A stretch of 64,000 nucleotides of DNA. It comes from Shigella phage ESh29. Below, in pieces: positions 1 to 64,000 of this stretch. The stretch is taken from the sequence record ON528739. The stretch is one strand, 5' to 3'. Within the stretch, counting starts at the first letter, position 1. Each line of letters starts with the position of its first letter. The notes under the pieces were generated by a model. That model was not told where the DNA came from, did no database searches, and was given only the letters and a program-made list of their open reading frames with translations. The position numbers and the translations under genes are program-made.

Positions 1-229
1 AATCAGGAATAGTATTTGTTGCAACTACCTTAATAGTCTTTTGACCGGCAGGTCCTTTTAATACATAATCAAAAGTTGCTTCAGCTCCATCTTGTGGAGC
101 ATCATCTACAGTCCAAGCATATGTAATAGTTCCGCCTCCAGTTTGACCACTGGGTGTAGCAGTAAACTGCTTAGTTTCATCAATAACCCCTGTCGGTGTT
201 TTAGGAGTTATATCAACTGTAAAAGTCAT
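1..229 (-). CDS. hoc: Outer capsid protein Hoc, N-terminal part (gene runs past window start)
   Basis: Reverse-strand translation from the ATG at 227-229 reads MTFTVDITPKTPTGVIDETKQFTATPSGQTGGG..., recognised as the Hoc N-terminus; lies beside inh as in T4. Confidence 0.8.
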   Translation of the reverse strand, partial: MTFTVDITPKTPTGVIDETKQFTATPSGQTGGGTITYAWTVDDAPQDGAEATFDYVLKGPAGQKTIKVVATNTIPD

Positions 230-238
230 AAGTTATCC

Positions 239-919
239 TTATTTTAATGTTACGAAAGAAGAATTGCGTGTTTCACGAATTAAAACTGATCCATCACGAT
301 TAATGTAATAAATTAAGCTAAATAAAGTTTGGTGTGCTGACGCATGTTCAAAACTAGTTGGGTGAGATTTCCAATCCGGAGTTTCAGCAATCCACTGGTA
401 AATCCACCAAGGAACAGTGCAGAATCCTGGATTTTTTCCAATCAGCTGAAGATTCGGACTAAAGTTTTCCGGAAGAGTAAATACAGACGGCTTTTCAGAT
501 TCAATAATCTCAGCTACAGCCTGTTCGAATTTTTCTTCAACAAAAGGAGTATCTTCAATCAAAACATCAGTATTTTCAGGAATTTTATCCGTTTCTACTA
601 CTTCAATTTTAATGTCAGATTTAACCGGAGAATCAATCAGAAGTGCTGCCTCTGGATTGACTTCTTCATCGTCATATTTTAATCCGTCTGCGGCATCAGC
701 AGCATCAATTAAGTCTTTAATAGATAACCCATCAGTCTCTGGCATAGGTTCACTAGCGAGCTTCTGGAGGGCTTCTTCAATATCAGCAACGATATTATCA
801 AAAGATTTATTCTTTTTGACCTTTATACCAAACTGTTCAGCATATTCAGCTAATTTAGCTTTAGCTTCTTTATTATCATCAAGAGCCTTCAGCTCTGCAA
901 TATAATCTTTATCTATCAT
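239..919 (-). CDS. inh: Inh-like acidic protein (inhibitor of prohead protease), 226 aa
   Basis: ORF size and position between hoc and uvsW match T4 inh; acidic composition. Confidence 0.55.
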   Translation of the reverse strand: MIDKDYIAELKALDDNKEAKAKLAEYAEQFGIKVKKNKSFDNIVADIEEALQKLASEPMPETDGLSIKDLIDAADAADGLKYDDEEVNPEAALLIDSPVKSDIKIEVVETDKIPENTDVLIEDTPFVEEKFEQAVAEIIESEKPSVFTLPENFSPNLQLIGKNPGFCTVPWWIYQWIAETPDWKSHPTSFEHASAHQTLFSLIYYINRDGSVLIRETRNSSFVTLK

Positions 920-933
920 AATATTTCCTCAGT

Positions 934-941
934 ATAAATAT
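934..941 (+). promoter_or_regulatory. T4-type late promoter box TATAAATA upstream of uvsW
   Basis: Exact TATAAATA about 29 nt upstream of the uvsW ATG. Confidence 0.55.
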
Positions 942-969
942 AGATATATTTATTACATGGTATTTAGAC

Positions 970-2481
970 ATGACTGACATTAAAGTACATTTTTATGATT
1001 TTAGTCACGTGAGAATTGATTGTGAAGAAAGTACATTTCATGAACTCCGTGATTTCTTTAGCTTTGAAGCTGATGGGTATCGTTTTAATCCGAAGTACAG
1101 ATATGGCCACTGGGATGGACGAATCCGTCTGTTAGATTATAATCATCTTCTTCCATTCGGCTTAGTCGGGCAAATTAAAAAGTTCTGTGATAATTTTGGC
1201 TATAAAGCCTGGATTGACCCACAAATTAACGAAAAAGAAGAATTATCAAGAAAAGATTTTGATGAATGGCTTTCTAAATTAGAAATCTATTCAGGAAATA
1301 AAAGAATTGAACCACACTGGTATCAAAAAGATGCAGTGTTCGAAGGATTAGTTAATCGTCGTAGAATTCTTAATCTTCCAACATCCGCAGGTAAATCTTT
1401 AATTCAAGCTTTGCTTGCACGTTATTATTTGGAAAATTATGAAGGTAAAATTCTTATCATTGTTCCAACAACTGCTCTGACAACTCAGATGGCTGATGAC
1501 TTCGTCGACTATCGTCTATTCAGTCATGCAATGATAAAGAAAATTGGTGGCGGAGCATCAAAAGATGATAAATATAAAAATGATGCACCAGTCGTTGTTG
1601 GTACATGGCAAACTGTAGTAAAACAACCAAAAGAATGGTTCTCACAGTTTGGAATGATGATGAATGATGAATGCCATCTTGCTACAGGAAAAAGTATTTC
1701 ATCTATCATATCAGGTTTAAATAACTGCATGTTCAAATTTGGTCTATCTGGTTCATTACGTGATGGCAAAGCCAATATCATGCAGTATGTTGGAATGTTT
1801 GGTGAAATATTTAAGCCAGTAACGACTTCTAAGTTAATGGAAGATGGACAAGTAACTGAGCTAAAAATTAATAGTATTTTTCTTCGTTATCCTGATGAGT
1901 TCACTACCAAATTAAAGGGAAAAACTTATCAAGAAGAAATAAAAATTATTACGGGGCTTAGTAAAAGAAATAAATGGATCGCTAAATTAGCTATTAAGCT
2001 TGCGCAAAAAGATGAAAACGCTTTTGTCATGTTTAAACATGTATCACATGGTAAAGCTATTTTCGATTTAATTAAAAATGAATACGATAAAGTTTATTAC
2101 GTATCAGGGGAAGTTGATACAGAAACCCGCAATATAATGAAAACCTTAGCTGAAAATGGTAAAGGAATAATTATAGTAGCTAGTTATGGTGTATTTTCTA
2201 CTGGTATTTCAGTTAAAAATCTTCATCACGTTGTTTTAGCGCACGGTGTTAAATCAAAAATCATTGTATTACAAACAATTGGTCGTGTATTACGTAAGCA
2301 TGGTTCTAAAACAATCGCAACAGTCTGGGACCTCATAGATGATTGTGGTGTTAAGCCAAAATCTGCTAATACGAAAAAGAAATATGTTCATTTGAACTAT
2401 CTTTTAAAACACGGCGTTGATCGTATTCAGCGCTACGCAGATGAAAAATTTAATTACGTAATGAAAACAGTTAATTTATAA
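970..2481 (+). CDS. uvsW: UvsW recombination/repair SF2 helicase, 503 aa
   Basis: Walker A (PTSAGKS), DECH box (MNDECHLATG), helicase C-terminal motifs; N-terminus recognised as T4 UvsW. Confidence 0.95.
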   Translation: MTDIKVHFYDFSHVRIDCEESTFHELRDFFSFEADGYRFNPKYRYGHWDGRIRLLDYNHLLPFGLVGQIKKFCDNFGYKAWIDPQINEKEELSRKDFDEWLSKLEIYSGNKRIEPHWYQKDAVFEGLVNRRRILNLPTSAGKSLIQALLARYYLENYEGKILIIVPTTALTTQMADDFVDYRLFSHAMIKKIGGGASKDDKYKNDAPVVVGTWQTVVKQPKEWFSQFGMMMNDECHLATGKSISSIISGLNNCMFKFGLSGSLRDGKANIMQYVGMFGEIFKPVTTSKLMEDGQVTELKINSIFLRYPDEFTTKLKGKTYQEEIKIITGLSKRNKWIAKLAIKLAQKDENAFVMFKHVSHGKAIFDLIKNEYDKVYYVSGEVDTETRNIMKTLAENGKGIIIVASYGVFSTGISVKNLHHVVLAHGVKSKIIVLQTIGRVLRKHGSKTIATVWDLIDDCGVKPKSANTKKKYVHLNYLLKHGVDRIQRYADEKFNYVMKTVNL

Positions 2482-2493
2482 GGGCTTCGGCCC
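2482..2493 (+). promoter_or_regulatory. GC hairpin (GGGCTTCGGCCC) directly followed by TTTGGAG Shine-Dalgarno of uvsW.1
   Basis: Perfect stem with TTCG loop between the uvsW stop and uvsW.1 RBS. Confidence 0.5.
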
Positions 2494-2506
2494 TTTGGAG
2501 AAAAAG

Positions 2507-2737
2507 ATGTTACTAGAATTTAAACAATTTCTTTATGAAGCTTCTATTGATGAATTTATGGGTAAAATTGCCTCTTGTCAAACATTAGAAGGTTTAGAAG
2601 AACTTGAAGCTTATTATAAGAAAAGAGTTAAAGAAACTGAATTAAAAGATACTGATGACATCTCTGTGAGAGATGCTTTGGCAGGAAAAAGAGCTGAATT
2701 AGAAGATTCAGACGATGAAGTAGAAGAAAGCTTTTAA
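2507..2737 (+). CDS. uvsW.1: UvsW.1-like small acidic protein, 76 aa
   Basis: ATG at 2507 preceded by GGAG; track ORF 2495 begins at a TTG; position directly after uvsW. Confidence 0.7.
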   Translation: MLLEFKQFLYEASIDEFMGKIASCQTLEGLEELEAYYKKRVKETELKDTDDISVRDALAGKRAELEDSDDEVEESF

Positions 2738-2746
2738 ATTAAAAAA

Positions 2747-2769
2747 GGCCCAACCAAAAAGGAAGGGCC
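2747..2769 (-). terminator. Rho-independent terminator candidate (minus strand)
   Basis: GGCCC...GGGCC stem followed by a T-run on the minus strand, downstream of the small ORF ending at 2793. Confidence 0.4.
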
Positions 2770-2792
2770 AAAACTATAGACTAAAGGTCACA

Positions 2793-2960
2793 CTATAGCA
2801 AAAGTTGTGTTTCATTTAATTGTTCTTCAGAACTTTCTGAAACTGGTAGTTCTTTAATGTAATTATAGCAAGGCCCAGGATGTACAGGACCTTTGTCTGT
2901 TTCAACAACCAATGCAGAATCGATTGGAGTTTTACAGACAACACAAATCTTATCTGACAT
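2793..2960 (-). CDS. Small conserved protein, 55 aa (T4 uvsY.-2 position)
   Basis: ORF below the track length cut-off, translated by hand (MSDKICVVCKTPIDS...); occupies the gap between uvsW.1 and the next ORF. Confidence 0.45.
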   Translation of the reverse strand: MSDKICVVCKTPIDSALVVETDKGPVHPGPCYNYIKELPVSESSEEQLNETQLLL

Positions 2961-2988
2961 GATTGTCTCCTCTAAATTATATATCTAT

Positions 2989-3213
2989 TTATATAACTCT
3001 CATATGCATATCAATGCCCATATCTTTAGAATAAAAATATTCATCAAGATATCCGGCAAATTTTCCTTTAACATAAAGTACATCTTCACCACATGGGTGG
3101 TCGGCCAGGATACGAATATCCTGACGCTTGAGATTATACTTCTTCATTAAGAATTGAATTTCCGTTTCAAATTCTTCTTCATAATTAAAAGCATCATCAA
3201 TGCTATATTTCAT
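2989..3213 (-). CDS. Small protein, 74 aa (T4 uvsY.-1 position)
   Basis: ORF immediately downstream of uvsY on the minus strand, abutting its stop. Confidence 0.55.
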   Translation of the reverse strand: MKYSIDDAFNYEEEFETEIQFLMKKYNLKRQDIRILADHPCGEDVLYVKGKFAGYLDEYFYSKDMGIDMHMRVI

Positions 3214-3626
3214 TATTTTCCAGCCTCAAATGCTCGCATGTCTTGAATATGCTTAATAGCAAATCCACGTGATTTAATAGCATCAAGAGCTCCACTACAG
3301 AAATCTAATAAAATCCCCCAATACTGCAGCGAGGTATCAACCTTTAAAACATCCTTATCAGCTGATAGAACTGTTTTCATTTCTGATTTCTCGTAACGAT
3401 CCATACTAAATTCATCACCATCTCCTCGTCCCGAGTAGTAGTCTAATTTAGCTTTAAGAGCAACTTTTTTCTGTGCATCAATTCTAAGCATTTCCTTTTT
3501 AATACTTGAATGCTTATTAAGCCATTTACTATATAACATCACATTATTAGCTGCTTCATACTGTAATTTAGTCGAATCTATAAACACATCTTTCTTCAAT
3601 TCTTCTTGAAGATCTTCTAATCTCAT
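3213..3626 (-). CDS. uvsY: UvsY recombination mediator protein, 137 aa
   Basis: Length and sequence recognised as T4 UvsY; synteny. Confidence 0.9.
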   Translation of the reverse strand: MRLEDLQEELKKDVFIDSTKLQYEAANNVMLYSKWLNKHSSIKKEMLRIDAQKKVALKAKLDYYSGRGDGDEFSMDRYEKSEMKTVLSADKDVLKVDTSLQYWGILLDFCSGALDAIKSRGFAIKHIQDMRAFEAGK

Positions 3627-3692
3627 ATTGTTCTCTATTCAATTGTTATTGGATGGACTTAGATTCATTATACCACGTTTATACGTGAAGCA

Positions 3693-4091
3693 TTATACTC
3701 TATTACTGGAAGCCAGTTGCAGTTTTATCTGCTCAATATCATCAGGGTTATCGATGACCGAAAAGCGTATTTCTACTATCAGAGTATAATCATCATAAAC
3801 TGGTATTACATTAACTGCTAATTTATCAATACGTGGCTCGTAGTTTCTTACTGCGCTTTCAATGTTACGCTCAACTGTATCAGCAGTAAGAGGAGTCATA
3901 TTCTCAAAAAGTTGATCAGATAAATCGCATCCAAATTCTGGGTCAAATGGCCTTGACCCTTTCCTGGTTGTAATAATTCCCAAAAGGCTATTTTTAATTG
4001 ACCTTAATCCAAGAGATCTAGAAACGTCTTTGTCCCAATCCATTTTCATTTCTGGGTCGATGTCAGAATAAAGCTTATTAATATTTGCCAT
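3693..4091 (-). CDS. 25: Baseplate wedge protein gp25, 132 aa
   Basis: Length and sequence recognised as gp25; precedes gp26. Confidence 0.9.
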   Translation of the reverse strand: MANINKLYSDIDPEMKMDWDKDVSRSLGLRSIKNSLLGIITTRKGSRPFDPEFGCDLSDQLFENMTPLTADTVERNIESAVRNYEPRIDKLAVNVIPVYDDYTLIVEIRFSVIDNPDDIEQIKLQLASSNRV

Positions 4092-4717
4092 TATAGTAAC
4101 TCAAAGAATTCTTTGAGTCCTCTTATTACATGAGCGTGAGTTTTTCCACACTCTGGACACTTAATTGGAACAGCCAAATAAACAGTAGGCTTTAAAAGCA
4201 TATCTTTTATAGCTACAATATCTGACTCTGTGATGATAGAATATAAATCTTCCAACTCTTTTTCATTCAAGTCTTCAATTGGAATGCTTTCCCCGTTAGC
4301 ATGAATCGTTTCTATACATGATACTATCATGTGGGCTATATTTTTATCATCAAAAATTTTGGGGTAATGGAACTTAATTTTAATGTCACCCAGTGTATAC
4401 CAGAGGTCTTCTGGTGCATCTATTTGCGTATGTAATAGATTTATATGGGTTGGTATTTCAGTTCCACAGGTGCACTTCCAGGAGTTTTCGTGATTAACTT
4501 CCCCAAGAGAATGTGCCCATAAATGAATCAACAAGAGTTCTGATTCTTGGCGGTTTAAATCTTTTGCATTTGTACAGTCTTTGATTAGCTTTTTAACAAT
4601 CTCTTCTACTGAACCATTCTTTTTAGCAGTAATAAGTTCTAGATATTCTTTAAGAGTAAATGCGCGACAATTGATTATTTTAGAACCAACTCTCACATCA
4701 AATTTGTATTCATACAT
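4091..4717 (-). CDS. 26: Baseplate hub subunit gp26, 208 aa
   Basis: Size and synteny (25-26 divergent from 51-27). Confidence 0.8.
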
Positions 4718-4738
4718 ATTTAGCTCCTTTATTTATCA

Positions 4739-4746
4739 TATTTATA
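4739..4746 (-). promoter_or_regulatory. Late promoter TATAAATA (minus strand) for gene 26
   Basis: Plus-strand TATTTATA is TATAAATA on the minus strand, 22 nt upstream of the gp26 ATG. Confidence 0.55.
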
Positions 4747-4750
4747 AATA
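4743..4750 (+). promoter_or_regulatory. Late promoter TATAAATA (plus strand) for gene 51
   Basis: Exact TATAAATA 18 nt upstream of the gp51 ATG; overlaps the minus-strand box. Confidence 0.55.
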
Positions 4751-4767
4751 GAATAAAAGGAGCATCT

Positions 4768-5520
4768 ATGGCAAACATTATTCGTTGTAAATTACCAGAT
4801 GGTGTTCATCGTTTTAAACCATTTACGGTAGAAGATTATCGAGATTTTTTGTTAGTTCGAAACGATATAGAACATCGGTCACCACAAGAACAAAAAGAAG
4901 TAATTGCTGATTTAATTGCTGATTATTTTGGAGACTATCCAAAGACTTGGCAACCATTTATATTTTTGCAGGTATTTGTAGGTTCAATAGGTAAAACTAA
5001 AGTACCGGTCACATTCATATGTCCAAAATGTAAAAAAGAAAAGACAGTTCCATTTGAAATATATCAAAAAGAATTAAAGGAACCTATTTTTGATGTAGCT
5101 AATGTTAAAATTAAATTAAATTTTCCTTATGAGTTTTATGAAAATAAAGCAAAGATGATTACTGAAAATATTCATTCTGTTCAAGTAGATGAAATGTGGT
5201 ATGATTGGAAGGAAATTAGTGAATCAAGTCAAATAGAACTTGTTGACGCCATCGAGATAGAAACATTAGAAAAAATTCTCGATGCAATGAATCCTATTAA
5301 TTTAACATTGCACATGTCGTGTTGTGATAAGTACATTAAAAAATACACTGATATAGTAGATGTGTTTAAGCTATTAGTTAATCCAGATGAGATATTTACT
5401 TTTTATCAAATTAATCACACACTTGTAAAAAGTAATTATAGCTTAAATTCAATAATGAAAATGATTCCTGCCGAGCGCGGATTCGTATTAAAACTGATTG
5501 AGAAGGATAAGCATCAATGA
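4768..5520 (+). CDS. 51: Baseplate hub assembly protein gp51, 250 aa
   Basis: Size and synteny; CxxC pairs (CPKCKK, MSCCDK). Confidence 0.8.
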
Positions 5521-6689
5521 GTATGTTACAACGTCCTGGATATCCAAATCTCAGCGTTAAATTATTTGAGAGTTATGACGCTTGGAGTAATAATAGATTT
5601 GTTGAATTAGCTGCTACTATTACCACATTAACTATGCGTGACTCTCTTTATGGTCGAAATGAAGGAATGCTACAATTTTATGATTCTAAAAACATTCATA
5701 CAAAAATGGATGGAAATGAAATAATTCAGATTTCTGTAGCTAATGCAAACGATATTAATAATGTTAAAACACGAATTTATGGATGCAAGCATTTTTCCGT
5801 GTCAGTAGATTCAAAAGGCGATAACATCATTGCTATTGAATTAGGAACTATTCATTCTATAGAAAATCTTAAATTTGGTAGACCATTTTTCCCTGATGCC
5901 GGTGAATCTATAAAGGAAATGCTTGGCGTAATTTATCAAGATCGTACATTATTAACTCCAGCGATAAATGCTATTAATGCTTATGTTCCTGATATTCCAT
6001 GGACTAGCACATTTGAAAACTATTTGTCATATGTAAGAGAAGTTGCTCTAGCGGTAGGAAGCGATAAGTTCGTATTTGTATGGCAAGACATCATGGGAGT
6101 TAACATGATGGACTATGATATGATGATAAATCAAGAACCATATCCAATGATTGTAGGTGAGCCAACTTTAATAGGTCAATTCGTCCAAGAATTGAAATAT
6201 CCATTAGCATATGATTTTGTTTGGTTGACTAAATCAAACCCGCATAAACGTGATCCAATGAAAAATGCTACTATCTATGCTCATTCATTTTTAGATTCTT
6301 CATTACCAATGATTACTACAGGAAAGGGTGAAAACTCTATTGTAGTGTCAAGGTCAGGTGCTTATTCTGAAATGACTTATAGGAATGGCTATGAAGAAGC
6401 TATTCGTCTTCAGACTATGGCGCAGTATGATGGTTACGCTAAATGTTCTACTGTCGGTAATTTTAACTTGACTCCTGGCGTTAAAATTATTTTTAATGAT
6501 AGTAAAAACCAATTTAAAACAGAATTTTACGTTGATGAAGTTATCCATGAATTATCCAATAATAATTCAGTAACTCATCTTTATATGTTCACTAATGCAA
6601 CGAAACTGGAAACAATCGACCCAGTTAAGGTTAAAAATGAATTTAAAACTGATACTACCACTGAAGAAAGTAGTTCTTCCGATAAGTAA
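5517..6689 (+). CDS. 27: Baseplate hub subunit gp27, 390 aa
   Basis: Size and synteny; ATGA overlap with gp51 stop. Confidence 0.9.
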
Positions 6690-7170
6690 TAAAGAAGTTT
6701 CTATTCCTAAGATGGGTCTTAAACATTATAACATTTTAAAAGATGTTAAAGGTCCTGATGAAAATTTAAAGCTTCTTATTGATTCTATTTGTCCAAATTT
6801 ATCACCGGCAGAAGTTGATTTCGTTTCTATTCATTTGCTAGAATTTAATGGAAAGATTAAATCTCGTAAAGAAATAGATGGTTATACTTATGATATTAAT
6901 GACGTTTATGTATGCCAAAGATTAGAATTTCAATACCAAGGAAATACATTTTATTTTAGACCTCCTGGAAAATTTGAACAATTTTTAACGGTGAGCGATA
7001 TGTTATCCAAATGCTTGCTTAAGGTCAATGATGAAGTTAAAGAAATTAATTTTCTTGAGATGCCAGCATTCGTTTTAAAATGGGCAAATGATATTTCTAC
7101 AACTTTAGCAATTCCTGGCCCTAATGGTCCAATAACCGGAATTGGCAATATTATTGGATTATTTGAATGA
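6637..7170 (+). CDS. 28: Baseplate hub distal subunit gp28, 177 aa
   Basis: Internal ATG ([11 protein letters not shown]...) chosen inside track ORF 6595-7170 to give a T4-like length; start uncertain. Confidence 0.75.
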
Positions 7171-8939
7171 AAAAGCCACAAGAAATGCAAACTATGCGTA
7201 GAAAAGTTATTTCAGATAATAAACCAACACAGGAAGCGGCTAAATCCGCTTCTAACACTTTATCTGGACTTAATGACATATCTACGAAATTGGATGATGC
7301 TCAAGCTGCCTCTGAATTAATAGCTCAAACCGTCGAAGAAAAATCGAATGAAATAGTTGGAGCAATTGATAACGTTGAAAGCGCAGTAAGTGATACTACT
7401 GCCGGTTCTGAGTTAATTGCCGAGACTGTTGAAATTGGCAATAATATCAATAAAGAAATAGGCGAATCACTCGGAAGCAAATTAGATAAATTAACGAATT
7501 TATTAGAACAAAAAATTCAAACAGCTGGAATTCAACAGACTGGAACGAGTTTAGCAGTAGTCGAAAATGCTATTCCTGTTAAAGTCGTCGAGGATGATAC
7601 AGCTGAATCTGTGGGTCCTTTATTACCGGCTCCTGAAGCAGTTAATAATGATCCTGATGCTGATTTTTTCCCTACTCCTCAGCCAATTGAACCAAAACAA
7701 GAGTCTCCAGAAGAGAAGCAAAAAAGAGACGCATTTAACTTAAAATTATCTCAAGCTTTAGATAAATTAACAAAGACAGTTGATTTCGGATTTAAGAAAT
7801 CTATTTCAATTACTGATAAAATATCTAGCATGTTATTTAAGTATACCGTCAGTGCTGCTATTGAAGCTGCTAAAATGGTTGCATTGATAATGGCTGTTGT
7901 TATTGGAATAGACCTACTGATGGTTCATTTTAAATACTGGTCAGATAAATTTTCAAAAGCCTGGGATTTATTTAGCACTGATTTTAAAACTTTCTCAAGC
8001 GAAACAGGAACTTGGGGTCCTTTATTACAAAGCATCTTTGAATCTATTGATGAAATTAAAAAGTTCTGGGAAGCTGGAGATTGGGGCGGATTAACAGTAG
8101 CTATTGTTGAAGGACTTGGAAGTGTTCTTTATAATTTAGGAGAGCTTATTCAATTAGGTATGGCTAAATTATCTGCAGCAATTCTTCGAGTCATTCCTGG
8201 CATGAAGGATACTGCTGATGAAGTAGAAGGAAGAGCATTAGAAAATTTCCAAAATTCTACTGGAGCATCTCTTAATAAAGAAGACCAAGAAAAAGTAGCA
8301 AATTATCAAGATAAACGAATGAATGATGATCTTGGCCCAATAGCAAAAGGATTAGACAAAATTGCGAACTGGAAAACTCGTGCATCTAACTGGATTCGTG
8401 GTGTAGATAATAAAGAAGCATTGACTACTGACGAAGAACGTGCAGCAGAAGAAGAAAAATTAAAACAACTTTCACCGGAAGAAAGAAAAAATGCTTTAAT
8501 GAAAGCTAATGAAGCTCGTGCTGCGATGATTCGTTTTGAAAAATACGCTGATTCAGCTGATATGAGCAAAGACTCGACAGTTAAATCAATTGAAGCTGCT
8601 CATGAAGACCTTAAAAAACGAATGAATGATCCGGATTTAAATAATTCACCAGCAGTTAAAAAAGAACTTGCTTCTAGATTTGCTAAAATTGATGCCACTT
8701 ATCAAGAGCTCAAGAAAAATCAACCTGAAGCAAAACCTGAAACTTCTGCTAAATCACCAGAAGCAAAACAGGTCCAGGTGATTGAAAAGAACAAAGCACA
8801 ACAAGCTCCTGTTCAACAAGCATCTCCTTCAATCAATAATACTAATAATGTTATTAAGAAAAATACTGTCGTTCATAATATGACACCTGTCACAAGCACA
8901 ACTGCTCCTGGTGTATTTGGTGCGACAGGAGTTAATTAA
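7167..8939 (+). CDS. 29: Baseplate hub / tail length determinator gp29, 590 aa
   Basis: Size and synteny; ATGA overlap with gp28. Confidence 0.9.
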   Translation: MKKPQEMQTMRRKVISDNKPTQEAAKSASNTLSGLNDISTKLDDAQAASELIAQTVEEKSNEIVGAIDNVESAVSDTTAGSELIAETVEIGNNINKEIGESLGSKLDKLTNLLEQKIQTAGIQQTGTSLAVVENAIPVKVVEDDTAESVGPLLPAPEAVNNDPDADFFPTPQPIEPKQESPEEKQKRDAFNLKLSQALDKLTKTVDFGFKKSISITDKISSMLFKYTVSAAIEAAKMVALIMAVVIGIDLLMVHFKYWSDKFSKAWDLFSTDFKTFSSETGTWGPLLQSIFESIDEIKKFWEAGDWGGLTVAIVEGLGSVLYNLGELIQLGMAKLSAAILRVIPGMKDTADEVEGRALENFQNSTGASLNKEDQEKVANYQDKRMNDDLGPIAKGLDKIANWKTRASNWIRGVDNKEALTTDEERAAEEEKLKQLSPEERKNALMKANEARAAMIRFEKYADSADMSKDSTVKSIEAAHEDLKKRMNDPDLNNSPAVKKELASRFAKIDATYQELKKNQPEAKPETSAKSPEAKQVQVIEKNKAQQAPVQQASPSINNTNNVIKKNTVVHNMTPVTSTTAPGVFGATGVN

Positions 8940-8947
8940 GGAATAAT

Positions 8948-10042
8948 ATGGCAATTGTTAAAGAAATAACTGCTGATTTAATTAAAAAGTCCGGTGAGAA
9001 AATTTCAGCCGGACAGAGTACTAAATCAGAAGTAGGAACTAAAACATATACTGCCCAGTTTCCAACTGGGCGTGCTAGTGGTAATGACACTACAGGGGAC
9101 TTCCAGGTAACAGATCTATATAAGAATGGATTATTATTTACTGCATACAATATGTCATCTAGGGATTCTGGAAGTCTTAGAACGATGAGATCTAACTACT
9201 CTTCTTCATCTTCGAGTATTTTACGTACAGCCAGAAACACTATCAGTAATACAGTATCAAAACTATCAAATGGACTAATATCAGATAATAATTCAGGAAC
9301 AATAAGTAAAGTTCCTGTTGCAAATATTCTTTTACCTAGATCTAAATCCGATGTTGATACATCATCACATAGATTTAATGATGTTCAAGATAGTCTTATT
9401 ACAAAAGGTGGAGGTACTGCTACTGGTGTGCTAAGCAATATGGCTTCAACCGCAGTATTTGGAGCGCTGGAAAGTATAACACAAGGTATAATGGCTGATA
9501 ATAATGAACAGATTTATACGACAGCCAGAAGCATGTACGGCGGTGCTGAAAATAGAACTAAAGTGTTCACTTGGGATTTGACTCCGCGCTCAACAGAAGA
9601 TTTAATGGCTATTATTAATATCTATCAGTATTTTAACTATTTTTCTTACGGTGAAACTGGTAAATCTCAATATGCTGCTGAAATAAAAGGATATCTAGAT
9701 GAGTGGTACCGTTCTACTTTTATTGAGCCGTTAACTCCAGAAGATGCAGTTAAAAATAAGACGTTATTTGAGAAAATGACATCGAGTTTAACTAACGTTC
9801 TTGTAGTTTCAAACCCGACAATTTGGATGGTGAAAAACTTTGGTGCAACATCTAAGTTTGATGGAAAAACGGAAATATTCGGTCCATGTCAAATCCAGAG
9901 TATCAGATTTGATAAAACACCTAATGGTAACTTTAACGGATTAGCTATTGCTCCAAATCTCCCTAGTACATTTACTCTCGAGATTACTATGAGAGAAATT
10001 ATCACGTTAAACCGTGCTTCTTTATATGCGGGGACTTTTTAA
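8948..10042 (+). CDS. 48: Baseplate tail tube cap gp48, 364 aa
   Basis: Size and synteny. Confidence 0.9.
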   Translation: MAIVKEITADLIKKSGEKISAGQSTKSEVGTKTYTAQFPTGRASGNDTTGDFQVTDLYKNGLLFTAYNMSSRDSGSLRTMRSNYSSSSSSILRTARNTISNTVSKLSNGLISDNNSGTISKVPVANILLPRSKSDVDTSSHRFNDVQDSLITKGGGTATGVLSNMASTAVFGALESITQGIMADNNEQIYTTARSMYGGAENRTKVFTWDLTPRSTEDLMAIINIYQYFNYFSYGETGKSQYAAEIKGYLDEWYRSTFIEPLTPEDAVKNKTLFEKMTSSLTNVLVVSNPTIWMVKNFGATSKFDGKTEIFGPCQIQSIRFDKTPNGNFNGLAIAPNLPSTFTLEITMREIITLNRASLYAGTF

Positions 10043-11007
10043 TGTATTCTTTAGAGGAATTTAATAATCAAGCAATAAACGCAGATTTCCAACGTAATAA
10101 TATGTTTAGCTGCGTTTTTGCAACAACTCCATCAACTAAAAGCTCTTCGTTGATAAGTTCAATTAGCAACTTTTCTTATAATAACTTGGGCCTAAATTCA
10201 GATTGGTTAGGATTAACTCAAGGTGATATTAATCAGGGAATTACCACGCTAATTACAGCTGGCACACAAAAACTGATAAGAAAATCGGGAGTCAGTAAAT
10301 ATCTTATTGGCGCTATGAGTCAGCGTACTGTCCAGAGTTTATTAGGCTCATTTACAGTTGGTACATATTTAATTGACTTCTTTAACATGGCATATAACTC
10401 ATCTGGATTGATGATATACTCTGTAAAAATGCCAGAGAATAGATTATCCTATGAAACTGACTGGAACTACAACTCTCCTAATATTCGTATAACTGGGAGA
10501 GAATTAGACCCTTTGGTTATTTCATTTAGAATGGATTCAGAAGCTTGTAACTATCGTGCAATGCAAGACTGGGTTAACTCTGTTCAAGACCCAGTAACTG
10601 GACTGCGTGCTTTGCCACAAGATGTCGAGGCAGATATTCAGGTTAATCTTCATTCTCGCAATGGATTACCTCATACTGCGGTGATGTTCACCGGATGCAT
10701 TCCAATATCAGTGAGCGCTCCTGAGTTATCATATGATGGAGATAACCAAATAACTACATTTGATGTTACTTTTGCGTATAGAGTGATGCAGGCTGGAGCA
10801 GTTGATAGGCAAGCTGCCCTTGAATGGCTTGAATCTGCTACTATAAATGGTATTCAAAGCGTTCTCGGAAATAGTGGAGGTGTTACTGGACTATCTAATT
10901 CGCTTTCACGACTTAGTAGATTAGGGGGAACTGCAGGAAGCATTTCAAACATTAATACTATGACAGGAATTGTCAATTCGCAAAGTAAAATATTAGGAGC
11001 AATATAA
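10042..11007 (+). CDS. 54: Baseplate tail tube initiator gp54, 321 aa
   Basis: Size and synteny; TAATG overlap with gp48. Confidence 0.9.
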   Translation: MYSLEEFNNQAINADFQRNNMFSCVFATTPSTKSSSLISSISNFSYNNLGLNSDWLGLTQGDINQGITTLITAGTQKLIRKSGVSKYLIGAMSQRTVQSLLGSFTVGTYLIDFFNMAYNSSGLMIYSVKMPENRLSYETDWNYNSPNIRITGRELDPLVISFRMDSEACNYRAMQDWVNSVQDPVTGLRALPQDVEADIQVNLHSRNGLPHTAVMFTGCIPISVSAPELSYDGDNQITTFDVTFAYRVMQAGAVDRQAALEWLESATINGIQSVLGNSGGVTGLSNSLSRLSRLGGTAGSISNINTMTGIVNSQSKILGAI

Positions 11008-11011
11008 TAAT

Positions 11012-11040
11012 GGGGACCTTTCGGTCCCCATATTTTTATT
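11012..11040 (+). terminator. Rho-independent terminator after gene 54
   Basis: GGGGACC-TTTC-GGTCCCC hairpin followed by TATTTTTATTT. Confidence 0.7.
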
Positions 11041-11326
11041 TACGGAATGAAATAAAAGCAGCAACTGAAGCAACTAAACTGTCTTCAATATAAACTTCAA
11101 TTTTTACCGGAGCTTCTGACTCAAATTTACCTGTTACTACACCCTGAAAAATACTTTCAGACTGTTCTGGCTTTGAAAAATTTTCAGAAGGAAAAATTCC
11201 GAACTTTTTATCTGTTCCAAAAATTTTAATAAATTCATCGTAAACTGCTTCATTAAAAGCATTATCAGCAGGAATAACGCCTTCAACTACAAGTTCTTGA
11301 CCTAAAAAGCGTAAAGAAGATTTCAT
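11036..11326 (-). CDS. Hypothetical protein, 96 aa (T4 alt.-3 position)
   Basis: ORF with GAGGAA RBS, downstream of an early-promoter cassette. Confidence 0.5.
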   Translation of the reverse strand: MKSSLRFLGQELVVEGVIPADNAFNEAVYDEFIKIFGTDKKFGIFPSENFSKPEQSESIFQGVVTGKFESEAPVKIEVYIEDSLVASVAAFISFRK

Positions 11327-11357
11327 TTTGTGTTCCTCATGTTATGTCAGTAAGACT

Positions 11358-11387
11358 ACTATAACACAACACGAGGGACTTGTAAAC
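11358..11387 (-). promoter_or_regulatory. Early-promoter-like cassette (GTTTAC -35, 18-nt spacer, TATAGT -10), minus strand
   Basis: Minus-strand GTTTAC at 11382-11387 and TATAGT at 11358-11363; about 50 nt near-identical to the cassette at 27131-27184. Confidence 0.55.
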
Positions 11388-13444
11388 TACATTTTGAACT
11401 TTTTAGACATTCCGTTAATGTTAACCAAAGAAGCTAAGATTTGAGAAACTTCGTTTTCCTCTTCTTTTGATTCTTCTACGAGGAATTGATTAAACCCAGC
11501 CATTGGACGAACTTCACCAGTTTCCATCAAATGGTCGCCATCATATACCGATTCTTCTAATTGTTCAGAAGGAGGAACGATTGTGCCTTCAATTAGATAC
11601 TTGTTATAAGCAGTTTCTTTCATCATGTACGTGCTCACTTTATTAATCTTCAGCAAAATTCCACGCGGTAGAATAACTTCAGCTTCTGATGGAAATCCTG
11701 ATAAATGACCTGGAACGATAACTTTGATTCGCTCAGCTCCTTTAATTACCATACCCACGCTAGTTTCAGCATCTTCATTAGCATATGTAGAATGACTACC
11801 CATATGCATTAAATCTTCGGCATCAACAGAACCTTCTCCTTCACCAGAAAATACTGCGCCGGAATCATCTAGAGCCATATAGTTTTTACCATGCTCACCG
11901 AAGATATTTGGTTTAAGCGATGTGGATACGAAGTTCTTGAAATAGAACATTTTATTTTCAATGTTATGACGCAAAGTTTTAAAGGTAACTTCTTGTCCAC
12001 GGTAAAGTGTAGTTCCTGGAGGAAGAACTGAACCTTTAGCGAATGCAGAATCAAGCGTCTCAATATGTTTAATAGCTCGTTCCATATATTCTTCGCGGGT
12101 AGAATCTGGTTTACCCAAAAGGAACGAGTTCATTTCAACATATGAATCTGCACAATAATCTTCAATTACATCAGATTCAGCTTGAGTTAATCCTTTTGGA
12201 GTTACTTCGGTGCTCGCGTATTCATATGCCTGAGCGGCAGATTCATTAATCAATTTATAAATGCCATTCATGACAAATTGAATAATAGCTGTCTTTTCAT
12301 CTGGCGTAGCTTTAGAACCTTTAACTAAATCATTGATAATTTTCTTAATAACATCAAAGCTATTAGAAATATTAATGTCAGCAAGATCGCTTAAAATTTT
12401 ATCAGTTTTATAATCAAAGAATTCTTTATTCTTTAAATATTCTTGAGAACCTTGATATGTTGTATCGCTCTGCAACTTGATAGATGGATCACGTAAACGC
12501 GCATGGGCTAATGCAATATGATTTCGGAAGCTTTCTAGTTCATAATCGTTAGATTTAAAACGAGAAGCACTTCTCATACCACCGATAGCTCCTTTGCCGA
12601 AGTTTGAACCAATCTGAATAACGCCAGAGTTCATTGGTCCTTCTGCTTTATATACCGGAACTTTAGATTCAAGCTCTTGATATTTCTTAGCAGCGAAGCT
12701 ATCACCCTGAAGTGAAGCATCAACAGTAGAATATTGAGCTTGTGCTGCTAATCGACGACTAATTTTAGTTTTCTGAATAACAGCTTGATCCGTGCGCTTA
12801 TCATTTTCCAAAGCAATAGAAGCAGCAACTGCGACAGCTTTAGGAACAGCATTACCTGTTTTAACGTCTACATAAACATCACCAACCTTTGATTCAACTT
12901 TTGTGAATAACTCAGTTGAAATAGGAGGTACACCTGGAATGTCTTCTAAATTGGCATTTTTACGGTAAACCATAATATATGCGTACTTTTTATCATAATC
13001 CCAGATTTCCTTTAAAAGAACATATCGACCTGCTCCTTTAGTACGTACTAAACGGTCAGCAATAACTTGCATTTGACGAGCAGCGCCATTTGTTTTACTT
13101 TTTAGTACGCGGAATAGGCATGCATCAATTTTATACTGTTTCATTGTTTGAAGAGCAGTATCAAAAACCGCATTAATGACACCAATTGGATTTCCACCCA
13201 AGTTTTTAAGCTTGACTAACGATAATTTCTCGTTGACACCTATCATTACGATATGCATCATTTTGTCGCCTGGCTTAACGTTTTTATTTGTATCACCGCC
13301 AGAGGTGTATGTACAAAATCTAAATCCGGGGAGAACGCTTTCTTCACCGGCTTGAATAGCAAAAATTTGAGGTATTTTATGCTTAGGATTTAAGTTAACA
13401 ACCGGCGCCGAAGCGCCGTCAAATAATTCTGTAATAAGTTCCAT
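11387..13444 (-). CDS. Alt-family mono-ADP-ribosyltransferase paralog, 685 aa
   Basis: N-terminal ~230 aa near-identical to the adjacent Alt; R-S-E motifs present (LYRGQ, FVSTSL, EAEVILPRG, YDGDHLMETGEV). Confidence 0.75.
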   Translation of the reverse strand: MELITELFDGASAPVVNLNPKHKIPQIFAIQAGEESVLPGFRFCTYTSGGDTNKNVKPGDKMMHIVMIGVNEKLSLVKLKNLGGNPIGVINAVFDTALQTMKQYKIDACLFRVLKSKTNGAARQMQVIADRLVRTKGAGRYVLLKEIWDYDKKYAYIMVYRKNANLEDIPGVPPISTELFTKVESKVGDVYVDVKTGNAVPKAVAVAASIALENDKRTDQAVIQKTKISRRLAAQAQYSTVDASLQGDSFAAKKYQELESKVPVYKAEGPMNSGVIQIGSNFGKGAIGGMRSASRFKSNDYELESFRNHIALAHARLRDPSIKLQSDTTYQGSQEYLKNKEFFDYKTDKILSDLADINISNSFDVIKKIINDLVKGSKATPDEKTAIIQFVMNGIYKLINESAAQAYEYASTEVTPKGLTQAESDVIEDYCADSYVEMNSFLLGKPDSTREEYMERAIKHIETLDSAFAKGSVLPPGTTLYRGQEVTFKTLRHNIENKMFYFKNFVSTSLKPNIFGEHGKNYMALDDSGAVFSGEGEGSVDAEDLMHMGSHSTYANEDAETSVGMVIKGAERIKVIVPGHLSGFPSEAEVILPRGILLKINKVSTYMMKETAYNKYLIEGTIVPPSEQLEESVYDGDHLMETGEVRPMAGFNQFLVEESKEEENEVSQILASLVNINGMSKKFKM

Positions 13445-13447
13445 GAT

Positions 13448-15544
13448 TTATCCTTGAACGAACTTGTAAGGCATGTTTGTAATATCTATGCAAGACGCAA
13501 TAATTCCAAGAGATGATTCTACTTTCTGTTTAACGTTTGATGAAACAAATGATGCAAAGTCAACTCTGTCTTCTATTTCAATATCACCTGTCATTGCAAC
13601 TACTTCACCGGTTTCCATTAAATGGTCTCCGTCATAGATTATCGATTCGGTGAGCTCTTCCGTGGTCATAACTTCAGCTTGAATGAGTTTTGTATTATTA
13701 GATGTTGTTCCGTCATTATTAGAAGCATCAGTTATTTTATTAATTTTGACCATCAATCCACGCGGTAGAATAACTTCAGCTTCTGTTGCTATTCCGAGAC
13801 TTCCTGGATATACAACATTAACTTTATGAGCTCCATCAATTGCCCATCCTATTTGAACTTTAACGTATTCAGGATTTTCTTTATACGCTCTTATTTCGTT
13901 TGGATTAATAGTTATTCCTTCTTCATTTTTATCAACTGTTAATTCATTGCGAGCTTCTGGTTCTAAAAGACCAATACCAGCATGTGTGATTCCAAAACGT
14001 CCAAAAATGATAGGAGTTAAAGAAGTAGATACAAAATTTCTGAAGTAGAACACTTTATTTTTAACTAACGCTTCATATATAGGAGCAGTCATACTTTGAG
14101 CACGATAAACTGTAATGCCTTCTGGTATACGGTCACCATTTTCAAAAGCTGAATCTAAGTTATTTATAGCAGATTCAATTTCTTTTTCACTCATTACATC
14201 ATATCGTTCTGGATTGTAACGACCTAAAAGAAGATTATTGATGTCAGTATATCCTGAACCGCAATATTCTCTAATGCCACGCTTTTGTGATGGAGTATAT
14301 TTAGAACCATCGCGGGCAATAGTAATATCAATCATTGGACCAGCACCAATTCCAGAAAAACTGTAAATCATTCGTTTGAGGAATTTAGTTTTTGCTGCGT
14401 TCCAGGAATTTTTAGTTATTTCTTCCCAGACTTCATCTGGTTGTCCTTTACGATTTTTATTATGATTAGCAAGCCATTTATCTTTATAATCTTCAAAGAA
14501 TTGATTTACAGCTGCTGCGTATTTCTCTAAACATTTTATTGAAGTAGTTGGTTCATTTTTAATTGCATTAAAAATTACTTCTTTAATTTTTTCTGAAACT
14601 TCACCGACTTGACTCATTGGAAAGAATTTATAATCATAGTGAAGTTCATCTGCCGTTCCTTCAGCAATAATTTTTGCTGCCTTTGTTTTAGAAGCTAATG
14701 AATTAATTCCAAGCTTCATTTCTTCTGCTTCGGGAATTAAAGGTGCAGTAGCTGGTTTATTAAAATTAGCTGCTGTAGATTCATACTTCTGGAATAATTC
14801 ACTTTCAAATCTAGAAGATTCCAATGACTGACTTTGTGCAATTGCTCTGCGAGAAATTTTAACCTTAACGATTACAGCTTGGTCAGAACGTTTATCATTT
14901 TCTTGCGCAATAGATGCAGCAATTGCCTCATTTTTGGTTACTTGAGCTCCAGTATCTTTATTAATATAAACATCACCGACCTTCGATTCAACTTTAGTAA
15001 AGAGTTCAGTGCTAATTTCTGGAACTCCTGGAATGTCTTCTAGTGATACATTTTTACGATGTATAAGAATATATGCATACTTTTTATCATAATCCCAGAG
15101 TTCCTTAAGAAGGACGTATCTGCCACCTGAACGACTGCGGATGAGTCTATCAGCAATAAGTTGAATTTGTCGAGCTTGACCAGCGGTTTTAGACTTAAGA
15201 ATACGAAGCATGCAGGCATCAATTTTATATTGACGCATTGTTTGCATTGCAACAGTAAAAACTGAATTGATATAATTAATCGGGCTTGGACCAAGACCTT
15301 TTAATTTGGCAATTGAACCTTTAGCAGTTAATGTAAAAGGAACGATATGCATCATCTTATCGCCAAGTTTTAGATCTCGGTTTGTATCACCTCCAGATGT
15401 ATAGGTACATAAACGAAAGCCTGGTTGTTCAATTGCATTATCAACATGAACTGAAAAAATTTGTGGTATTTTCTTCTTTGGATTTAAGTTTGTAATCGGA
15501 AGAGTAGTATCTTCGTCAAATAATTCTATAATGAGTTCCATCAT
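13448..15544 (-). CDS. alt: Alt ADP-ribosyltransferase (capsid-packaged), 698 aa
   Basis: N-terminus MMELIIELFDEDTTLPITNL... recognised as T4 Alt; VYRAQ, FVSTSL, EAEVILPRG motifs; late promoter upstream; between 54 and 30. Confidence 0.85.
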   Translation of the reverse strand: MMELIIELFDEDTTLPITNLNPKKKIPQIFSVHVDNAIEQPGFRLCTYTSGGDTNRDLKLGDKMMHIVPFTLTAKGSIAKLKGLGPSPINYINSVFTVAMQTMRQYKIDACMLRILKSKTAGQARQIQLIADRLIRSRSGGRYVLLKELWDYDKKYAYILIHRKNVSLEDIPGVPEISTELFTKVESKVGDVYINKDTGAQVTKNEAIAASIAQENDKRSDQAVIVKVKISRRAIAQSQSLESSRFESELFQKYESTAANFNKPATAPLIPEAEEMKLGINSLASKTKAAKIIAEGTADELHYDYKFFPMSQVGEVSEKIKEVIFNAIKNEPTTSIKCLEKYAAAVNQFFEDYKDKWLANHNKNRKGQPDEVWEEITKNSWNAAKTKFLKRMIYSFSGIGAGPMIDITIARDGSKYTPSQKRGIREYCGSGYTDINNLLLGRYNPERYDVMSEKEIESAINNLDSAFENGDRIPEGITVYRAQSMTAPIYEALVKNKVFYFRNFVSTSLTPIIFGRFGITHAGIGLLEPEARNELTVDKNEEGITINPNEIRAYKENPEYVKVQIGWAIDGAHKVNVVYPGSLGIATEAEVILPRGLMVKINKITDASNNDGTTSNNTKLIQAEVMTTEELTESIIYDGDHLMETGEVVAMTGDIEIEDRVDFASFVSSNVKQKVESSLGIIASCIDITNMPYKFVQG

Positions 15545-15564
15545 ATCCTCTCTAGTGTTTATTC

Positions 15565-15572
15565 TATTTATA
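15565..15572 (-). promoter_or_regulatory. Late promoter TATAAATA (minus strand) for alt
   Basis: Plus-strand TATTTATA about 21 nt upstream of the alt ATG. Confidence 0.55.
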
Positions 15573-15578
15573 AAATTA

Positions 15579-15597
15579 AAGGCCCGAAGGCCTTTAA
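15579..15597 (-). terminator. Hairpin / terminator candidate between the 62-aa ORF and alt
   Basis: AAAGGCCTTCGGGCCTTT hairpin followed on the minus strand by AATTTTAT. Confidence 0.5.
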
Positions 15598-15782
15598 TAA
15601 TCTATTGGTAAGAGAGTACGATATATTTCAAACTTTGGACCTTTTTCATAAGCATCAAAAGTTTCTGTGAATTTATTATAAGCATATGCATCTACAAATT
15701 CGAGAATGACTTGTGATACAGAAGTAGAAACATCTCCACCTTCTTTTTGAGCAATGACAATTGTTTCTAAGTAAGCTTTCAT
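15594..15782 (-). CDS. Hypothetical protein, 62 aa
   Basis: ORF coupled (ATGA overlap) to the DNA ligase stop. Confidence 0.5.
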   Translation of the reverse strand: MKAYLETIVIAQKEGGDVSTSVSQVILEFVDAYAYNKFTETFDAYEKGPKFEIYRTLLPIDY

Positions 15783-17242
15783 AAACCAGTTACCTCATGA
15801 AAATCGCCAAATACATCTTCGAACGTATTAGCTTTAGTTTTATCTTCACGTAAACGAATCGCAATCGGAAGAAATAATTTAACGTAATCAGTGCGGCCAT
15901 CAGATTTTAACCAACCGTTGCATTCGCACTCTAGAATTTTTCCAATATAATAATTTTGGTTTTCCATAATGCGAGTACGGTCAAGTTCATGCGATTTTAC
16001 GCCGGCTTTATCTTTTAAGCCTGAACCAGCATTTACTTTAATTTTTCCACACTCTGACTCAAGAATAAATCCACCTGCTTTAGTAGGGTCTTTACGGTGA
16101 GGATAAATTCCTACAATTTTTAAATCAACATCAATTACTTCTTTAAATTTATAAAGATTTTTTGAACGAGCATTTTCCCATAATCCATCGATATTTTTGA
16201 GAATAATACCTTCAAGACCTTGGTCAATATACTTTTTATAAACTACCTTAGCTTCATCTAGATTATTTACTAGCTGGTTTTCAATTAAAATTACTTTATC
16301 ATAGCCTGATGTCATTTGTTCTAGTTTAGAAAAACGTACATCATACTTTAAACGAAATGCAGGAAGACCATATATTTCTACTAATGGAACATAGTCCCAG
16401 ACCTGAAACTTCATGCATTGTGCTTCTTTTTCTGAAATGGTTCCCTTTAAAGATTTATTAGCGATTCCATTAGAAGTAGTACGTGATTCAGCTACTTCGG
16501 CGAATTCTTTAGCTTTACTAATTTCAGGATAAGCATCAAAAAGAAAATCTAGGCCTTCTGGCTCCTTTTCAACTTGCTCGTGGTATACCAATTCGCCATC
16601 AATTAACACGCCTTCTGGATGAATCTGGCGGGCTTCAGCGGTCATTTTGATTAACTCTTCCTTAAGAAGATCTAATCCTAGATATTCATTACCAGCTCTC
16701 GATAAAAGACGAACATCATCTAATTCATCACCTCTGACTTCAGCAAAGCACCGAGCTCCATCAGCTTTTAACTGGGCAAAAGCTGGAAATTTGATATTCT
16801 TATTAATGCCTTTTTCATCATAAGAACTTGCCAGCATTTGAGGTTGTTCAGGAATTAAACCTGGCCAAACTTTGTTTGCAATAGATACTGATGCACCACA
16901 TTCAAGGTCTCGCATCATCACCCGACGCAAAACTTCAACATCATCTTTTTTACCGTCAGCAATATATCCAGTTAATTCCTCAATTGCCGCATTTCCGGTC
17001 AATTTCCGAGTAGCTAACGTAAATTCAATGAAGTCAAGCATATCGGTAAGAGTCAACATTCCAAAACTCTGGGTAGCAATACCAGGTTTAGGCCATTTCT
17101 TGATATAATACTGTAACCCACGAGAATAAGTCAGACGATATACTCGTTTAAGCAATTCATTATCTTTATTCTTTTCAAGAATTGCTTGCTTCTGCTTAGT
17201 TGAACCAATAGATGCTATTTCGTTCAGAATTTTAAGAATCAT
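15779..17242 (-). CDS. 30: ATP-dependent DNA ligase gp30, 487 aa
   Basis: Ligase adenylation motif KADGAR; T4-ligase length; synteny. Confidence 0.95.
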   Translation of the reverse strand: MILKILNEIASIGSTKQKQAILEKNKDNELLKRVYRLTYSRGLQYYIKKWPKPGIATQSFGMLTLTDMLDFIEFTLATRKLTGNAAIEELTGYIADGKKDDVEVLRRVMMRDLECGASVSIANKVWPGLIPEQPQMLASSYDEKGINKNIKFPAFAQLKADGARCFAEVRGDELDDVRLLSRAGNEYLGLDLLKEELIKMTAEARQIHPEGVLIDGELVYHEQVEKEPEGLDFLFDAYPEISKAKEFAEVAESRTTSNGIANKSLKGTISEKEAQCMKFQVWDYVPLVEIYGLPAFRLKYDVRFSKLEQMTSGYDKVILIENQLVNNLDEAKVVYKKYIDQGLEGIILKNIDGLWENARSKNLYKFKEVIDVDLKIVGIYPHRKDPTKAGGFILESECGKIKVNAGSGLKDKAGVKSHELDRTRIMENQNYYIGKILECECNGWLKSDGRTDYVKLFLPIAIRLREDKTKANTFEDVFGDFHEVTGL

Positions 17243-17508
17243 TGTTCATCCTTTAGAGTTTGGTTTACAGCTCTATTATAAATCAATTCATCATTAAGCT
17301 CAGTCAAAGACCTGTGGTACGTGGTTCTAACTTTATTTCCTTGCATCCAGTGCTTGACGTAAATGAAACCTTGCTCTACACATTTTTTAAAAATTCGTTC
17401 GTCTTTTTGAGCTCGGAATTCTGGATTGCATCTAAAAAATTGATTTACATGACCGTAATCACGTGTAGTATTACCTTCATTTTCATAAATAGTGTGAACA
17501 ACAAACAT
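17239..17508 (-). CDS. Hypothetical protein, 89 aa (T4 30.1 position)
   Basis: ORF coupled to the ligase start. Confidence 0.5.
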   Translation of the reverse strand: MFVVHTIYENEGNTTRDYGHVNQFFRCNPEFRAQKDERIFKKCVEQGFIYVKHWMQGNKVRTTYHRSLTELNDELIYNRAVNQTLKDEQ

Positions 17509-18347
17509 TAGAATGCTCCTTGGAAAATATTATCACCACCAGTAGGTCTATTATACAAATACTCTATGCCACCAGGTTTAATATAGTTCCATGTCTGAAA
17601 CGGATGTGTCTGATATGGATGATATAGATGATTATAAGGATTAAATCCAGGAGTTCTCCAGGTAGTGTTCCAAGGAAAAGAATCGTTTTTAATCATCTTC
17701 TCAATTACATCTTTTATAACTTTTTCACTATCAAAACTTTCTTTAATTTCCTTCGATGGAAAAAGCTTATTCTCGACATCATTCCATGTATAAACTCGCT
17801 GTGCAGTTTTTGGAATACTGTCACGCTCCCCTCGAGCCATCCAATAAACAGGAACATTTAATATTTCACTCGCGTGATCGCAGTGGTGAGCGAGATCGTC
17901 AATATAACAAATCACGTTATATTTCTCTTTTGCCTTTTTGAACAACTCTTCTTTTGAAGAATCATGACTACACATCAGTACTTCTGAGAAGGCACCAGGA
18001 AAAAGAGCATTCAAATTAAATTGACGATTCAGCAGAGCGTCAATAGAATCACCCAATGCTGTAACAGCTACAAAATTATAATCTTCTTTTAGTTTGTTAA
18101 TTACACACAGGGCATCTTTATATGGAGACAAATAGCGAATAAAATCTGAACGATTATATTTTTCGATTAATTTAACACCAAGTTCTTCATCGCAATTAAA
18201 GAGCTTACCAGGAGAAATAAATTTTTCGTCCTGAATCATTTTTAAAATATGTTCCAACGGAAGATTATATTTTTGGGCAAAATAAGGAAGACCTGATTGC
18301 CAGCTTAAACATACACCATCAATATCAGTCAAAATAGTAGGCTTCAT
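17508..18347 (-). CDS. HAD-like hydrolase-motif protein, 279 aa (T4 30.2 position)
   Basis: N-terminal ILTDIDGV (DxDG) motif; Pro/aromatic-rich C-terminal tail. Confidence 0.55.
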   Translation of the reverse strand: MKPTILTDIDGVCLSWQSGLPYFAQKYNLPLEHILKMIQDEKFISPGKLFNCDEELGVKLIEKYNRSDFIRYLSPYKDALCVINKLKEDYNFVAVTALGDSIDALLNRQFNLNALFPGAFSEVLMCSHDSSKEELFKKAKEKYNVICYIDDLAHHCDHASEILNVPVYWMARGERDSIPKTAQRVYTWNDVENKLFPSKEIKESFDSEKVIKDVIEKMIKNDSFPWNTTWRTPGFNPYNHLYHPYQTHPFQTWNYIKPGGIEYLYNRPTGGDNIFQGAF

Positions 18348-18808
18348 AGAGAGTCTCTTAATAGGTTTAACACATCAATAAATTCAGCTTCGGTTAGTAT
18401 TGTATCATCTTTTGTTAGACCACTAGCCATGCTATGCTTCAAAATTTTTCCTTTCGAGGCTTGTAAGGCATCACGAAACCCCTTGTTTTGAATCGCTGCT
18501 TCAAAATATGCATTTGTGTATAATTCTTTCCACGCCGGGGAGTATCTTGAAAACGGAACTCCGAGCCAGAAGAGGGTCCCACGGTCCTGAGCTCTAGCAT
18601 AATACCTTCCAGCTTGTTGGGCGGCAAGCCCGGATAACCCAAATATACGACGTTGTTGTTCAACATTTTTCACCTTGCACCCTTGGAGGAATCCTTCAAG
18701 ACCTCCAAATTGGATACTATCCATAACAAAAGGCCATTGAGCGAAATTACTTAATGCACATGATGGCCACCTAAAATTGCTTCTAATCTCTAACTCAGAC
18801 ATTTTCAA
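18344..18808 (-). CDS. Hypothetical protein, 154 aa (T4 30.3 position)
   Basis: ORF in the operon-like array upstream of ligase. Confidence 0.5.
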   Translation of the reverse strand: MKMSELEIRSNFRWPSCALSNFAQWPFVMDSIQFGGLEGFLQGCKVKNVEQQRRIFGLSGLAAQQAGRYYARAQDRGTLFWLGVPFSRYSPAWKELYTNAYFEAAIQNKGFRDALQASKGKILKHSMASGLTKDDTILTEAEFIDVLNLLRDSL

Positions 18809-19001
18809 TGCTTATAATTTCAACATCAGCCCAATGACCATAGCAAGGAAGACGAAATTCAACTGGCCAGTTAGGGTCCTTTTCTAATATAATAGACTCA
18901 ACTTGCGGTTCTTCGTGTTCATCAGTATACGGATTTTTATCTGTTACTTTATATGTGACCTTAATGTACTGAATTCCAAAAATCTTATTAATTATATTCA
19001 T
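18795..19001 (-). CDS. Hypothetical protein, 68 aa
   Basis: ORF in the 30.x array. Confidence 0.4.
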   Translation of the reverse strand: MNIINKIFGIQYIKVTYKVTDKNPYTDEHEEPQVESIILEKDPNWPVEFRLPCYGHWADVEIISIENV

Positions 19002-19195
19002 ACTAATTCCTTTAATCCGTAAATAGGAGATAATTCATCGCCCATACGAAGGTCTTCATTTCCATCTACCCAGGAAACAATATAAGCCTCTTTTATTTGA
19101 ATACCACTCCATTTAAATGGAGGTAGAACCTTAGAAATTAATCCAGGTATACCAACTCCCTTTAATTCAACAGTTTGACCTAAAAAGAATTTCAT
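18998..19195 (-). CDS. Hypothetical protein, 65 aa
   Basis: ORF in the 30.x array. Confidence 0.4.
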   Translation of the reverse strand: MKFFLGQTVELKGVGIPGLISKVLPPFKWSGIQIKEAYIVSWVDGNEDLRMGDELSPIYGLKELV

Positions 19196-19515
19196 TAGAA
19201 CCTCATCTGAAAACCGTGCGATTTAACATTACCGCCGCCAATATCAGAAATGTTAATTTCACGCGCAATTGAAGGGTCAATGTCAATTTCACGATTGAGT
19301 TTAGTGATAGCTAAAGTATCGCGCCCATTTACAGTACGGAACTCTAAAGGACAAACCACATCAACGTAGTTTTTAATCGATTCACTGGTAGGCTGCAAAT
19401 GAGCAGGAAGGTCTTTAGGCGCCTTTGAGAAAACAACTTCACAGAAATTTTTGCGGGTATCAAAATAAGTAGTCATAAACATAATATTTTCCTCAGTAAG
19501 GGGCCGAAGCCCCAA
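19195..19515 (-). CDS. Hypothetical protein, 106 aa
   Basis: ORF in the 30.x array. Confidence 0.45.
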   Translation of the reverse strand: MGLRPLTEENIMFMTTYFDTRKNFCEVVFSKAPKDLPAHLQPTSESIKNYVDVVCPLEFRTVNGRDTLAITKLNREIDIDPSIAREINISDIGGGNVKSHGFQMRF

Positions 19516-19520
19516 TTAAT

Positions 19521-19886
19521 TTAGATATCAAATTCGTTAAGAACTACATCAAAGATTGCTTCAAGATGCTCAGGTTTAGCTCTGTTACTCAGAATATGAC
19601 GAATCCAAGTTTTAACCAAAAGCTTGCGATTATCACCATTCCAGCAAGGATGAGTCCCTAAATCGCGTTGACGAAAATCATCATCCAGAGCGATTTTGAA
19701 GTTGGAACCTTCCATCGTGATTGAAACTGTAATACCGTTTTCAAATCGCATATAAACGTAATTAGGAGTCATATACTGATCGATTTCGCATACTGATCCG
19801 TTTTGATGTTTCCAGAGGCAAATAGTATCAATAGAACCTGCAATACCATTAGAAACATATTTACGTTCAAAGTTGATGTAGTTCAT
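19521..19886 (-). CDS. Hypothetical protein, 121 aa
   Basis: ORF in the 30.x array; promoter-like GTTTAC upstream. Confidence 0.45.
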   Translation of the reverse strand: MNYINFERKYVSNGIAGSIDTICLWKHQNGSVCEIDQYMTPNYVYMRFENGITVSITMEGSNFKIALDDDFRQRDLGTHPCWNGDNRKLLVKTWIRHILSNRAKPEHLEAIFDVVLNEFDI

Positions 19887-19954
19887 TTTTATTCTCCAAG
19901 ATGTTTAATTGCGGTACAGGTATATAATATCATATCCTGTACCAAAGTAAACAA

Positions 19955-20218
19955 TTATTTTACTACTTTCCAATGCTGCATGTCAAGTTTACCAACTTTT
20001 TTCATCTTCTCAATTAAGCGTTCGGCACGTTGGCGAGCTGTAACATAATACCATTCACCCAATTCATTTTGTTCAATTTTTCCAACGATTACTGTATTCA
20101 ATTCATAAATCCAACCAGTAAAGAAATTATGAACTTGAATTGTAAAGGTGAAATCTGTTCCCATACCTTCTGTTGTTTCTACTTCAATAATATCACCTTC
20201 AACTGCCATTAAAACCAC
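19955..20218 (-). CDS. Hypothetical protein, 87 aa
   Basis: ORF in the 30.x array. Confidence 0.45.
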   Translation of the reverse strand: MVLMAVEGDIIEVETTEGMGTDFTFTIQVHNFFTGWIYELNTVIVGKIEQNELGEWYYVTARQRAERLIEKMKKVGKLDMQHWKVVK

Positions 20219-20313
20219 ATAGTTTCATCATATTTACCATTGAAGCATTTAGTTTTAACCGCAGCGTTCAGATTAATCGTTTTCATTTTATTCTCCTTTG
20301 TTTGTGTAAGATA

Positions 20314-20343
20314 ATACTATCACAAAGGAGCTATATTGTAAAC
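20314..20343 (-). promoter_or_regulatory. Early-promoter-like element (GTTTAC, 18-nt spacer, TAGTAT), minus strand
   Basis: Minus-strand GTTTAC at 20338-20343, TAGTAT at 20314-20319; AAAGGAG RBS and a 25-codon ORF follow. Confidence 0.5.
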
Positions 20344-20364
20344 AACTTTATGCAATCTTTGGAA

Positions 20365-20392
20365 AATAAAAAGGACTCCCGAAGGAGTCCTC
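20365..20392 (-). terminator. Rho-independent terminator (minus strand)
   Basis: GGACTCC-TTCG-GGAGTCC hairpin followed by TTTTTATTTTCC on the minus strand, just after the 58-aa ORF. Confidence 0.75.
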
Positions 20393-20395
20393 AAC

Positions 20396-20572
20396 TTATG
20401 CTTTCTGCTTACCAAAACGAGAAGCATCATCTCGAAGAACCGCACGTGCTCGGCGCATGATCTTCTCAACAGTTTGATTGATACGAGAGTTCGACCCACG
20501 CTTGTAGCCAGCGCGTTTAGAATCACCAACTTTCTTTTCAACTGCTTTCTTTGCTTTAACTTGTTTTGCCAT
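20396..20572 (-). CDS. Small highly basic Lys/Arg-rich protein, 58 aa
   Basis: ATG at 20572 (MAKQVKAKKAVEKKVGDSKRAGYKRGS...); terminator directly downstream; track ORF 20396-20614 has an upstream alternative start. Confidence 0.5.
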   Translation of the reverse strand: MAKQVKAKKAVEKKVGDSKRAGYKRGSNSRINQTVEKIMRRARAVLRDDASRFGKQKA

Positions 20573-20817
20573 TATAAATTCTCTTTTAAATGAAAATGCA
20601 GGACTTATTGGCATTGCCTGCGCAAGCCCTCAAGGGGAACATAGGTTTTTGGATATTTAACGACCAGGATAACCATAAACCCGTCATCATTCACATTCAA
20701 GAGGTACACCGTAAAACTGCCGGGGTCTTAAAACTATAATGATTCGCAAATCATTAATCAGACAGTTCGACGTCTCCTCGATTTTAGCTCACACTAAGGC
20801 AGTGAATCTCCAATAAA

Positions 20818-21066
20818 TTACTTCAGTGTTACCACAAAGTGACGAACTGCTTTTCGTGCAGCAGAAGCCAGAGGCTTAGCATATTTAAGTTCATCTTTTT
20901 CCTGAAGCTCGGCAGCTAATGCAGTTTGAGCAGGATTCAGATGTTTGAAATAACGCAGGATTTCAAGAGCTTCGGCTTCAACATCAATAGATGCGCCATA
21001 GTTTTCGTGACCATTATTCCATGCGTTTCGTTGCAGTTCAAGAGCGTGTTGTAATTGTTTAATCAT
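20818..21066 (-). CDS. rIII: rIII lysis-inhibition accessory protein, 82 aa
   Basis: 82 aa; position between the 30.x array and gene 31. Confidence 0.75.
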   Translation of the reverse strand: MIKQLQHALELQRNAWNNGHENYGASIDVEAEALEILRYFKHLNPAQTALAAELQEKDELKYAKPLASAARKAVRHFVVTLK

Positions 21067-21213
21067 TTAAAAATTCTCGTTAGAGATTAAAACTCGGTAG
21101 TCACGTTCTTCTGAATTTCATCTTCTTTCGACAGATCTCTCAGTTGTAGACTACCACATAGAATTGTTCGGTTAACTTATTATTCCGACACCCAATTCAT
21201 ATTATTATTTATA

Positions 21214-21549
21214 TCACTTATAAAGACACGGAATAGCTTTATAGTGACAAGTAACAAATTTTTGTTTAATTTCTTTTGGCTGCTTAAGACCCAGAGCTAC
21301 AAAAGGATGCGGAACATTTCGAATTTGACCAACTGGAAGAGAAGTCAAATCACCAACTTCACAGAAACCTTCAGGAACATCAGGACCAACAGAGTGAACT
21401 ACACACAATTCAGGAACTTCACCTTGAACACGTTTACCGATAATAAGTCCTGATTCTGTAACTTCTTCATCACCGGCTTGTGCAGGTTCAGAAACTAAAA
21501 TAACATATTCACCTACAGCACGAATTGGTAGCTGTTGTACTTCAGACAT
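21214..21549 (-). CDS. 31: Co-chaperonin gp31 (GroES analogue), 111 aa
   Basis: 111 aa; sequence recognised as gp31; synteny. Confidence 0.9.
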
Positions 21550-21605
21550 CGTTTTTCCTTTTTGTTAACAGATGAATTAATAATAACAAATAATTCTTAA
21601 AGCAT

Positions 21606-21914
21606 TTATTTACCAATAAATTGGAGTAAATGCTCAACTTTCATACCATTAACGGAAATCAATTTGTTAATAGAAAAACCTCGCCATGCACCAAGTTCAA
21701 CATCAAATACTGGAATCATGTCAGTAGATTCTTTCCGAGTAGATTCAGTCAATTTACCGGTTTGCATGGTTGGCATAAAGTCTGCATCACGAGTACCTTT
21801 CATAGTACGAATAGTACCATCAGACTTTTCAAAAACTACGTTTGAAACACCCATGGACAATTTAGTTTTCAAAATTTCACGAATTGCTACTTTCTGCTCA
21901 GTTGTCAGTTTCAT
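21606..21914 (-). CDS. Hypothetical protein, 102 aa
   Basis: ORF between 31 and cd. Confidence 0.45.
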   Translation of the reverse strand: MKLTTEQKVAIREILKTKLSMGVSNVVFEKSDGTIRTMKGTRDADFMPTMQTGKLTESTRKESTDMIPVFDVELGAWRGFSINKLISVNGMKVEHLLQFIGK

Positions 21915-22151
21915 TTATTTACCTATCACAGTTTTAATATGAGTTGTTCCACGTTCTTTAAGGGTGGAAAGTAATTTTTGGCATTTTTCTAAATCAGATT
22001 TCCAACTATATGGTCTATCAATACTAGTCCAATCAGTTTTATAATACTGTTTCCATTTAGAGAAAAAATATTTCTTATACTCTACTGCAAATGAGATGTT
22101 CTCGTTAGAATAAGAACTAATTGCAGTAAGTTGTACCAAACGAAATTTCAT
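21915..22151 (-). CDS. Hypothetical protein, 78 aa
   Basis: ORF between 31 and cd. Confidence 0.45.
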   Translation of the reverse strand: MKFRLVQLTAISSYSNENISFAVEYKKYFFSKWKQYYKTDWTSIDRPYSWKSDLEKCQKLLSTLKERGTTHIKTVIGK

Positions 22152-22732
22152 TATTCACCACAGAATTCGTTGATATTTTCCCAGTTTAACTTATTCAAGT
22201 TTTTCTTAGGAACATTAAACACTTCAATACCCGCATTTCGCAGAATATCATCCCAGCCAGGTTTATTTTTATCGTATGTTTCACAATAAACCAACTTTTT
22301 AATTCCAGATTGAGCTATTGCTTTTGCACAATCTGGACAGGGAGAAAGTGTTACATACATAGTAGCACCTTCAATTGAAGAACCATTTCGTGCAGCAAAC
22401 AAAATCGCATTTAGTTCAGCATGAATTTCATTTTTAGACGACCATTCAGAGTGAGCGCTACGGTGTTCTTTCGCCAAGACAAAACGATCAGTTGAACCAA
22501 ATGATACACACTCAGGCTTATGACCTTGAATGATAGTATGTTTAGGTTTATTCAACAACCAACCTTGCTCGGCAGCATAATCACAGCAGTTCACACCACC
22601 GGCAGGCGAACCATTATACCCAGTAGAAATAATACGTCCATTCTTTTCAATTACTGCTCCTACCTTCCAGGAGCAACATTTGGATTCTTGTGATACTAAA
22701 TATGCAATTTGAAGTACTGTACTCGCTTTCAT
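22151..22732 (-). CDS. cd: dCMP deaminase, 193 aa
   Basis: Cytidine/dCMP deaminase zinc motifs HAELNA...PCPDCAKAI; T4 Cd length. Confidence 0.9.
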   Translation of the reverse strand: MKASTVLQIAYLVSQESKCCSWKVGAVIEKNGRIISTGYNGSPAGGVNCCDYAAEQGWLLNKPKHTIIQGHKPECVSFGSTDRFVLAKEHRSAHSEWSSKNEIHAELNAILFAARNGSSIEGATMYVTLSPCPDCAKAIAQSGIKKLVYCETYDKNKPGWDDILRNAGIEVFNVPKKNLNKLNWENINEFCGE

Positions 22733-23067
22733 TTCATAATCACCAGATAAGCAGATTTAGCAGTTTCAACACGATAAATTTCGTGACGAAGTTTAGTTAT
22801 ACTTTTAATAACAGAACTAATTATATTCTGCCCATCTTTAAAGCGGTTTTTCTTGTCAATAAAAATTGCGCCAACCATCTTTTTGTGAAGCTCAACTGGA
22901 TACTTCGTCACAATAATAGCATCATACACAGAAGGATGAATACTATTCACTAGAGTGTCATTCATTAAAGTTATTCTAATGAACTTTGCTGTTTCAGAGT
23001 CAAGCGCTCTATGATCGCCAGTATCATTTTCAAGACAATTATCAATTATATCAGTTAAATTCATCAT
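22729..23067 (-). CDS. Hypothetical protein, 112 aa
   Basis: ORF in the array between cd and pseT. Confidence 0.45.
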   Translation of the reverse strand: MMNLTDIIDNCLENDTGDHRALDSETAKFIRITLMNDTLVNSIHPSVYDAIIVTKYPVELHKKMVGAIFIDKKNRFKDGQNIISSVIKSITKLRHEIYRVETAKSAYLVIMK

Positions 23068-23300
23068 AGTACGCCATACACCCTTTGTGCTTCAACTAAT
23101 CCATCAAAATCCAGTTTAAGATGCGATATTTGATCGCCATCACCTGGATTCACAATTACTAATACTGAACGAGGAGTTTCGGTAATAACACGAACCGATG
23201 TTTCAGGAAATCGTTCAGAAACCTTATTTACCAATTCCTGAGCAAATAGTTTAACTTTTTCTTGGAATTCTTTAACAGTAATTGGTTTTTCGCTTAGCAT
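23064..23300 (-). CDS. Hypothetical protein, 78 aa
   Basis: ORF in the array between cd and pseT. Confidence 0.45.
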   Translation of the reverse strand: MLSEKPITVKEFQEKVKLFAQELVNKVSERFPETSVRVITETPRSVLVIVNPGDGDQISHLKLDFDGLVEAQRVYGVL

Positions 23301-23821
23301 GTTGATCCCAGCTCCATACTTTCAACGTTTTTAACTAATTTGACAGAAACTAATTCGGCATCTTGAGTAATCATTACCGGACCTTCTTCATACTCTTCAA
23401 GATATTCTAGAGCTTTCTTTTTAGCTTCTTCCTTCGTATCAGTTTGAGCATAGATATAAAACATACAACCAGTAATACCTACTACTTTCCACTTAATTTC
23501 TTTATCAGTTTTAATTTCAAATTTACTGACAGAATCATCTTTTTGAACTTCTTCGAAAAAAGAATATTCTAACATATAAGCAATTGAAAATAACGGGCTA
23601 ACTTTATAGGATTCGCCCATTACATCAACAGCTTTATACCAACAGTCATCAATTTCGCGTTTAATGCTAATAACATTTTTCGCAGGATCTATTTTTACTT
23701 TAAATGAATTTTCCCCAATAAACTGGGCAATTCGTTTATTAGCCCCGCAAGTTTCATTAAAAATATCTTTATATCCAGCTTTAAAGCGATAAACTTTATC
23801 TTCTTCAAACCATTCGCTCAT
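23294..23821 (-). CDS. Hypothetical protein, 175 aa
   Basis: ORF; early-promoter-like GTTTAC-N18-TATTAT at 23851-23880 upstream. Confidence 0.45.
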   Translation of the reverse strand: MSEWFEEDKVYRFKAGYKDIFNETCGANKRIAQFIGENSFKVKIDPAKNVISIKREIDDCWYKAVDVMGESYKVSPLFSIAYMLEYSFFEEVQKDDSVSKFEIKTDKEIKWKVVGITGCMFYIYAQTDTKEEAKKKALEYLEEYEEGPVMITQDAELVSVKLVKNVESMELGSTC

Positions 23822-23882
23822 TTCAATTTCCTCATTTGTTTGGTAGAGCTATAATATCACAACTCTACCGTAAAGTAAACCA

Positions 23883-24158
23883 TTAAATCGCTTTGAATTC
23901 CGCAGTTTGAGATTCAAAGCGAATGTCGCCTTTGATAACTAGCTCAGCATCAAGACCGAATACGACAATGATATGCGCTGAACCTGGATACAACGTGATG
24001 GCAACAGAATCCACCTGGTCTGGAAGCAAAGTATTCAATACATGAGTCACTTGAGCATGGATTCGAAGCTCAGCTGCATTATCAAGTTTTTCAAACATAT
24101 TATTAGCGATAATTTGGCTAAACACTACTTCTACGATTTTAGAGTAAGTCGGAAACAT
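23883..24158 (-). CDS. Hypothetical protein, 91 aa
   Basis: ORF in the array between cd and pseT. Confidence 0.45.
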   Translation of the reverse strand: MFPTYSKIVEVVFSQIIANNMFEKLDNAAELRIHAQVTHVLNTLLPDQVDSVAITLYPGSAHIIVVFGLDAELVIKGDIRFESQTAEFKAI

Positions 24159-24160
24159 AT

Positions 24161-24353
24161 TTACCTCACATAATTTTCTTCAAGCCAATCGATAACATCC
24201 AAAGCATTATCAAATATTGCGCCATCGACTTTATCTTCTGTTTCATAATCAAGAACATCTAAACCTACTCTTCCGTTAACAATAGGCCATAGACAGAATA
24301 GGTATTTCTTTTCTTTTTCAATTTTATCACAAAGACGATAAATCTTTTCTAGG

Positions 24354-24361
<8 letters not shown>
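24161..24361 (-). CDS. Hypothetical protein, 66 aa
   Basis: ORF in the array between cd and pseT. Confidence 0.4.
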
Positions 24362-25755
<1,394 letters not shown>

Positions 25756-25983
25756 TTATTTTTTCTCAACCAATGATTGAATATAATCATGCAGGTCTTT
25801 AGATGCTTTACCCCATTTATTTTGATATTCATTTTTGAGATTAGCGCGTGATTGAGCTAATAAAACATCATTAGTTGGAGGTAAAGATTCTAATCGTTGA
25901 ATCTGTCGTCCATAAATCATTGCAGCCATCTCGGATTCATAAATTAATCCTTTTAGATGTTCAAATTGATACCATGAAATCAT
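25756..25983 (-). CDS. Hypothetical protein, 75 aa
   Basis: ORF between the spanin genes and pseT. Confidence 0.45.
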   Translation of the reverse strand: MISWYQFEHLKGLIYESEMAAMIYGRQIQRLESLPPTNDVLLAQSRANLKNEYQNKWGKASKDLHDYIQSLVEKK

Positions 25984-26279
25984 TTACATTTATCCTCTTT
26001 TAGCTCTTGACGATAATAACATATCATAGTTTTCTGGTCATGTACATATCGTTTTACATCATTAAGCCAAATACGAAATTCCTGGGAATCTTCAAATGGC
26101 ATACCAACCCAAGCTTTACCATCAATAACTTTAACTTGCCAAGATAGTTTAGCTTCGTCATATGACTTTATTTGTACAGGCCAATTAGGATGAACTGTTT
26201 CTTTCTTTACTTCTAGAGGCTTTGTAGAACAACCAACTAGAAGACCAATAGATAATATTACTGCAGATAATTTAATCAT
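25980..26279 (-). CDS. Outer-membrane lipoprotein, o-spanin candidate, 99 aa
   Basis: Signal peptide with lipobox (MIKLSAVILSIGLLVGC); directly follows an i-spanin-like gene. Confidence 0.6.
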   Translation of the reverse strand: MIKLSAVILSIGLLVGCSTKPLEVKKETVHPNWPVQIKSYDEAKLSWQVKVIDGKAWVGMPFEDSQEFRIWLNDVKRYVHDQKTMICYYRQELKEDKCK

Positions 26280-26629
26280 TTAGAAAGGTCCTGGATGTCT
26301 TCTGCGAACTTGTTGAAGGAGTTGTTGATTTGTTTTTCAACCAATCCTGGCTTACGAGCCACCACATCCGCCTTCTTTGCATCTTTGCGCAGTTTTTCAT
26401 TTTCACGCTCAATAGCAGCAATTGCCTCACGATTTTTAGTATTCATCGCATCAATATAATTATACTGAATTCGCAAATTATTTAATGCTAAAGCGTTTTC
26501 ATTGGCTGTTTTTGTAATTTCAGTAACTGATGTTTCTAATCTTTCTACCTTATTTTTTAAAATAATAGATGTTCCGCCAAATGCTATTACAAGTAATAGC
26601 AATCCAGCTGTAAAATTACTTACATGCAT
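26276..26629 (-). CDS. i-spanin candidate (N-terminal TM helix plus coiled coil), 117 aa
   Basis: Hydrophobic N-terminus (FTAGLLLLVIAFGG) followed by a charged helical region; paired with the downstream lipoprotein. Confidence 0.6.
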   Translation of the reverse strand: MHVSNFTAGLLLLVIAFGGTSIILKNKVERLETSVTEITKTANENALALNNLRIQYNYIDAMNTKNREAIAAIERENEKLRKDAKKADVVARKPGLVEKQINNSFNKFAEDIQDLSK

Positions 26630-27126
26630 AAAGTTTTAATAACCTCTATAATATCGTCTTGAGAAAGACCGTTAATTAAAATATGGTGTTCAGCCGGAGA
26701 TTTAGAAATTTTAAAGCATGCCGCAACATCTTCTGCCATATCCGATGCGCTACGATTTGGATTACTAATTCCAAGACGATGCTTTCCAGTCAAAGGATTA
26801 ACGATGATATAGCATTTGCAGCTATTGATATGAACATTAGGTTGAGTCTGATTAATGAATACTTCACACTCATACTTAGCGAGTTGATTTTCTAAAAAGA
26901 CTTTCATCTCTTCAACCGCATCAGGAAGCATATCACGGGCTTGCTCAAGACGACGATTTCGATATTCTTTAATGGTCGTTTTCCGCTTGACTTGCTTAGC
27001 TAAATCTTTCTTAAGATCAGTGATATATCCAACTCGACGATTTCCTTTGAATACAGAAATCCCATCTGTAGTATCACCGTATGCTTCAACGACCATTTCA
27101 GTAGTAATAAGCTGTAAATCCATCAT
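26620..27126 (-). CDS. alc: Alc, inhibitor of host transcription, 168 aa
   Basis: Size and position between rnlA and the spanin/pseT block; early promoter upstream. Confidence 0.65.
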   Translation of the reverse strand: MMDLQLITTEMVVEAYGDTTDGISVFKGNRRVGYITDLKKDLAKQVKRKTTIKEYRNRRLEQARDMLPDAVEEMKVFLENQLAKYECEVFINQTQPNVHINSCKCYIIVNPLTGKHRLGISNPNRSASDMAEDVAACFKISKSPAEHHILINGLSQDDIIEVIKTLCM

Positions 27127-27154
27127 AAAGTCCTCATGTTATGTCAGTAAGACT

Positions 27155-27184
27155 ACTATAACACAACATGAGGGACTTGTAAAC
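27155..27184 (-). promoter_or_regulatory. Early-promoter-like cassette (GTTTAC, 18-nt spacer, TATAGT), minus strand, upstream of alc
   Basis: About 50 nt near-identical to the cassette at 11337-11387, including the 5' leader and GAGGA RBS. Confidence 0.55.
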
Positions 27185-27187
27185 AGC

Positions 27188-28775
<1,588 letters not shown>

Positions 28776-28802
28776 AATAAAATGGGCCTTGCGGCCCACT
28801 CC

Positions 28803-29981
28803 TTAAAAATATTTTTTAAAACTCATCATAACTTTATCATCAACATCATTATCAATCTGTGCTACAAGATAAGATGATAGTTCTACTTCTTGTGGCGCGG
28901 ATTGAACATTATCAGAATTAAGATATTCACGAATCCAAGGATACGGATGTTTAACCGGAGCATCGGTAATTGGGCATGGAAGACCACACTGTTTCATACG
29001 AGATACGGTTAAGTAATCAATAAAGCTCCACATGCTATTTGTATTTAATCCAGGAACATCACCATCTTTAAATAAATGAACTGCCCAGTCTTTTTCTTGA
29101 CGGTTAACTTCCATGAAAATATCAACTGCTTCTTGTTCACACTCTTGAGCAATTTTAACCCATTCATCGCCATCAGTACCAGATTGAAGTTGACGAATAA
29201 TATATTGTGTACCTTTAAGATGAAGCTGCTCATCACGTGCAATGAACTTCATAATCTTGGCATTACCTTCCATGATTTCCATGTTTTTATGGAAGTTAAA
29301 GGTACACGCAAAGGATACATAAAAACGAATAGCTTCTAATGCATTAATAACGTGCAAACAGAGGTAAAGAGATTTCATTAGCTCACGCTTCCAATATGTC
29401 TCATGCTCAATAGCATCTTCAATAACGTCTTCGTCTGCATTAATTTCTTTTTGGTATTCGATATCAGCTTTAGCGTTTTCCCAATAACGAGTTTTAATCA
29501 GAACATCATCATAATAACGTCCAATGGATTCAGCACGTTTCATAATAGCTTCATCTAATACAATTTCATCAAATACCTTCGATGGATCAGTATAAAGATT
29601 TCGCATGATATGAGTATATGAACGACTGTGAATAGTTTCACTAAAAGTCCATGTAGCAACCCATGTATCAAGGCTTGGGTCTGAAATTAATGACATAAGT
29701 ACAGCAGATGGCGCGCGACCCTGAATGCTATCTAAAAGTGATTGATACTTCAAGTTGTTAGTAAAAATATTTTGCTGATACTGAGGAAGCTTATTAAACT
29801 GCGCAGCATCCATCATTAAGTTTACTTCTTCAGGCCGCCAGAAAAATGACAATTGCTTTTCGGTCAAATCTTCAAAAACTTTATGGCGTTGAATATCATA
29901 ACGCGCAATACCAAGACCTGAACCAAAAAACATAGGTTCTTTTAAAACATCAACTGGATTTGTATTAAAAACTGTAGACAT
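28803..29981 (-). CDS. nrdB: Ribonucleotide reductase small subunit, 392 aa, uninterrupted
   Basis: Class I RNR beta-subunit iron-ligand region; continuous ORF, no intron; start at MSTVFNT gives a TAATG overlap with mobE. Confidence 0.9.
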   Translation of the reverse strand: MSTVFNTNPVDVLKEPMFFGSGLGIARYDIQRHKVFEDLTEKQLSFFWRPEEVNLMMDAAQFNKLPQYQQNIFTNNLKYQSLLDSIQGRAPSAVLMSLISDPSLDTWVATWTFSETIHSRSYTHIMRNLYTDPSKVFDEIVLDEAIMKRAESIGRYYDDVLIKTRYWENAKADIEYQKEINADEDVIEDAIEHETYWKRELMKSLYLCLHVINALEAIRFYVSFACTFNFHKNMEIMEGNAKIMKFIARDEQLHLKGTQYIIRQLQSGTDGDEWVKIAQECEQEAVDIFMEVNRQEKDWAVHLFKDGDVPGLNTNSMWSFIDYLTVSRMKQCGLPCPITDAPVKHPYPWIREYLNSDNVQSAPQEVELSSYLVAQIDNDVDDKVMMSFKKYF

Positions 29982-30712
29982 TAATTTTTCCTCTTTAAAA
30001 TTCTGCCGCGTTTCCAACCTGGCGGTATAATATCATCTTTACCTATAAGCGTGCATTCACTTCCATTATTAATCCATTTCTTACCGCGGATTCCTTTATA
30101 ATCTCTTGGTTGTATTTTGTCAAACTTTGCATCAAGTTGATATGCCCATCGAAATCCATAGGCATATTGAAATTTACCCTCAGCACAATATTTGATATTT
30201 GACCCGTTTCCATTAACTGACCTGGACGCTGCGGCAATAGAGTGAAAGGTTTCTATGAAATCCCCATCTAATGAGAATTTATGTATTTCGATAGATGGGC
30301 ATGCATACCTATTCACGTTTGATACATGTTGTTTAGTTTCGTTTTTATGATGCTTGCCTAACATTCCTCTAGGATGAGGATTATTTTTCCAATATTTCTT
30401 AAAGAAATCAGAATTAGCTTTAGCAAATAATTTTCTGTGCAAGCTATACAATCTGTTATTAATTCTATTACCAGCTTTATCTGTTGCCATTAACGTTAAC
30501 GCAGAGGCAAGACCAAAATGGCCTTCATTTATCTTGCATAGTAATAGATGCGCTATAAAATGTTCTCTAGCTGTTAATTCAACTAAATTTTCTTTATCAT
30601 CAGAACCTCCCATGCATTTAGGGACTATATGATGTGTCTCTTTATACTCGGATAAATGTTCCCGAGCCTGAGCTCGGGAAATTAGGTCATTATAGATTTT
30701 TTGATAATTCAT
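29981..30712 (-). mobile_element. mobE: Free-standing HNH homing endonuclease between nrdA and nrdB, 243 aa
   Basis: HNH motif HHIVPKCMGGSDDKENLVELTAREHFIAH; lies exactly between nrdA and nrdB with 1-nt overlaps at both ends, as T4 mobE. Confidence 0.8.
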
Positions 30713-32976
30713 TACAATTTACACGCTGCACAATCGTCGGCTTTAGGAGTTTCTATTTCATAATCATCAGTACCAGAACCATCACGGGTATTATGATAAT
30801 AGAAATTTTTAATGCCATAATACCATCCGTATAACATGTCATCAATCATTATTGACATTGGAACCTTTCCTTTTGGAAAAATCTGCGGGTCATAGTATGT
30901 ATTCGCTGAAGCTGATTGACATACCCATTTCAGCATAATAGCTACCTGCGTAAGATAAGGTTTATTACCTTTCTTAGCTAATTTCCACGTATAATCATAT
31001 AGGTCTATGTTATGCTCAATATTGGGCACGACTTGATTAAAGGAGCCCTCTTTTGATTCTTTAACAGAGACTGGTCCACGTGGAGGCTCGATACCGTTTG
31101 TACTGTTAGAAACTTGGGAAGATGACTCACATGGCATAAGTGCTGATAATGTGCTATTACGGATGCCAAAGAGCTTAAGGTCTTCCCGCAGCGCCGACCA
31201 GTCACAAACGTATTTTGGAGATGCGATTTGGTCAATCTTTTTATTGTACCAGTCGATAGGTAATTCGCCTCGAGACCAACGAGTGTCTGAATAATATTCG
31301 CAAGGTCCTTTTTCTTTTGCGAGCTTAATGGATGCTTTAATGAGTCCATACTGTAATCTCTCAAATAGTTCATGTGTTAAATCATTAGCATCTTCATAAG
31401 AAGCAAAGTTACTTGCCAGCCAAGCTGCATAGTTGGTAACACCTACACCGAGGTTACGACGCTTTTTAGCTTTTTCTGCTTCAGGAACTGGATATCCTTG
31501 GTAATCCAACAGATTATCAAGAGCACGAACTTGAACTTCTGCCAATTCATTAATTTTATCTTGGTCTTGCCAGTCAAAATTATCTAGTACGAATGCAGAG
31601 AGAGTACACAATCCAATTTCAGCATCAGGACTATTCACATCATTTGTTGGAATAGCAATTTCACAGCACAAGTTACTCTGGCGAATAGGTGCCTTTTCAC
31701 GAATAAACGGAGTATAGTTATTCGTATTATCAATGAACTGCACATAAATCCTTGCTGTTCCTGAGCGTTCAGTCATGAGTAATTCAAACAGTTCACGGGC
31801 TTTAATACGCTTTTTACGAATATTAGGGTCTTTTTCTGCGGCTTCGTATAATTCACGGAAACGGTCTTGGTCTTTAAAATAAGAATAATAAAGCTCGCCA
31901 CCCATTTCATGCGGACTGAACAAAGTAATGTAATCGTTCTTTCCAAAACGTTCCATCATCAAATCATTCAGCTGAACACCATAATCCATATGACGAATGC
32001 GGTTTTCTTCTACGCCTTTGTTATTTTTCAAAACGAGAAGATTTTCAACTTCCAAATGCCAAATAGGATAATAAGAAGTAGCAGCGCCGCCACGAATTCC
32101 ACCCTGTGAACATGATTTAACTGCAGTCTGAAAATGTTTCCAAAAAGGAATAACACCAGTATGACGCACTTCACCCATTCCAATCTTAGAACCTTCGGCA
32201 CGAATCATACCAACGTTAATACCAATTCCAGCGCGTTTGGAGATATATTCAACAATTGAAGCAGAAGCCTTATTGATAGACTTTAATGAATCACCTGCTT
32301 CAATAACAACGCATGAACTAAACTGCCGAGTCGGAGTACGGCAACCAGCCATAATAGGAGTTGGCAGTGAAATCTGTCGAGTAGATACTGCTTCATAAAA
32401 ACGAATAACATGTTTTAATCTATCAACAGGTTCATCTTGATGCAATGCCATTCCAATAGTCATAAATGCAAACTGCGGAGTTTCATAAATTTGACCAGTG
32501 GTTTTATCTTTAACTAGATATTTTTCTTTTAATTGCATCGCCCCGGAATAAGTAAATTCCATATCCCGTTCGTGCTTAATTTTTGATTCTAAAAATGTAA
32601 TTTCTTCAGCAGAATATTTTGACAACAGTTCAGGGTCATATTTACCTTCATTTACACAGTAAGAAATATGGTCAATAAATGAACGTGGTTCATACTGCCC
32701 GTAAACATGTTTACGAAGAGCGAACATTAAACAGCGTGCAGCTACATATTGGTAATCAGGCTCTTCAACTGAAATAGAATTCGCAGCAGCCTTAATTACA
32801 ATAGTTTGAATGTCATCAGTTGTCATTCCATCACGGAGATATGATTTAATATTTTCATATAATTCATAAGGATCTACAGATGTTCCTTCAGCTGCCCAAG
32901 ATAAAACTTTAATAATTTTTTGCGGGTCAAAGCTCTGAGAAACACCACTACTTTTGATAACATTAATTAATTGCAT
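30712..32976 (-). CDS. nrdA: Ribonucleotide reductase large subunit, 754 aa
   Basis: Class I RNR alpha features (ATP-cone N-terminus, C-terminal CAACKL tail); T4 NrdA length. Confidence 0.95.
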   Translation of the reverse strand: MQLINVIKSSGVSQSFDPQKIIKVLSWAAEGTSVDPYELYENIKSYLRDGMTTDDIQTIVIKAAANSISVEEPDYQYVAARCLMFALRKHVYGQYEPRSFIDHISYCVNEGKYDPELLSKYSAEEITFLESKIKHERDMEFTYSGAMQLKEKYLVKDKTTGQIYETPQFAFMTIGMALHQDEPVDRLKHVIRFYEAVSTRQISLPTPIMAGCRTPTRQFSSCVVIEAGDSLKSINKASASIVEYISKRAGIGINVGMIRAEGSKIGMGEVRHTGVIPFWKHFQTAVKSCSQGGIRGGAATSYYPIWHLEVENLLVLKNNKGVEENRIRHMDYGVQLNDLMMERFGKNDYITLFSPHEMGGELYYSYFKDQDRFRELYEAAEKDPNIRKKRIKARELFELLMTERSGTARIYVQFIDNTNNYTPFIREKAPIRQSNLCCEIAIPTNDVNSPDAEIGLCTLSAFVLDNFDWQDQDKINELAEVQVRALDNLLDYQGYPVPEAEKAKKRRNLGVGVTNYAAWLASNFASYEDANDLTHELFERLQYGLIKASIKLAKEKGPCEYYSDTRWSRGELPIDWYNKKIDQIASPKYVCDWSALREDLKLFGIRNSTLSALMPCESSSQVSNSTNGIEPPRGPVSVKESKEGSFNQVVPNIEHNIDLYDYTWKLAKKGNKPYLTQVAIMLKWVCQSASANTYYDPQIFPKGKVPMSIMIDDMLYGWYYGIKNFYYHNTRDGSGTDDYEIETPKADDCAACKL

Positions 32977-33293
32977 AAGTCCTCAACTTGAAAATCGTCT
33001 TTAAACAATCGGTTAACTATATGAGCTATTATATCACCATGACACGGCTTTGGTTTACATGTGCATCCTAGCCTCATTCCACACAAAGGCTCTAAATGTG
33101 CTTTAGTTATTTCTCCGGATTTAATTCGACGTATAAAATCTTTTTTGAATAATTCAATGGCAGCCTCCCGGCTGCCAGCATCTTTACCGACGTAATTTCC
33201 CCAAAATGTACCACGGTGAATATTAACATCAAAGTCGGATTTATATTTATTCACTACCTGACATAGACGGCCGGCGCGGCGATAATTCGTCAT
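32967..33293 (-). CDS. Cys-rich hypothetical protein, 108 aa (nrdA.1 position)
   Basis: ORF between td and nrdA; cysteine cluster [17 protein letters not shown]. Confidence 0.5.
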
Positions 33294-33522
33294 ATTGTTT
33301 TTCCGTTAAAACAGTAATATCATAGTAACAATCTGAAGAAGTTTTAACTGTAGAAATTTTATTATCAAAATACTCACGAGTCATTTTATGAGTATAATAT
33401 TTTTTGCCATAAATGATAATAGGCTGATTTGGTCCTGGAACTTCTAACTCGCTTGGATTAGGAAGTGTAAAAAGAACTACACCAGAAGTATCTTTAAATC
33501 GTAAAATCATATATCCTCGCAA
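33247..33522 (-). CDS. Hypothetical protein, 91 aa (nrdA.2 position)
   Basis: ORF between td and nrdA. Confidence 0.45.
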
Positions 33523-33533
33523 TTAAATTAAAA

Positions 33534-34393
33534 TTATACCGCCATTTTTCCTTTCAAGACACCGTGGGACTGATAATCTTTGAGAACGAAATCTTTAGGC
33601 CTGAGTTTAAGAACATATTCCAATTGTTCTTTAGTAGAAAGATAGCGGAATTTATAAGGCAATCCGCCTATTACCAGTTCACAAAGCTCTTTAGGTTCAC
33701 GACGTAAAATTTCTTTACATTGTTCTACGTGATTCATATAGATATGAGTATTACCGCCAGAAAATATCAAATCTCCAGGAATAAGATTACACATCTTAGC
33801 TACAATATGAACTAACGCAGCATATGATGCAATATTAAATGGAAGACCAAGAAAAACATCTACTGATCGTTGATACCACTGCAAATCCAAATAGCCATTA
33901 CGCACATTAAACTGATAGAACATATGACAAGGCGGTAATGCCATATATTTAAGTTCAGCTGGATTCCACGCAGAAACAATTTGTCGCCTATCATTCGGCA
34001 GTTTTTTAATACGATCAATAACTTCTACAATTTGGTCTACACCGCCAAAATCACGCCATTGTTTTCCATAAATTGGACCAAGTTCACCGCTATGGTATCC
34101 TAAATCTTTTGCTTGATTTTCGTAATTTTCATCCCAGACTGTTTTGCCTTGAATTAATGAATCATGCTGAATTAATCGTAAATCATTGACATTTGTGCTT
34201 CCCGATAAAAACCATATTAGCTCAGCAATGCAAGCTTTCCAGGCAAGCTTCTTAGTCGTTACTGCAGGAAAACCTTTAGTTAAATCCCAGCGTAATTTAG
34301 TACCGAACAAAGCAATTGTTCCTGTGCCTGTTCGGTCATCGGTTTCATAACCGTTTTCCAGGATATCTTTAATTAAAAATTGGTATTGTTTCA

Positions 34394-34394
<1 letters not shown>
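33534..34394 (-). CDS. td: Thymidylate synthase, 286 aa, uninterrupted
   Basis: Sequence recognised as T4 Td including the active-site region (LPPCH); start set at MKQYQ; continuous ORF. Confidence 0.95.
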
Positions 34395-35422
<1,028 letters not shown>

Positions 35423-35426
<4 letters not shown>

Positions 35427-35782
35427 ATTATCTCCAATTGAAAAGGGTCATGAGCATATCCGCTAGCGTCAATCATTTTAACTAAAGTTACCATTCCTCT
35501 GTTAACTGCTTGCGCGATTTCATCAAAAACTTCGTCACTATCATCGTAAAGGTCATTAAAAAGTTCTAATACGTTCTTCTGAACTTTTAATTTACGGCCG
35601 ACAATTTCGCCTACAGTAAATTCGTTTCCGCCAAATCCACCGAAAAACTTAATTACACCAGTTAACTGGCTTTCACGGGAATCTATGTCGTATGATAAAT
35701 TAATAAAAGCCGTCCCAGGCGCGGTTTTAAGTTGGCAACGAATTTTTACTTGGGTAATTCCAGTTATATGAATGTTAGACAT
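35423..35782 (-). CDS. Hypothetical protein, 119 aa
   Basis: ORF upstream of frd. Confidence 0.45.
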
Positions 35783-35792
35783 AATATTTTTC

Positions 35793-36035
35793 TCAAACAG
35801 ACTTTTTCACAATTTTCCAATCAGCTTTAAACTGATCAACATCAGAATGATAAATCCAGAATCCTGCGCTTTCTCCATCCTCATAAAGAGGGCATCCATC
35901 GCATTCATCTTCCCATCCCATATCACGTAAAAGATGTTCAGCTTTTTCAACAAGTTCAGAATCTTTACCGATGATATTAAAATACCATTTACCTCTAACT
36001 TCTGAATCTTTAATACTCTGACGTTGTAATCTCAT
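35793..36035 (-). CDS. Hypothetical protein, 80 aa
   Basis: ORF with AGGAGAAT RBS. Confidence 0.45.
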   Translation of the reverse strand: MRLQRQSIKDSEVRGKWYFNIIGKDSELVEKAEHLLRDMGWEDECDGCPLYEDGESAGFWIYHSDVDQFKADWKIVKKSV

Positions 36036-36144
36036 TTTATTCTCCTTAGCAAGCTTTAATCAAAAGGTATAAGCAAACTAACATAACTACTGCCATAATA
36101 TAAGGTGCGAACATTTTCTTTTCTCCATTAGTTTTGATAGGGTA

Positions 36145-36174
36145 ATAGTATCACACTACTACCCTTCTGTAAAC
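36145..36174 (-). promoter_or_regulatory. Early-promoter-like element (GTTTAC, 18-nt spacer, TACTAT), minus strand
   Basis: Minus-strand GTTTAC at 36169-36174 and TACTAT at 36145-36150. Confidence 0.5.
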
Positions 36175-36554
36175 TACTTTTTGAAAGTTTTTCGCAAAAG
36201 TTCAATGATTTCGTCTACATTGTTTTCGTCAACAATGCAATGAATTTTTGTTACGCCAGAAACCTTGTCTTTGACTTCATCTTCTTCAGAAGTCGGTTCT
36301 TTATACTCACGAAAACAATGAAATTCATCTTCGCAAATTTCTAAAAGTCTATCTTTGAGGTAAAAATGTTTTCCATTTGCGCATTCAATGTGTTTTACTG
36401 CTTTAAATCCATTAGCAAAGAAAACTTCTTTAACTTCAAACCACCCGCCATTTTCTCGAATAATTTTAACTATTGACGCGTTGGATCGTGGGCTATAATT
36501 AATAAATGTATCAATAAGTCTTGGAACAAGTTCATACTTTTTGCCAATATACAT
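36174..36554 (-). CDS. Hypothetical protein, 126 aa
   Basis: ORF between gene 32 and the frd-upstream array. Confidence 0.45.
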   Translation of the reverse strand: MYIGKKYELVPRLIDTFINYSPRSNASIVKIIRENGGWFEVKEVFFANGFKAVKHIECANGKHFYLKDRLLEICEDEFHCFREYKEPTSEEDEVKDKVSGVTKIHCIVDENNVDEIIELLRKTFKK

Positions 36555-36598
36555 TACGTTTTCCTCATTTTAACGGGGCTATAATAGCCCCTTGATAA

Positions 36599-36826
36599 TT
36601 ATTGTTCAATCAGTCCCATGTAAAATTCTGCGTCTTCAGAATCCATACCATCACAATATTCATTGGCCATAAAGCGGGTGAGGTCTTCAAGAGGACCTTC
36701 AATAACGATTTGAATACTCCAAAACTTAGAATCTTGTACGCTTGTGATACTAAGTTCAGGATAACGATTACGAATAATTTCTTCAATATATTCAAAATCA
36801 ACGATGTCAATATCAACTTTAGCCAT
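36599..36826 (-). CDS. Hypothetical acidic protein, 75 aa
   Basis: Start set at the second ATG (MAKVDIDIV), which has an AAAGAGGAAAA RBS; track ORF 36599-36847. Confidence 0.45.
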
Positions 36827-36869
36827 ATTATTTTCCTCTTTAATCATCAGCAGTATTGCCGATAGTTGT

Positions 36870-36899
36870 ATAGTACCACAGTCCTTGTGGTATGTAAAC
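36870..36899 (-). promoter_or_regulatory. Early-promoter cassette with ACCACA...TGTGGT dyad in the spacer, minus strand
   Basis: Minus-strand GTTTAC at 36894-36899, TACTAT at 36870-36875, A/T-rich upstream region; about 50 nt identical to the copy at 56997-57047. Confidence 0.55.
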
Positions 36900-36920
36900 C
36901 GTTTTGTGAAAAAATTTTTG

Positions 36921-36949
36921 AAATAAAAAAGGGGACCTCTAGGGTCCCC
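36921..36949 (-). terminator. Rho-independent terminator after gene 32 (minus strand)
   Basis: GGGGACC...GGTCCCC hairpin followed by TTTTTTATTT on the minus strand. Confidence 0.7.
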
Positions 36950-36971
36950 AATTAATTAGTAATATAATCTA

Positions 36972-37880
36972 TTAAAGGTCATTCAAAAGGTCATCCAGGT
37001 CTGTGTCATCAGCACTAGATGAACTGCCAGAGCTTGAGCTCATAAAATCATCTTCAGTTTTTGTATTGAAGTCATCAACATTGAATGCATCCAAATCATC
37101 AGCAACTTTATCAGCTTTCTTAGCGGCAGTCGCTGCGGCACCACCCATAGCAGCAGTTCCCATAACTTGACTGAACTTAGTGCTCAGTTCTTCAAACGAT
37201 TTGAATTTGTCTTTAGAAGTCATTTCAGAAAGGTCAACCATTTGTTCGAACAGTTCTTTCTGGAAAGATTCATCGTCAATGTTTGGAATCGCAGATTGAT
37301 TCAGGAATTTAGATTCGTCGTAGTTACTAAAACCAGAAACTTGTTTAACTTTCAGTACAAAGTTAGCACCTTCCCACGGACAAGTTACATCAACCGGAGT
37401 TTCACCCATTTCAACATCAACTGCAATCATTGCGTTGATTTTATCCCAGATTTTCTTACCGAAACGGTATTTAAATACTTTACCTTCGTTTTCTGGAGCA
37501 GCTGGGTCTTTTACAACAAGAATGTTAGCCCAGTAAGAAGTTTTACGTTTAACAAGACCGTACTCTTTATTGTCAGTGTTGTACAGATCATTTTTACTGA
37601 TATACTGACATACTGGACAAGAATCGTAATCACCGTGGGTAGATGAACAGTTTTCAATATACCATTTACCATTTTTCTTGAAACCGTGATTTACAAGAAT
37701 TGCGAATGGTGCTTGTTCATCATTTTTAGACGGAAGAAAACGAATTACTGCTTGACCGTTACCCGCATTGTCGAGTTTCAGTTTCCACTCGCCTTTATCT
37801 TCAGAAGAAAAACCACCTTTATTTCCAGCCAGTTTAGCCATTTGTGCAGCGAGTTCAGCAGTAGATTTACGTTTAAACAT
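36972..37880 (-). CDS. 32: Single-stranded DNA-binding protein gp32, 302 aa
   Basis: Sequence recognised as T4 gp32, including the acidic Ser/Asp-rich C-terminus. Confidence 0.95.
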
Positions 37881-37979
37881 TTTTATTTCCTTTTTAATTT
37901 AATTAACAGTTGGTGCTATGACGATGTATGACCTCATAGCTGGTCAGTGAGATAATTATAATCTATTTATAATAAGCAA

Positions 37980-38633
37980 TTAATACTTACAAGATTTCAC
38001 AGTTTCAATGAAAACTTTTTTAGCTTCCTGCGAATCGATATTTAAAATTTTTCTATAAGCCTTTAACTTTATAGAATAATTGTTCCAAACTAAATTATCA
38101 GTCTGTTCATCATGTTTATCGATTATATTTAAAAACGAATCAAGCAAGATAAACGTCTCAAACGAAATTATATTCGATTGAAGTAGTTTAAAAATATAAC
38201 TTGATTGGACTTTTGGATTATACTCAAAGATTTCTTTAAAAGCAGAAACTTCAACTTTTTTACTAAAATAATAAATGTTGCGAATATCTTCTTCAAACTT
38301 AAATTTAATTTGCTTTAAGCGTCCGATATATTCACGATAAAACACAAGTGCATCAGCGTCAGAGATATCACCAATCCAAGCATCTTGGTTAGCAACAAGA
38401 TTGCTTATAAAGATTAAAGCAAGTTCCTTTAATTTATATTTTTCTGATAACTTCTGGAAAAAATACTTATCCCTTCGCTTTTGATAAGCGGCATCAGACA
38501 CCCGCATGCACCAATTATACTTAATAACATCATACTTTCCATTCATATGCTGTTTTATCATTAAGTATAATTTATAAACTGATTTACCATCAATGTATCT
38601 TTCACCACCAGCAGGCATGCGGAGTTTAATCAT
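37980..38633 (-). CDS. 59: Helicase-loading protein gp59, 217 aa
   Basis: Sequence and length recognised as T4 gp59. Confidence 0.9.
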   Translation of the reverse strand: MIKLRMPAGGERYIDGKSVYKLYLMIKQHMNGKYDVIKYNWCMRVSDAAYQKRRDKYFFQKLSEKYKLKELALIFISNLVANQDAWIGDISDADALVFYREYIGRLKQIKFKFEEDIRNIYYFSKKVEVSAFKEIFEYNPKVQSSYIFKLLQSNIISFETFILLDSFLNIIDKHDEQTDNLVWNNYSIKLKAYRKILNIDSQEAKKVFIETVKSCKY

Positions 38634-38968
38634 AGCAGAAAATCTAATGTATTAGTTTTTTCACAACGAACAACAGAAGGACGTAAAAGATTTTCGTCAA
38701 TAGCTTCTGACTGAATTTTTTCAATTATACCCGAAGGAATAAATTTAGCAAATTGAGTTTCAGGAATAGAATTTTCTTCCAAGAATGCTGTCGTAGCTTC
38801 AAGATAACTCATTCCAAACTCTTCTACCATTTTTTCAATAATAAATCCATTTTCTTGGCGGTCAAGAAGCTTTGCAATTTCATCCTTTTCTTTCTTAATT
38901 GAAAGTTCTTTTTCTGAAAGACCGGTCTCATCGACCGGACGAATATCATTTAGAGAAAACTGTGTCAT
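38630..38968 (-). CDS. 33: Late transcription co-activator gp33, 112 aa
   Basis: Start set at MTQF (track ORF begins 3 codons earlier); synteny 59-33-dsbA. Confidence 0.8.
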   Translation of the reverse strand: MTQFSLNDIRPVDETGLSEKELSIKKEKDEIAKLLDRQENGFIIEKMVEEFGMSYLEATTAFLEENSIPETQFAKFIPSGIIEKIQSEAIDENLLRPSVVRCEKTNTLDFLL

Positions 38969-39215
38969 AAAGTTCAACTACCTCTTCAGTTTCAGCTTCA
39001 AACACATCACGGTTATCTTTATGATACAAAGCTAACAGACGATTAAACATCTTACCATCAACGCCAAGTTCATCTTTGGCACGAATTCGAATATCTTTAA
39101 TCAATTCATTATAACCAGAAATTTTCAGTTTATGATCAGATGCTTCTTTAATAAATTTAGCCAAGTCTTCACCATGGATAGCTTCATCAAATTCAACCAT
39201 TTCTTTTTTAGCCAT
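38946..39215 (-). CDS. dsbA: Double-stranded DNA-binding protein DsbA, 89 aa
   Basis: 89 aa; synteny. Confidence 0.8.
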   Translation of the reverse strand: MAKKEMVEFDEAIHGEDLAKFIKEASDHKLKISGYNELIKDIRIRAKDELGVDGKMFNRLLALYHKDNRDVFEAETEEVVELYDTVFSK

Positions 39216-39223
39216 TATTCACC

Positions 39224-40141
39224 TCAAAATTCATTAATGCTATTAGTTAATTTAGAAAGACCCGCTTTTACAAAATATGAATAAATTTTGCCACGCGGTG
39301 GTAATTTATATGAATTATAGTAATTCACAATGTTTGAAGCAATATTATCAGGAATATAATCAAAATCAATTAGAACTAAATTTTCTTTATAACGATTATA
39401 TTCAGATTCTGTGAGAAGCACCTTAGCTTGCTCACGGTCATTAGCAATAGCTTCAACAATAGAGGTTTTCATTGAAGGAGTTCGTTCACCTTCAACTCTA
39501 GTAAACCAAAAGTCAGATCGTACTTTAACTGAAGCAACGTTATCCTTTTTGTCGCCTTTAAGGATTTTAGTCATACAGTCAATTTCAGCAGAACCGCTTT
39601 TAATTTTAACCCATTTCTTGTGCATCGGTGACCATTGCTTAACATTTGGGTATTTGTGAAGTTGAGTAAAGTCACCATCCGACGAAATGATTAAAATCTT
39701 GTGTCCTTCTAAAGAGAACTTTTTAACAAGAACAGCGATATGATCATCTGCTTCATACTTATCAATATCCATAACGATGTATGGCATATAAGCTTTCAAT
39801 TCATCTATAACTTTATGACTGGATTCAAAATAACCTTCCCAGTCCCAAGTAGATTCTTCTCGTGCTTTTCCGCGGTTTTTCTTATAATAATAAGCGAAAT
39901 CACGACGCCAGTATCCAGATTTCGCGTTATCAATACACAATACAATTTTAGTGTATCCAAGGGTTTTTGCTTTTTTAACATTGAACTTAATTGAGTTCAA
40001 TATCAAATGACGAACCATTGATAAATTAATTTTTTCTTTATCTGGGAAGTTTACCAGAGCAGTTGAAAGCGCAATCTGACTAAAGTCAATAAAGCAAATT
40101 CCTTCTTTGTAATCTTCATCCAGCATCATTTCTAAATCCAT
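39224..40141 (-). CDS. rnh: RNase H (5'-3' exonuclease, FEN-like), 305 aa
   Basis: Start set at MDLEMM (track ORF begins 5 codons earlier); synteny. Confidence 0.85.
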   Translation of the reverse strand: MDLEMMLDEDYKEGICFIDFSQIALSTALVNFPDKEKINLSMVRHLILNSIKFNVKKAKTLGYTKIVLCIDNAKSGYWRRDFAYYYKKNRGKAREESTWDWEGYFESSHKVIDELKAYMPYIVMDIDKYEADDHIAVLVKKFSLEGHKILIISSDGDFTQLHKYPNVKQWSPMHKKWVKIKSGSAEIDCMTKILKGDKKDNVASVKVRSDFWFTRVEGERTPSMKTSIVEAIANDREQAKVLLTESEYNRYKENLVLIDFDYIPDNIASNIVNYYNSYKLPPRGKIYSYFVKAGLSKLTNSINEF

Positions 40142-40170
40142 ATGAACCTCGTTCAATTAGTGAGATTTCT

Positions 40171-40200
40171 ATTATATACTATCTAAATCTTAAAGTAAAC
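40171..40200 (-). promoter_or_regulatory. Early-promoter-like element (GTTTAC, 18-nt spacer, TATAAT) for rnh
   Basis: Minus-strand GTTTAC at 40195-40200 and TATAAT at 40171-40176. Confidence 0.55.
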
Positions 40201-40203
40201 AGG

Positions 40204-40211
40204 TATAAATA
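40204..40211 (+). promoter_or_regulatory. Late promoter TATAAATA upstream of gene 34
   Basis: Exact TATAAATA 34 nt upstream of the gp34 ATG. Confidence 0.6.
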
Positions 40212-40245
40212 CTTATTATTGAAAACACAATAGGAGCCCGGGAGA

Positions 40246-43200
40246 ATGGCCGAGATTAAAAGAAAGTTCAGAGCAGAAGATGGTCTGGACGCAGGTGGCG
40301 ATAAAATAATCAACGTAGCTTTAGCTGATCGTACCGTAGGAACTGACGGTGTTAACGTTGATTACTTAATTCAAGAAAACACAGTTCAACAATATGATCC
40401 AACTCGTGGATATTTAAAAGATTTTGTAATCATTTATAATAATCATTTTTGGGCAGCAACGGATAATATTCCAAAACCTGCTGGAAGTTTTAATAGAATT
40501 CGTTGGAAAGAATTACGTACTGATGCTGTATATACGACCGTATCATCTGGACCATATCAATTAAAATCCGGAGAAGCAATTTCAGTAGATACATCAGTTG
40601 GTAATGACATTGAGTTTACTTTACCACCTTCTCCGCTCGATGGAGAAACAGTAATAATTCAAGATATCGGTGGAAAACCTGGTATAAATCAGGTTAAAAT
40701 AAGTTCTTCAAATCAGAGCATTGTTAATTTTAGAGGTGAACAAGTACGTTCAGTTTTAATGACTCATCCAAAGTCACAGATGATATTCATTTTTAATAAT
40801 CGTTTGTGGCAAATGTATGTTGCTGATTATAGCAGAGAAGCTGCAATTGTTACTCCATCGACTGCATATCAAGCACAATCTAATGATTTTATCGTGCGTA
40901 GATTTACTTCCGCAGCGCCGATTAATATTAAACTTCCGAGATTTGCTAATCATGGCGATATTATTAATTTCGTTGATTTAGATAAATTAAATCCACTTTA
41001 TCATACAATTGTCACGACATATGATGAAACAACTTCAGTACAAGAAGTTGGAACTCATTCCATTGAAGGCCGTACATCGATTGACGGTTTCTTGATGTTT
41101 GATGATAGTGAAAAATTATGGAGATTGTTTGACGGGGATAGTAAAGCACGTTTACGCATTATAACGACTAATTCAAACATTCGTCCAAATGAAGAAGTTA
41201 TGGTATTTGGTGCGAATAACGGAACAGCCCAAACAATTGAGCTTCAGCTTCCAACTGATATTTCTGTTGGTGATACTGTTAAAATTTCCATGAATTACAT
41301 GAGAAAAGGACAAACAGTTAAAATCAAAGCTGCCGGTGAAGATAAAATTGCTTCTTCAGTTCAATTGCTGCAATTCCCAAAACGTTCAGAATATCCGCTT
41401 GAAGCTGAGTGGGTTACAGTTCAAGAATTAGTTTTTAATGGTGAAACTAATTATGTACCAGTTTTGCAACTTGCTTATATAGAAGATTCTGATGGAAAAT
41501 ACTGGGTTGTACAGCAAAACGTTCCAACAGTTGAAAGAGTCGATTCTTTAAATAATTCTACTAGAGCAAGATTAGGCGTAATTGCTTTAGCTACACAAGC
41601 TCAAGCAAATGCTGATTTAGAAAATTCTCCGCAAAAAGAATTGGCAATTACTCCAGAAACGTTAGCTAATCGTACTGCTACTGAAACCCGCAGAGGTATT
41701 GCAAGAATAGCAACTACTGCTCAAGTAAATCAGAACACCACATTCTCTTTTGCAGATGACCTTATCATCACTCCTAAAAAGCTGAATGAAAGAACTGCTA
41801 CAGAAACTCGTAGAGGTGTTGCTGAAATTGCTACGCAGCAGGAAACTAATACAGGTACTGATGATACTACAATCATCACTCCTAAAAAGCTTCAAGCTCG
41901 TCAAGGTTCCGAATCATTATCTGGTATTGTAACTTTTGTATCTACCGCAGGAGCTACTCCAGCTTCTAGTCGTGAATTAAATGGTACGAATGTTTATAAT
42001 AAAAACACTAATAATTTAGTTGTTTCACCTAAAGCTTTGGATCAGTATAAAGCTACTCCAACGCAACAAGGCGCAGTAATTTTAGCAGTTGAAAGTGAAG
42101 TAATTGCTGGACAAAGCCAAGAAGGATGGGCAAATGCGGTTGTAACGCCAGAAACGTTACATAAAAAGACATCAACTGATGCAAGAATTGGTTTAATTGA
42201 AATTGCTACACAAAGTGAAGTTAATACAGGAACTGACTATACTCGTGCAGTCACTCCTAAAACTTTAAATGACCGTAGAGCAACTGAAAGTTTAAGTGGT
42301 ATAGCTGAAATTGCTACGCAAGTTGAATTCGACGCAGGCGTCGACGATACTCGTATCTCTACACCATTAAAAATTAAAACCAGATTTAATAGTACTGATC
42401 GTACTTCTGTTGTTACTCTATCTGGATTAGTTGAATCAGGAACTCTCTGGGACCATTATACCCTTAATATTCTTGAAGCAAATGAGACACAGCGTGGTAC
42501 ACTTCGTGTAGCTACACAAGTTGAAGCTGCTGCAGGAACATTAGATAATGTTTTAATAACTCCTAAAAAGCTTTTAGGTACTAAATCTACCGAATCGCAA
42601 GAAGGTGTTATTAAAGTTGCAACTCAGTCTGAAACTGTGACTGGAACGTCAGCAAATACTGCTGTATCTCCAAAAAATTTAAAATGGATTGTGCAGAGTG
42701 AACCTACTTGGGCAGCAACTACTGCGATAAGGGGCTTTGTTAAAACTTCTTCTGGTTCATTAACGTTTGTTGGTAATGATACGGTAGGTTCAACACAGCC
42801 ATTAGAATCATATGAGAAAAATAGTTATGCAGTATCACCATATGAATTAAATCGCGTATTAGCAAATTATTTGCCATTAAAAGCAAAAGCTGTAGATAGT
42901 AATTTATTAGATGGTCTAGATTCGCTCCAGTTCATTCGTAGGGATATTGCGCAGACGGTTAATGGTTCACTAACCTTAACGCAACAAACGAATCTGAGTG
43001 CCCCTCTTGTATCATCTAGTACTGCTACGTTTGGTGGATCAGTTTCGGCAAATAGTACATTAACTATTTCTAATACTGGAACGGCAACTCGTCTGATTTT
43101 TGAAAAAGGACCTCAAACTGGAACAAACCCGGCTCAAACGATGACTGTCAGAGTGTGGGGAAATCAATTTAGTGGGGAATCAGACACAACACGTTCTACA

Positions 43201-44115
43201 GTATTTGAAGTTAGTGATGAAACGTCTAGTCATTTTTATTCTCAGCGTAATAAAGCTGGAAATATAACATTTAATATCAACGGTACAGTAACACCGATAA
43301 ATGTTAATGCTTCAGGAACATTGAATGCAAATGGTGCTGCAACATTTGGTAATTCAGTCACTGCAACTGGTGAAATTATTTCTCGAAGCGCAAATGCTTT
43401 CCGTGCTATTAACGGAAATTATGGTTTCATTGTTCGCAATGATGGATCAGTAACGAATTTTATGCTTACTGCATCGGGTGATCAGACTGGTGGATTTAAT
43501 GGATTACGTCCTTTAGCTATTAATAATGCATCTGGTCAAGTAACGATTGGTGAAAGCTTAATAATTGCCAAAGGCGCTACTATAAATTCAGGTGGTTTGA
43601 CTGTTAACTCGAGAATTCGTTCTCAGGGCACTAAAACATCTGATTTATATACCCGCGCACCAACATCTGATACTGTAGGATTCTGGTCAATTGATATTAA
43701 CGATTCAGCCACTTATAATCAATTCCCTGGTTATTTTAAAATGGTTGAAAAAACTAATGAAGTGACTGGACTTCCATACTTAGAACGTGGTGAAGAAGTT
43801 AAATCTCCTGGTACATTGACTCAGTTTGGTAACACACTTGATTCACTTTACCAAGATTGGATTACTTATCCAACGACCCCAGAAGCACGTACCACTCGCT
43901 GGACGCGTACATGGCAGAAAACTAAAAATTCTTGGTCAAGTTTTGTTCAGGTATTTGATGGAGGTAACCCTCCTCAACCTTCGGATATAGGAGCAATCCC
44001 ATCTGATAATGGAATAATAGGTAATCTTACTATTCGTGATTTCTTACGAATTGGTAATGTTCGCATTATTCCTGACCCAGTGAATAAAACTGTTAAATTT
44101 GAATGGGTTGAATAA
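40246..44115 (+). CDS. 34: Long tail fibre proximal subunit gp34, 1289 aa
   Basis: Length and position first in the 34-35-36-37-38 cassette; repetitive beta-rich sequence. Confidence 0.9.
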   Translation: MAEIKRKFRAEDGLDAGGDKIINVALADRTVGTDGVNVDYLIQENTVQQYDPTRGYLKDFVIIYNNHFWAATDNIPKPAGSFNRIRWKELRTDAVYTTVSSGPYQLKSGEAISVDTSVGNDIEFTLPPSPLDGETVIIQDIGGKPGINQVKISSSNQSIVNFRGEQVRSVLMTHPKSQMIFIFNNRLWQMYVADYSREAAIVTPSTAYQAQSNDFIVRRFTSAAPINIKLPRFANHGDIINFVDLDKLNPLYHTIVTTYDETTSVQEVGTHSIEGRTSIDGFLMFDDSEKLWRLFDGDSKARLRIITTNSNIRPNEEVMVFGANNGTAQTIELQLPTDISVGDTVKISMNYMRKGQTVKIKAAGEDKIASSVQLLQFPKRSEYPLEAEWVTVQELVFNGETNYVPVLQLAYIEDSDGKYWVVQQNVPTVERVDSLNNSTRARLGVIALATQAQANADLENSPQKELAITPETLANRTATETRRGIARIATTAQVNQNTTFSFADDLIITPKKLNERTATETRRGVAEIATQQETNTGTDDTTIITPKKLQARQGSESLSGIVTFVSTAGATPASSRELNGTNVYNKNTNNLVVSPKALDQYKATPTQQGAVILAVESEVIAGQSQEGWANAVVTPETLHKKTSTDARIGLIEIATQSEVNTGTDYTRAVTPKTLNDRRATESLSGIAEIATQVEFDAGVDDTRISTPLKIKTRFNSTDRTSVVTLSGLVESGTLWDHYTLNILEANETQRGTLRVATQVEAAAGTLDNVLITPKKLLGTKSTESQEGVIKVATQSETVTGTSANTAVSPKNLKWIVQSEPTWAATTAIRGFVKTSSGSLTFVGNDTVGSTQPLESYEKNSYAVSPYELNRVLANYLPLKAKAVDSNLLDGLDSLQFIRRDIAQTVNGSLTLTQQTNLSAPLVSSSTATFGGSVSANSTLTISNTGTATRLIFEKGPQTGTNPAQTMTVRVWGNQFSGESDTTRSTVFEVSDETSSHFYSQRNKAGNITFNINGTVTPINVNASGTLNANGAATFGNSVTATGEIISRSANAFRAINGNYGFIVRNDGSVTNFMLTASGDQTGGFNGLRPLAINNASGQVTIGESLIIAKGATINSGGLTVNSRIRSQGTKTSDLYTRAPTSDTVGFWSIDINDSATYNQFPGYFKMVEKTNEVTGLPYLERGEEVKSPGTLTQFGNTLDSLYQDWITYPTTPEARTTRWTRTWQKTKNSWSSFVQVFDGGNPPQPSDIGAIPSDNGIIGNLTIRDFLRIGNVRIIPDPVNKTVKFEWVE

Positions 44116-44123
44116 GAGGTATT

Positions 44124-45239
44124 ATGGAAAAATTTATGGCAGAGTTTGGACAAGGATATGTCCAAACGCCATTTTTATCGGAAAGCAATTCAGTAAGATA
44201 TAAAATAAGCATAGCGGGTTCTTGCCCGCTTTCTACAGCAGGACCATATGTTAAATTTCAGGATAATCCCGTTGGAAATCAAACATTTAGTGCAGGTCTT
44301 CATTTAAGAGTTTTTGACCCTTCTACAGGAGCATTAGTTGATAGTAAGTCATATGCTTTTTCTGCTTCAAACAATACAACATCTACCGCTTTTGTCAGTT
44401 TCATGAATTCTTTGTCAAACAATAGACTTGTTGCTATATTAACTAGCGGAAAGGTTAATTTTCCTCCTGAAGTGGTATCTTGGTTAAGGGGAGCAGGAAC
44501 TTCAGTTTTTCCATCAGATTCAGTATTGTCAAGATTTGACGTGTCATATGCTGCTTTTTACACTTCTTCTAAAAGAGCTATCGCATTAGAGCATGTTAAA
44601 CTAAGTAATAAAAAAAGCACAGATGATTATCAAACTATTTTAGATGTTGTATTTGATAGTTTAGAAGACGTCGGAGCTACAGGATTTCCTAAAAGAACAT
44701 ACGAAAGCGTTGAGCAATTTATGTCTGCGGTTGGTGGAATTAATAACGAAATTGCGCGATTGCCAACTTCAGCTGCTATAAGTAAACTTTCTGACTACAA
44801 TTTAATTCCTGGTGATGTTCTTTATCTTAAAGCACAACTATATGCTGATGCTGATTTACTTGATCTTGGAACTACAAATATATCTATTCGTTTTTATGAT
44901 GCATCAAATGGATATATTTCCTCGACCCAAGCTGAGTTTACTGGGCAAGCTGGGTCTTGGGAATTAAAAGAAGATTATGTAGTTGTTCCTGAAAATGCAG
45001 TAGGATTTACGATATATGCACAAAGAACTGCTCAAGCAGGTCAAGGCGGAATGAGGAATTTAAGCTTTTCTGAAGTATCAAGAAATGGCGGCATTTCAAA
45101 ACCTGCCGAATTTGGCGTCAACGGTATTCGCGTTAATTATGTCTGTGAATCGGCTTCACCTCCAGATATAATGGTACTTCCTACACAAGCCTCTTCTAAA
45201 ACTGGCAAAGTGTTTGGGCAAGAATTTAGAGAAGTTTAA
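44124..45239 (+). CDS. 35: Long tail fibre hinge protein gp35, 371 aa
   Basis: Size and synteny. Confidence 0.85.
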   Translation: MEKFMAEFGQGYVQTPFLSESNSVRYKISIAGSCPLSTAGPYVKFQDNPVGNQTFSAGLHLRVFDPSTGALVDSKSYAFSASNNTTSTAFVSFMNSLSNNRLVAILTSGKVNFPPEVVSWLRGAGTSVFPSDSVLSRFDVSYAAFYTSSKRAIALEHVKLSNKKSTDDYQTILDVVFDSLEDVGATGFPKRTYESVEQFMSAVGGINNEIARLPTSAAISKLSDYNLIPGDVLYLKAQLYADADLLDLGTTNISIRFYDASNGYISSTQAEFTGQAGSWELKEDYVVVPENAVGFTIYAQRTAQAGQGGMRNLSFSEVSRNGGISKPAEFGVNGIRVNYVCESASPPDIMVLPTQASSKTGKVFGQEFREV

Positions 45240-45244
45240 ACTGA

Positions 45245-45268
45245 GGGAGCCTTCGGGTTCCCTTTTTC
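45245..45268 (+). terminator. Hairpin / terminator after gene 35
   Basis: GGGAGCC-TTCG-GGTTCCC followed by TTTTTCTTT. Confidence 0.6.
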
Positions 45269-45270
45269 TT

Positions 45271-45278
45271 TATAAATA
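45271..45278 (+). promoter_or_regulatory. Late promoter TATAAATA upstream of gene 36
   Basis: Exact TATAAATA 23 nt upstream of the gp36 ATG. Confidence 0.6.
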
Positions 45279-45301
45279 ATATTAAAATAAAGGGGCATAT
45301 A

Positions 45302-45952
45302 ATGGCTGATTTAAAAGTAGGTTCAACTGTAGGTGGATCTGTCATTTGGCATCAAGGAAATTTTCCATTGAATTCAGCCGGTGACGATGTACTCTACAAA
45401 TCATTTAAAATATATTCAGAATATAATAAACCACAGGCAGCTGATAACGATTTCGTTTCTAAAGCTAATGGTGGTACTTACACCGGTCCAATTACTATTA
45501 ATTACGGGGTAAATAGTTATCTTCAATTAAGTAATAATGAAACCCCCATTCGAATTCGTTCTGGTGGCGGTACCGGTAATACTCTTGTAGTTGGCGGCTC
45601 TTCCGGCGGTATTAGTTTTAGACCTGCAGGTAGTGAAATCACTACTGGACAAATTACTATTACGCCAGAAGGTTTGACAACATTTACCAGGGCTGTAACG
45701 GCTCCATCGGTAACTGTTACATCTACTCCTTCCGCAGCATCTGATGTTACTCGCAAAGATTATGTTGATGGAGCAATAAATACTGTTACAGCAAATGCAA
45801 ACTCTAGGGTATTACGCTCTGGAGACACTATGACAGGAAATTTAACTGCGCCAAACCTTTTTTCACAGAATCCTGCATCTCAACCTTCACACGTTCCACG
45901 ATTTGACCAAATCGTAATTAAGGATTCTGTTCAAGATTTCGGCTATTATTAA
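45302..45952 (+). CDS. 36: Long tail fibre distal connector gp36, 216 aa
   Basis: Size and synteny. Confidence 0.85.
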
Positions 45953-45960
45953 GAGGACTT

Positions 45961-48927
45961 ATGGCTACTTTAAAACAAATACAATTTAAAAGAAGCAAAA
46001 CTGCAGGTCAACGTCCTGCTGCTTCAGTATTAGCCGAAGGTGAATTGGCTATAAACTTAAAAGATAAAACAATTTTCACAAAAGATGACTCAGGTAGTGT
46101 TATAGAATTAGGTTTAAAATATGGAGGAACAATTGATGGTTCTTTAACTGTTAATGGAAGCATAATTGGAAATTTAACAGGTAACGCTGCAACCGCAACG
46201 AAATTGCAAACACCTAGGAAAATTAATGGTATATCTTTTGATGGGTCAAAGGACATTACCCTAACTCCATCTGACATAAATGTCAATAGCACAACATTTA
46301 TAAAAAATAATGGCGAATTACCTACTAATGCTAATTTAGATGAGTATGGGCCCATTGAAGAATATCTTGGTGTTTGGTCGAAATCTACTTCAACAAATGC
46401 GCAACCAGCAAATAAATTTCCAGAAGAAAATGCCGTAGGTGTACTAGAAGTATTTGTTGCCGGCCAATTTGCTGGCACTCAGCGTTATACTGTAAGATCT
46501 GGTAACGTCTATATTCGTTCCTTATCTGCTAAATGGAATGGCGTCGATGGTCCATGGGGTCCGTGGCGCAATATTCAAACTGGCACACGTCCACTATCAA
46601 CTACGCTAGACTTGAATACTTTGGGTGATGCTTCTCATTTTGGGTTATGGCGAAATAGTTCAAGTGCCATTGCAACATTTTCTCGAAATTACCCAGAAGA
46701 AGGTGGTCTCGCGCAAGGTCTTTTAGAAATTTATGAAGGCGGTAACTATTCTCGTACACAACGTTATACTACCCGAATGGGTGTTGTATATGTTCGTTGT
46801 CTTGCTGGCGCATGGGATCCAGAAGCTCCGAATTGGGGAGAGTGGCAACAAGTAGGTATGGTTACTCCCAGCACATTCTATGACGGAGATCTGAATGATT
46901 TTAAAACTCCTGGGTTATATAATATTTTAGGCACTGATGCCGTTATTAACTGTCCTACCGGTGAAGGTTTGCCGACTGTTATTGTTGGTTTGCTGGAAGT
47001 TAAACAGCGTGCTTCTGGCGGTGCTATTTTCCAAAAATTTACTACTGCCGGAACGGGTGCAACTACTCGCGATCGTATTTTTGAGCGTGCATATACTGGT
47101 GGTGTGTGGGGTGCATGGAACGAAGTATATACATCTTATTCTTTGCCAATTACTTTGGGTATGGGTGGTATTAAAACTCAATTAGCGGAGCTAGATTGGC
47201 AAACATTTGATTTTGTTCCTGGTAGTATGTTTAGCGTTCCTTTGAACAAAATAAAGAACATGCCAGCAAATATGAATTGGGGTACGATTGACGGAAACTT
47301 GGTTATGTTTTCTGTCGGTCCTAGCGAACACACCAGCACAGGACGTACTGTTCAGGTTTGGCGTGGTACTGTATCCCAGACAAACTACCGTTATTTTGTC
47401 GTTCGTGTGTTCGGTAATTCTGGAAATAGAACTTGCACAGTTCGCCGTGTTGTTCTTGAAGACGGATCACATACTTGGACTGCTCAACAAGATTTTAATG
47501 GTGCTGTTAGCTTTGGTAGTTCAACAACGTTTAAATCAACTACAACATTTAATACAGAAGTTAAATTTCGCTCATTGAATGCATTCCGTATGTATGGCGG
47601 AAAATTTGGTACATTTTTACGTAATGATGGAGAGAGTCTTTATATTCTTTCCACCGACGAAGATGATCAAGATGGAAACTTTAATACAAATAGACCTTTC
47701 CGTTATGAATTAAGAACTGGTGATGTTACTTTGGGTGGTGTTAGTGGTGCTAACGTTTTAAAACTAAAACGTGATTCTCTCACCGCATTTTTTGGCGGTG
47801 ATATTAATATGAAAGGCTTGCTGACTTTTGACGCCGGACGTTTAGGATCACGAGATTATTTTAAATTTAACCATTGGGGTGATAGTAATAATGCTCGTGA
47901 TAACATCATCCAGTTAGAAGATAGCAAAGGCGTTCATTTTTCCACTGAACGTACTTTAGCGACTGGTGCAATTAAGACTAAATTTTTTGGTGAAGTTGAA
48001 TCCGATGGACGATTGATTATTAAACGTCCGGGTGATTCTATTGTATTATCAGCACCTGCTAGTAATTCTTTGCATATTCGTGGTGACGTAGACGGGACTG
48101 GTAACTGGTATATTGGTAAGGGTGGTGATGATAATGGATTAGCGTTCTATAGTTATGCTACTAATGCTGGTGTATACATTACAAACGCAGGAGATATCTC
48201 GCTAAGTCCAAAGGGTGCCGAAATGGCTCAGGTCAATAACGTTCGATTATATGTTCATGGTGAACGTTGGACCGCTAGTCAACCAGGTGATTGGGGTAGT
48301 CAGTGGCAAGTGGAAGCGCCAATATTCGTCGATCATGGTTATGTTTCACAGGATTGTTATTATCCAATTATTAAAGGAAGAAGTGTAATCACCAATCAAG
48401 GGTTTGTAACTGCCGTCGATCTTGGTATTCGTCGTGTCCCTGACAATTGGGGGCAAGCAATTATTCGTGTTGGATCTGCAGAGGCTTCACCAGCGGCTGG
48501 ACACCCTAACGCGGTATTTGAATTTCATTACGACGGTACTTTCTATTCTCCTGGTAATGGTAATTTTAACGATGTGTATATTCGTTCCGATGGTCGACTT
48601 AAGATCAATAAAGAAGAGTTAGAAAACGGAGCACTTGAAAAAGTATGCCGACTGAAAGTTTATACATACGATAAGGTTAAGTCTATTAAAGATCGTAGTG
48701 TTATTAAACGTGAAGTTGGTATTATTGCTCAGGATCTTGAAAAAGAATTATCAGAAGCTGTATCTAAAGTTGAAGTTGATGGATCTGATGTTCTGACAAT
48801 TTCTAACTCCGCTGTGAATGCTCTTTTAATTAAGGCCATTCAGGAAATGAGCGAAGAAATTAAAGAATTGAAAACGCCTTTCTTCACTAAAATTGCTCGC
48901 AAAATTGGTAAATACTTTAAATTCTAA
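45961..48927 (+). CDS. 37: Long tail fibre distal subunit gp37, 988 aa
   Basis: Size and synteny; followed by a glycine-rich gp38. Confidence 0.9.
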
Positions 48928-48959
48928 CAACAAGGGGCATTGCCCCTTTGGAGAAAATT

Positions 48960-49760
48960 ATGGCAGTAGTTGGTGTTCCTGGTTGGATTGGAAGTTCATC
49001 CGTAAATGAAACAGGACAACGATGGATGAGTCAAGCGGCTGGTCAATTAAGATTGGGTGTTCCTTGCTGGATGAGCCAATTCGCCGGACGCTCAAGAGAG
49101 ATTATTCATACCGTAACAGCAAACCATAACTTTAATGGTCAATGGTTCCGCGACCGTTGCTTTGAAGCTGGCGGTGCACCCATTGTATTCAATATTGTTG
49201 GTGATATCGTTTCTTATTCTAAAGATGTGCCACTTTTCTTTATGTATGGGGATACGCCTAATGAATATGTTGTTCTTAATATTCATGGTGGTGTTCATAT
49301 GTGGGGTCGTGGTGGTAATGGTGGATACACTCACTCAGGAGGCGACGGTAACGGTACACAAGGCGGTCATGTTATTCAAAATGATATCGGTGGACGGCTT
49401 CGTATTTGGAACTATGGTGTTATAGCTGCTGGCGGCGGCGGCGGCGGTGGTATTGCATATCGTCCACACTCAGGGGCAAACTGGCAAGATATCGGTGGCG
49501 GTGGTGGTCGACCTTTCGGTGGTGCTGGCGGTGGCGGTTATTCCGGTGGTGCTGCTTCGTATGAAGGTCCGGGTGGTGGTTATGACTATGGTAACGCACA
49601 CTCCGGCGCTGGTGGTAATGCTGGTGCTGCTGGTCAGAATGCATGGTCTGACGGCGGTAAAGTTCTTAAAGTTGGTGTTGGTGGTGCGTCTGGTCATGCA
49701 GTGTTTGGGTCTTCTCCAACTTGGGGTGCTGTTGGAACAATTTACGGACCAAGAGTATAA
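48960..49760 (+). CDS. 38: Tail fibre tip adhesin gp38 with glycine-rich motifs, 266 aa
   Basis: ATG at 48960 after GGAG (track ORF 48948 begins at TTG); several poly-Gly blocks separated by variable segments. Confidence 0.8.
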
Positions 49761-49791
49761 TTTTGAATAAATATCCTTAAAAGGAGGGTCT

Positions 49792-50448
49792 ATGGCAGCA
49801 CCTAGAATATCATTTTCGCCCTCTGGTATTCTGTTGGGTGTTCTAGATCGCTTGTTCAAAGATAATGCTACCGGGAAAGTTCTTGCTTCCCGGGTAGCTG
49901 TCGTAATTCTTTTGTTTATAATGGCGATTGTTTGGTATAGGGGAGATAGTTTCTTTGAGTACTATAAGCAATCAAAGTATGAAACATACAGCGAAATTAT
50001 TGAAAAGGAAAGAAATGCACGCTTTGAATCTGTCGCCCTGGAACAACTCCAGATAGTTCATATATCATCTGAGGCAGACTTTAGTGCGGTGTATTCTTTC
50101 CGCCCTAAAAACTTAAACTATTTTGTTGATATTATAGCATATGAAGGAAAATTACCTTCAACAATAAGTGAAAAATCACTTGGAGGATATCCTGTTGATA
50201 AAACTATGGATGAATATGCAGTTCATTTAAATGGACGTCATTATTATTCCGACTCAAAATTTGCTTTTTTACCAACTAAAAAGCCTACTCCCGAAATAAA
50301 TTACATGTACAGTTGTCCATATTTCAATTTGGATAATATCTATGCTGGAACAATAACCATGTACTGGTATAGAAATGATCATATAAGTAATGACCGCCTT
50401 GAATCAATATGTTCTCAGGCGGCCAGAATATTAGGAAGGGCTAAATAA
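49792..50448 (+). CDS. t: Holin T, 218 aa
   Basis: Length, single N-terminal TM segment, position after gene 38. Confidence 0.9.
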   Translation: MAAPRISFSPSGILLGVLDRLFKDNATGKVLASRVAVVILLFIMAIVWYRGDSFFEYYKQSKYETYSEIIEKERNARFESVALEQLQIVHISSEADFSAVYSFRPKNLNYFVDIIAYEGKLPSTISEKSLGGYPVDKTMDEYAVHLNGRHYYSDSKFAFLPTKKPTPEINYMYSCPYFNLDNIYAGTITMYWYRNDHISNDRLESICSQAARILGRAK

Positions 50449-50721
50449 TTATTTGTTTGTATACATTTCTAGATATCGATATACACCCTCAAAACCCTCA
50501 TTGAATTCGTCGATGAGGGTTTTCTTATCTTCTTGGGTTAATTCAGAAACAATTTTACGGAATGAATTCTGATTTAACTTTCTACCTTCATGCGTTACTC
50601 CAATCTCATTCAGAAATGCAATAAAATTAGCACGATTCTCAACAATATCTTCTCTGGAAAATTTAATCAAAATAGACGCAACAGTAATAATTTCACGAAC
50701 TGTATCAATATTTTTATTCAT
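50449..50721 (-). CDS. asiA: Anti-sigma-70 protein AsiA, 90 aa
   Basis: Sequence and length recognised as AsiA. Confidence 0.9.
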   Translation of the reverse strand: MNKNIDTVREIITVASILIKFSREDIVENRANFIAFLNEIGVTHEGRKLNQNSFRKIVSELTQEDKKTLIDEFNEGFEGVYRYLEMYTNK

Positions 50722-50733
50722 TAACTATACCAC

Positions 50734-50886
50734 TCAATTAGTTGACTTTGTTATAATATCATCAGACGCTTGATTTGTAAACTGGTCTGTGTTATTTTCT
50801 TCAAAAATTTTTTCTACGAATTCCTTGAACGACTCGCGTTCCTGAGCTACATTATGCTCGATTACCATTTCAAGATTATGACTCAT
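50734..50886 (-). CDS. Small hypothetical protein, 50 aa
   Basis: Hand-translated ORF below the track cut-off; ATGA overlap with the arn stop. Confidence 0.35.
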   Translation of the reverse strand: MSHNLEMVIEHNVAQERESFKEFVEKIFEENNTDQFTNQASDDIITKSTN

Positions 50887-51161
50887 TCGAAATAATCTTC
50901 AATTTCGTAATCATGGACGTAAATCATTATAGTTTTTAATACATCATCAATACTTTTTCCTGGAGCTGGAATTACGTAAAAATATCCTGCTTTTGAGAGG
51001 TCTTTATAAGTTCCAACCAAGAAATCATTATTCTCGAGATGTAATTCTTCAACTAATTCATTAACAATTGAACAGTATAAATTTGGTAGAAACTTATATA
51101 GCTTTTCTAGAATATCAATTTTGATTGTATATTGAACCACAGATTGAGAATCAATAATCAT
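50883..51161 (-). CDS. arn: Arn-like anti-restriction protein, 92 aa
   Basis: 92 aa and adjacent to asiA as in T4; sequence identity not verified. Confidence 0.55.
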   Translation of the reverse strand: MIIDSQSVVQYTIKIDILEKLYKFLPNLYCSIVNELVEELHLENNDFLVGTYKDLSKAGYFYVIPAPGKSIDDVLKTIMIYVHDYEIEDYFE

Positions 51162-51244
51162 AGACCTTCCCCTTATGTTTCTGTTTGCGATTAGATTCTT
51201 TAAACGCTTTCTTCTTATCCTTATGAACAGAAGCTTTATTAAAA

Positions 51245-51463
51245 TTATGTTTTGCGACTAAATTGTTCATAGTGCTGAATTACCTCTCTCAAACATTTGC
51301 ATGTGAATGAAAACTTTTTAGCTACACCACATTCAAATATGTGTTCTCTTAAATCACGTGTATCAGTATATCCCATCTCAACGATAAAATGCCGTATTAG
51401 ATTTTTATCTTTATCATTGAGAGAATTAAAATAATCAGATTTTGAATTAATTTCCCTGGCCAA
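51245..51463 (-). CDS. Hypothetical protein, 72 aa
   Basis: ORF between arn and motA. Confidence 0.4.
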   Translation of the reverse strand: MAREINSKSDYFNSLNDKDKNLIRHFIVEMGYTDTRDLREHIFECGVAKKFSFTCKCLREVIQHYEQFSRKT

Positions 51464-51743
51464 ATTGAATCACCTTCAACTGACGTTTTAACTCTTTTAT
51501 CATCTCTTCGTTCATCGCAATATAAAGATCGCGTAAAGCAGGTTTTAACATTCCATTTACTGGAGAACTAAATGGACATACATAATCTTTTCCTACGAGC
51601 TTTTTAGTGAATTCCATATCACAAAACTGAAATGCAGGTTCATTAGCATAAATTCCCCAATTGGTTGACATCATTTTATTGGCATATTCCAATGCTTGGA
51701 TTTGATTCGTAATTCCGTCAATTTGAAACTTTTTAATATTCAT
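51447..51743 (-). CDS. Hypothetical protein, 98 aa
   Basis: ORF between arn and motA. Confidence 0.4.
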   Translation of the reverse strand: MNIKKFQIDGITNQIQALEYANKMMSTNWGIYANEPAFQFCDMEFTKKLVGKDYVCPFSSPVNGMLKPALRDLYIAMNEEMIKELKRQLKVIQFGQGN

Positions 51744-52204
51744 TAGTAAAGGTCCTCAGAGTAAAGTTCTTTTTCACTACCACCACGTTCAATACGTACT
51801 TGTCCGGCGTAAGTTGCAATAATCATTGCTTCTTCACGTGTCCAATAATTACTATATTGGTCAATAAACCCTTGGTCATCATCACAAACTTGTTGAGTAA
51901 CTAATTGAGGTTTAACTACATCTAAAACTTCTGCCATATCTTTAGAATAATGACGAGCACCTGGAATAATAAGAGTTCGTCCATCTTTTAATTTAAAACG
52001 GTTGGCTGCACAGACAATTCGTCGTTGATACTTTTGGTTTTCATCCCAATATGCAGTCTGCCAACAGATTTCAGGAACTTCTTTCAGAATATCTTCTTCT
52101 GTGCATTTATAACCATGCGCTTTAAATTTTTCAACAAGACTTTCTGGAGTTTCACGAGATAAAGGAACATTCAGCATTTTTAAACGATTAATAAATGGGT
52201 TCAT
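51743..52204 (-). CDS. Hypothetical protein, 153 aa
   Basis: ORF between arn and motA. Confidence 0.45.
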
Positions 52205-52530
52205 TTAAACCATCCTTTAATACGCTGCCACAAAGTTTTCTGTTGAGCTTTGTTAACACCAATTGAGCGAATAACTGGTTGAGATTCCTGGAATTCTTTA
52301 TAATCAGCAAGGTAAATTTCGTAAGCTGCATCTGTAAAGGAACTTATCGCTGCCATAAAATTATTGCGAATACCTACTAGAGCATCTTTACTTTCACGAA
52401 TAATCATGTATTTACCAGTCTTAATCTTTACGATAGTTCCAAGATAAGCTCCATGGTACCAAATATCCCAACCCTCTTGAGTAGGTTCTGCGCAACGACG
52501 AAGTTCATTAACAATTTCTAACTTGTTCAT
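52201..52530 (-). CDS. Hypothetical protein, 109 aa (motA.1 position)
   Basis: ORF directly downstream of motA. Confidence 0.45.
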
Positions 52531-52540
52531 TATTTATTCC

Positions 52541-53176
52541 TCACAGTTCAGATGCTACAGTGATTACTGCTTCAATGTTTTCTGCCGAGCGTTTAATGTC
52601 AAGATACACATTACCGTTTTTAGCGATTTTACAAGACATTCCGATATCAGTAAATTTCTGAATATGATGTTCCATCATTTTATATCCAAAAATTCGCATA
52701 TTTCCATTATTGTTAATTTCAAAATTGCGAATTCCGTGAGTGCGTTTTTCTAAAATAGCAAGATAGTTACTGCGGTAAGTTTCAACCTTTTTAAGAACAA
52801 ATCCATTTTCATCTAAAAGTTTTAACATGAAGTCTTTATCTTCTTCCATATCGGAAGTAATCTCGCGAGCTTTACGAGTTGCTCGTTTTTTCAGCAGTTC
52901 CGGAGCATTTTCCTGTGCATATAAAGTTGCTGCGTTTGAAATAATATCCTGAGCTTCACCAGTAATGATTAATCCATCACCTGATTTCTCCACCAGGCCT
53001 TTTTTAATCAATACCCCAATATTACTATTAACTACTGCGTTACCTAAATCTGGATGCACCTCACGAACTTCTGCAGCTGTAATGAAATCTTTCTTAGCAA
53101 TGGTAATTAAAATCGCAGCAGTTTTTTCATTCAGAACATCGTTAGAAGCTTTGATGATGTAAGTTACTTTAGACAT
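52541..53176 (-). CDS. motA: Middle-transcription activator MotA, 211 aa
   Basis: Sequence and length recognised as T4 MotA. Confidence 0.9.
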   Translation of the reverse strand: MSKVTYIIKASNDVLNEKTAAILITIAKKDFITAAEVREVHPDLGNAVVNSNIGVLIKKGLVEKSGDGLIITGEAQDIISNAATLYAQENAPELLKKRATRKAREITSDMEEDKDFMLKLLDENGFVLKKVETYRSNYLAILEKRTHGIRNFEINNNGNMRIFGYKMMEHHIQKFTDIGMSCKIAKNGNVYLDIKRSAENIEAVITVASEL

Positions 53177-53217
53177 TTTCTAATCTCCGTAATTCTGTAT
53201 CAGTAGTTGATAGTTGT

Positions 53218-53247
53218 ATAGTACCACAGTATGCTTTGGTTGTAAAC
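53218..53247 (-). promoter_or_regulatory. Early-promoter-like element (GTTTAC, 18-nt spacer, TACTAT) for motA
   Basis: Minus-strand GTTTAC at 53242-53247 and TACTAT at 53218-53223; shares the TGTGGTACTATACAACTATCAAC block with other copies. Confidence 0.55.
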
Positions 53248-53265
53248 CGGTTTGTGAAAAAATTA

Positions 53266-53294
53266 AAATAAAAAGGGAGAGCCGAGGCTCTCCC
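53266..53294 (-). terminator. Rho-independent terminator (minus strand) after gene 52 and the small ORF
   Basis: GGGAGAGCC...GGCTCTCCC hairpin followed by TTTTTATTTT on the minus strand. Confidence 0.7.
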
Positions 53295-53299
53295 TAAAA

Positions 53300-53449
53300 T
53301 TACTGCATGACTGTGATAACTGTCATGATAACACGTTGAATTCCGAACGCAAGAAGACCTCCTGCTACGGCTGGAACAACGCCTAAACCCGCCAGTAAAA
53401 TGCTACCAGATACTAATGCAGCGCTTGTAATACCTATGAATGGACTCAT
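53300..53449 (-). CDS. Small hydrophobic membrane peptide, 49 aa
   Basis: Hand-translated ORF (MSPFIGITSAALVSGSILLAGLGVVPAVAGG...); ATGA overlap with the gp52 stop. Confidence 0.4.
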   Translation of the reverse strand: MSPFIGITSAALVSGSILLAGLGVVPAVAGGLLAFGIQRVIMTVITVMQ

Positions 53450-54774
53450 TTGATTTCCTCTAAATCTTTGATGTATTCTGTAACTACATCAGTATTTTTC
53501 CAATATTCGTTTTCTTCTTTTTTAGCTTTAGCTTCTTCAGCAAGTTTCTTTGCTTCGTCGGAAGTCATATGAAAAATATTCATTCCAACTAGTTTATCAA
53601 CATAAGAAGAATACATATCAATTTTAGAAAGTTCTTCGGTCAGTTCTTTACGAGTTTTACCCTGTACAACGATTTCACCTGAAATTACTTTCTTAATGAA
53701 ATGTGCCTTGGCAAAGGCTAAACGAAAAGCGGACTCAGTTTCTTTAATTTTGTTATCAATTCGTTTTTGGACATAAGTTTTACGAACTTCGACGAAGTCT
53801 TTGATTAAATCAACTACGTTATCGTAAACTTGTAGCTTTCCTTTCTCATTAATAACCGTAATATTCTGAGAACGACGCTCAATCAGTCCGAAGTCTTTCA
53901 TAATTTTTGCATGGCGTTCTTCTTCGTTATCGCTCAAAGAATATTCTTTACGGAATTTAACTTTAAATCCAAACCCGTGCTCACCACAAGCATCATCCCA
54001 TGTAATGAAGCCTTTATCTTCAAGTGGGTCTAAGATTTTACTCACATAAGTTTCACGATCATACTTATACGGAATCTCAGTGATATGCATTTGAGTTCGT
54101 GAAGTAAACTTATATGTTCCACGAATTTCATATTGCCCATCAATTTCAACGACTTCACCACGAAATTCTGGGAATTCTACCTTCGGTTTAGTTACTTTCT
54201 TTCCTTGAAGAGCTTGTAGTACAGCTTTCTTGACAGAAGAAACACTATGAGGAAGAATGTAAGTTGCATAACCAGTTGCAATACCGGAAACACCGTTAAG
54301 AAGAACAGTAGGAATAATAGGCAAATAGAAAGCAGGCGGAATGTGTTCTTTATCTTGATGTACCGGAGCATATTCAGTATCTTTATATACGTTATAGAAA
54401 TTTTTACTTACACGAGCAAAAATATAACGACTTGCCGCTGCTTTTTGAACGGTACGAGAACCAAAGTTTCCTTGACCATCTAACAAAGGAAAGTTATTAT
54501 TCCAAGCGTTAGCCATCAAAGCACCTGCGTCTTGTGCAGAGTTTTCGCCATGATGATATCCAAGGTCCGCTACACCACCTGCAATAGAAGCAAGTTTGTG
54601 AAACTTATCTTTATTTCCTCGTGCCAAATCAAGAGCTCGAGCAATAACAAATCGTTGGACTGGCTTAAATCCGTCAATCATATTTGGGATAGCACGATTT
54701 TCAACCGTGTACATAGCATAAGCCAATGCTTCATTATCAATGATACTTTTTAAATCGCGATTATTCAGTTGCAT
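53446..54774 (-). CDS. 52: DNA topoisomerase II medium subunit gp52, 442 aa
   Basis: GyrA-like breakage-reunion domain; T4 gp52 length; synteny. Confidence 0.9.
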   Translation of the reverse strand: MQLNNRDLKSIIDNEALAYAMYTVENRAIPNMIDGFKPVQRFVIARALDLARGNKDKFHKLASIAGGVADLGYHHGENSAQDAGALMANAWNNNFPLLDGQGNFGSRTVQKAAASRYIFARVSKNFYNVYKDTEYAPVHQDKEHIPPAFYLPIIPTVLLNGVSGIATGYATYILPHSVSSVKKAVLQALQGKKVTKPKVEFPEFRGEVVEIDGQYEIRGTYKFTSRTQMHITEIPYKYDRETYVSKILDPLEDKGFITWDDACGEHGFGFKVKFRKEYSLSDNEEERHAKIMKDFGLIERRSQNITVINEKGKLQVYDNVVDLIKDFVEVRKTYVQKRIDNKIKETESAFRLAFAKAHFIKKVISGEIVVQGKTRKELTEELSKIDMYSSYVDKLVGMNIFHMTSDEAKKLAEEAKAKKEENEYWKNTDVVTEYIKDLEEIK

Positions 54775-54778
54775 AAAT

Positions 54779-54919
54779 TTACCATACTAGTGAATGTAGT
54801 GCCATAATAACATCAGAAATGAAAAGCACGACTTGAATTAATCCGAACATTACTCCATAATATAGTGCTGCCAATAAAACAGCAAGGGCTAATGAATAGC
54901 CCAAGATTTTCTTAATCAT
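54779..54919 (-). CDS. Small hydrophobic membrane peptide, 46 aa
   Basis: Hand-translated ORF (MIKKILGYSLALAVLLAALYYGVMFGL...) ending 4 nt before the gp52 start. Confidence 0.35.
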   Translation of the reverse strand: MIKKILGYSLALAVLLAALYYGVMFGLIQVVLFISDVIMALHSLVW

Positions 54920-55070
54920 TAGTAGATAACAACACAAATGTTAAATATGCACACATACCCTGAGCTAAAGCTTGCGAAAACACACTGCTAGCATCGATAC
55001 AGATAGTTAAAACACATGCTACTATCCAACAAATAAATGAAATAACTCCTAATAATTTTGCGATATTCAT
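54912..55070 (-). CDS. Small hydrophobic membrane peptide, 52 aa (ac-like)
   Basis: Start at MNIAKLL with GAGGAG RBS (track ORF 54912-55100); one TM segment; resembles the adjacent 51-aa peptide. Confidence 0.4.
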   Translation of the reverse strand: MNIAKLLGVISFICWIVACVLTICIDASSVFSQALAQGMCAYLTFVLLSTND

Positions 55071-55080
55071 AATATTCTCC

Positions 55081-55236
55081 TCAACTATTTTTAGAACCAA
55101 TGTACGCGAATAATGATAAAATCGCTAATACGCCCTGAGCTGATGCTTGCAAAAATACTGAAGTTTCTCCAGTTATTACTGTTCCGATGCATAAAAAGAA
55201 CCAACAGAAAAAGGCTATACCGTGAACAAATTTCAT
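55081..55236 (-). CDS. Small hydrophobic membrane peptide, 51 aa (ac-like)
   Basis: Hand-translated ORF (MKFVHGIAFFCWFFLCIGTVITGE...); position between 52 and stp as T4 ac. Confidence 0.4.
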   Translation of the reverse strand: MKFVHGIAFFCWFFLCIGTVITGETSVFLQASAQGVLAILSLFAYIGSKNS

Positions 55237-55243
55237 ATTTTCC

Positions 55244-55324
55244 TCACTGGCGTCCGAAGACGCCTTTGGTTTTAAGATTGTTACGATAGAACTGCATCAC
55301 ATGTTCGTTATGGAAATTACTCAT
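55244..55324 (-). CDS. stp: Stp peptide, 26 aa
   Basis: Hand-translated [26 protein letters not shown], recognised as T4 Stp; TAATG overlap with the ndd stop. Confidence 0.8.
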
Positions 55325-55782
55325 TAATATGCCTGCAAAACAAATTTAAAGTTATCAGCCAACATACGGTTCATTTCTTCAAGTGTTTGATACTCAGAAT
55401 GATGATTACGAGTAAACGCTAAAGCTAACTGACCTTTTCCAAATCCCGTCGTCAGAGGTTTCATCTTAGAAGCAGGCAGATAAAACACTGTGTATGGAAC
55501 ATTATTATTTGCAATAGTATGAGCAAGCTGAGACCGGCGTTGACGAATATGACTTAGAACTGCGCTGAATCCTTGCTTAGAACGCTGATTACCTACATAA
55601 AATCGTGCAGACACACATGGATTACTAAATGGACGACCATCTAATTTACTTACTAAAAAGTAAAATCCAGGTTTAGATAAAATATCTTTATGCGGAGTTC
55701 CTAAAAACCATTCACCACCCTTGATTGTACCAATGACAGTAGCGCCTGCGTTGTTCAGATCAGTAACAGTCATATATTTCAT
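55324..55782 (-). CDS. ndd: Nucleoid disruption protein Ndd, 152 aa
   Basis: Start set at MKYMTVTD inside track ORF 55324-55830; sequence recognised as Ndd; synteny. Confidence 0.8.
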
Positions 55783-55842
55783 TTTAATTTCCTCTAAATT
55801 ATTTTCTACTCCAAGGCCGCATGAATACACACGGCCATTAAA

Positions 55843-56058
55843 TTAATCGTCGCAGTCGACGCTCAATTCCCAAAACTCTTCTACAGTATAAGTTTCAGTA
55901 TCATTTTCAATACAGAAACGTTCATTACTATTATTTGCTAAAGTAGCATTAACTGTCGGTTTCTCGCTAGTGCTCTTAAGAGGTGAAATGCGAATTAACT
56001 GATCGCCGTTATCTAAACAGAAAATTTCACCAACTTTTACATCTTTAAAGATTTTCAT
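55843..56058 (-). CDS. Hypothetical protein, 71 aa
   Basis: ORF between denB and ndd. Confidence 0.4.
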   Translation of the reverse strand: MKIFKDVKVGEIFCLDNGDQLIRISPLKSTSEKPTVNATLANNSNERFCIENDTETYTVEEFWELSVDCDD

Positions 56059-56173
56059 AATTCACCTCAAGGAGTATAAAATCCAAATGCAGTTGTTGAC
56101 CATCCCATCCAATACGGGAAATTTGCGCCAATGTAAAACATGAGAATATAAAACCAACCGCTCAGCAAATTCA

Positions 56174-56392
56174 TCATTTTACACCATTCCAAATTGTTTC
56201 AACCACAGATTTTAAACCATTTTGATGAATATCCATTCCGACTACTGCCATCAAATAGATTCCAACTACAACTGAACCTAGCGCAAAAATCAGCATGAAA
56301 ATGAATAAAGCCGGAAAAATATTATCGAAAAACCATTCAATAAATGTAAAAGCACTGCGTTTACGCTTCATATTTTCCTCACATAAATCCAA
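56174..56392 (-). CDS. Hypothetical membrane protein, 72 aa
   Basis: ORF with two hydrophobic segments. Confidence 0.4.
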   Translation of the reverse strand: MDLCEENMKRKRSAFTFIEWFFDNIFPALFIFMLIFALGSVVVGIYLMAVVGMDIHQNGLKSVVETIWNGVK

Positions 56393-56492
56393 AGTAAACG
56401 TTTAATACATCAATCATTAAAACGATTGGGAATATACTCAAAACTGTTAGTATTATAACTACATTCCATATAGCTTTAATAATCTTTTTCAT
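56379..56492 (-). CDS. Small membrane peptide, 37 aa
   Basis: Start at MKKIIKAIW with GGAGGAA RBS; the longer track ORF 56379-56588 would read through a promoter cassette. Confidence 0.35.
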   Translation of the reverse strand: MKKIIKAIWNVVIILTVLSIFPIVLMIDVLNVYFGFM

Positions 56493-56520
56493 TTTCTGTT
56501 CCTCCGTAGTTGATAGTTGT

Positions 56521-56550
56521 ATAGTACCACGGAAGAACAGTCTTGTAAAC
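56521..56550 (-). promoter_or_regulatory. Early-promoter-like element (GTTTAC, 18-nt spacer, TACTAT), minus strand
   Basis: Minus-strand GTTTAC at 56545-56550 and TACTAT at 56521-56526, followed by the conserved ACAACTATCAACTAC leader. Confidence 0.5.
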
Positions 56551-56766
56551 AACTTTTTAAAAATATTCGTAATAAATGTGAATACCAACTACTACCGCTG
56601 AAACCTGTGCAACCCACCACGCACAAGCAATAAGTACAGAATTCAAAATTTTCATAATAACCTCATCACAAAAGTAAATGTTAAACAAATTACTGGAATA
56701 CTAATTAACCAAACAAAACACCACCATAGTGAACTCATAGTTCAATCTCAACGATTTTCATTTTAC

Positions 56767-56973
56767 TCAATAATCCGCTAAAAGATCAACGATTGCATCA
56801 CGAAGACACTTATTCGCAATACGTTTAAGAGCAATTTCAGTTTCTGAAGCATTTTGAATAATCATTGAATTCAATTCAGCCTCAGCAAACTGAAGTTCTT
56901 TAACTAATTCAGCTTTATATTTTCCTTTCCCTTTCTTAGCTTTTGCTCGTTTTAGTTCAGCTGTAGTAAACAT
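56767..56973 (-). CDS. Hypothetical basic protein, 68 aa
   Basis: Start at MFTTAELKRAK (track ORF 56767-57072 reads through a promoter cassette). Confidence 0.4.
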   Translation of the reverse strand: MFTTAELKRAKAKKGKGKYKAELVKELQFAEAELNSMIIQNASETEIALKRIANKCLRDAIVDLLADY

Positions 56974-57007
56974 TTTATTCTCCAAATCCGTATCAGTTGA
57001 TAGTTGT

Positions 57008-57037
57008 ATAGTACCACAGTCCTTGTGGTATGTAAAC
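57008..57037 (-). promoter_or_regulatory. Early-promoter cassette with ACCACA...TGTGGT dyad, minus strand
   Basis: About 50 nt identical to the cassette at 36859-36909. Confidence 0.55.
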
Positions 57038-57053
57038 CGTTTTGTGAAAATTT

Positions 57054-57611
57054 TTAAATGGAAAGATACCATCCGTTGTAGTTGCTTTTTCTTACAACCT
57101 TACGAAGGTCTTCTCTATCACCGATGAACTTCGGAGTGTACTGGATGACACCTGGATGAATTTCTTTAGTGTTGAATATAATTATACAGTCAGCGACTTG
57201 ATGATTTAGAATGGGCCCTAGATTTATTCCAGAACCATATGGATACTCTCCGCCGCATCCTGTTGTTACAGAAATCCAACGTGAGTCAGTTTGATGTGTT
57301 TTGACTTCTACTCGAAGCCCGCAATATTTTGGATGTGCTAAAACATCCCATGCATATGTATACGGGTCATTAACATCCTCTTGGCCTTTGTTAACATACC
57401 CGCTTAGCCAATCTGCTACCACATACTCGGCATACACAGCGATACGACATCTTTCGATAACTTCTGCCTTATCCTGATTTGGATTTTGTTTTAAAGAGTA
57501 TCTTGCAGTATCAGCAATTTTGACCTTCATTTCACTGGTCAAATCACTGTTCGATAGGGTAAATGTCGGAATCTGAAATAGTCTCTGTAACCCCGGATTC
57601 GTTTTCTGCAT
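57054..57611 (-). CDS. denB: Endonuclease IV-like protein, 185 aa
   Basis: Size and position between rIIB and ndd match T4 denB; start uncertain because it overlaps the upstream ORF by 68 nt. Confidence 0.55.
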   Translation of the reverse strand: MQKTNPGLQRLFQIPTFTLSNSDLTSEMKVKIADTARYSLKQNPNQDKAEVIERCRIAVYAEYVVADWLSGYVNKGQEDVNDPYTYAWDVLAHPKYCGLRVEVKTHQTDSRWISVTTGCGGEYPYGSGINLGPILNHQVADCIIIFNTKEIHPGVIQYTPKFIGDREDLRKVVRKSNYNGWYLSI

Positions 57612-57873
57612 TTAGACTTTCCTTTTTACCGATGAGATAAGCGTTATACACTTTAAGAGTACCATAGTAAATTCGATCATTTTCATCTAAAGAATTATGA
57701 TCAAGTTCATCGAGATTATTTTTGTCCATGACTATAACATCATTACAGTAAAGAACTCCAAGTTTTTCGTGACCAAACTCTAATTTATTACAATACACAA
57801 TGTTAGCGTGATGATTACCATGTAAAGAAATTTCTTTCATGTCGGAATCACCGATATTCATACAATAAATCAT
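57544..57873 (-). CDS. Hypothetical protein, 109 aa
   Basis: ORF upstream of denB. Confidence 0.4.
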   Translation of the reverse strand: MIYCMNIGDSDMKEISLHGNHHANIVYCNKLEFGHEKLGVLYCNDVIVMDKNNLDELDHNSLDENDRIYYGTLKVYNAYLIGKKESLNAENESGVTETISDSDIYPIEQ

Positions 57874-57904
57874 AATTCACCTTAAAACAAAAGGGCCGAA
57901 GCCC

Positions 57905-58099
57905 TTATTTAAATTGTTCAATTCTTTTCTCTAAACAATCTGCATAAGATTTCATTGAGATAAACTGTGAAAGCAGTAATTCTTGCTCAACTGCACTAAC
58001 CGTTAGAAACTTTGCGCTTTCTAAAAATTTACTAAGTGCATTAATTTTGAGCATTAGTTGATCGTATTCTTCTTTTACTCGTGCTTGATAACCTAACAT
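57905..58099 (-). CDS. Hypothetical protein, 64 aa
   Basis: ORF flanked by GGGCCGAAGCCC hairpins. Confidence 0.4.
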   Translation of the reverse strand: MLGYQARVKEEYDQLMLKINALSKFLESAKFLTVSAVEQELLLSQFISMKSYADCLEKRIEQFK

Positions 58100-58127
58100 A
58101 ATTTTCCTTAGTTAAGGGCCGAAGCCC

Positions 58128-59066
58128 TTATTTAAATTGTTCAGTAACGTCTTCAACTACTTCGTATTGGCAGGTACGCATTTTAGCATCGTTGTAATCA
58201 ATCGGAATTGATACTACATCACGTGGATGTACTTTAACTTTTACAACTCGGCTGGTTGAACTACCAAAGTGACGAATATAAGATTTAGAACACACATGCA
58301 GACCACGAGAACAAGTTTGTGTATCATCATCATTTACGCGAGTACGTGGCATTTTAACTACTTTACCCGGACTGTTATCAAAGGTATTTGAGTGACAGTC
58401 AAAGTAGTTGTCACGAACTACTTTCCAAGCATAGAAGTAACCATCTTCTGTAATTTCAATATCATTTGCTACCAAGAAATCAAAGAGTCGAGATACCGCT
58501 TTTTGACTTGGGTTTTCCAACAGATTTTCCAAGAACGGAAAATAAAATTCAAAGTTTTCACCTTTTTCCATCGAGTCAAGAATACGATCAACCAGACCAG
58601 ACCGTAATTCAATATTTTGATAGAACAAGCTTCCACCTTCAATTCGAACATCGCCGGAAATATATTTTTCAACAGCGCGACGAACATTAATTTTTTGTGC
58701 CGCTTCTTCCAACTTATCCGCTACAAGCAGATTAAGAATTTCCTGGAAGTTTGAATGAGTATTAGGAGTTGCGTTATAAGTTACACCATCAACAGTAATC
58801 GAAATGAATTTTTTAGATGCATTCCAAATAATGTCAGATTTAGCAACTGGAGCAATAACTGCATCGCTATTAACTTTAACTGTAATATCACCGCTAATAG
58901 TAACTTTAGAGCGTTTAGCTTCTTCAGCATTTTTCAAAACACGACGGATTGTGTCAACCGATACACCTTGCCAATCAGCCAATTCCTGTTGGGTGTAATT
59001 ACCACTTGAATACAATTTAACAATTTCAGCTTGTTCGTTTTTGGTCAGGCATTTAATATTGTACAT
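58128..59066 (-). CDS. rIIB: rIIB protein, 312 aa
   Basis: Length and position directly downstream of rIIA. Confidence 0.85.
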   Translation of the reverse strand: MYNIKCLTKNEQAEIVKLYSSGNYTQQELADWQGVSVDTIRRVLKNAEEAKRSKVTISGDITVKVNSDAVIAPVAKSDIIWNASKKFISITVDGVTYNATPNTHSNFQEILNLLVADKLEEAAQKINVRRAVEKYISGDVRIEGGSLFYQNIELRSGLVDRILDSMEKGENFEFYFPFLENLLENPSQKAVSRLFDFLVANDIEITEDGYFYAWKVVRDNYFDCHSNTFDNSPGKVVKMPRTRVNDDDTQTCSRGLHVCSKSYIRHFGSSTSRVVKVKVHPRDVVSIPIDYNDAKMRTCQYEVVEDVTEQFK

Positions 59067-59077
59067 AATTTTCCTTA

Positions 59078-61255
59078 TTAGGCCGCAAGGGCCTTCATAG
59101 TTTTAGCGATTTGGGAAACTTCATCATCGCTTAAAGAATTGCGATAACCAATGAAGTCGGAAACAATACGGAATTTCTTGGTAAACTCAGCAACCATTTT
59201 ATCACTATTTTTTGAAGCATTACGTGATAATTCATCAAAGAGATTAGTTACTGTCCAGATATCATGACCGATGGTATCTTTTCCACCGTTGAAATATACA
59301 CCCTGTAATGAACTAACCATATTAGCGAGTCGTGTATATTCTTCAGAAACTTCATCTACGCTGAAGTACTTCATCATAAAATCTAGCTCAGGATACTTGA
59401 TAATTTTATCAATATATCGTTTAGCTGAACTTGAATAACCTACATACTTATCATAATCTACATCATCAAAAGCATCTACATATAAATCACGCAAAGCTTC
59501 AAAAATACATTGGCACTGACCGAGTTCTTTTACCTTTTTCTGTAAAAGCGGACGAATAACATAAAATTCATTAATGCCAATAAGATTAGCCATACGAATC
59601 AAAATATTCATAGATGGATGACAAAGCGATGTAGTACCATCCATAGAGAAAATATCAGAACGATGCATATACGCTACATAACCAGTAATTTCATCTGCTT
59701 CTGACGTAAGTGTAAATAGTTCCTCTTTTTCCCATCGCCCATCTTTAATTTCAAACTTAAATGCTGTAGCAGCTTTAGGACGAGGAGCTTTACTTTTAAC
59801 TACCTTTGGAATATAGCTTTTAACTAAAGCTTCAATTTCTGACAAATAATGAATGTTAACTTCATCGCTTTCAAACATCGCCATAATATCAGGAAGCAAA
59901 TCAATCTGCGATTCTACTTCTGGATTAATAAACAGAAGACGCTCGTTGTGATGAATATTCAAAGTGTTATTAAATTCACTATCATCTAACGCATGCGCTA
60001 ATCCACGGACAATATTAACACGATTTTTAATATTATCAATAACAATATTAATTTTTGTTGCATTAATACCAAACAGACGATAACTTGATGCAACGGCTGA
60101 AGTTTCATGGCTTTGCTTAATGCGTTTCAGTCGAGGGTCAAGATTTACTTCATACACCACGCCTGCATTGCATAACTTACTGTCAGGTTCAAACATGCTC
60201 TGCATCTTTTTATATGACAGATTTTTAGTCGTGAATTTGACTGAATTACTAATCATATAATCTCGAGCAGAATACCCCATCTTCATCAATTCACGATATG
60301 TATGACGAGGAGATGTAGATTCTTTAAATCGTTTTACATCTTCATTAAATGCTTTCTCACTGAGTTCTTTAACTCGTTCAATAATATTTTTGCGAGTGCG
60401 ATCGTCCAGTGAAAGAGCTTCGCGTGATGGAGCAATATCCAGTGAACCCATTGGAAACTTAATGTAATTCACTTCATTGCGAATGCTTAGCCAGTTACGG
60501 TCTCTAATAACACCATCGATAGGATAAACAATACCGCCATAGATAGCATATAATCCACCGCGATCAGGCCAGTATCTTTCTGGATTTACACCGTAATAAT
60601 CATCAAAATCCGGAAAATAATCAATTTCGCGGTCAAGACCATTAATGATAGCCAAATCTTTGAACGGTCGCATGATATAAGAAACTTCATAAGCAAAGTT
60701 TCTAAAGTCTTTTTCTTCAACTGGAACTACGATTTCAATACCAGTTTTATCATCTGGACCCATTTCTTTCACAAATGTAGGTTTAATTTGTGGACCATCG
60801 CCATCCATGTAAGCTACATAACCACGAATTTCACCTTTATGATACGAAGTAATACTAAATGTATCAGTATAACTAAACGGAGATTTAGAACCTAAACCAA
60901 ATCCGCCAATGAAATCGTTAGATTCAGCCTTAGATGAACTGAAGTATGAATTATACAAACCAGGAGAATTATCATCACCCTGAATATCAAAATCACTCAT
61001 ACCCGGACCAAAATCTCGGCAAACAAATCGTGGATCTAAACGTCCAGGAACTTGAATGATAAATTTTTCAGGATTTTCATTGAGAGCATGGGCATCAATC
61101 ATGTTGGTAATCAATTCACGGACTACTGCGCGAATTTTGTTTGTATACAAATCAGATGATAAGATTTTAAATACTTTAGGAGATGCTGTGATGCTAAATG
61201 CCTTTGATTTAGAACCATTACCAAGAATTGTTTCTTTTTCAGTGGTGATAATCAT
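59078..61255 (-). CDS. rIIA: rIIA protein, 725 aa
   Basis: Length and GHKL-type ATPase-like N-terminus; synteny with rIIB and 39. Confidence 0.9.
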
Positions 61256-61265
61256 AATTTCCTCA

Positions 61266-61469
61266 TTAATTCATATTACGCTTAATAACTTCAGCAACTT
61301 CTAGTAGTTCGTCTTTAGTTGCGGTGTCGGATTGAATTTTATCTCTAATATCTTTAAAGCGGTTTTTAAATTCTTCGGCTTCTCCCATATCGAAAAAGCG
61401 TTGAATGATTCTATATTCTCGATGAACTGCTTTATCAAAAAGTTCTAAATTTACTTTATATGATTTCAT
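61266..61469 (-). CDS. Hypothetical protein, 67 aa (rIIA.1 position)
   Basis: ORF between gene 39 and rIIA; early promoter upstream. Confidence 0.5.
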
Positions 61470-61494
61470 TCCAATATCCTCATTTGCCCAATTA

Positions 61495-61524
61495 ATTATA
61501 CCACATCCTTGTGGTAAAGTAAAC
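61495..61524 (-). promoter_or_regulatory. Early promoter (GTTTAC, 18-nt spacer, TGGTATAAT) with ACCACA...TGTGGT dyad
   Basis: Minus-strand GTTTAC at 61519-61524 and perfect TATAAT at 61495-61500 with an extended -10 TG; overlaps the gene 39 stop. Confidence 0.6.
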
Positions 61525-63344
61525 TACTGGCTCATCCATTCTTTACGAAGGTCAGCATTATCTCCCATGAGCATTTCAAAAAGCTCTTTCCAGTTCTCAG
61601 GAAGTTTAACAACATCATATACTGGATTTTGAATCATCTCACGATATTCAGATTTTTCCAAAGAGCCAAGTCCCTTAATATAACGGATGCTATGTTTAGG
61701 TAGAGTATCTTTGGCACTCTCATATTCAGCCACTGTATAAAACCATTCTTGTTTTTTACCGACCTGAGCGATGATTACAGGAGTTTTGACAAAGCGAATT
61801 CGTCCTTGCTCAAACAATTCTGGCCAATTACTAAAAAATCCGAGCAGAGAAGGATAAATGCTTCCTAGACCATCATGGTCAGCATCAGTCATAATAGCGA
61901 TATTATGATAATTCAAGTTTTCAGCTTTTTCACCGAGAACTAATCCAGTGATTGCGCAAATATCAAACAATTCTTTGTTTTTAAGCATATCAGCATATGA
62001 CATACCCCAACTGTTGAGAACTTTACCGCGCAATGGATAACCACCATGAAGTTCTTTATCACGAACATCAATAAGATATCCGATAGCAGAATCACCCTCA
62101 GTCAAGAAAAGAGTAGTGTCAGCATCTTTACCGCAAAGATTCGCTTTAATGTGTTTATGAACCTTAGCTTTAGAAGCCTTTTTAGCTGCTTTAGTTTCTG
62201 CTGCCTTTTCTGCCGCCAATTTACGAGCCAAAGCAGCTTCAATAATCGGCATTAGAATTGCTTCATTATTTAGAATAGCACGTGAAATCTTTTTAGCATC
62301 AAGTTGAATATGACTACGGATTTCACCAAATGGAGAAGTCAAACGCTCTTTAGTTTGAGAATCAAATCGCATGTTTTTCATATCACGGACAAACATAACG
62401 ATAGTCAAACATTCTTTAACGCGTGCTTTAGTCACATCAATTTTGAACTTACGTTTGATTTGTGGAATAAGGTCTTCACAAATATCATCCATAACACAGT
62501 CAATGTGATGGCCACCATTCTTAGTGTGAATGTTATTCACATAAGTTAATTGACGAAAACCATCCGGTGAACGACCAACCGCAATAGAGCAATTTTCTTG
62601 TTCTTGAACGATAGCATGTTCATCATATTGGCGTGCATATTTCTTAAAATTGCCCTGAACCTTTTTACCATTAAAGGTAAATTGAATATCAGGATAAACT
62701 ACTGCAAGTGTCTGGAGACGATCTAGTGTAATGTCAAGATAAACTTGGGACAGCTCATTAGTTTCAAATGACATAAAATCAGGAATGAAAGTAACACGAG
62801 TTCCTTTCCATTTTCCAGGAATAGTTTCCCATGATTTATTTTCCATGCCATTTGAACAACGAACTACAATATTATTTTGACCATCACCAGTTTCACCGAC
62901 AAACATCACAGAAAAAATGTTTGTCAAACTAGAACCAACACCATTCATACCACCGGTGACACGTTCTTTATCATCACCAAAGTTACCACCTGCTTTTGGA
63001 ATAGTCCAGGCAGCAACAGGACCAGGAATTTCTTCACCAGTAGGTGTTTTGACCATCGCTTGTGGAATACCGCGACCGTTATCTTCAACTGTTACTTGAT
63101 TGTTTTTAATAGTAACATTAATTTTATTTGCGAATTTAAACTTAGTACGAATACCTTCATCTACTGAGTTATCGATAATTTCATCAATAAGCTTAACAAG
63201 ACCAGGTACATACTGAACACTTTCCCATTTACCAAACAGAAAGCGCTCATGCATTTCATTAGCAGAAGAGCCAATATACATGCCGCTACGCTTTTTGATA
63301 TGTTCAATATCGCTCAGAATTTTAATTTCATTCTTAATCATCAC
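61524..63344 (-). CDS. 39: DNA topoisomerase II large subunit gp39 as a single 606-aa ORF (covers the T4 39 plus 60 equivalents)
   Basis: GHKL ATPase and TOPRIM-like regions in one continuous ORF. Confidence 0.9.
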   Translation of the reverse strand: MMIKNEIKILSDIEHIKKRSGMYIGSSANEMHERFLFGKWESVQYVPGLVKLIDEIIDNSVDEGIRTKFKFANKINVTIKNNQVTVEDNGRGIPQAMVKTPTGEEIPGPVAAWTIPKAGGNFGDDKERVTGGMNGVGSSLTNIFSVMFVGETGDGQNNIVVRCSNGMENKSWETIPGKWKGTRVTFIPDFMSFETNELSQVYLDITLDRLQTLAVVYPDIQFTFNGKKVQGNFKKYARQYDEHAIVQEQENCSIAVGRSPDGFRQLTYVNNIHTKNGGHHIDCVMDDICEDLIPQIKRKFKIDVTKARVKECLTIVMFVRDMKNMRFDSQTKERLTSPFGEIRSHIQLDAKKISRAILNNEAILMPIIEAALARKLAAEKAAETKAAKKASKAKVHKHIKANLCGKDADTTLFLTEGDSAIGYLIDVRDKELHGGYPLRGKVLNSWGMSYADMLKNKELFDICAITGLVLGEKAENLNYHNIAIMTDADHDGLGSIYPSLLGFFSNWPELFEQGRIRFVKTPVIIAQVGKKQEWFYTVAEYESAKDTLPKHSIRYIKGLGSLEKSEYREMIQNPVYDVVKLPENWKELFEMLMGDNADLRKEWMSQ

Positions 63345-63410
63345 TTATCCTCGTTTGGTTTCGGGAATATTATACTCCGGTAATCATAAAGCTAAAGGCC
63401 CGAAGGCCTT

Positions 63411-63680
63411 TTATTTAAAACGAATAGTCGAATCCTTGAAGAATAGTCCAGAACATACTGTTCCTTCTACTTTCTGCCCAGTAGGTCCAATAGCACGAAA
63501 TCCAGTACGCTGGAAATCATTTTCAGAGCAACCGAACCAATTATATCCAGTGATTTCAATATTAGTAAAACCACTTGAAGACAAAACTTTGGTTGCATTA
63601 TCAGCATCAGTACATCCTATTAAAGACACTGCTAATACTAATGCTGCGATAGAACGATTAATATATTTCATAATTTTCAC
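63411..63680 (-). CDS. Predicted lipoprotein, 89 aa
   Basis: Signal peptide with lipobox (ALVLAVSLIGC), three further Cys. Confidence 0.5.
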   Translation of the reverse strand: MKIMKYINRSIAALVLAVSLIGCTDADNATKVLSSSGFTNIEITGYNWFGCSENDFQRTGFRAIGPTGQKVEGTVCSGLFFKDSTIRFK

Positions 63681-63922
63681 TTAAATTTAATGGCTTGAAG
63701 AAGACTAATAACTCTCAAGCGGCTTCTTTCATCTTTAACTGTAAAGGAAAGAGGGTCACCAGATTTCATAGTGATAGTGCATTCAAAATCAAAATCTTCG
63801 GGAACTTCTTCGAATAGATTAAATTCTTCATCATATATTAGAACATTACTCTGAAAACTGTGAAGAATTTTTCCGTCATTTCCAGATGCTGTACTAATCA
63901 TTGTAACGTTATTACCTTTCAT
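63677..63922 (-). CDS. Hypothetical protein, 81 aa
   Basis: ORF coupled to the lipoprotein gene. Confidence 0.4.
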   Translation of the reverse strand: MKGNNVTMISTASGNDGKILHSFQSNVLIYDEEFNLFEEVPEDFDFECTITMKSGDPLSFTVKDERSRLRVISLLQAIKFK

Positions 63923-64000
63923 ATCTTCAACGATAAATTCGCTTGTAGATATTACATTACTAATAGAACCATTCCTATAAATAGCAGAAAATAGATATTT

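What the first reader, a model, noticed from the sequence alone, without database searches (positions are those of the whole stretch)
11337..11387. Near-identical ~50-nt promoter-plus-leader cassette repeated 16 kb apart
The sequences at 11337-11387 and 27131-27184 are almost identical over about 50 nt (plus strand TCATGTTATGTCAGTAAGACTACTATAACACAAC[A/G][C/T]GAGGGACTTGTAAAC). On the minus strand each reads as GTTTAC, an 18-nt spacer, TATAGT, then a leader with a GAGGA RBS. One lies upstream of the 96-aa ORF, the other upstream of alc. Identity that includes the 5' UTR is more than promoter consensus and resembles the mobile promoter-early stem-loop cassettes described in T4-type phages. Such repeats can act as recombination substrates at module boundaries.
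Basis: partly seen in the sequence, partly recalled or inferred. Interest (0 to 1): 0.5.

Follow-up and report, generated by a model that had tools for sequence, protein, structure and literature searches.

The report
Early promoter inside RBS-hiding hairpin
Two T4-type phage genes (alc and alt.-3) carry the same 54-base cassette, an early promoter built inside a hairpin that hides the ribosome-binding site, so probably only RNA started at that promoter is translated; this is a new variant of a trick already known in T4.

Summary
The repeat is real. It is 54 nt on the minus strand at 11334-11387 (before alt.-3) and 27131-27184 (before alc). The copies are 53/54 identical, against 47 % mean and 78 % maximum for other early-promoter pairs in the window. 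The window is a Tequatrovirus, and 499 phage records, T4 included, carry two copies each.

The promoter spacer and -10 pair with the leader and RBS in a 15-bp hairpin (-23 to -28 kcal/mol). Read-through RNA from upstream genes has the RBS fully paired; RNA started at the cassette's own promoter lacks the 5' arm and is open.

At alc the same arrangement recurs in 13 of 17 sampled lineages (11 of 13 genus-level groups) with different arm sequences. Each spacer pairs best with its own leader (0 of 20,000 permutations). At alt.-3 only Tequatrovirus has it, and the cassette's 5' end fits the alc flank, so it was probably copied from alc.

Best reading: a promoter-nested translational gate, like T4 e, soc, 49 and I-TevI but with an early promoter. 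It only loosely fits the PeSL idea. Transcription start sites and translational repression were not tested.

The parts
11334..11387 (-). Cassette copy 1 (upstream of alt.-3), 54 nt: GTTTACAAGTCCCTCGTGTTGTGTTATAGTAGTCTTACTGACATAACATGAGGA
11382..11387 (-). -35 hexamer GTTTAC of copy 1; its G is the last base of the TAG stop of the upstream alt paralogue (alt.-2)
11358..11366 (-). Extended -10 of copy 1 (TGTTATAGT)
   Evidence: TG before second hexamer: yes
11362..11376 (-). 5' arm of the hairpin, copy 1 (cassette positions 12-26: promoter spacer plus the first two bases of the -10)
11335..11349 (-). 3' arm of the hairpin, copy 1 (cassette positions 39-53: leader plus GAGG of the RBS)
11351..11351 (-). 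Predicted transcription start of copy 1 (A37, 7 nt after the -10). Inferred, not measured. It lies 3' of the whole 5' arm.
   Evidence: inference from -10 spacing
11036..11326 (-). alt.-3 ORF (96 aa), the gated gene
11010..11031 (.). Bidirectional intrinsic terminator after alt.-3 (ATGGGGACC TTTC GGTCCCCAT)
11387..15544 (-). Upstream late operon: alt (13448-15544) and the full-length alt paralogue alt.-2 (11387-13444). No terminator is called between them and the cassette.
15565..15572 (-). T4 late promoter TATAAATA just upstream of alt, preceded by the terminator-like hairpin AAAGGCCTTCGGGCCTTT. Source of late read-through RNA into alt.-3.
   Evidence: alt is a late gene in T4
27131..27184 (-). 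Cassette copy 2 (upstream of alc), 54 nt, with A instead of G at position 16
27159..27178 (-). 5' arm of the extended alc hairpin (cassette positions 7-26, AAGTCC.CTCATGTTGTGTTA)
27128..27146 (-). 3' arm of the extended alc hairpin (positions 39-57). It includes GAGGA and the alc-specific CTT, which pairs with AAG of the cassette.
27148..27148 (-). Predicted transcription start of copy 2 (A37). Inferred.
26620..27126 (-). alc ORF (168 aa from the first ATG; T4 annotates the second ATG)
27188..28348 (-). rnlA (gene 63) ORF as listed. Its stop lies 3 nt before the -35 of copy 2, with no terminator called between.
56490..56550 (-). Third early promoter with the same architecture but an unrelated stem (CTGTTCTTCCGTGGT / ACTACGGAGGAACAG), upstream of the 37-aa ndd.4

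Best explanation
Each cassette is a sigma-70-type T4 early promoter nested inside an RNA hairpin that hides the Shine-Dalgarno sequence of the next gene.

Shown: the promoter spacer and the start of the -10 (5' arm) are complementary to the leader and GAGG (3' arm). No terminator-like site is found between the upstream gene and the cassette.

Inferred: RNA polymerase arriving from upstream (late alt/alt.-2 transcripts; early and middle transcripts through nrd-denA-rnlA) makes RNA containing both arms. The RBS is then locked in a helix of -23 to -28 kcal/mol and alc or alt.-3 is not translated from that RNA. RNA polymerase starting at the embedded promoter begins in the loop (about A37). That RNA lacks the 5' arm, the RBS is open, and the gene is translated. 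The result is that alt.-3 and alc are made only while early promoters fire. This is the T4 e/soc/49/I-TevI logic with an early promoter in place of a late one.

The near-identity of the two copies is best explained by ectopic gene conversion of the alc cassette onto alt.-3 in the Tequatrovirus ancestor, followed by purifying selection.
For: Structure:
- The read-through RNAs fold to -23.3 and -27.7 kcal/mol (z -3.5 and -4.1). RNAs from the predicted +1 are unstructured, at 0 and -0.8 kcal/mol.
- P(SD unpaired) is 0.00 in read-through RNA and 0.54-0.75 in RNA from the cassette's own promoter.
- All 14 Tequatrovirus haplotypes keep -16.8 to -25.7 kcal/mol and P(GAGG unpaired) <= 0.007.

Conservation by covariation at alc:
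- The spacer-RBS hairpin, with the -10 in the loop or 5' arm, recurs in Tequatro-, Dhaka-, Marfa-, Kanagawa-, Gelderland-, Karam-, Moon-, Jiaoda-, Roskilde-, Braga- and Winklervirus with different arm sequences.
- Cis spacer/leader duplexes average -16.9 kcal/mol against -10.5 for permuted pairings (0 of 20,000 permutations). Thirteen of 17 lineages have z <= -4 against shuffled spacers.

Specificity: only 3 of 10 early promoters in the window show spacer-RBS pairing.

Context:
- No terminator is called between the upstream genes and either cassette.
- A late promoter sits before alt.
- In T4, alt.-3 and alc are early RNA and early protein, alt is late, alt.-1/-2 RNA is middle and RnlA protein is late.
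- The precedent is established: hairpins hide the RBS of e, soc, 49 and I-TevI, and the nested promoter frees it (PMC3014915).

Conversion from alc to alt.-3:
- The outgroup alt.-3 promoters are of another type, and the Tequatrovirus alt.-3 region is the outlier among orthologues.
- Cassette positions 7-12 (AAGTCC) pair with GGACTT, whose CTT is alc-specific flank.
Against: - No transcription start site or translation measurement was accessible. The T4 dRNA-seq table is not held.
- Mosigvirus lacks RBS pairing at alc. PEi26 and 44RR fail the spacer/leader duplex test. Gaprivervirus has an ORF inserted between promoter and alc. The gate is therefore dispensable in some lineages.
- Within Tequatrovirus, 4 of 9 distinct stem substitutions break a pair, so the substitution test is weak (P about 0.02 against a 20 % null; not significant among transitions alone).
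- Sense and antisense strands fold about equally well across genera (Wilcoxon p = 0.45), so RNA-level selection is inferred from the position of the RBS, not from strand asymmetry.
- For alc the read-through RNA is itself classed early in T4 (rnlA RNA early), so the benefit of gating there is unclear.
Confidence: 0.6

Rival explanations
1. It is a PeSL-type mobile promoter-terminator cassette. Its main roles are to attenuate upstream transcription and to provide homology for recombination that shuffles modules; the pairing with the RBS is incidental.
For: PeSLs are defined as early promoter + stem-loop + SD, and in RB49/phi1 the stem-loop can lie between -35 and -10 or overlap the -10. The region does move between loci: Tequatrovirus alt.-3 carries the alc cassette, and VR5 alc carries the alt.-3 leader. 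The alt side borders a variable region, with a full-length alt.-2 here and truncated alt.-1/-2 in T4.
Against: The hairpin has no U-tract and is not called as a terminator. The T4/PST PeSL stem-loops lie upstream of the promoter. In 13 of 17 alc lineages the 3' arm is always the RBS, and the arms covary, which an attenuator or a homology patch would not require. All 499 records keep two copies in the same arrangement.
Confidence: 0.15
2. The hairpin acts on read-through RNA but does not silence it. It might make alc or alt.-3 translation depend on a ribosome terminating at the upstream stop codon (translational coupling). Or it might be a processing site (for example RNase III) that cuts the polycistronic RNA and frees or destroys the RBS.
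For: The upstream stop codon lies 0-3 nt before the -35 in nearly all lineages. A terminating ribosome would therefore reach the base of the helix. The extended alc helix has about 20 paired positions.
Against: The core helix starts 9-11 nt after the stop codon (direct reading). From general knowledge of ribosome footprints, a terminating ribosome would open at most the outer pairs. Close stop-to-promoter spacing is common in this compact genome. No known RNA family matches. Neither idea explains why a promoter is always nested so that its transcripts lack the 5' arm.
Confidence: 0.15
3. There is no function beyond the promoter. The identity is a recent neutral gene-conversion patch, and the inverted repeat is either chance or a DNA-level feature (cruciform) that affects promoter activity.
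For: The two loci do exchange sequence. Sense and antisense strands fold about equally well across genera, so a DNA-level structure cannot be excluded on energy alone.
Against: Chance is excluded: z = -5 to -8 against shuffled spacers, and lineage-specific cis pairing. The pair is present in 499 records across the genus, so it is not recent. In Tequatrovirus the 2-3 G.U pairs make the sense strand 5-6 kcal/mol more stable than the antisense. A cruciform gives no reason for the 3' arm to be the RBS in every lineage.
Confidence: 0.07

Closest known systems
[quoted passage not shown]
   Same: A stable helix pairs the Shine-Dalgarno sequence in transcripts that read in from upstream. A promoter lies within the sequence that encodes the 5' strand, so its own transcripts lack that strand and are translated. 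No terminator separates the gene from upstream transcription.
   Different: The nested promoter here is a sigma-70 early promoter (GTTTAC N18 TGn-TATAGT), not a late TATAAATA promoter. Translation would therefore be confined to the early period, not the late one. The 5' arm is the promoter spacer itself. alc, alt.-3 and ndd.4 are not on the review's list. The effect on translation is untested here.
PeSLs, promoter-early stem-loop cassettes of T4-type phages (Arbiol 2010, PMC2839356; Comeau 2014, PMC4122927)
   Same: A strong early promoter, a stem-loop, and an SD with start codon at the 3' end. Repeated within a genome. Evidence of exchange between loci. The third example (ndd.4) lies in the ndd region, where T4/PST PeSLs were described.
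   Different: The T4/PST PeSL stem-loops are short, lie just upstream of the promoter, and are read as terminators or attenuators. Here the helix spans spacer, -10, +1 and RBS, has no U-tract, is 98 % identical in just two copies 15.8 kb apart, and at alc is conserved by covariation and not as a repeat.
Conserved promoter/leader segments flanking the T-even internal-protein (IP) genes (Repoila et al. 1994, as cited in PMC4122927)
   Same: Short conserved regulatory segments at gene starts that allow exchange of sequence between related phages or loci.
   Different: Known to me only through the citation. Those segments flank swapped genes in one locus. Here the regulatory patch itself was copied between two distant, conserved genes.

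Membership tests
T4 promoter-nested RBS-sequestering hairpin (e/soc/49/I-TevI type) | SD and/or AUG sequestered in a stable helix in transcripts initiated upstream | tested here: met
   MFE -23.3 and -27.7 kcal/mol, z -3.5 and -4.1. P(GAGG unpaired) 0.00 in read-through RNA.
T4 promoter-nested RBS-sequestering hairpin (e/soc/49/I-TevI type) | A promoter lies in the DNA that encodes the 5' strand or loop, so its transcripts lack the 5' strand | tested here: met
   By sequence only. The -35, TGn and -10 are found. The predicted +1 (A37) lies 3' of the whole 5' arm, and that RNA folds at 0 to -0.8 kcal/mol. The start site was not measured.
T4 promoter-nested RBS-sequestering hairpin (e/soc/49/I-TevI type) | The nested promoter is a late promoter (TATAAATA), giving late-only translation | tested here: not met
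   There is no TATAAATA in either cassette. The promoter is sigma-70 early type.
T4 promoter-nested RBS-sequestering hairpin (e/soc/49/I-TevI type) | Upstream transcription reads through into the gene (no terminator in between) | tested here: met
   The terminator scan finds minus-strand sites only at 11031-11010, 20392-20371 and 20434-20418. None lies between alt and alt.-3 or between rnlA and alc. This is a consensus scan only.
T4 promoter-nested RBS-sequestering hairpin (e/soc/49/I-TevI type) | Measured translational repression on the long transcript, relieved on the short one | not testable with these tools
   Needs reporter fusions, toeprinting or ribosome profiling.
PeSL (promoter-early stem-loop) | Strong sigma-70-like early promoter; T4/PST consensus TTTACW N17 TAYWAT | tested here: met
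   TTTACA N17 TATAGT with TGn. There is one departure from TAYWAT, a G at position 5. Some copies have TATAAT.
PeSL (promoter-early stem-loop) | Stem-loop placed as in the T4/PST class, just upstream of the promoter | tested here: not met
   The helix spans cassette positions 12-53, which is inside and downstream of the promoter. It would fit the RB49/phi1 subclass 'overlapping the -10'.
PeSL (promoter-early stem-loop) | The stem-loop acts as a transcription terminator or attenuator | tested here: inconclusive
   There is no U-tract and the terminator scan does not call it. Attenuation without a U-tract cannot be excluded by computation.
PeSL (promoter-early stem-loop) | SD and start codon of the downstream gene at the 3' end | tested here: met
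   GAGGA lies 7 nt before the ATG in both copies.
PeSL (promoter-early stem-loop) | Lies in hyperplastic regions next to ORFans and at indel or replacement boundaries | tested here: inconclusive
   The alt.-3 copy borders the variable alt.-1/alt.-2 region. The alc copy sits between conserved rnlA and alc in all genera sampled. No rearrangement ends at the cassette in the genomes examined.

The most novel reading that the evidence does not exclude
alc may carry an ancient gate, present across most Tevenvirinae genera and in Bragavirus, that restricts its translation to the early period. In this gate the promoter spacer, which RNA polymerase does not read base by base, has been used as the anti-Shine-Dalgarno strand and co-evolves with the RBS. 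The whole promoter-plus-gate module can be moved to other genes by short-patch ectopic gene conversion: alc to alt.-3 in Tequatrovirus, and leader exchange in the other direction in Dhakavirus VR5. An independently built example sits at ndd.4. That would make temporal translational control a portable property of T4-type early promoters, and it would give a functional reason for some of the stem-loops in PeSLs.
Probability: 0.45. Interest if true: 0.6.

Novelty: new variant of a known kind. Interest (0 to 1): 0.5.

Why it matters
T4 is the model for timed phage gene expression. The known hairpin gates (e, soc, 49, I-TevI) all delay translation until late. An early promoter nested in an RBS-hiding hairpin would do the opposite: it would keep a gene strictly early even when it sits at the 3' end of a late or long operon. 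alt.-3 is in exactly that position, behind the late alt genes.

This would explain three things. First, why the identity of the two cassettes runs from the -35 to the RBS. Second, what at least some PeSL stem-loops are for. Third, that promoter spacers can carry a second, RNA-level code. It also documents a 54-nt regulatory module copied between two conserved genes 16 kb apart.

The idea can be tested directly with existing T4 dRNA-seq data and simple reporter fusions.

Tried and rejected
- MAFFT alignment of 16 alc upstream regions followed by RNAalifold gave no structure, because the 3' arms are out of register. I replaced it with an alignment-free cis-versus-trans duplex test. I did not build a covariance model, because an alignment fitted to the structure would bias the pair counts.
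- The strand-asymmetry test (sense versus antisense MFE) was inconclusive across genera (p = 0.45).
- After the first 17 natural copies I thought every stem substitution preserved pairing. Fetching the most divergent copies showed four that break a pair, so I withdrew that claim. One search contained an off-by-one extraction of the T4 alt.-3 copy, and its substitution table should be ignored.
- Concerted evolution within Tequatrovirus: in the 8 genomes where both copies were seen, no derived allele is shared by the two copies of one genome. G16A, C15T and G32A occur at both loci, but in different genomes. There is therefore no evidence of ongoing homogenisation. The T27C variant was seen only in alc copies.
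- Rfam found no family at either site.
- IMG/VR yielded only 7 matches. Of the 48 metagenome stretches, only 10 held real cassettes.
- Literature I could not reach: Miller et al. 2003 and the T4 TSS table of the NAD-cap preprint. The GenBank T4 records annotate no promoters here. An older description of these two hairpins therefore cannot be excluded.
- RegB cleavage was considered and set aside. The T4 RBS here is GAGG(A), not GGAG. This rests on my own knowledge of RegB specificity.

Full report
OBSERVATION

On the minus strand, the sequences at 11334-11387 and 27131-27184 are 54 nt long and 53/54 identical. The single difference is at cassette position 16: G before alt.-3 and A before alc. 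No such match is expected by chance. Identity begins at the G of GTTTAC and ends at the A of GAGGA, and both flanks are unrelated. In copy 1 that first G is also the last base of the TAG stop of the upstream ORF. The promoter scan finds TTTACA, a 17-nt spacer and TATAGT with a TG extension at both sites.

Ten T4-type early promoters with an adjacent ORF in the window give 45 pairs. This pair is 98 % identical over the 54 nt. The other 44 pairs average 47 % with a maximum of 78 %.

WHERE IT IS

The window is a Tequatrovirus, 97-99 % identical to RB3, RB32 and T4 relatives.

- Copy 1 lies between a full-length alt paralogue (alt.-2, 11387-13444) and alt.-3 (96 aa, 11036-11326). alt.-3 is followed by a bidirectional terminator at 11010-11031.
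- Copy 2 lies between rnlA (gene 63) and alc.

A search with the bare 54-mer finds 499 phage records and 997 places. That is two copies per genome throughout the genus, T4 included. In T4 the alc copy equals the consensus and the alt.-3 copy has G40A.

Cassette positions 12-26 (the promoter spacer and the first two bases of the -10) are complementary to positions 39-53 (the leader and GAGG of the RBS).

- RNA that reads in from upstream folds to -23.3 kcal/mol (alt.-3, z = -3.5) and -27.7 kcal/mol (alc, z = -4.1).
- RNA starting at the predicted +1 (A37, 7 nt after the -10) is unstructured, at 0 and -0.8 kcal/mol.
- The probability that the RBS is unpaired is 0.00 in read-through RNA and 0.54-0.75 in RNA from the cassette's own promoter.

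This explains why the identity runs from the -35 to the RBS and no further: that span is the promoter plus the two arms.

COMPARATIVE EVIDENCE AT alc

I fetched the rnlA-alc junction from 16 further lineages. In nearly all of them a GTTTAC promoter starts 0-3 nt after the rnlA stop codon. In Tequatro-, Dhaka-, Marfa-, Kanagawa- (IME523), Gelderland-, Karam-, Moon-, Jiaoda-, Roskilde-, Braga- and Winklervirus, the spacer again pairs with the RBS, with the -10 in the loop or the 5' arm. The arm sequences differ. Examples are CCTCATG/CATGAGG, CCTCGTTTGTT/AACAAACGAGG, CCCATTTTGTT/AACAAAATGGG, CTCCGTTT/AAACGGAG and CCTCTCATTTTT/GAAAATGAGAGG.

An alignment-free test confirms lineage-specific complementarity. 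Each spacer's duplex with its own leader averages -16.9 kcal/mol, against -10.5 for permuted spacer-leader pairings (0 of 20,000 permutations reach it). Thirteen of 17 lineages have z <= -4 against shuffled spacers.

Exceptions:
- Mosigvirus has a spacer-only hairpin.
- In PEi26 the helix ends 4 nt before the RBS.
- In 44RR the 5' arm overlaps the -10 and +1.
- Gaprivervirus VR25 has an extra ORF, with a GGGG...CCCC hairpin over its promoter, inserted before alc.
- Acinetobacter Ac42 has a different gene order.

SPECIFICITY WITHIN THE WINDOW

Only three of the ten early promoters show spacer-RBS pairing with z <= -5. They are alc, alt.-3 and a third, at 56550-56490(-), whose stem is unrelated (CTGTTCTTCCGTGGT/ACTACGGAGGAACAG). 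The third one drives the 37-aa ndd.4. The other promoters carry hairpins confined to the spacer or spanning the -10 and +1. These resemble published PeSL subclasses.

TRANSCRIPTIONAL CONTEXT

The scan finds no terminator-like site between alt and alt.-3 or between rnlA and alc. Directly upstream of alt there is a terminator-like hairpin followed by the late promoter TATAAATA. Late alt-alt.-2 transcripts should therefore run into alt.-3.

In published T4 time-course data, alt is late, alt.-1/alt.-2 RNA is middle and RnlA protein is late. alt.-3 and alc are both early RNA and early protein (PMC9697503). This fits an active early promoter in each cassette. For alt.-3 it also fits the absence of late translation, although that paper does not test the point directly.

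ORIGIN OF THE IDENTITY

In the outgroups the alt.-3 promoter is of a different type. Dhaka-, Mosig-, Marfa- and Gelderlandvirus have a small hairpin inside the spacer (CCACA..GGA..TGTGG and similar) with the RBS free. IME523 (Kanagawavirus) instead pairs its spacer with the start-codon region.

Identity between the alc and alt.-3 upstream regions within one genome is as follows:
- Marfa-, Kanagawa- and Gelderlandvirus: 0.56-0.65.
- IME08: 0.73.
- JK45: 0.77.
- VR5: 0.87.
- Tequatrovirus: 0.86, which is 98 % over the cassette.

The Dhaka-, Mosig- and Marfavirus alt.-3 regions are 0.78-0.80 alike (the two Dhakaviruses 0.98). The Tequatrovirus alt.-3 region is only 0.66-0.72 identical to any of the six outgroup regions.

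In the alc copy, cassette positions 7-12 (AAGTCC) pair with GGACTT, whose CTT lies outside the shared 54 nt and is specific to alc. The cassette therefore fits the alc flank. One metagenomic alt.-3 copy has C11T, which extends the helix into the alt.-3 flank (GUUCC/GGAAC).

The simplest history is that the gate is ancestral at alc and was copied onto alt.-3 by ectopic gene conversion in the Tequatrovirus ancestor.

Exchange also goes the other way. In Dhakavirus VR5 the last 33 nt before and including the alc ATG are identical to the alt.-3 leader. In the related IME08 the alc leader is different, while the promoter halves of the two alc regions differ at only one position.

VARIATION WITHIN TEQUATROVIRUS

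I collected 26 cassette copies: window, T4, 17 from IMG/VR and metagenomes, and 5 divergent phages. They give 14 haplotypes. Nine distinct substitutions fall in the stem. Five keep pairing (C15T, G16A, G40A, C42T, A46G) and four break one pair (G16T, G18A, T19A, G40T). That beats the 20 % expected for random substitutions (P about 0.02), but it is not significant among transitions alone. Every haplotype still folds at -16.8 to -25.7 kcal/mol with the RBS paired.

No derived allele is shared by the two copies of one genome, so there is no sign of ongoing homogenisation.

COMPARISON WITH WHAT IS KNOWN

The closest mechanism is the set of T4 hairpins that hide the RBS of e, soc, 49 and I-TevI on long transcripts. 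There a late promoter within the 5' strand gives translatable short transcripts (PMC3014915). alc, alt.-3 and ndd.4 are not listed in that review, and the nested promoter here is early, so the temporal logic is reversed.

PeSLs share the parts list: early promoter, stem-loop, SD. The T4/PST type, however, has a short stem-loop upstream of the promoter that is read as a terminator. This helix has no U-tract and always ends on the RBS.

No Rfam family matches.

LIMITS

- Transcription start sites and translation were not measured.
- The strand-asymmetry test was inconclusive.
- The benefit of gating alc is unclear, because the read-through RNA there is also early.

VERDICT

- Best explanation: an early promoter nested in an RBS-sequestering hairpin. 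I put the structure at about 0.9 and the gating function at about 0.6.
- The two copies are alike because the alc module was copied onto alt.-3.
- This is a new variant of a known T4 mechanism, of moderate interest.

Noticed in passing
window 56490-56550 (-): The early promoter of ndd.4 (37-aa membrane protein) has the same promoter-in-hairpin architecture, with an unrelated 15-bp stem that pairs GGAGGAA (-22.7 kcal/mol; P(SD unpaired) 0.00 in read-through RNA versus 0.79 in its own transcript).
   Followed up: partly
window 36857-36927, 53205-53275, 56508-56578, 56995-57065: A four-copy family of early promoters shares GTGGTACTATACAACTATCAACT (-10 plus initial transcribed region) at 69-80 % identity. 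Two of the copies lie in the ndd-denB hyperplastic region, where T4/PST PeSLs were published.
   Followed up: partly
window 57037, 36899, 61524 (-); L010, L011, L012, L014 alt.-3 promoters: A small hairpin, CCACA-(A/T)GGA(C)-TGTGG, recurs inside the -35/-10 spacer of several early promoters. The same motif sits at the alt.-3 promoter of Dhaka-, Mosig- and Marfavirus. Its function is unknown.
   Followed up: no
window 19884-19952 (-) and 23819-23880 (-): Two early promoters have 12-16-bp hairpins that span spacer, -10 and +1 (-19.4 and -16.3 kcal/mol) but stop short of the RBS.
   Followed up: no
window 11387-15544 (-): Two full-length tandem alt paralogues, 685 and 698 aa (repeat families D2, D3, D6 and D20, spaced 2094-2097 nt). 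T4 has only the truncated alt.-1/alt.-2 remnants. The number of alt copies also varies among Dhaka-, Gapriver- and Mosigvirus.
   Followed up: partly
window 57891-57920 and 58114-58143: A perfect 30-nt direct repeat 223 nt apart, containing a terminator-like hairpin (AAGGGCCGAAGCCCTT ATTTAAATTGTTCA).
   Followed up: no
window 15565-15598 and 63381-63414: A terminator hairpin (GGCCTTCGGGCC) fused to a late promoter TATAAATA is repeated at 85 % identity. On the minus strand the first copy sits directly upstream of alt. The second copy was not checked for a late promoter.
   Followed up: partly
L013 4792-5107 (Gaprivervirus VR25): A 77-aa ORF with its own promoter, overlapped by a GGGG...CCCC hairpin, is inserted between rnlA and alc. 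It displaces the alc gate. This looks like a classical PeSL-type insertion.
   Followed up: no
L015 about 19940-20011 (Kanagawavirus IME523, alt.-3): Here the promoter spacer pairs with the start-codon region (AATGAACG / CGTTCATT, -26.2 kcal/mol) and not with the RBS. This may be an independent way of gating alt.-3.
   Followed up: no
L044, L079, L080, L081 (T6): alc copies: A locus-specific variant, T27C, changes the -10 from TATAGT to TACAGT. It was seen only in alc copies, never in alt.-3 copies. Some alt.-3 copies instead have G29A, giving a consensus TATAAT.
   Followed up: partly
window 41650-42572 (+): Several 30-35-nt direct repeats at multiples of about 108-120 nt (families D4 and D8). 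They look like a repeated protein domain in a coding region.
   Followed up: no

Follow-up and report, generated by a model that had tools for sequence, protein, structure and literature searches.

The alt region of Shigella phage ESh29 was analysed within a stretch of 64,000 nucleotides (sequence record ON528739), hereafter called the window. Two intact ORFs, alt and alt.-2, lie adjacent to each other on the minus strand, each encoding a predicted enzyme of roughly 76-78 kDa. The features of the locus are as follows.

13448..15541, minus strand: alt, 697 aa from the second ATG, ortholog of T4 Alt
11387..13444, minus strand: alt.-2, 685 aa, second Alt paralog
13445..13447, minus strand: intergenic spacer of 3 nt (atc), from the alt stop codon TAA to the alt.-2 ATG
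15585..15602, minus strand: terminator-like hairpin AAAGGCC-TTCG-GGCCTTT with T-rich tract, closing the gene 30/alt.1 transcription unit just upstream of alt
15565..15572, minus strand: late promoter of alt, an exact T4-type TATAAATA box, in the same context as in T4 alt
14161..14168, minus strand: second exact TATAAATA, at codon 458 of the alt reading frame (AINNLD)
11398..13096, minus strand: 1,699-bp segment of alt.-2 with the 9-bp direct repeats CTAAAAAGT on either side, absent from T4
11358..11386, minus strand: sigma-70/T4-early-like promoter for alt.-3 (TTTACA, 17 nt, TATAGT, with TG), abutting the alt.-2 stop codon
11036..11326, minus strand: alt.-3, 96 aa, DUF5498, last gene before the terminator
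11010..11031, both directions: bidirectional terminator hairpin, alt.-3/gene 54, the first terminator-like site downstream of alt on the minus strand

Gene boundaries and expression signals

The mechanically predicted alt ORF covers 13448-15544 (698 aa) and begins one ATG earlier than the start given above. The second ATG at 15541 is most likely the true start, because it is annotated as such in T4, RB14 and T2 with an identical ATGATGGAA context, and because it fits the ITE-6 numbering from mass spectrometry of T4. An earlier note, made from the sequence alone, had described two tandem full-length Alt paralogs separated by 3 nt. The spacing was confirmed as TAA-atc-ATG, a junction identical in RB14, T2 and T4, and the intact ORFs with Pfam and end-to-end PHROG matches (below) agreed with two full-length genes.

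The hairpin upstream of alt folded at -14.5 kcal/mol (z = -3.4) in RNA folding, and its context was identical in T4, RB14 and T2. The TATAAATA box follows directly after this hairpin and precedes the ATGATG start by 21 nt. In T4, alt shows the behaviour of a late gene (transcript t7, protein t8; PMC9697503). The gene alt.-2 has its own Shine-Dalgarno sequence AAGGA, located in the last codons of alt, and no terminator was detected on the minus strand from alt until 11010-11031. The single late-promoter context, the 3-nt gap and the lack of a terminator before 11010-11031 thus favour co-transcription of the two genes. The earlier note had assigned a late promoter to the upstream copy only; the box before alt was indeed present, but a second exact TATAAATA was found inside alt, 717 nt ahead of the alt.-2 ATG. 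This internal match, kept in RB14, T2 and F25 and missing in T4, may serve alt.-2 as a late promoter from within alt or may have arisen by chance, and TATAAATA was not enriched across the window (12 found versus 8.7 expected). As it could yield a separate alt.-2 transcript, the two genes need not be strictly co-transcribed. Late transcripts reading through from alt and alt.-2 would also cover alt.-3; extension mutants of T4 Alt.-3 evade CmdTAC (PMC11618068).

Family membership and divergence of the two Alt proteins

Both proteins matched the Pfam family PF03496 (ADPrib_exo_Tox) far above its gathering cut-off of 23.4 bits, with 130.6 bits (E 6e-38) for alt and 72.8 bits (E 3e-20) for alt.-2. 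PHROG 802, 'Alt-like RNA polymerase ADP-ribosyltransferase', was matched over the full length of both proteins (E 1.8e-270 for alt and 5.2e-256 for alt.-2), and homologs carry the precomputed domain pair PF26846 and PF03496. The two proteins have the full-length Alt architecture of N-domain, helical region and C-terminal ADP-ribosyltransferase (ART) domain, and their pairwise alignments are collinear. The family profile matched C3-like, CPILE-a, Certhrax and Vis ARTs among PDB sequences, and the ART fold expected of members of the R-S-E clade was found.

The motifs of alt and alt.-2 are YRAQ479 and YRGQ481, FVSTSL503 and FVSTSL505, EAEVILPRG587 in both, and YDGDHLMETGE636 and YDGDHLMETGE634. 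The ART domain accordingly contains R480, S505-T-S507 and E587-A-E589 in alt, and R482, S507-T-S509 and E587-A-E589 in alt.-2. R482, S507, S509, E587 and E589 (alt.-2 numbering) were invariant in an alignment of 22 family sequences, as were E6, E631 and Y634-D-G-D637. Concerning the R-S-E signature listed in the earlier note, Arg, Ser-Thr-Ser and Glu-x-Glu are kept in both proteins, but YDGDHLMETGE does not belong to the signature. It was rejected as a catalytic motif, as it lies in the C-terminal propeptide, just past the position homologous to the LTE-619 cleavage site of T4 Alt. From the ExE motif and the homology to T4 Alt, we infer that both proteins are NAD+-dependent, arginine-type mono-ADP-ribosyltransferases.

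Related enzymes share only parts of this architecture. ModA and ModB of T4 belong to the same R-S-E ART clade as Alt (PMC5512222; PMC9503650), but are early, non-packaged proteins of about 200 aa without the Alt N-domain and propeptides. A tblastn search with either Alt protein as the query detected only alt and alt.-2 in the window. The bacterial R-S-E toxins Vis, C3, iota/CPILE-a, VIP2, Certhrax and SpvB have the same ART fold and NAD-binding R, STS and ExE residues, whereas only their C-terminal roughly 200 aa correspond to the Alt proteins, at 14-25% identity, and they have no counterpart of the phage N-domain, the helical region or the propeptides that the protease removes.

The N-terminal 230 aa of the two proteins, presented earlier as near-identical, are conserved at 67% identity (154/230), with 66.7% identity at the DNA level and a saturated dS of 1.6. 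The strong divergence noted for the remaining parts was supported by pairwise alignment, which gave 19% identity in the central helical region and 34% in the catalytic ART region and showed indels in the stretch from STS to ExE. The saturated dS, the longest shared exact DNA tract of only 29 nt, and the presence of AltA and AltB orthologs in Dhakavirus all point to an old duplication, and the alt and alt.-2 lineages have been separate since before the split of Tequatrovirus and Dhakavirus. Both genes are constrained: dN/dS was 0.07-0.10 for alt against its orthologs and 0.03-0.04 for alt.-2 among the window, RB14 and T2, where dS was about 0.19, indicating strong purifying selection on each.

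The window alt was 70% identical to T4 Alt, 66% to AltA of IME08 and 41% to alt.-2, while the window alt.-2 was 99% identical to alt.-2 of G3F9 and RB14, 48% to AltB of IME08 (YP_003734338) and 32% to AltA. Gene order was identical in the genomes compared. By reciprocal best similarity and conserved position, the upstream gene is alt, and the downstream gene belongs to the alt.-2/altB lineage, with IME08 altB as an ortholog. The upstream gene is the positional ortholog of T4 Alt (gpAlt, NP_049811), a head-packaged NAD+--arginine ADP-ribosyltransferase, with which it shares the terminator, late promoter, Shine-Dalgarno and ATGATG context, the R-S-E motifs and both sites for the gp21 prohead protease. 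In the pairwise comparison, the N- and C-terminal modules showed about 98% identity; in the multiple alignment, identity was about 98% over the first 240 aa and about 92% over the last 77 aa (columns 651-727). In contrast, codons 241-620 represent a different deep allele, with 26-63% amino-acid and 52-67% nucleotide identity; the lengths differ by 15 residues, and the N-terminal site is IIE in the window and ITE in T4. Identity of the window alt reached 99% with alt of RB14 and 96.7% with that of T2. The second Alt genes of RB14 (YP_002854530), T2 ('alt.-1', AYD82791) and T6 have the same position, length and 3-nt junction as alt.-2 of the window, the RB14 and T2 proteins being 98.5-99% identical to it. 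The window alt.-2 shows no material difference from the annotated second Alt genes of its relatives.

T4 alt.-1 and alt.-2 are a deletion remnant of the second Alt gene

T4 has one alt gene and the short ORFs alt.-1 and alt.-2 at this locus, just as the earlier note stated. These ORFs (NP_049810 and NP_049809; PHROGs 23015 and 15247) are the same gene as the downstream ORF of the window: residues 1-56 and 55-116 match at 95-98%, and the flanks are collinear. The T4 ORFs correspond to the window gene after a 1,699-bp deletion between the 9-bp repeats CTAAAAAGT and a 1-nt frameshift, which together take out the whole helical and ART part that is intact in the window copy. The origin of T4 alt.-1/alt.-2 as a deletion remnant of alt.-2 is thus established here. 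The same deletion junction occurs in 91 phage records, T4 included, and the deletion haplotype was found in combination with both alt alleles. The losses examined, in T4, TB004 and F25, share one junction and one frameshift and thus trace to a single event, not to recurrent decay. The loss of alt.-2 from T4 and from some 90 further sequenced phages indicates that the gene is dispensable on laboratory (common) hosts.

The gene alt.-2 was present at at least 95% amino-acid identity in 396 phage records, T6 among them, and T2 and RB14 also carry it. At least 80% of the locus was covered in 362 of 544 records. Most Tequatrovirus phages, T2 and T6 among them, thus have the tandem, which is the standard T-even layout and probably the ancestral one. 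The tandem also occurs in Dhakavirus, where IME08 annotates altA and altB. The implication of the earlier note that the tandem is unusual did not hold, as T4 is the exception; the possibility it had named as refuting, that the arrangement is standard in all T-even phages, applied in part, to T2, T6, RB14 and most others, but not to T4 with its deleted remnant. The tandem was already known, being annotated in hundreds of genomes, with the RefSeq name 'Alt-like RNA polymerase ADP-ribosyltransferase' for both genes, and the paralogy with T4 alt.-1/alt.-2 has been on record since 2003-2006. The T4 record and a 2006 paper describe T4 alt.-1/alt.-2 as a duplication of alt, and the full-length second Alt copy of 44RR (ORF187c) was noted in 2006 (PMC1524935).

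Predicted processing and possible roles of Alt.-2

T4 Alt, with about 40 copies in each head (PMC9026906), is cleaved by gp21 at ITE-6 and LTE-619 (PMC5694885). The positions homologous to these sites, predicted to be cleaved, are IIE-6 and LTE-632 in alt, and ITE-6 and LEE-631 in alt.-2. Alt would thus consist of the N-terminal propeptide MELIIE, an N-domain of about residues 7-240, a variable helical region, the ART domain and a 65-aa C-terminal propeptide, and Alt.-2 of a propeptide ending at ITE-6, the N-domain, the helical region, the ART domain and a 54-aa C-terminal propeptide. In a structure model, the sole long low-confidence segments, 1-11 and 629-685, corresponded to the predicted propeptides of Alt.-2. 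(L/I)-x-E tripeptides are frequent, occurring 11 times in Alt and seven times in Alt.-2, and therefore the motif alone is no proof of cleavage. The retention of both gp21 cleavage motifs in both proteins nevertheless favours co-packaging, and when the strong purifying selection on alt.-2 is also considered, both co-packaging of Alt and Alt.-2 and distinct targets become plausible. The propeptide YDGDHLMETGE, common to both proteins and predicted to be removed by the protease, may be the head-targeting or auto-inhibitory element of the family.

We consider it quite probable that the locus is a standard T-even alt region whose two proteins are made late, packaged in the head, trimmed by gp21 and injected as arginine ARTs with different substrate ranges. 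Both genes would be transcribed late from TATAAATA upstream of alt, in a single message reaching the terminator after alt.-3, with alt.-2 translated from its own Shine-Dalgarno sequence 3 nt past the alt stop codon. The prohead core would take up both proteins, and gp21 would cut them after E6 (I-x-E) and after the glutamate of L-x-E (E632 in Alt, E631 in Alt.-2), the latter cut falling just before the conserved YDGDHLMETGE propeptide. Alt and Alt.-2 would then remain in the head, enter the cell together with the DNA and modify arginines of host proteins by ADP-ribosylation in the first moments of infection. The common N-domain and propeptides would serve packaging, and the different substrate ranges would arise from divergence in the helical region and the ART loops. 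Packaging and injection with the DNA are documented for T4 Alt only (PMC9503650; PMC9026906; PMC5694885), and no experimental data on Alt.-2 (virion mass spectrometry, activity assay or target list) were found in the literature; for this protein, we infer co-transcription, packaging and processing, enzymatic activity and distinct targets. The cleavage motifs predict that mass spectrometry would detect mature Alt.-2 as residues 7-631, about 69 kDa.

Alt.-2 might instead be a redundant or dosage copy, injected to modify the same host targets (RNA polymerase alpha and others) at a higher ART dose or as a back-up. The same catalytic triad, ExE motif and domain order, the similarity of the N-domains and the loss in T4 without a known phenotype are consistent with this explanation. 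We regard it as unlikely, however, since the helical regions and ART domains share so little identity and differ by indels between STS and ExE, the lineages were already distinct before the Tequatrovirus/Dhakavirus split, and each gene is under separate strong purifying selection, which is typical of sub- or neo-functionalised paralogs and not of a dosage copy. Late expression alone is no proof of packaging, and several T4 core proteins are cut to fragments that leave the head (PMC9026906), so that Alt.-2 could also act late in the producing cell, or be a component of the prohead core that is degraded or expelled at maturation. The N-terminal propeptide, N-domain and C-terminal propeptide motif shared with Alt, the invariant E6 and E631 and the few internal (L/I)-x-E sites make a non-injected Alt.-2 somewhat less probable still; moreover, its intact, strongly conserved ART site speaks for an enzyme that is active somewhere, and the documented route of its paralog is delivery with the DNA.

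The deletion haplotype in the 91 records, combined with either alt allele, might suggest that alt.-2 is a dispensable gene heading for loss, of which the window copy is just not broken yet. This explanation appears the most improbable, considering the low dN/dS among the window, RB14 and T2, the intact gene in 396 records and the single event to which the examined losses trace. The preferred reading remains that of a second packaged and injected ART. As for its function, Alt.-2 may act on host targets unlike those of Alt, for example a defence or stress-response protein instead of RNA polymerase, a proposal that we make tentatively and to which we give somewhat less than even chances.

The tandem carries little weight as a discovery, and its value is practical. 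T4, the basis of nearly all Alt biochemistry, is a deletion derivative without the second, predicted packaged ART, and T2, T6, RB14 and about 400 other sequenced phages retain alt.-2 under strong purifying selection. If Alt.-2 is indeed co-injected and has its own targets, its absence from T4 would have hidden part of the immediate-early host-takeover programme of T-even phages, and Alt.-2 would be one reason why T4 and T2/T6 differ on wild hosts. Alt.-2 is thus worth including in work on injected T-even effectors, on host ADP-ribosylation and on the sensitivity of T4 versus T2/T6 to defence systems.

Tandem alt genes in ESh29 and related phages

Two adjacent intact ORFs were found on the minus strand, flanked at one end by gene 54 and alt.-3 and at the other by alt.1 and the DNA ligase gene (gene 30).

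13448-15544, minus strand: alt, the upstream gene, ORF as listed, 698 aa, intact
11387-13444, minus strand: alt.-2, the downstream paralog, ORF of 685 aa, intact

BLASTP aligned the two proteins along their entire length at 41% identity (E 4e-158). Both matched Pfam ADPrib_exo_Tox (130.6 bits for Alt and 72.8 bits for Alt.-2; cut-off 23.4) and, from end to end, PHROG 802 'Alt-like RNA polymerase ADP-ribosyltransferase'. The ORF listing and these searches confirmed the pair of adjacent Alt paralogs described in the earlier note. NCBIfam contained no model for either protein, and tblastn detected no third Alt-like gene in the rest of the window. The single Alt.-2 sequence retrieved nothing from the PDB sequences at E <= 0.01, unlike the family profile, which reached the C3, iota and Vis toxins.

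The 3-nt separation of the two ORFs was also correct, as the stop codon of alt and the start codon of alt.-2 are arranged as TAA-atc-ATG, and an AAGGA Shine-Dalgarno sequence for alt.-2 is located within the last codons of alt. The 5' end of alt is ATGATGGAA, a context identical in T4, RB14 and T2, where the second ATG is annotated. As this annotation and the ITE-6 site determined by mass spectrometry in T4 fit the second ATG, the alt gene was taken as 13448-15541, with a predicted product of 697 aa. The neighboring alt.1 (15594-15782, minus strand, 62 aa) matched PF24647 'Phage blade protein', a recently introduced Pfam family (E 2e-29), and shares 4 nt with the end of the ligase gene.

The window comes from a Tequatrovirus, and the best DNA match to the region was 97.6%. 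The implied unusualness of the tandem was not borne out. A tblastn search of the phage collection detected alt.-2 at an amino acid identity of at least 95% in 396 phage records, T6 among them, and 362 of 544 records covered 80% or more of the entire 4.8-kb locus. The 90%-identity protein cluster of the alt.-2 sequence in a metagenome-scale collection had 772 members. The gene is named alt.-2 in RB14, 'alt.-1' in T2, and a second 'Alt-like RNA polymerase ADP-ribosyltransferase' in RefSeq. The tandem also occurs in Dhakavirus IME08, where the genes are annotated as alta/altb; Alt and AltA are 66% identical and Alt.-2 and AltB 48%, and this pairing places the duplication before the split of Tequatrovirus and Dhakavirus. 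The tandem is already known, routinely annotated, and the standard arrangement of the group. Nolan et al. (2006) listed T4 alt.-1/alt.-2 as paralogs of alt and noted that phage 44RR has a duplicate of full length (PMC1524935).

The T4 remnant and the alleles of alt

The statement that T4 has a single alt with short ORFs at the same position agreed with the T4 record, in which alt is followed by alt.-1 and alt.-2, ORFs of 61 and 67 codons, which are attributed there to an old duplication of the beginning of alt. DNA alignment showed that this region of T4 is collinear with alt.-2 of the window except for two changes, a 1-nt deletion in an A-run and the clean loss of 1,699 bp (window 11398-13096) bounded by two CTAAAAAGT direct repeats. 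The arrangement standard in the group does not extend to T4. Both lesions are common to T4, Shigella phage TB004 and phage F25, and thus go back to one ancestral event; independent recurrent deletions of alt.-2 in these three phages were ruled out by the common junction and frameshift. A 161-nt probe across the deletion junction aligned over its whole length in 91 records and in separate pieces in the others. T4 has the derived state, which is in the minority, and the window the common, ancestral one.

The upstream gene is the positional ortholog of T4 alt. The overall identity of the two proteins was 70%, in a mosaic manner: it reached about 92-98% in the first 240 and the last 77 residues and only 26-63% in the helical and catalytic part between them. 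At the nucleotide level, the 5', central and 3' parts showed 94%, 52-67% and 95% identity, and 13682-14821 (alt codons 241-620) represents, in comparison with T4 alt, a deeply divergent allele between flanking modules of 94-95% identity. Dhakavirus AltA is 66% identical to the window-type Alt and 47% to T4 Alt. Approximately 292 records carried the window type of alt and approximately 211 a type of 60-80% identity, while alt.-2 had essentially one allele. This distribution suggests cassette exchange or diversifying pressure acting on alt and not on alt.-2.

Combinations of alt type and alt.-2 state
Window, RB14, T2: window-type alt, alt.-2 intact
F25: window-type alt, alt.-2 deleted
G3F9: T4-type alt, alt.-2 intact
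T4, TB004: T4-type alt, alt.-2 deleted

The existence of all four combinations indicated that the alleles of the two genes have been shuffled by recombination. Elsewhere in the window, 45961-49760 on the plus strand contains ORFs of 988 and 270 aa following tail-fibre ORFs of 1289, 371 and 216 aa; in size and position, these resemble gp37 and the gp38 adhesin of the T2/T6 type, not the T4-type pair.

Divergence of the two copies, active site and propeptides

The N-terminal parts of about 230 residues had been described as near-identical, which did not hold, as 154 of 230 residues (67%) were identical. The DNA identity of this part was 66.7% with saturated synonymous divergence (dS 1.6), and the longest exact tract common to both genes was 29 nt, located at the ExE motif. 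Based on these values, the duplication is old, and recent gene conversion was ruled out as the origin of the N-terminal similarity. The strong divergence reported for the other regions was evident, with 19% identity in the helical region and 12-40%, with indels, in the loops from STS to ExE.

Both proteins retain YR(A/G)Q, FVSTSL and EAEVILPRG, supplying the R, S-T-S and E-x-E residues, which were invariant in the 22-member family alignment. To this extent the R-S-E signature was upheld, but YDGDHLMETGE, formerly included in it, was found to be non-catalytic. The T4 prohead protease gp21 removes 6 N-terminal (ITE-6) and 63 C-terminal (LTE-619) residues from T4 Alt (PMC5694885; PMC9026906). The YDGDH motif begins 3 or 4 residues past the glutamate homologous to that of LTE-619, and YDGDHLMETGE thus lies within the discarded C-terminal propeptide. 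The predicted P1 glutamates for gp21 (E6 and E631 in Alt.-2) and the Y-D-G-D of the propeptide were invariant across the family alignment. Residues 1-6 of Alt (15524-15541, minus strand) are MELIIE here and MELITE in T4, RB14, T2, F25 and G3F9; the substitution T5I leaves the (L/I)-x-E protease motif intact. The AlphaFold2 model of Alt.-2, built with a 22-sequence alignment (mean pLDDT 74, pTM 0.61), consisted of an alpha/beta N-domain (~12-215), a helical region (~250-470) and a C-terminal ADP-ribosyltransferase (ART) domain. Its only long low-confidence stretches, 1-11 and 629-685, correspond to the predicted propeptides.

Transcription and proposed action of Alt.-2

The T4-type late-promoter octamer TATAAATA is present upstream of alt, with the same box and Shine-Dalgarno sequence as in T4, where alt is a late gene (PMC9697503). 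The terminator hairpin upstream of alt is also the same as that of T4 (-14.5 kcal/mol, z -3.4 by RNA folding); it was called from sequence and fold, and is absent from the output of the promoter/terminator scanner. The claim of one late promoter, before the upstream copy only, was weakened by another exact copy of TATAAATA within alt, on its coding strand (14161-14168, minus strand; codon 458, AINNLD), 717 nt upstream of alt.-2, which RB14, T2 and F25 retain and T4 lacks. This octamer might serve alt.-2 as an internal late promoter. It may also be a chance product of codon choice, since the window shows no enrichment of the motif (12 copies against 8.7 expected). The scan detected no terminator-like site on the minus strand between alt and a hairpin at 11010-11031. 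The latter, with a perfect 9-bp stem, serves as a terminator in both directions where gene 54 and alt.-3 converge, and its T4 counterpart has compensatory differences in loop and stem.

alt.-3 (11036-11326, minus strand, 96 aa, DUF5498/PHROG 1739) has its own sigma-70/early-type promoter at 11358-11386 (TTTACA, 17 nt, TATAGT) abutting the alt.-2 stop codon, and could therefore be expressed early as well as by late read-through. T4 mutants in which Alt.-3 is extended at its C-terminus evade the defence system CmdTAC (PMC11618068).

The dN/dS of alt.-2 was 0.03-0.04 at dS of ~0.19 among the window, RB14 and T2, and that of alt was 0.07-0.10 against its orthologs. These values indicate strong purifying selection, and the value for alt.-2 argues against ongoing decay of the gene, as does the fact that the known deletion arose only once. 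A purely redundant or dosage copy is disfavoured as well, since the copies are deeply divergent and both lineages have long been conserved separately. The propeptides common with Alt and the intact predicted active site make it less likely that Alt.-2 stays unpackaged or has a structural function alone.

Catalytic motifs of the E-x-E form are associated with arginine-specific ARTs, and T4 Alt is an arginine ART acting on the alpha subunit of RNA polymerase and many other proteins including MazF. In the best-supported scheme, which for Alt.-2 is inferred from packaging onward, a late message from 15565-15572 would extend across alt, alt.-2 and alt.-3, Alt and Alt.-2 would be incorporated in the prohead core, and gp21 would trim both products at both ends to mature proteins of ~70 (Alt) and 69 kDa (Alt.-2). 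The trimmed enzymes would be injected together with the DNA and would ADP-ribosylate host proteins on arginine, with different substrate ranges possibly arising from the divergent helical region and STS-to-ExE loops.

In the searchable literature, where unrelated uses of 'alt' hampered the search on two alt/altB genes, we found the comparative-genomics remark of 2006 and T4-only studies, and no experimental work on the second Alt enzyme; PMC7917993 and PMC12373910 contained nothing on Alt. The present analysis adds the exact derivation of T4 alt.-1/alt.-2 from a full-length alt.-2, counts of its intact and deleted forms, and evidence of purifying selection, along with the conservation of both protease sites and the reassignment of YDGDHLMETGE to the propeptide.

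Follow-up and report, generated by a model that had tools for sequence, protein, structure and literature searches.

Structured RNA modules, one of them ToxI-like, between rIII and 30.9 of a T4-type Shigella phage

Introduction

ToxI is the antitoxin RNA of the type III toxin–antitoxin systems (ToxIN), which mediate abortive infection. It folds into a pseudoknot of two short stems with two G:C pairs each and is encoded 5' of toxN as a 5.5-fold tandem array, which ToxN processes at AA/AU on both sides of the repeat (PMC5772629). Residues C27 and U28 of the repeat are each essential for antitoxicity (PMC3475682). In our searches, the 36-nt repeat was found with 100% identity as a tandem array beside a gene of the ToxN/AbiQ family in pECA1039 and in about 50 small E. 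coli plasmids. A phage version has been described in the Pectobacterium phage phiTE (Blower et al. 2012), whose pseudo-ToxI (annotated as ncRNA in NC_020201) is an intergenic, non-coding ToxI copy without toxN; it comprises 1.5 repeats, and escape occurs by repeat expansion (PMC3475682). One such repeat failed to neutralise over-expressed ToxN (PMC3475682).

Wild-type T4 is restricted by plasmid-borne toxIN, and in five evolution lines it escaped by amplification of tifA, not of the rIII–30.9 locus (PMC9391042). The product TifA targets ToxN, the toxin of the ToxI family, and belongs to dmd-tifA-adfA, a T-even locus apparently devoted to countering toxin–antitoxin defences (PMC9391042, PMC10853763). 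The rIII–30.9 gap of the T-even phages resembles dmd-tifA-adfA in this possible role, but the latter encodes proteins in the 61.x region, whereas the gap would act through RNA only and its activity is a candidate one. No mention of a ToxI-like RNA at rIII–30.9 was found in the two T4/toxIN studies (PMC9391042, PMC10853763). Likewise, the literature searched, of which coverage was incomplete, yielded nothing on the core sequences of the modules A and B described below or on T4 transcript data for the gap. Although T4 is the reference virulent phage, these 245 bp are unannotated. A further point of comparison are the species 1 and species 2 RNAs of T4, stable non-tRNA RNAs encoded within the phage tRNA cluster.

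Here, we describe the gap in Shigella phage ESh29, based on a stretch of 64,000 nucleotides of record ON528739 (referred to as the window). An initial annotation, made from the sequence alone, had regarded the gap as non-coding and had proposed a long structured leader, a small RNA or a promoter/operator cluster.

Results and discussion

The rIII–30.9 gap lacks a conserved reading frame

The window derives from a T4-type phage with about 99% identity to T4, and its nearest records are Tequatrovirus. The genes at the locus are all encoded on the minus strand:

21214-21549, minus strand: gene 31
20818-21066, minus strand: rIII, lysis-inhibition accessory protein of 82 aa, upstream gene of the unit (PHROG 1457, E 5e-44; T4 annotation)
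20396-20572, minus strand: gene 30.9, basic protein of 58 aa, downstream gene (PHROG 1427, E 4e-31)

PHROG 1427 is a group of unknown function, and no Pfam family was found for gp30.9. Since rIII ends at 20818 (stop codon 20818-20820) and the ATG of 30.9 lies at 20572, the gap comprises the 245 bp from 20573 to 20817, and the ORF-free stretch that had been noted between the two genes is confirmed. It corresponds to the rIII–30.9 intergenic region of T4 (130541-130784), where the reference AF158101 carries no annotated feature. Both reported inverted repeats are present, GCAGG/CCTGC at 20598-20621 and CCCC/GGG at 20627-20637. The supposed GC-richness is mild: the gap has 39.6% GC compared to 35.7% for the window, but is about equal to rIII.

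The gap contains no conserved ORF, and its longest open run, 49 codons on the antisense strand, has no Shine-Dalgarno (SD) sequence, in agreement with the earlier view that no SD-led frame exists. A conserved protein gene at this position in related phages, which would have spoken for an overlooked frame, is likewise missing; the relatives differ by 1-nt indels and by insertions and deletions of module size instead. That a small protein gene was nevertheless overlooked here appears exceedingly improbable. ORFs of 34–49 codons do occur in several frames, and an alternative ATG at 20614, giving a 72-aa form of 30.9, was annotated by others in two records (X54536 and Kha5h). However, all six frames contain stops, the ORFs are broken by 1-nt indels among close relatives and lack an SD, and the substitutions are paired as in RNA helices and are not codon-like. 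The ATG at 20614 reads ACG in RB69 and IME08, so the short form of 30.9 has the conserved start.

The gap is a conserved mosaic read in gene sense

Identities were measured against Mosigvirus, Gaprivervirus and Dhakavirus relatives:

Module B (central part of the gap): 87–98%
Module C (3' part of the gap): 93–97%
rIII: 84–86%
Gene 31: 79–88%
Gene 30.9: 72–93%
Gene 30.8: 58–78%

With 87–98% in the main modules compared to 72–93% in the flanking rIII and 30.9, these comparisons indicate that the gap is not spacer and is under stronger constraint than its neighbours. Variation within it takes the form of 1-nt indels and of sharp-edged presence or absence of whole blocks, a pattern that effectively rules out a missed gene and makes the gap a mosaic of units. 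Module A is cleanly missing from RB69 and JS98, modules A and B are both missing from EcNP1, and other modules are found inserted elsewhere. The alignment with T-even relatives that had been suggested as a check for compensatory changes revealed such changes across the whole gap, where they back the helices described below, and G:U pairs were seen only when the gap was read in gene sense. Judged from these alignments, the minus strand of the gap consists of three independently evolving RNA modules, A, B and C. The earlier proposal of a structured leader or small RNA thus holds for the structure, while a discrete RNA species would be a further step.

RNA folding, also suggested beforehand, gave a mixed picture. 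MFE folding of the whole gap was uninformative on both strands (z = -0.5 and -0.8), and a signal emerged only per module and by comparison, with per-module folds recovering the architecture of module B in three clades. The proposed Infernal/Rfam check returned no family for the gap at E values up to 10 (searches with 2.5 kb and 291 nt), and Rfam had no match at four related loci (Mosigvirus, Jiaodavirus, Kuravirus) either. An Rfam listing of DUF2815 RNA in the gap was dismissed as chance-level (14.5 bits compared to a gathering score of 41.2). ARAGORN called no tRNA or tmRNA gene in the whole window.

The suggested promoter/operator cluster found no support, as a promoter and terminator scan detected no sigma-70-like promoter or terminator-like site within 20573-20817, and inspection by eye gave no match to the MotA box or the late-promoter consensus. 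The nearest sites of the scan lie in rIII, in the 3' portion of 30.9 itself (20418-20434) and further downstream. There, a strong terminator-like hairpin follows 30.9 at 20371-20392 (GAGGACUCC-UUCG-GGAGUCCUU and a U tract), and beyond it a sigma-70-like promoter, TTTACA-17-TAGTAT, is located at 20314-20342; both have counterparts in the annotation of Kha5h and X54536, as early terminator and early promoter, respectively. An Rfam match to "Atu_C8" at 20357-20440 merely reflects this terminator hairpin.

Module A resembles a single, diverged ToxI repeat

The first module lies directly behind the rIII stop codon:

20780-20812, minus strand: module A, single diverged copy of a ToxI-type antitoxin pseudoknot (pseudo-ToxI-like), UGGAGAUUCACUGCCUUAGUGUGAGCUAAAAUC; recognised by covariance model, stems and position

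A covariance model of the ToxI family, from which Tequatrovirus and Gaprivervirus sequences had been left out, gave its top match on both strands of the 64 kb at this site, but the match was weak (16.2 bits, E 0.25), and with 12.7 bits (E about 1) for the T4 copy direct similarity to ToxI is not significant. The local score of the window copy hardly exceeded background (30, background 28), and blastn with this copy alone stayed below significance. The same model clearly recognised the syntenic copies of Mosigvirus mar005 (AGGTGATTCGCTACCTTAAGTGCGGCTAGAAAATC; 64.9 bits) and Gaprivervirus PSD2001 (33.3 bits, E 4e-5), the latter differing from the window copy at four positions. Membership in the ToxI family therefore rests on a graded chain and on position. 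The mar005 copy shares about 90% identity with ToxI, and its first 26 nt equal those of the annotated phiTE pseudo-ToxI (repeat 1), including the compensatory change U9C/A25G common to both; the T4/window copy has diverged much more, by four further substitutions, a shorter loop and the loss of one stem-1 pair.

Along the series ToxI, mar005, PSD2001 and T4/window, stem 2 changes from UUGC/GCAG via UCGC/GCGG to UCAC/GUGA; it is paired at 96.6%, with two of its four pairs changed on both sides. In stem 1, both G:C pairs are retained, and the third pair, U:A, is missing from the Tequatrovirus type. Module A thus shows the two-stem pseudoknot of ToxI, and the copies of the window, T4, PSD2001 and mar005 all have the critical GCUA with C27 and U28, in contrast to the phiTE repeat, which is inactivated by mutation of C27/U28. 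Both ToxI and module A have a unit of about 33–36 nt with both stems and a recognisable GCUA(G)AAAU 3' tail. Module A differs from ToxI in its single unit, seen in the window and in all T-evens inspected where ToxI (and, with 1.5 repeats, phiTE) has an array, and in having no toxN as neighbour; the 6 nt following it (GAGGAG) are only a faint echo of AGGUGA. On its 3' side the sequence AAAAU is found, while the window has no AAAU within about 30 nt upstream; in Mosigvirus, AAAU occurs at the rIII stop, 8 nt upstream of the module. Position (after the rIII stop and before module B), graded series and structure together argue that module A descends from the ToxI antitoxin pseudoknot as a single, diverged copy, which in the T4 type may have decayed.

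With regard to activity, the Mosigvirus type appears to be the better candidate for an active mimic than the T4 type. The mar005 copy differs from ToxI only by changes of classes that proved harmless (groups 2, 3 and 5 in PMC3475682) and is free of C27G and U28A, the changes that inactivate the phiTE repeat; if active, it should neutralise ToxN. For the T4 type, the toxIN sensitivity of T4 and the insufficiency of one phiTE repeat suggest that this copy may be weak, tuned to another ToxN or decaying, and the behaviour of T4 towards toxIN argues that any effect of module A on ToxN is weak. A ToxI-like RNA as the cause of the relative toxIN resistance of RB69, the T-even least affected by toxIN, was considered and rejected, as RB69 has no module A.

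One could go further and regard the T4-type module A as a decaying pseudo-ToxI relic and the rest of the gap as conserved by recent ancestry or recombination without present function. The distance of this copy from ToxI, the broken stem 2 in the natural variants Kha5h and AV123, the sensitivity of T4 to toxIN and the loss of module A in several lineages would fit such a scenario. We nevertheless consider it very unlikely, since modules B and C are more conserved across genera than the adjacent coding sequence, module B shows compensatory changes and invariant loops in lineages that are otherwise dissimilar here, and module A itself still has the residues critical in ToxI and the two G:C pairs of stem 1.

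Module B is a four-helix RNA shared by unrelated E. coli phages

The central module has a more elaborate fold:

20701-20779, minus strand: module B, interrupted hairpin of four helices (P1–P4); recognised by covariation, MFE and covariance model R1

Helix P4 (20737-20756) is closed by a tetraloop of the UGCG/UACG type, with UGCG, UACG, UAAG and UGAG as apical variants, and the internal loops are near-invariant: CUGAU; UAUAGUUUUA...CC.CG; CGA/UUUU; GUGUA. On an alignment of 15 sequences from T-even phages, Vequintavirinae and Kuravirus (A1), 97.9% of the cells pair and 11 of the 24 pairs are changed on both sides, with at least two doubly changed pairs in each helix; in a control with the 3' partners slid by 1–3 columns, only 0–2 doubly changed pairs were obtained. 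Independent MFE folds of the copies from the window, W70 and O18-011 gave an identical architecture. The structure is assigned to the transcribed strand because several pairs go through a G:U state that would read C:A on the opposite one.

With model R1, the window yielded a single copy (20690-20786, 115 bits), and phiTE, JD18 and Kenya-K36 yielded none. Diverged copies were collected by blastn with the gap, blastn with the W70 copy and a regular-expression sweep of the fetched loci. Apart from the T-evens, module B is carried by the Vequintavirinae W70 and A73, by the Kuravirus phages O18-011, PGN6866 and XT18 and, via captured T4-type DNA, by Justusliebigvirus, i.e., by four unrelated groups of E. 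coli phages, and every carrier found infects E. coli. The sweep over all loci gave a further copy on a small Kuravirus-like contig filed in a Bacillota MAG bin. The gap had no blastn match in 72,556 plasmids (two queries covering the gap) or in 5,426 complete E. coli genomes, so modules B and C cannot be recognised as copied from any host or plasmid RNA. Pattern scans for the core of module B in genome, viral and metagenome contigs returned mostly chance matches in AT-rich genomes, and among the viral-contig matches and the 80 metagenome matches listed only T4-type copies scored with R1. Matching no described family in these comparisons, module B appears to be a new one.

The surroundings of module B differ from group to group. 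In the T-evens it is enclosed in an mRNA, with rIII on one side and 30.9 on the other; in W70 it follows a sigma-70-like promoter (10/12) by about 135 nt, just 5' of tRNA genes; and in Kuravirus it occupies the 3' UTR after an ORF, beside terL and before a terminator-like hairpin. Contexts without any common gene argue against a gene-specific cis-regulator.

Two of these loci have peculiarities of their own (fetched loci are numbered L, with coordinates of their own). In W70 (L005 3104-3186), module B is directly followed by a sequence that resembles a tRNA and has a long extra arm (GCGCGGGTGTATCTCAACGG...GGTTCGAGTCC...CCCGCGC); ARAGORN does not call it, and the next called gene is tRNA-Met (3204-3278). 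In O18-011 (L014 2427-2900), the slot with module B runs straight into the portal gene, and the ribosome-binding site of terL is kept without a terL ORF, while PGN6866 and XT18 have terL there; a deletion, a rearrangement or an assembly or annotation issue are all possible.

Module C forms the probable leader of 30.9

The 3' third of the gap is built from a series of hairpins:

20579-20690, minus strand: module C, hairpin set forming the probable 30.9 leader
20644-20690, minus strand: C1 hairpin (AUGACGGG/CCUGGUCGU); its GGUUAUC loop is conserved, and its A-rich tail ends in AAAACC (RNAalifold)
20627-20637, minus strand: small hairpin CCCC-UUGA-GGG followed by a conserved GCUUGCG; three (near-)invariant C:G pairs in nine phages
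20598-20621, minus strand: hairpin GCAGG-(14 nt)-CCUGC followed by a U-rich stretch (inverted repeat)
20579-20596, minus strand: SD hairpin UUUUC-(8 nt)-GAGAA, pairing the SD region of 30.9 (GAGAA); five pairs by RNAalifold

For C1, RNAalifold on eight phages from six genera gave eight pairs, four of them with compensatory double changes, and the hairpin is also present in Jiaodavirus, Muldoonvirus, Kanagawavirus and Kagamiyamavirus. The GCAGG/CCUGC stem, whose loop contains the non-conserved alternative ATG at 20614, occurs in the T-evens of E. coli; other genera have GGGAGC/GCUCCC with a much longer loop at the equivalent place. The terminator scan did not call this hairpin. An equivalent of the SD hairpin in other genera places UUCUCC/GGAAGA over the SD, with two pairs doubly changed. 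Module C with its SD hairpin adjoins 30.9 in nine genera and was present with 30.9 in every genus examined; no such constant gene association exists for modules A and B, which occur without 30.9 in W70 and Kuravirus and are missing in some T-evens. Module C is thus best read as the 5' leader of 30.9, in which the last hairpin is predicted to occlude the ribosome-binding site. For this part of the gap, the structured leader of the initial annotation is borne out by the structural model.

A possible cassette of decoy RNAs

Taking the modules together, we hold it somewhat more probable than an even chance that the gap represents a cassette in which decoy or anti-defence RNAs (A and B) are co-transcribed with the leader of 30.9 (C). 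We regard the structures and the homology chain as solid and infer from them every functional step as well as the expression of discrete RNAs. The gap would be transcribed on the minus strand within the gene 31–rIII–30.9 unit, and the modules could be cut out of this transcript or act within it. By analogy to the phiTE pseudo-ToxI, module A may act, or may once have acted, as a decoy binding ToxN-family endoribonucleases. The invariant internal loops of module B would point to a specific protein or RNA partner, and its mobility among unrelated E. coli phages, its non-homologous contexts and its co-occurrence with ToxI-like units suggest a role in trans, most likely as another decoy or anti-defence RNA or as an RNA binding a host factor. 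The last hairpin of module C, in turn, would hide the ribosome-binding site of 30.9.

In contrast, the whole gap could be purely cis-acting, i.e., 3' UTR of rIII and 5' leader of 30.9 without any trans-acting RNA, setting mRNA processing, stability and translation of 30.9, e.g., by gp30.9 autoregulation or via RNase sites. It speaks for this that no genus examined has 30.9 without module C, the stem at 20598-20621 and the SD-covering hairpin, and that the gap must be co-transcribed because it has no internal promoter or terminator. Modules A and B moreover contain GGAG motifs, which we take to be RegB-type cleavage sites in T4. However, unrelated phages have A and B unaccompanied by rIII or 30.9 and in three different transcript contexts, EcNP1, RB69 and JS98 dispense with A and/or B yet keep 30.9 and module C, and a leader role leaves the homology to ToxI unexplained. 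A purely cis-acting gap is therefore an alternative to be taken seriously that we nonetheless consider unlikely.

An extension of the cassette model would see the rIII–30.9 gap of the T-evens as an "RNA anti-defence island", a fixed slot in which structured decoy RNAs are collected, swapped and discarded; this is a tentative and rather doubtful proposal. Module B and the approximately 150-nt element described below would then represent new classes of RNA that counter or subvert an immune or RNA-processing factor of E. coli, and the ToxI-like module would be the sole member with a nameable target (ToxN).

If the modules are active RNAs, antitoxin RNA mimicry, documented for one Pectobacterium phage, would be widespread, and module B would represent a new and portable RNA for which E. 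coli provides a specific partner, a matter relevant to host range and to the engineering of therapeutic phages. Even as mere leader or processing elements, the modules would usefully extend the annotation of T4-type genomes by conserved RNA structures.

Captured copies of the gap and a further RNA element

In the Justusliebigvirus phages muut (L004 3990-4350) and AV123 (L013 2460-2810), a copy of the entire T4-type gap with 97% identity lies between tRNA-Gly and tRNA-Gln in tRNA orientation. It includes the last approximately 88 nt of rIII in circularly permuted order. A 13-bp direct repeat, TTTATTGGAGATT, bounds it on both sides, and the final 8 nt of this repeat equal the 5' end of tRNA-Gln. 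This arrangement suggests that a circular or tandemly duplicated intermediate was integrated via microhomology. The captured gap has persisted, with at least two isolates and, in addition, several metagenomic contigs carrying it, as would be expected of a useful RNA cassette, but a neutral recombination product is also conceivable.

Such events could also indicate a feature acting at the DNA level, i.e., a recombination hotspot or scar field of short mobile cassettes in which the hairpins are incidental or act in single-stranded DNA. Besides the transfer of the whole gap to Justusliebigvirus with a permuted piece of rIII and a 13-bp direct repeat, the sharp boundaries of the module-sized insertions and deletions and the terminal inverted repeat of the 150-nt element would agree with this explanation. 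It appears distinctly improbable to us, as pairing is kept through G:U intermediates that read C:A on the other strand, the orientation is always that of transcription, tRNA operons included, the combination of invariant internal loops with covarying stems is typical of RNA, and no transposase or homing endonuclease lies nearby.

The approximately 150-nt element (CGGCAAGUGCAUGCUACC...CAACAGAUAAGAG) is what many Tevenvirinae genera, as well as some Tequatroviruses, have in the rIII–30.9 gap, though T4 and the window lack it. It is located, e.g., at about 718-877 of L006 (Pu-Krd-SF6) and about 1237-1375 of L019 (Klebsiella phage JD18), and is also present in L164–L168. Rfam offers no match, and the element is apparently one more structured RNA yet to be described: RNAalifold predicts a multi-helix fold of 46 pairs, 15 of them with compensatory changes, including a hairpin with a GNRA loop, and the element has a terminal inverted repeat of its own.

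ToxI-like repeats in other phages

Blastn of ToxI against 50,697 phage records revealed single ToxI-like units in many lineages, with matches, mostly unannotated, in 215 listed records; they comprise T-even, T5-like, Kuravirus, Felixounavirus-size and Vibrio phage records. About 160 T-even phages of Klebsiella (e.g., JD18) carry such a unit inside the rIII–30.9 gap. Pseudo-ToxI is a known kind of RNA with one described phage example, which the copies in T-even relatives and the diverged T4 form would, by sequence comparison, extend.

In Kuravirus XT18, module B and a ToxI-like unit are found on opposite sides of terL; with the T-evens also carrying both, the two thus co-occur in two unrelated lineages. 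The idea of a Kuravirus slot holding either module B or a ToxI-like repeat as alternative cargo was rejected, since XT18 has both.

As for the stable RNAs of phage tRNA clusters, tRNA genes are the surroundings, with the same orientation, of module B in W70, of the captured gap in muut/AV123 and of the repeats in Kenya-K36 and phiTE. The position of module B, the captured gap and the ToxI-like repeats between tRNA genes implies a possible maturation by the tRNA-processing machinery. The window differs from those clusters in that it has no tRNA gene and its modules sit inside an mRNA.

The repeat of XT18 lies beside terL (L018 1204-1247, L360 156-256), and that of Kenya-K36, a T5-like Salmonella phage (Tequintavirus), between tRNA-Ile and tRNA-Met (L020, about 1207-1245). 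Both are near-canonical, intergenic and about 97–99% identical to ToxI, in unrelated virulent phages. The pseudo-ToxI locus of phiTE (L021, about 1185-1295) apparently sits in a tRNA-like scaffold, with the D-loop-like sequence TATAGCTCAG upstream of pseudo-ToxI and GGTTCGAACCC...CCACCA downstream of it.

Follow-up and report, generated by a model that had tools for sequence, protein, structure and literature searches.

That introns and endonuclease genes are patchily distributed among T-even phages is textbook material, and the first survey of mobE in the RB phages was reportedly that of Sandegren et al. 2005. The HNH nicking homing endonucleases include I-HmuI, which is encoded by an intron of Bacillus phage SPO1. 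Mechanistic data have been published for mobE of phage T4, a gene located between nrdA and nrdB, the AUG of which overlaps the nrdA stop codon (PMC2988022). In mixed infections with T2, T4 MobE causes an endonuclease-dependent nick near the nrdA/nrdB junction and super-Mendelian inheritance; the nick site, shown against T2 together with mapping of the polymorphic region, is nrdB nt 122-126 (PMC2790892).

The window analyzed here, a 64,000-nt stretch of Shigella phage ESh29 (sequence record ON528739), carries an intact HNH open reading frame at the same junction. This ORF is, in our opinion, very probably an RB3-type mobE, i.e., a free-standing HNH homing endonuclease gene. The genes of the locus are as follows.

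28803..29981, minus strand: nrdB, RNR small subunit, 392 aa from the ATG of MSTVFN, without an intron (Pfam)
29981..30712, minus strand: HNH ORF, probable RB3-type mobE, 243 aa, intact (ORF calls)
30712..32976, minus strand: nrdA, RNR large subunit, 754 aa (Pfam ATP-cone and RNR large-subunit domains)

Direct reading of the sequence gives ...AAATTGTAATGAATTAT for the nrdA/HNH junction and ...AAAAATTAATGTCTACA for the HNH/nrdB junction, each with a TAATG overlap of 1 nt; the mobE start, in the same orientation as its two neighbors, overlaps the nrdA stop (UAAUGA). The ORF calls and the junction reading thus agree with the sequence-only reading, which had described a 243-aa HNH protein between nrdA and nrdB with 1-nt overlaps on both sides. 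The same reading had regarded these overlaps as the signature of a homing endonuclease, a view that does not hold, since such overlaps are common among neighboring genes in the window: TAATG or ATGA overlaps also connect, among others, td with a 68-aa ORF, this ORF with frd, frd with the ORF that follows, and gene 25 with gene 26. The 1-nt overlap is ordinary T4-type gene packing with translational coupling. No recognizable promoter is present immediately upstream of mobE.

The window gene shares 98.8% nucleotide identity with RB3/RB9 mobE over 732 nt, differing from the RB3 gene at 9 positions (2 non-synonymous), and shows 100% identity with mobE of phages U115 and SYGD1. The mobE genes of RB3, RB5, RB6, RB7, RB9, and RB10 match that of the window in locus, length (243 aa), overlaps, and domains. 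RB3 mobE is entered as RB3_226 in KM606994, with the note "nrdB.2". Unlike the window, RB3 has an nrdB intron with an active I-TevIII and a td intron with I-TevI. The layout of the window is found unchanged in P922 (OR999189), which has an intron-less nrdB, an RB3-type mobE, nrdA, and an intron-less td, as well as the 68-aa ORF between td and frd. RB3-type mobE also adjoins an intron-less nrdB in U115, EC101, and vB_HpaM_IsaacDaniel; together with P922, these phages share 94-97% identity with the window in the surrounding region, and none of the records in the phage collection matches the window exactly. Neither the gene nor its position or layout is therefore new, the arrangement of P922 in GenBank being the same. 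The combination of an endonuclease with absent introns, which had been put forward as noteworthy, is not unusual, because P922 has exactly this layout and mobE carriers show every combination of td and nrdB introns.

The nrdA-nrdB junction is occupied by mobE in a minority of T4-like (Tequatrovirus) phages. The RB3 type is present in about 12% of Tequatrovirus records (59 of about 486), and about 79% of a spread sample of such records have just a 54-nt spacer at this junction. More widely, among the 62 MobE-like IMG/VR loci that gave a protein match, 22 have in addition a gene for a distant NrdA (30-66% identity), and in 21 of these 22 that gene stops immediately ahead of the HNH gene. A near-identical tract of 1.6 kb shared by the window and SYGD1 is centered on mobE, against a background that is 2-10% diverged; this tract possibly reflects a recent transfer. 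Mosaic identity tracts are commonly produced in T4-like phages by ordinary recombination, and the tract is no proof of homing.

The 732-nt ORF is intact in all seven carriers compared, with no stop codon and no frameshift. Across the seven, 42 sites are variable, mostly synonymously, and dN/dS ranges from 0.07 to 0.14 (about 0.1), so that, as judged from these codon comparisons, mobE is under purifying selection. The dS and dN values for the nrdB 5' region of P922 and RB3 were discarded, because the comparison was ungapped and an indel inflates them.

The encoded protein combines an N-terminal HNH motif with modules typical of homing endonucleases.

30547..30712, minus strand: 5' module common to T4 and T6 mobE, nt 1-166, codons 1-55 (DNA alignment with T4)
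30317..30370, minus strand: NUMOD3-like motif GMLGKHHKNETKQHVS, aa 115-132, a G-K-x-H-S/K-x-E-x-K block in the alignment, assigned by eye
30182..30274, minus strand: NUMOD1 DNA-binding module, aa 147-177 (Pfam PF07453; pLDDT about 95)
29999..30085, minus strand: C-terminal motif GKKWINNG...IPxGWxxGR, aa 210-238, conserved in full-length homologues P0001-P0019

The Pfam HNH model gives 20.4 bits, just under its curated cut-off of 21.4, whereas NUMOD1 scores above its cut-off of 22.8, with 25.9 bits when the whole protein is searched and 27.5 bits (E 3.6e-6) when the C-terminal fragment is searched by itself. The catalytic His/Asn/His residues of the HNH motif are all present. Residues E25, H27, H28, N42, E50, H51, and H55 are invariant across 35 aligned homologues, and the motif itself (HH27-28, N42, H51, H55) is encoded by the shared 5' module. 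Pfam NUMOD3 gave no score for the protein; in the AlphaFold2 model, a helix (residues 124-137) is located at the NUMOD3-like motif. The C-terminal part also has a weak Pfam I-HmuI_NUMOD-like match, and the C-terminal motif, presumably an additional DNA contact, forms two beta strands (211-215 and 220-224) in the model. PHROG assigns the protein to phrog_655, "homing endonuclease" (2.4e-57). The HNH and NUMOD1 modules, this PHROG match, and the identity to RB3 mobE all bear out the earlier assignment of the ORF to the mobile kind.

The AlphaFold2 model (pLDDT 89) consists of distinct, confident domains, and its best PDB match by Foldseek is I-HmuI (1u3e; E 4e-3, probability 0.96). In I-HmuI (PDB 1U3E), as in the mobE protein, NUMOD-type DNA-binding modules follow an N-terminal HNH nuclease; it is, however, encoded inside an intron while mobE of the window is free-standing, the two sequences are 12% identical, and the TM-score over the whole length is low. 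The superposition is weak (TM about 0.2-0.3 overall, 0.21-0.28), as may be expected for an elongated multi-domain protein modeled without DNA, in which the relative orientation of domains is not expected to agree. A sequence search of the PDB returned a single marginal match, the HNH domain of a group II intron maturase; structure prediction was needed to reach I-HmuI.

The first 166 nt of T4 mobE are about 96% identical to the window, up to ...CATTTTATAGCGCAT, after which the similarity breaks down. Correspondingly, BLASTP of T4 MobE (NP_049844) against the window protein gives near-identity over residues 1-60 alone and 62% over 110 aligned residues. After His55 the two proteins are unrelated over the C-terminal three quarters, the part presumed to bind DNA in the window protein. 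No full-length homology to T4 MobE and no similarity to T4 NrdB.1 was found for the window protein. In T6, and in T4 when mobE and nrdB.1 are read together, the protein ends in NUMOD3 and a zinc-ribbon-like CxxC motif, whereas that of the window ends in NUMOD1 and the WINNG/GWxxGR motif. The T4 reference has the gene split into mobE (141 aa) and nrdB.1 (83 aa) through a frame change relative to the 213-aa T6 form. Three different C-terminal modules are thus found at the mobE locus, and the name "mobE" applies to no fewer than three alleles, in which a common nuclease module is joined to differing DNA-binding modules. By its sequence, the window gene is not the T4 allele but an RB3-type gene that has the same locus and nuclease module. 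The alignment with T4 mobE proposed in the sequence-only reading is consequently borne out for codons 1-55 and for the insertion point, while the remainder is unrelated and belongs to a different allele. In addition to the insertion point, T4 and the window have in common the UAAUGA overlap with nrdA and the nrdA 3' end.

The flanking genes bear on the question of where the RB3-type enzyme may act. The region equivalent to the T4 MobE nick site, together with the regulatory elements considered further below, is located as follows.

29851..29868, minus strand: region corresponding to that of the T4 MobE nick site, nrdB nt 114-131, with codon 42 = AAG and the nick site itself at 29856-29860 (alignment)
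30659..30680, minus strand: hairpin UUCCCGAGC-UCAG-GCUCGGGAA, 9-bp stem and 4-nt loop (T4 alignment and folds)
30019..30051, minus strand: candidate MotA-type middle promoter for nrdB, cGCTTAt-N12-TATTAT, assigned by eye in the mobE 3' end
29990..29993, minus strand: nrdB Shine-Dalgarno GAGG, within the last mobE codons (sequence AAGAGGAAAAATTAATG)

Around the nick site (nt 100-135), nrdB of T4 and T6 differs by many substitutions, whereas the window has retained the T2-like sequence, the form nicked by T4 MobE; the other RB3-type carriers likewise keep it at the mapped T4 MobE nick site. The RB3 type thus occurs without the substitutions in nrdB that go with the T4 and T6 types, and no "immunity" substitutions were found in nrdB of the carriers. 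This would mean that the enzyme has its target at another place, or else that it cuts or tolerates the genome by which it is encoded. When 7 carriers were compared with 6 non-carriers, the sole fixed differences were located in the last 28 nt of nrdA, where 7 substitutions are fixed in the carriers, and in nrdB codon 2. The NrdA C-terminal tail accordingly reads KADDCAACKL in carriers and KAEDCSSCKL in phages without mobE.

Since the DNA-binding parts of the RB3-type protein and T4 MobE are unrelated, the RB3-type allele may have a target other than nrdB nt 122-126, and published conclusions on the MobE target site may not apply to it. Our tentative proposal, which could well prove wrong, is that the RB3, T4, and T6 alleles have a common nrdA 3' end and nuclease-encoding 166 nt with swapped DNA-binding modules, and that the RB3-type target differs from nrdB nt 122-126, probably lying no more than some tens of bases from the nrdA stop or the intergenic spacer. 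The different target is suggested by the T2-like nick-site sequence of the carriers and by the confinement of fixed differences to the end of nrdA and nrdB codon 2. If the proposal is true, mobE alleles could invade one another, T4-type mobE should nick and convert the window phage, and recombination inside the shared 5' segment would give exactly the chimeras observed.

On the model of T4 MobE (PMC2790892), mobE of the window would be co-transcribed and translationally coupled with nrdA, with the hairpin terminator keeping its level low. In a mixed infection with a mobE-less phage, the enzyme would nick or cut the rival genome near the nrdA/nrdB junction, and recombination-dependent repair would then copy mobE and flanking markers into that genome. 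The nuclease activity and homing role of the RB3-type allele are in this scheme assumed by analogy with the T4 allele, the DNA-binding region of which differs.

The hairpin lies about 30 nt into the coding region and appears in the centroid as well as the MFE fold; its sequence is the same in T4 mobE, where it corresponds to a weak intrinsic terminator mapped inside the gene (PMC2790892). It is therefore a putative intrinsic terminator in the window, its function having been demonstrated for T4 only. Scans for sigma-70 promoters and terminators gave counts no higher than in shuffled sequence, and the terminator scan missed the known hairpin, because its U-tract is short. The nrdB middle promoter of T4 lies in the place equivalent to the candidate at 30019-30051 (PMC2790892), which may serve the same role in the window; its motif is invariant in the 7 carriers. 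Among these, mobE nt 611-732 contain 2 variable sites, whereas most other bins contain 4-7 per 61 nt. A strict regular-expression search for MotA boxes found none in the 3' part of the window mobE, and the same search in T4 and T6 gave a single match, at -190 from the nrdB ATG. The T4 motif AATGCTTTA, about 45 nt upstream of nrdB, was picked out by eye as a possible promoter element. The nrdB Shine-Dalgarno is annotated as a ribosome-binding site in U115.

These elements raise the alternative that mobE is a domesticated cassette, kept mainly as a regulatory part of the nrd genes, such that its deletion would be harmful and its protein may no longer drive spread; domestication into nrd regulation has been argued likewise for T4 mobE (PMC2790892). 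The conserved 5' hairpin, the placement of the nrdB Shine-Dalgarno inside the last mobE codons, and the near invariance of the last 120 nt, with their promoter-like motif, are all consistent with this alternative. However, regulatory DNA alone would not hold dN/dS at about 0.1 over all 243 codons, nor would it leave the HNH residues invariant. Moreover, most relatives do without mobE, and three C-terminal modules at one locus signify turnover rather than fixation. For these reasons, we consider domestication unlikely.

Much less probable still is an inactive remnant, i.e., an HNH ORF that looks intact only in the assembly. The split of the T4 reference into mobE and nrdB.1 does indicate that decay or sequence errors occur at this locus, but the same 732-nt ORF recurs in seven independent genomes and every catalytic residue is present. 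The question of a truncated pseudogene, raised in the sequence-only reading, is settled by this integrity and by the dN/dS of about 0.1, and the pseudogene was rejected. We give barely any credence to a non-mobile HNH protein, for example a packaging-associated or defense-related nuclease that adjoins the nrd genes by chance. HNH domains do occur in many non-mobile proteins, and the weak PDB sequence match was to the HNH domain of a maturase; yet the gene is a variable occupant of a junction that is conserved in other respects, carries NUMOD modules, which are characteristic of homing endonucleases, is remote from the terminase genes, and has its 5' part in common with T4 mobE, the mobility of which has been demonstrated (PMC2790892). 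An intact RB3-type homing endonuclease gene thus remains the preferred reading.

The remaining T4 intron and endonuclease positions were compared using the following features.

239-919, minus strand: inh (ORF)
920..969: inh-uvsW spacer, 50 nt, the empty segE locus (ORFs and T4 annotation)
970-2481, plus strand: uvsW (ORF)
11387-15544: duplicated alt genes, inspected insert
23294-23821: 175-aa ORF, inspected insert
25453-25755: 100-aa ORF, inspected insert
33534..34394, minus strand: td, thymidylate synthase, 286 aa, without an intron (full-length Pfam Thymidylat_synt, E 8e-94)
33816..33890, minus strand: td homing-site region, -45 to +30 around the insertion site, identical to phage T2
34394-34600: 68-aa ORF between td and frd, inspected insert
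35181-35782: 81- and 119-aa ORFs, inspected inserts
37881..37979: spacer between genes 32 and 59, the empty segG locus (ORFs and T4 annotation)

Rfam, applied at gathering thresholds to both strands of the 64 kb, detected no group I intron and no other structured RNA. Alignment with T4 and RB3 places the empty intron site of td between nt 549 and 550 (window 33846 and 33845), and alignment with the T4 and RB3 exons places that of nrdB between nt 676 and 677 (window 29306 and 29305). The exons are contiguous at both sites and, together with the negative Rfam result, they uphold the claim that td and nrdB are uninterrupted by group I introns. The claim that segD is missing between inh and uvsW requires correction: the spacer is indeed empty, but the T4 gene missing from it is segE. 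By blastn, 636 nt of T4 are missing from the window at this place, and T4 segD is located between genes 23 and 24 (PMC2988022). T4 likewise has 624 extra nt between genes 32 and 59.

The search for hidden endonucleases covered all segments of at least 200 nt that do not align to T4, except the tail-fiber region (45480-49767) and three smaller extra stretches of 150-203 nt near 55.1, 56.8, and 57.7 kb. None of the segments inspected, including the inserts in the list above, has an HNH, GIY-YIG, or NUMOD match. The earlier view that the phage carries one mobile endonuclease and lacks the T4 introns is in keeping with these results: the other T4 sites are empty, and the inserts are not endonuclease-like. 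With mobE in place and all five other T4 endonuclease positions in the 64 kb empty (segE, I-TevIII, I-TevI, segG, and mobA), the window is a clean natural example of one occupied site among six. In crosses of T4 with T2, I-TevI is inherited at high frequency (PMC2790892); since it has the same td homing site as T2, the window phage would serve as a recipient in homing crosses.

The window comes from a T4-like phage (Tequatrovirus) and is colinear in blastn comparisons with T4 from ~111.1 kb to ~168.9 kb at an identity of typically 92–97%; its last 5 kb run beyond the end of the T4 record, into rIIA and gene 39. The phage collection holds no record identical to it, the best matches reaching ~96% over 24 kb. 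A sequence-only reading of this DNA had placed a 243-aa HNH ORF between nrdA and nrdB, overlapping both by one nucleotide, and ORF calls and a reading of the junctions (TAATG at both) agree with it exactly. The genes relevant here are as follows.

239-919, inh
970-2481, uvsW
28365-28799, minus strand, denA
28803-29981, minus strand, nrdB, 392 aa, continuous, full-length Pfam family match
29981-30712, minus strand, HNH ORF (RB3-type mobE), 243 aa
30712-32976, minus strand, nrdA
between nrdA and td in the gene list, minus strand, nrdA.1 and nrdA.2
33534-34394, minus strand, td, 286 aa, continuous, full-length Pfam family match
34597-35181, minus strand, frd
36972-37880, minus strand, gene 32

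The HNH ORF is a known gene, the mobE of phage RB3, in a known arrangement. Its DNA is 100% identical to the SYGD1 and U115 genes and 98.8% identical to mobE of RB3 and RB9. PHROGs matches it to ‘homing endonuclease’ (2e-57), while Pfam places NUMOD1 at residues 147–177, above the cut-off, and HNH at residues 18–44 with 20.4 bits, below the cut-off of 21.4. Across 35 aligned homologues, E25, H27, H28, N42, E50, H51 and H55 never vary, and the full-length relatives also conserve the NUMOD1 region, a NUMOD3-like block (G-K-x-H-x-x-E-x-K) and, at the C-terminus, the motif GKxWIxNG...IPxGWxxGR. The AlphaFold2 model (mean pLDDT 89) consists of separate confident modules; its closest PDB match is the HNH nicking homing endonuclease I-HmuI (1u3e; E 4e-3, probability 0.96), with a low overall TM-score, as would be expected of a flexible multi-domain protein modelled without DNA. 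That the ORF might be a truncated pseudogene, a possibility raised in the sequence-only reading, can be rejected, because the same 732-nt ORF is kept intact in all seven RB3-type carriers compared (the window, RB3, U115, EC101, IsaacDaniel, SYGD1 and P922), with pairwise dN/dS of 0.07–0.14; it is thus a functional protein-coding gene. The one-nucleotide overlaps, taken as the signature of a homing endonuclease, lose that meaning, as TAATG and ATGA overlaps join many ordinary neighbours in the window. The earlier observation is thus correct and its interpretation largely right, and the layout itself is nothing new; only the structure of the mobE alleles, and the possibility that the RB3 type has another target, are worth following up.

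The proposed alignment with T4 mobE holds for only part of the gene. Identity to T4 is ~96% over the 3′ end of nrdA and the 166 nt with which the ORF begins, but similarity ends abruptly past the His55 codon, the remainder being unrelated until the start of nrdB; at the protein level, near-identity to T4 MobE is limited to residues 1–60. Protein comparison revealed no similarity to T4 NrdB.1, the domains of which are NUMOD3 and a zinc-ribbon-like CxxC motif. The ORF is therefore not an example of the T4 mobE allele. In T4 itself (NC_000866 139716–140416), mobE (141 aa) and nrdB.1 (83 aa) read as one gene broken by a frame change, the intact counterpart of which is the 213-aa ‘mobE’ of T6 (MH550421); the T6 type has both ends in common with T4 mobE and differs in the middle segment. 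Because the T4, T6 and RB3 types share the 5′ module yet diverge downstream, the locus, judged from its sequences, has at least three alleles, in which one nuclease-coding 5′ module is joined to differing DNA-binding parts. The 5′ segment common to the window and T4 contains the HNH motif and a hairpin, UUCCCGAGC-UCAG-GCUCGGGAA (window 30659–30680), which in T4 is a weak intrinsic terminator limiting mobE transcripts (PMC2790892).

By analogy with T4 MobE (PMC2790892, PMC2988022), the window gene would have no promoter of its own and would be transcribed from promoters upstream of nrdA, with its translation coupled to that of nrdA and its expression attenuated by the hairpin. In a mixed infection, the competing genome would be nicked close to the junction by the enzyme and, during repair, would acquire mobE together with flanking markers. 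The nrdB Shine-Dalgarno sequence (GAGG, 29990–29993) lies inside the last mobE codons, and the almost invariant last 120 nt of mobE include a promoter-like motif, cGCTTAt-N12-TATTAT (30019–30051), which could correspond to the middle promoter of nrdB that T4 mobE contains.

T4 MobE nicks T2 nrdB at nt 122–126 (PMC2790892), and the T4 gene differs from that of T2 at numerous sites within nt 100–135 (alignment; PMC2790892); T6 nrdB has a similar substitution block around the nick site. In all seven RB3-type carriers this region is T2-like (codon 42 = AAG). A comparison of the seven carriers with six non-carriers, covering the final 900 nt of nrdA and the initial 640 nt of nrdB, revealed no fixed difference at the nick site; the sole fixed positions are seven sites in the last 28 nt of nrdA (window 30715–30742) and the three bases of nrdB codon 2. 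The nrdA sites alter the NrdA tail, which is KAEDCSSCKL in non-carriers and KADDCAACKL in carriers; both tails keep the C-terminal CxxC pair and differ in the two residues inside it. KADDCAACKL occurs in all mobE carriers, whatever their allele (RB3, T4 or T6 type), and KAEDCSSCKL in six of six phages without mobE and in Escherichia phage 236Ecol005PP. The T2-like nick site, the confinement of fixed differences to the junction and the different DNA-binding module suggest either that the RB3-type enzyme may cut very close to its insertion point, not at the T4 site, or that it may tolerate cutting its own genome, as SegH and Hef reportedly do. A further prediction is that a T4-type MobE could nick the window phage.

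RB14 (FJ839692), which lacks mobE, has part of a T6-like substitution block at nrdB nt 96–131, a stretch surrounding the site nicked by T4 MobE; these substitutions may date from an earlier recombination with a carrier phage, or may reflect selection for resistance. The window and SYGD1 differ by 3 mismatches over a 1.6-kb tract (window 30001–31600) comprising mobE and ~900 nt of the nrdA 3′ region, with flanks 2–10% diverged. The tract, which reaches much further into nrdA than into nrdB, fits recent transfer, although ordinary recombination would give the same pattern.

Occurrence was estimated from a spread sample of Tequatrovirus records, in about four-fifths of which nothing but a 54-nt spacer separates nrdA from nrdB; the others have an insert of the RB3 type (733 nt), T4 type (692–699 nt) or T6 type (635–640 nt), or something else. 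The RB3-type gene is found at full length in 59 records. Full-length relatives (47–77% identity) occur in Yersinia, Citrobacter, Salmonella, Morganella and Vibrio phages, that of Morganella phage MP1 likewise lying between nrdA and nrdB. An NrdA of 30–66% identity is also encoded by 22 of the 62 MobE-like IMG/VR loci with a protein match, and in 21 of these 22 the HNH gene begins directly after nrdA, in line with the known preference of mobile elements for ribonucleotide reductase genes as targets (PMC3045599). In three distant phages with this arrangement (contigs L019, L025 and L043), the NrdA match is in two pieces, broken near residues 438–446 with 740–1750 nt between, which suggests that nrdA itself has received another insertion, whether an intron, an intein or an endonuclease gene. 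In 236Ecol005PP (PP434423 134990–139857), nrdA is interrupted by an endonuclease gene (236 aa, HNH/I-HmuI-NUMOD), resembling Aeromonas phage Aeh1, and the nrdA-nrdB spacer holds a 263-aa D12-class adenine methyltransferase gene instead of mobE.

The absence of introns from td and nrdB was also read correctly: in both genes the exons are contiguous, and Rfam, run on both strands of all 64 kb, detected no group I intron or any other RNA family. When aligned with their T4 and RB3 counterparts, the two genes show the empty sites at td nt 549/550 (window 33846/33845) and nrdB nt 676/677 (window 29306/29305). Over the td homing-site region, from −45 to +30, the window and T2 have the same sequence, and I-TevI is inherited at high frequency in T4 × T2 crosses (PMC2790892); from this it is predicted that the window phage can receive the td intron. 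An endonuclease without introns, considered a mix useful for tracing mobility, is a real layout but one already on record in P922, which lacks both introns and, between td and frd, has the 68-aa ORF found in the window. Every intron combination is seen among RB3-type carriers. RB3 has both introns with their endonucleases, whereas the window has neither; in SYGD1 the td intron is ~320 nt long and ORF-less, td being annotated in two pieces ~315–320 nt apart (local 8869–9182 of the SYGD1 segment), a gap consistent in size with a td intron that lost the I-TevI ORF; and EC101 has extra DNA in the td region, of a size and annotation consistent with an endonuclease-carrying intron. The td region is also ~320 nt longer than that of the window in PYps55T, UPWr_E2 and 101112UKE3-1.

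A search of the rest of the window for seg and mob genes showed that, among the six T4 endonuclease positions in the interval (segE, mobE, I-TevIII, I-TevI, segG and mobA), the mobE site alone is occupied. The inh-uvsW gap, 50 nt long, is indeed without an endonuclease gene, but the missing T4 gene is segE and not segD, as had been stated; T4 segD lies between genes 23 and 24 (PMC2988022, Table 1; T4 annotation). Unlike T4, the window has a single topoisomerase II large-subunit ORF as gene 39 (606 aa, 61524–63344, minus strand), without the gene 39/60 split, mobA between them or the 50-nt translational bypass of gene 60. No nuclease or NUMOD match was found among the window-specific inserts relative to T4 of at least 200 nt outside the tail-fibre region (45480–49767), which encode small proteins of unknown function.

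The td-frd junction looks like a small polymorphic hot spot. In the window it holds the 68-aa ORF (34394–34600, minus strand; phrog_9550, function unknown, no Pfam match), which overlaps td (TAATG) and frd (ATGA); T4 lacks this ORF, its td overlapping frd directly; an unrelated 115-aa ORF (phrog_1928) takes the position in RB3 and SYGD1, and in T2 the junction holds 413 nt without annotation. A 175-aa ORF (23294–23821, minus strand; phrog_3710, function unknown) is inserted between homologues of cd.2 and cd.3, where T4 has nothing. In the window, alt (ADP-ribosyltransferase) is present as two full-length paralogues in tandem, 685 and 698 aa long (11387–13444 and 13448–15544, minus strand), whereas T4 has one alt and the short remnants alt.-1 and alt.-2.
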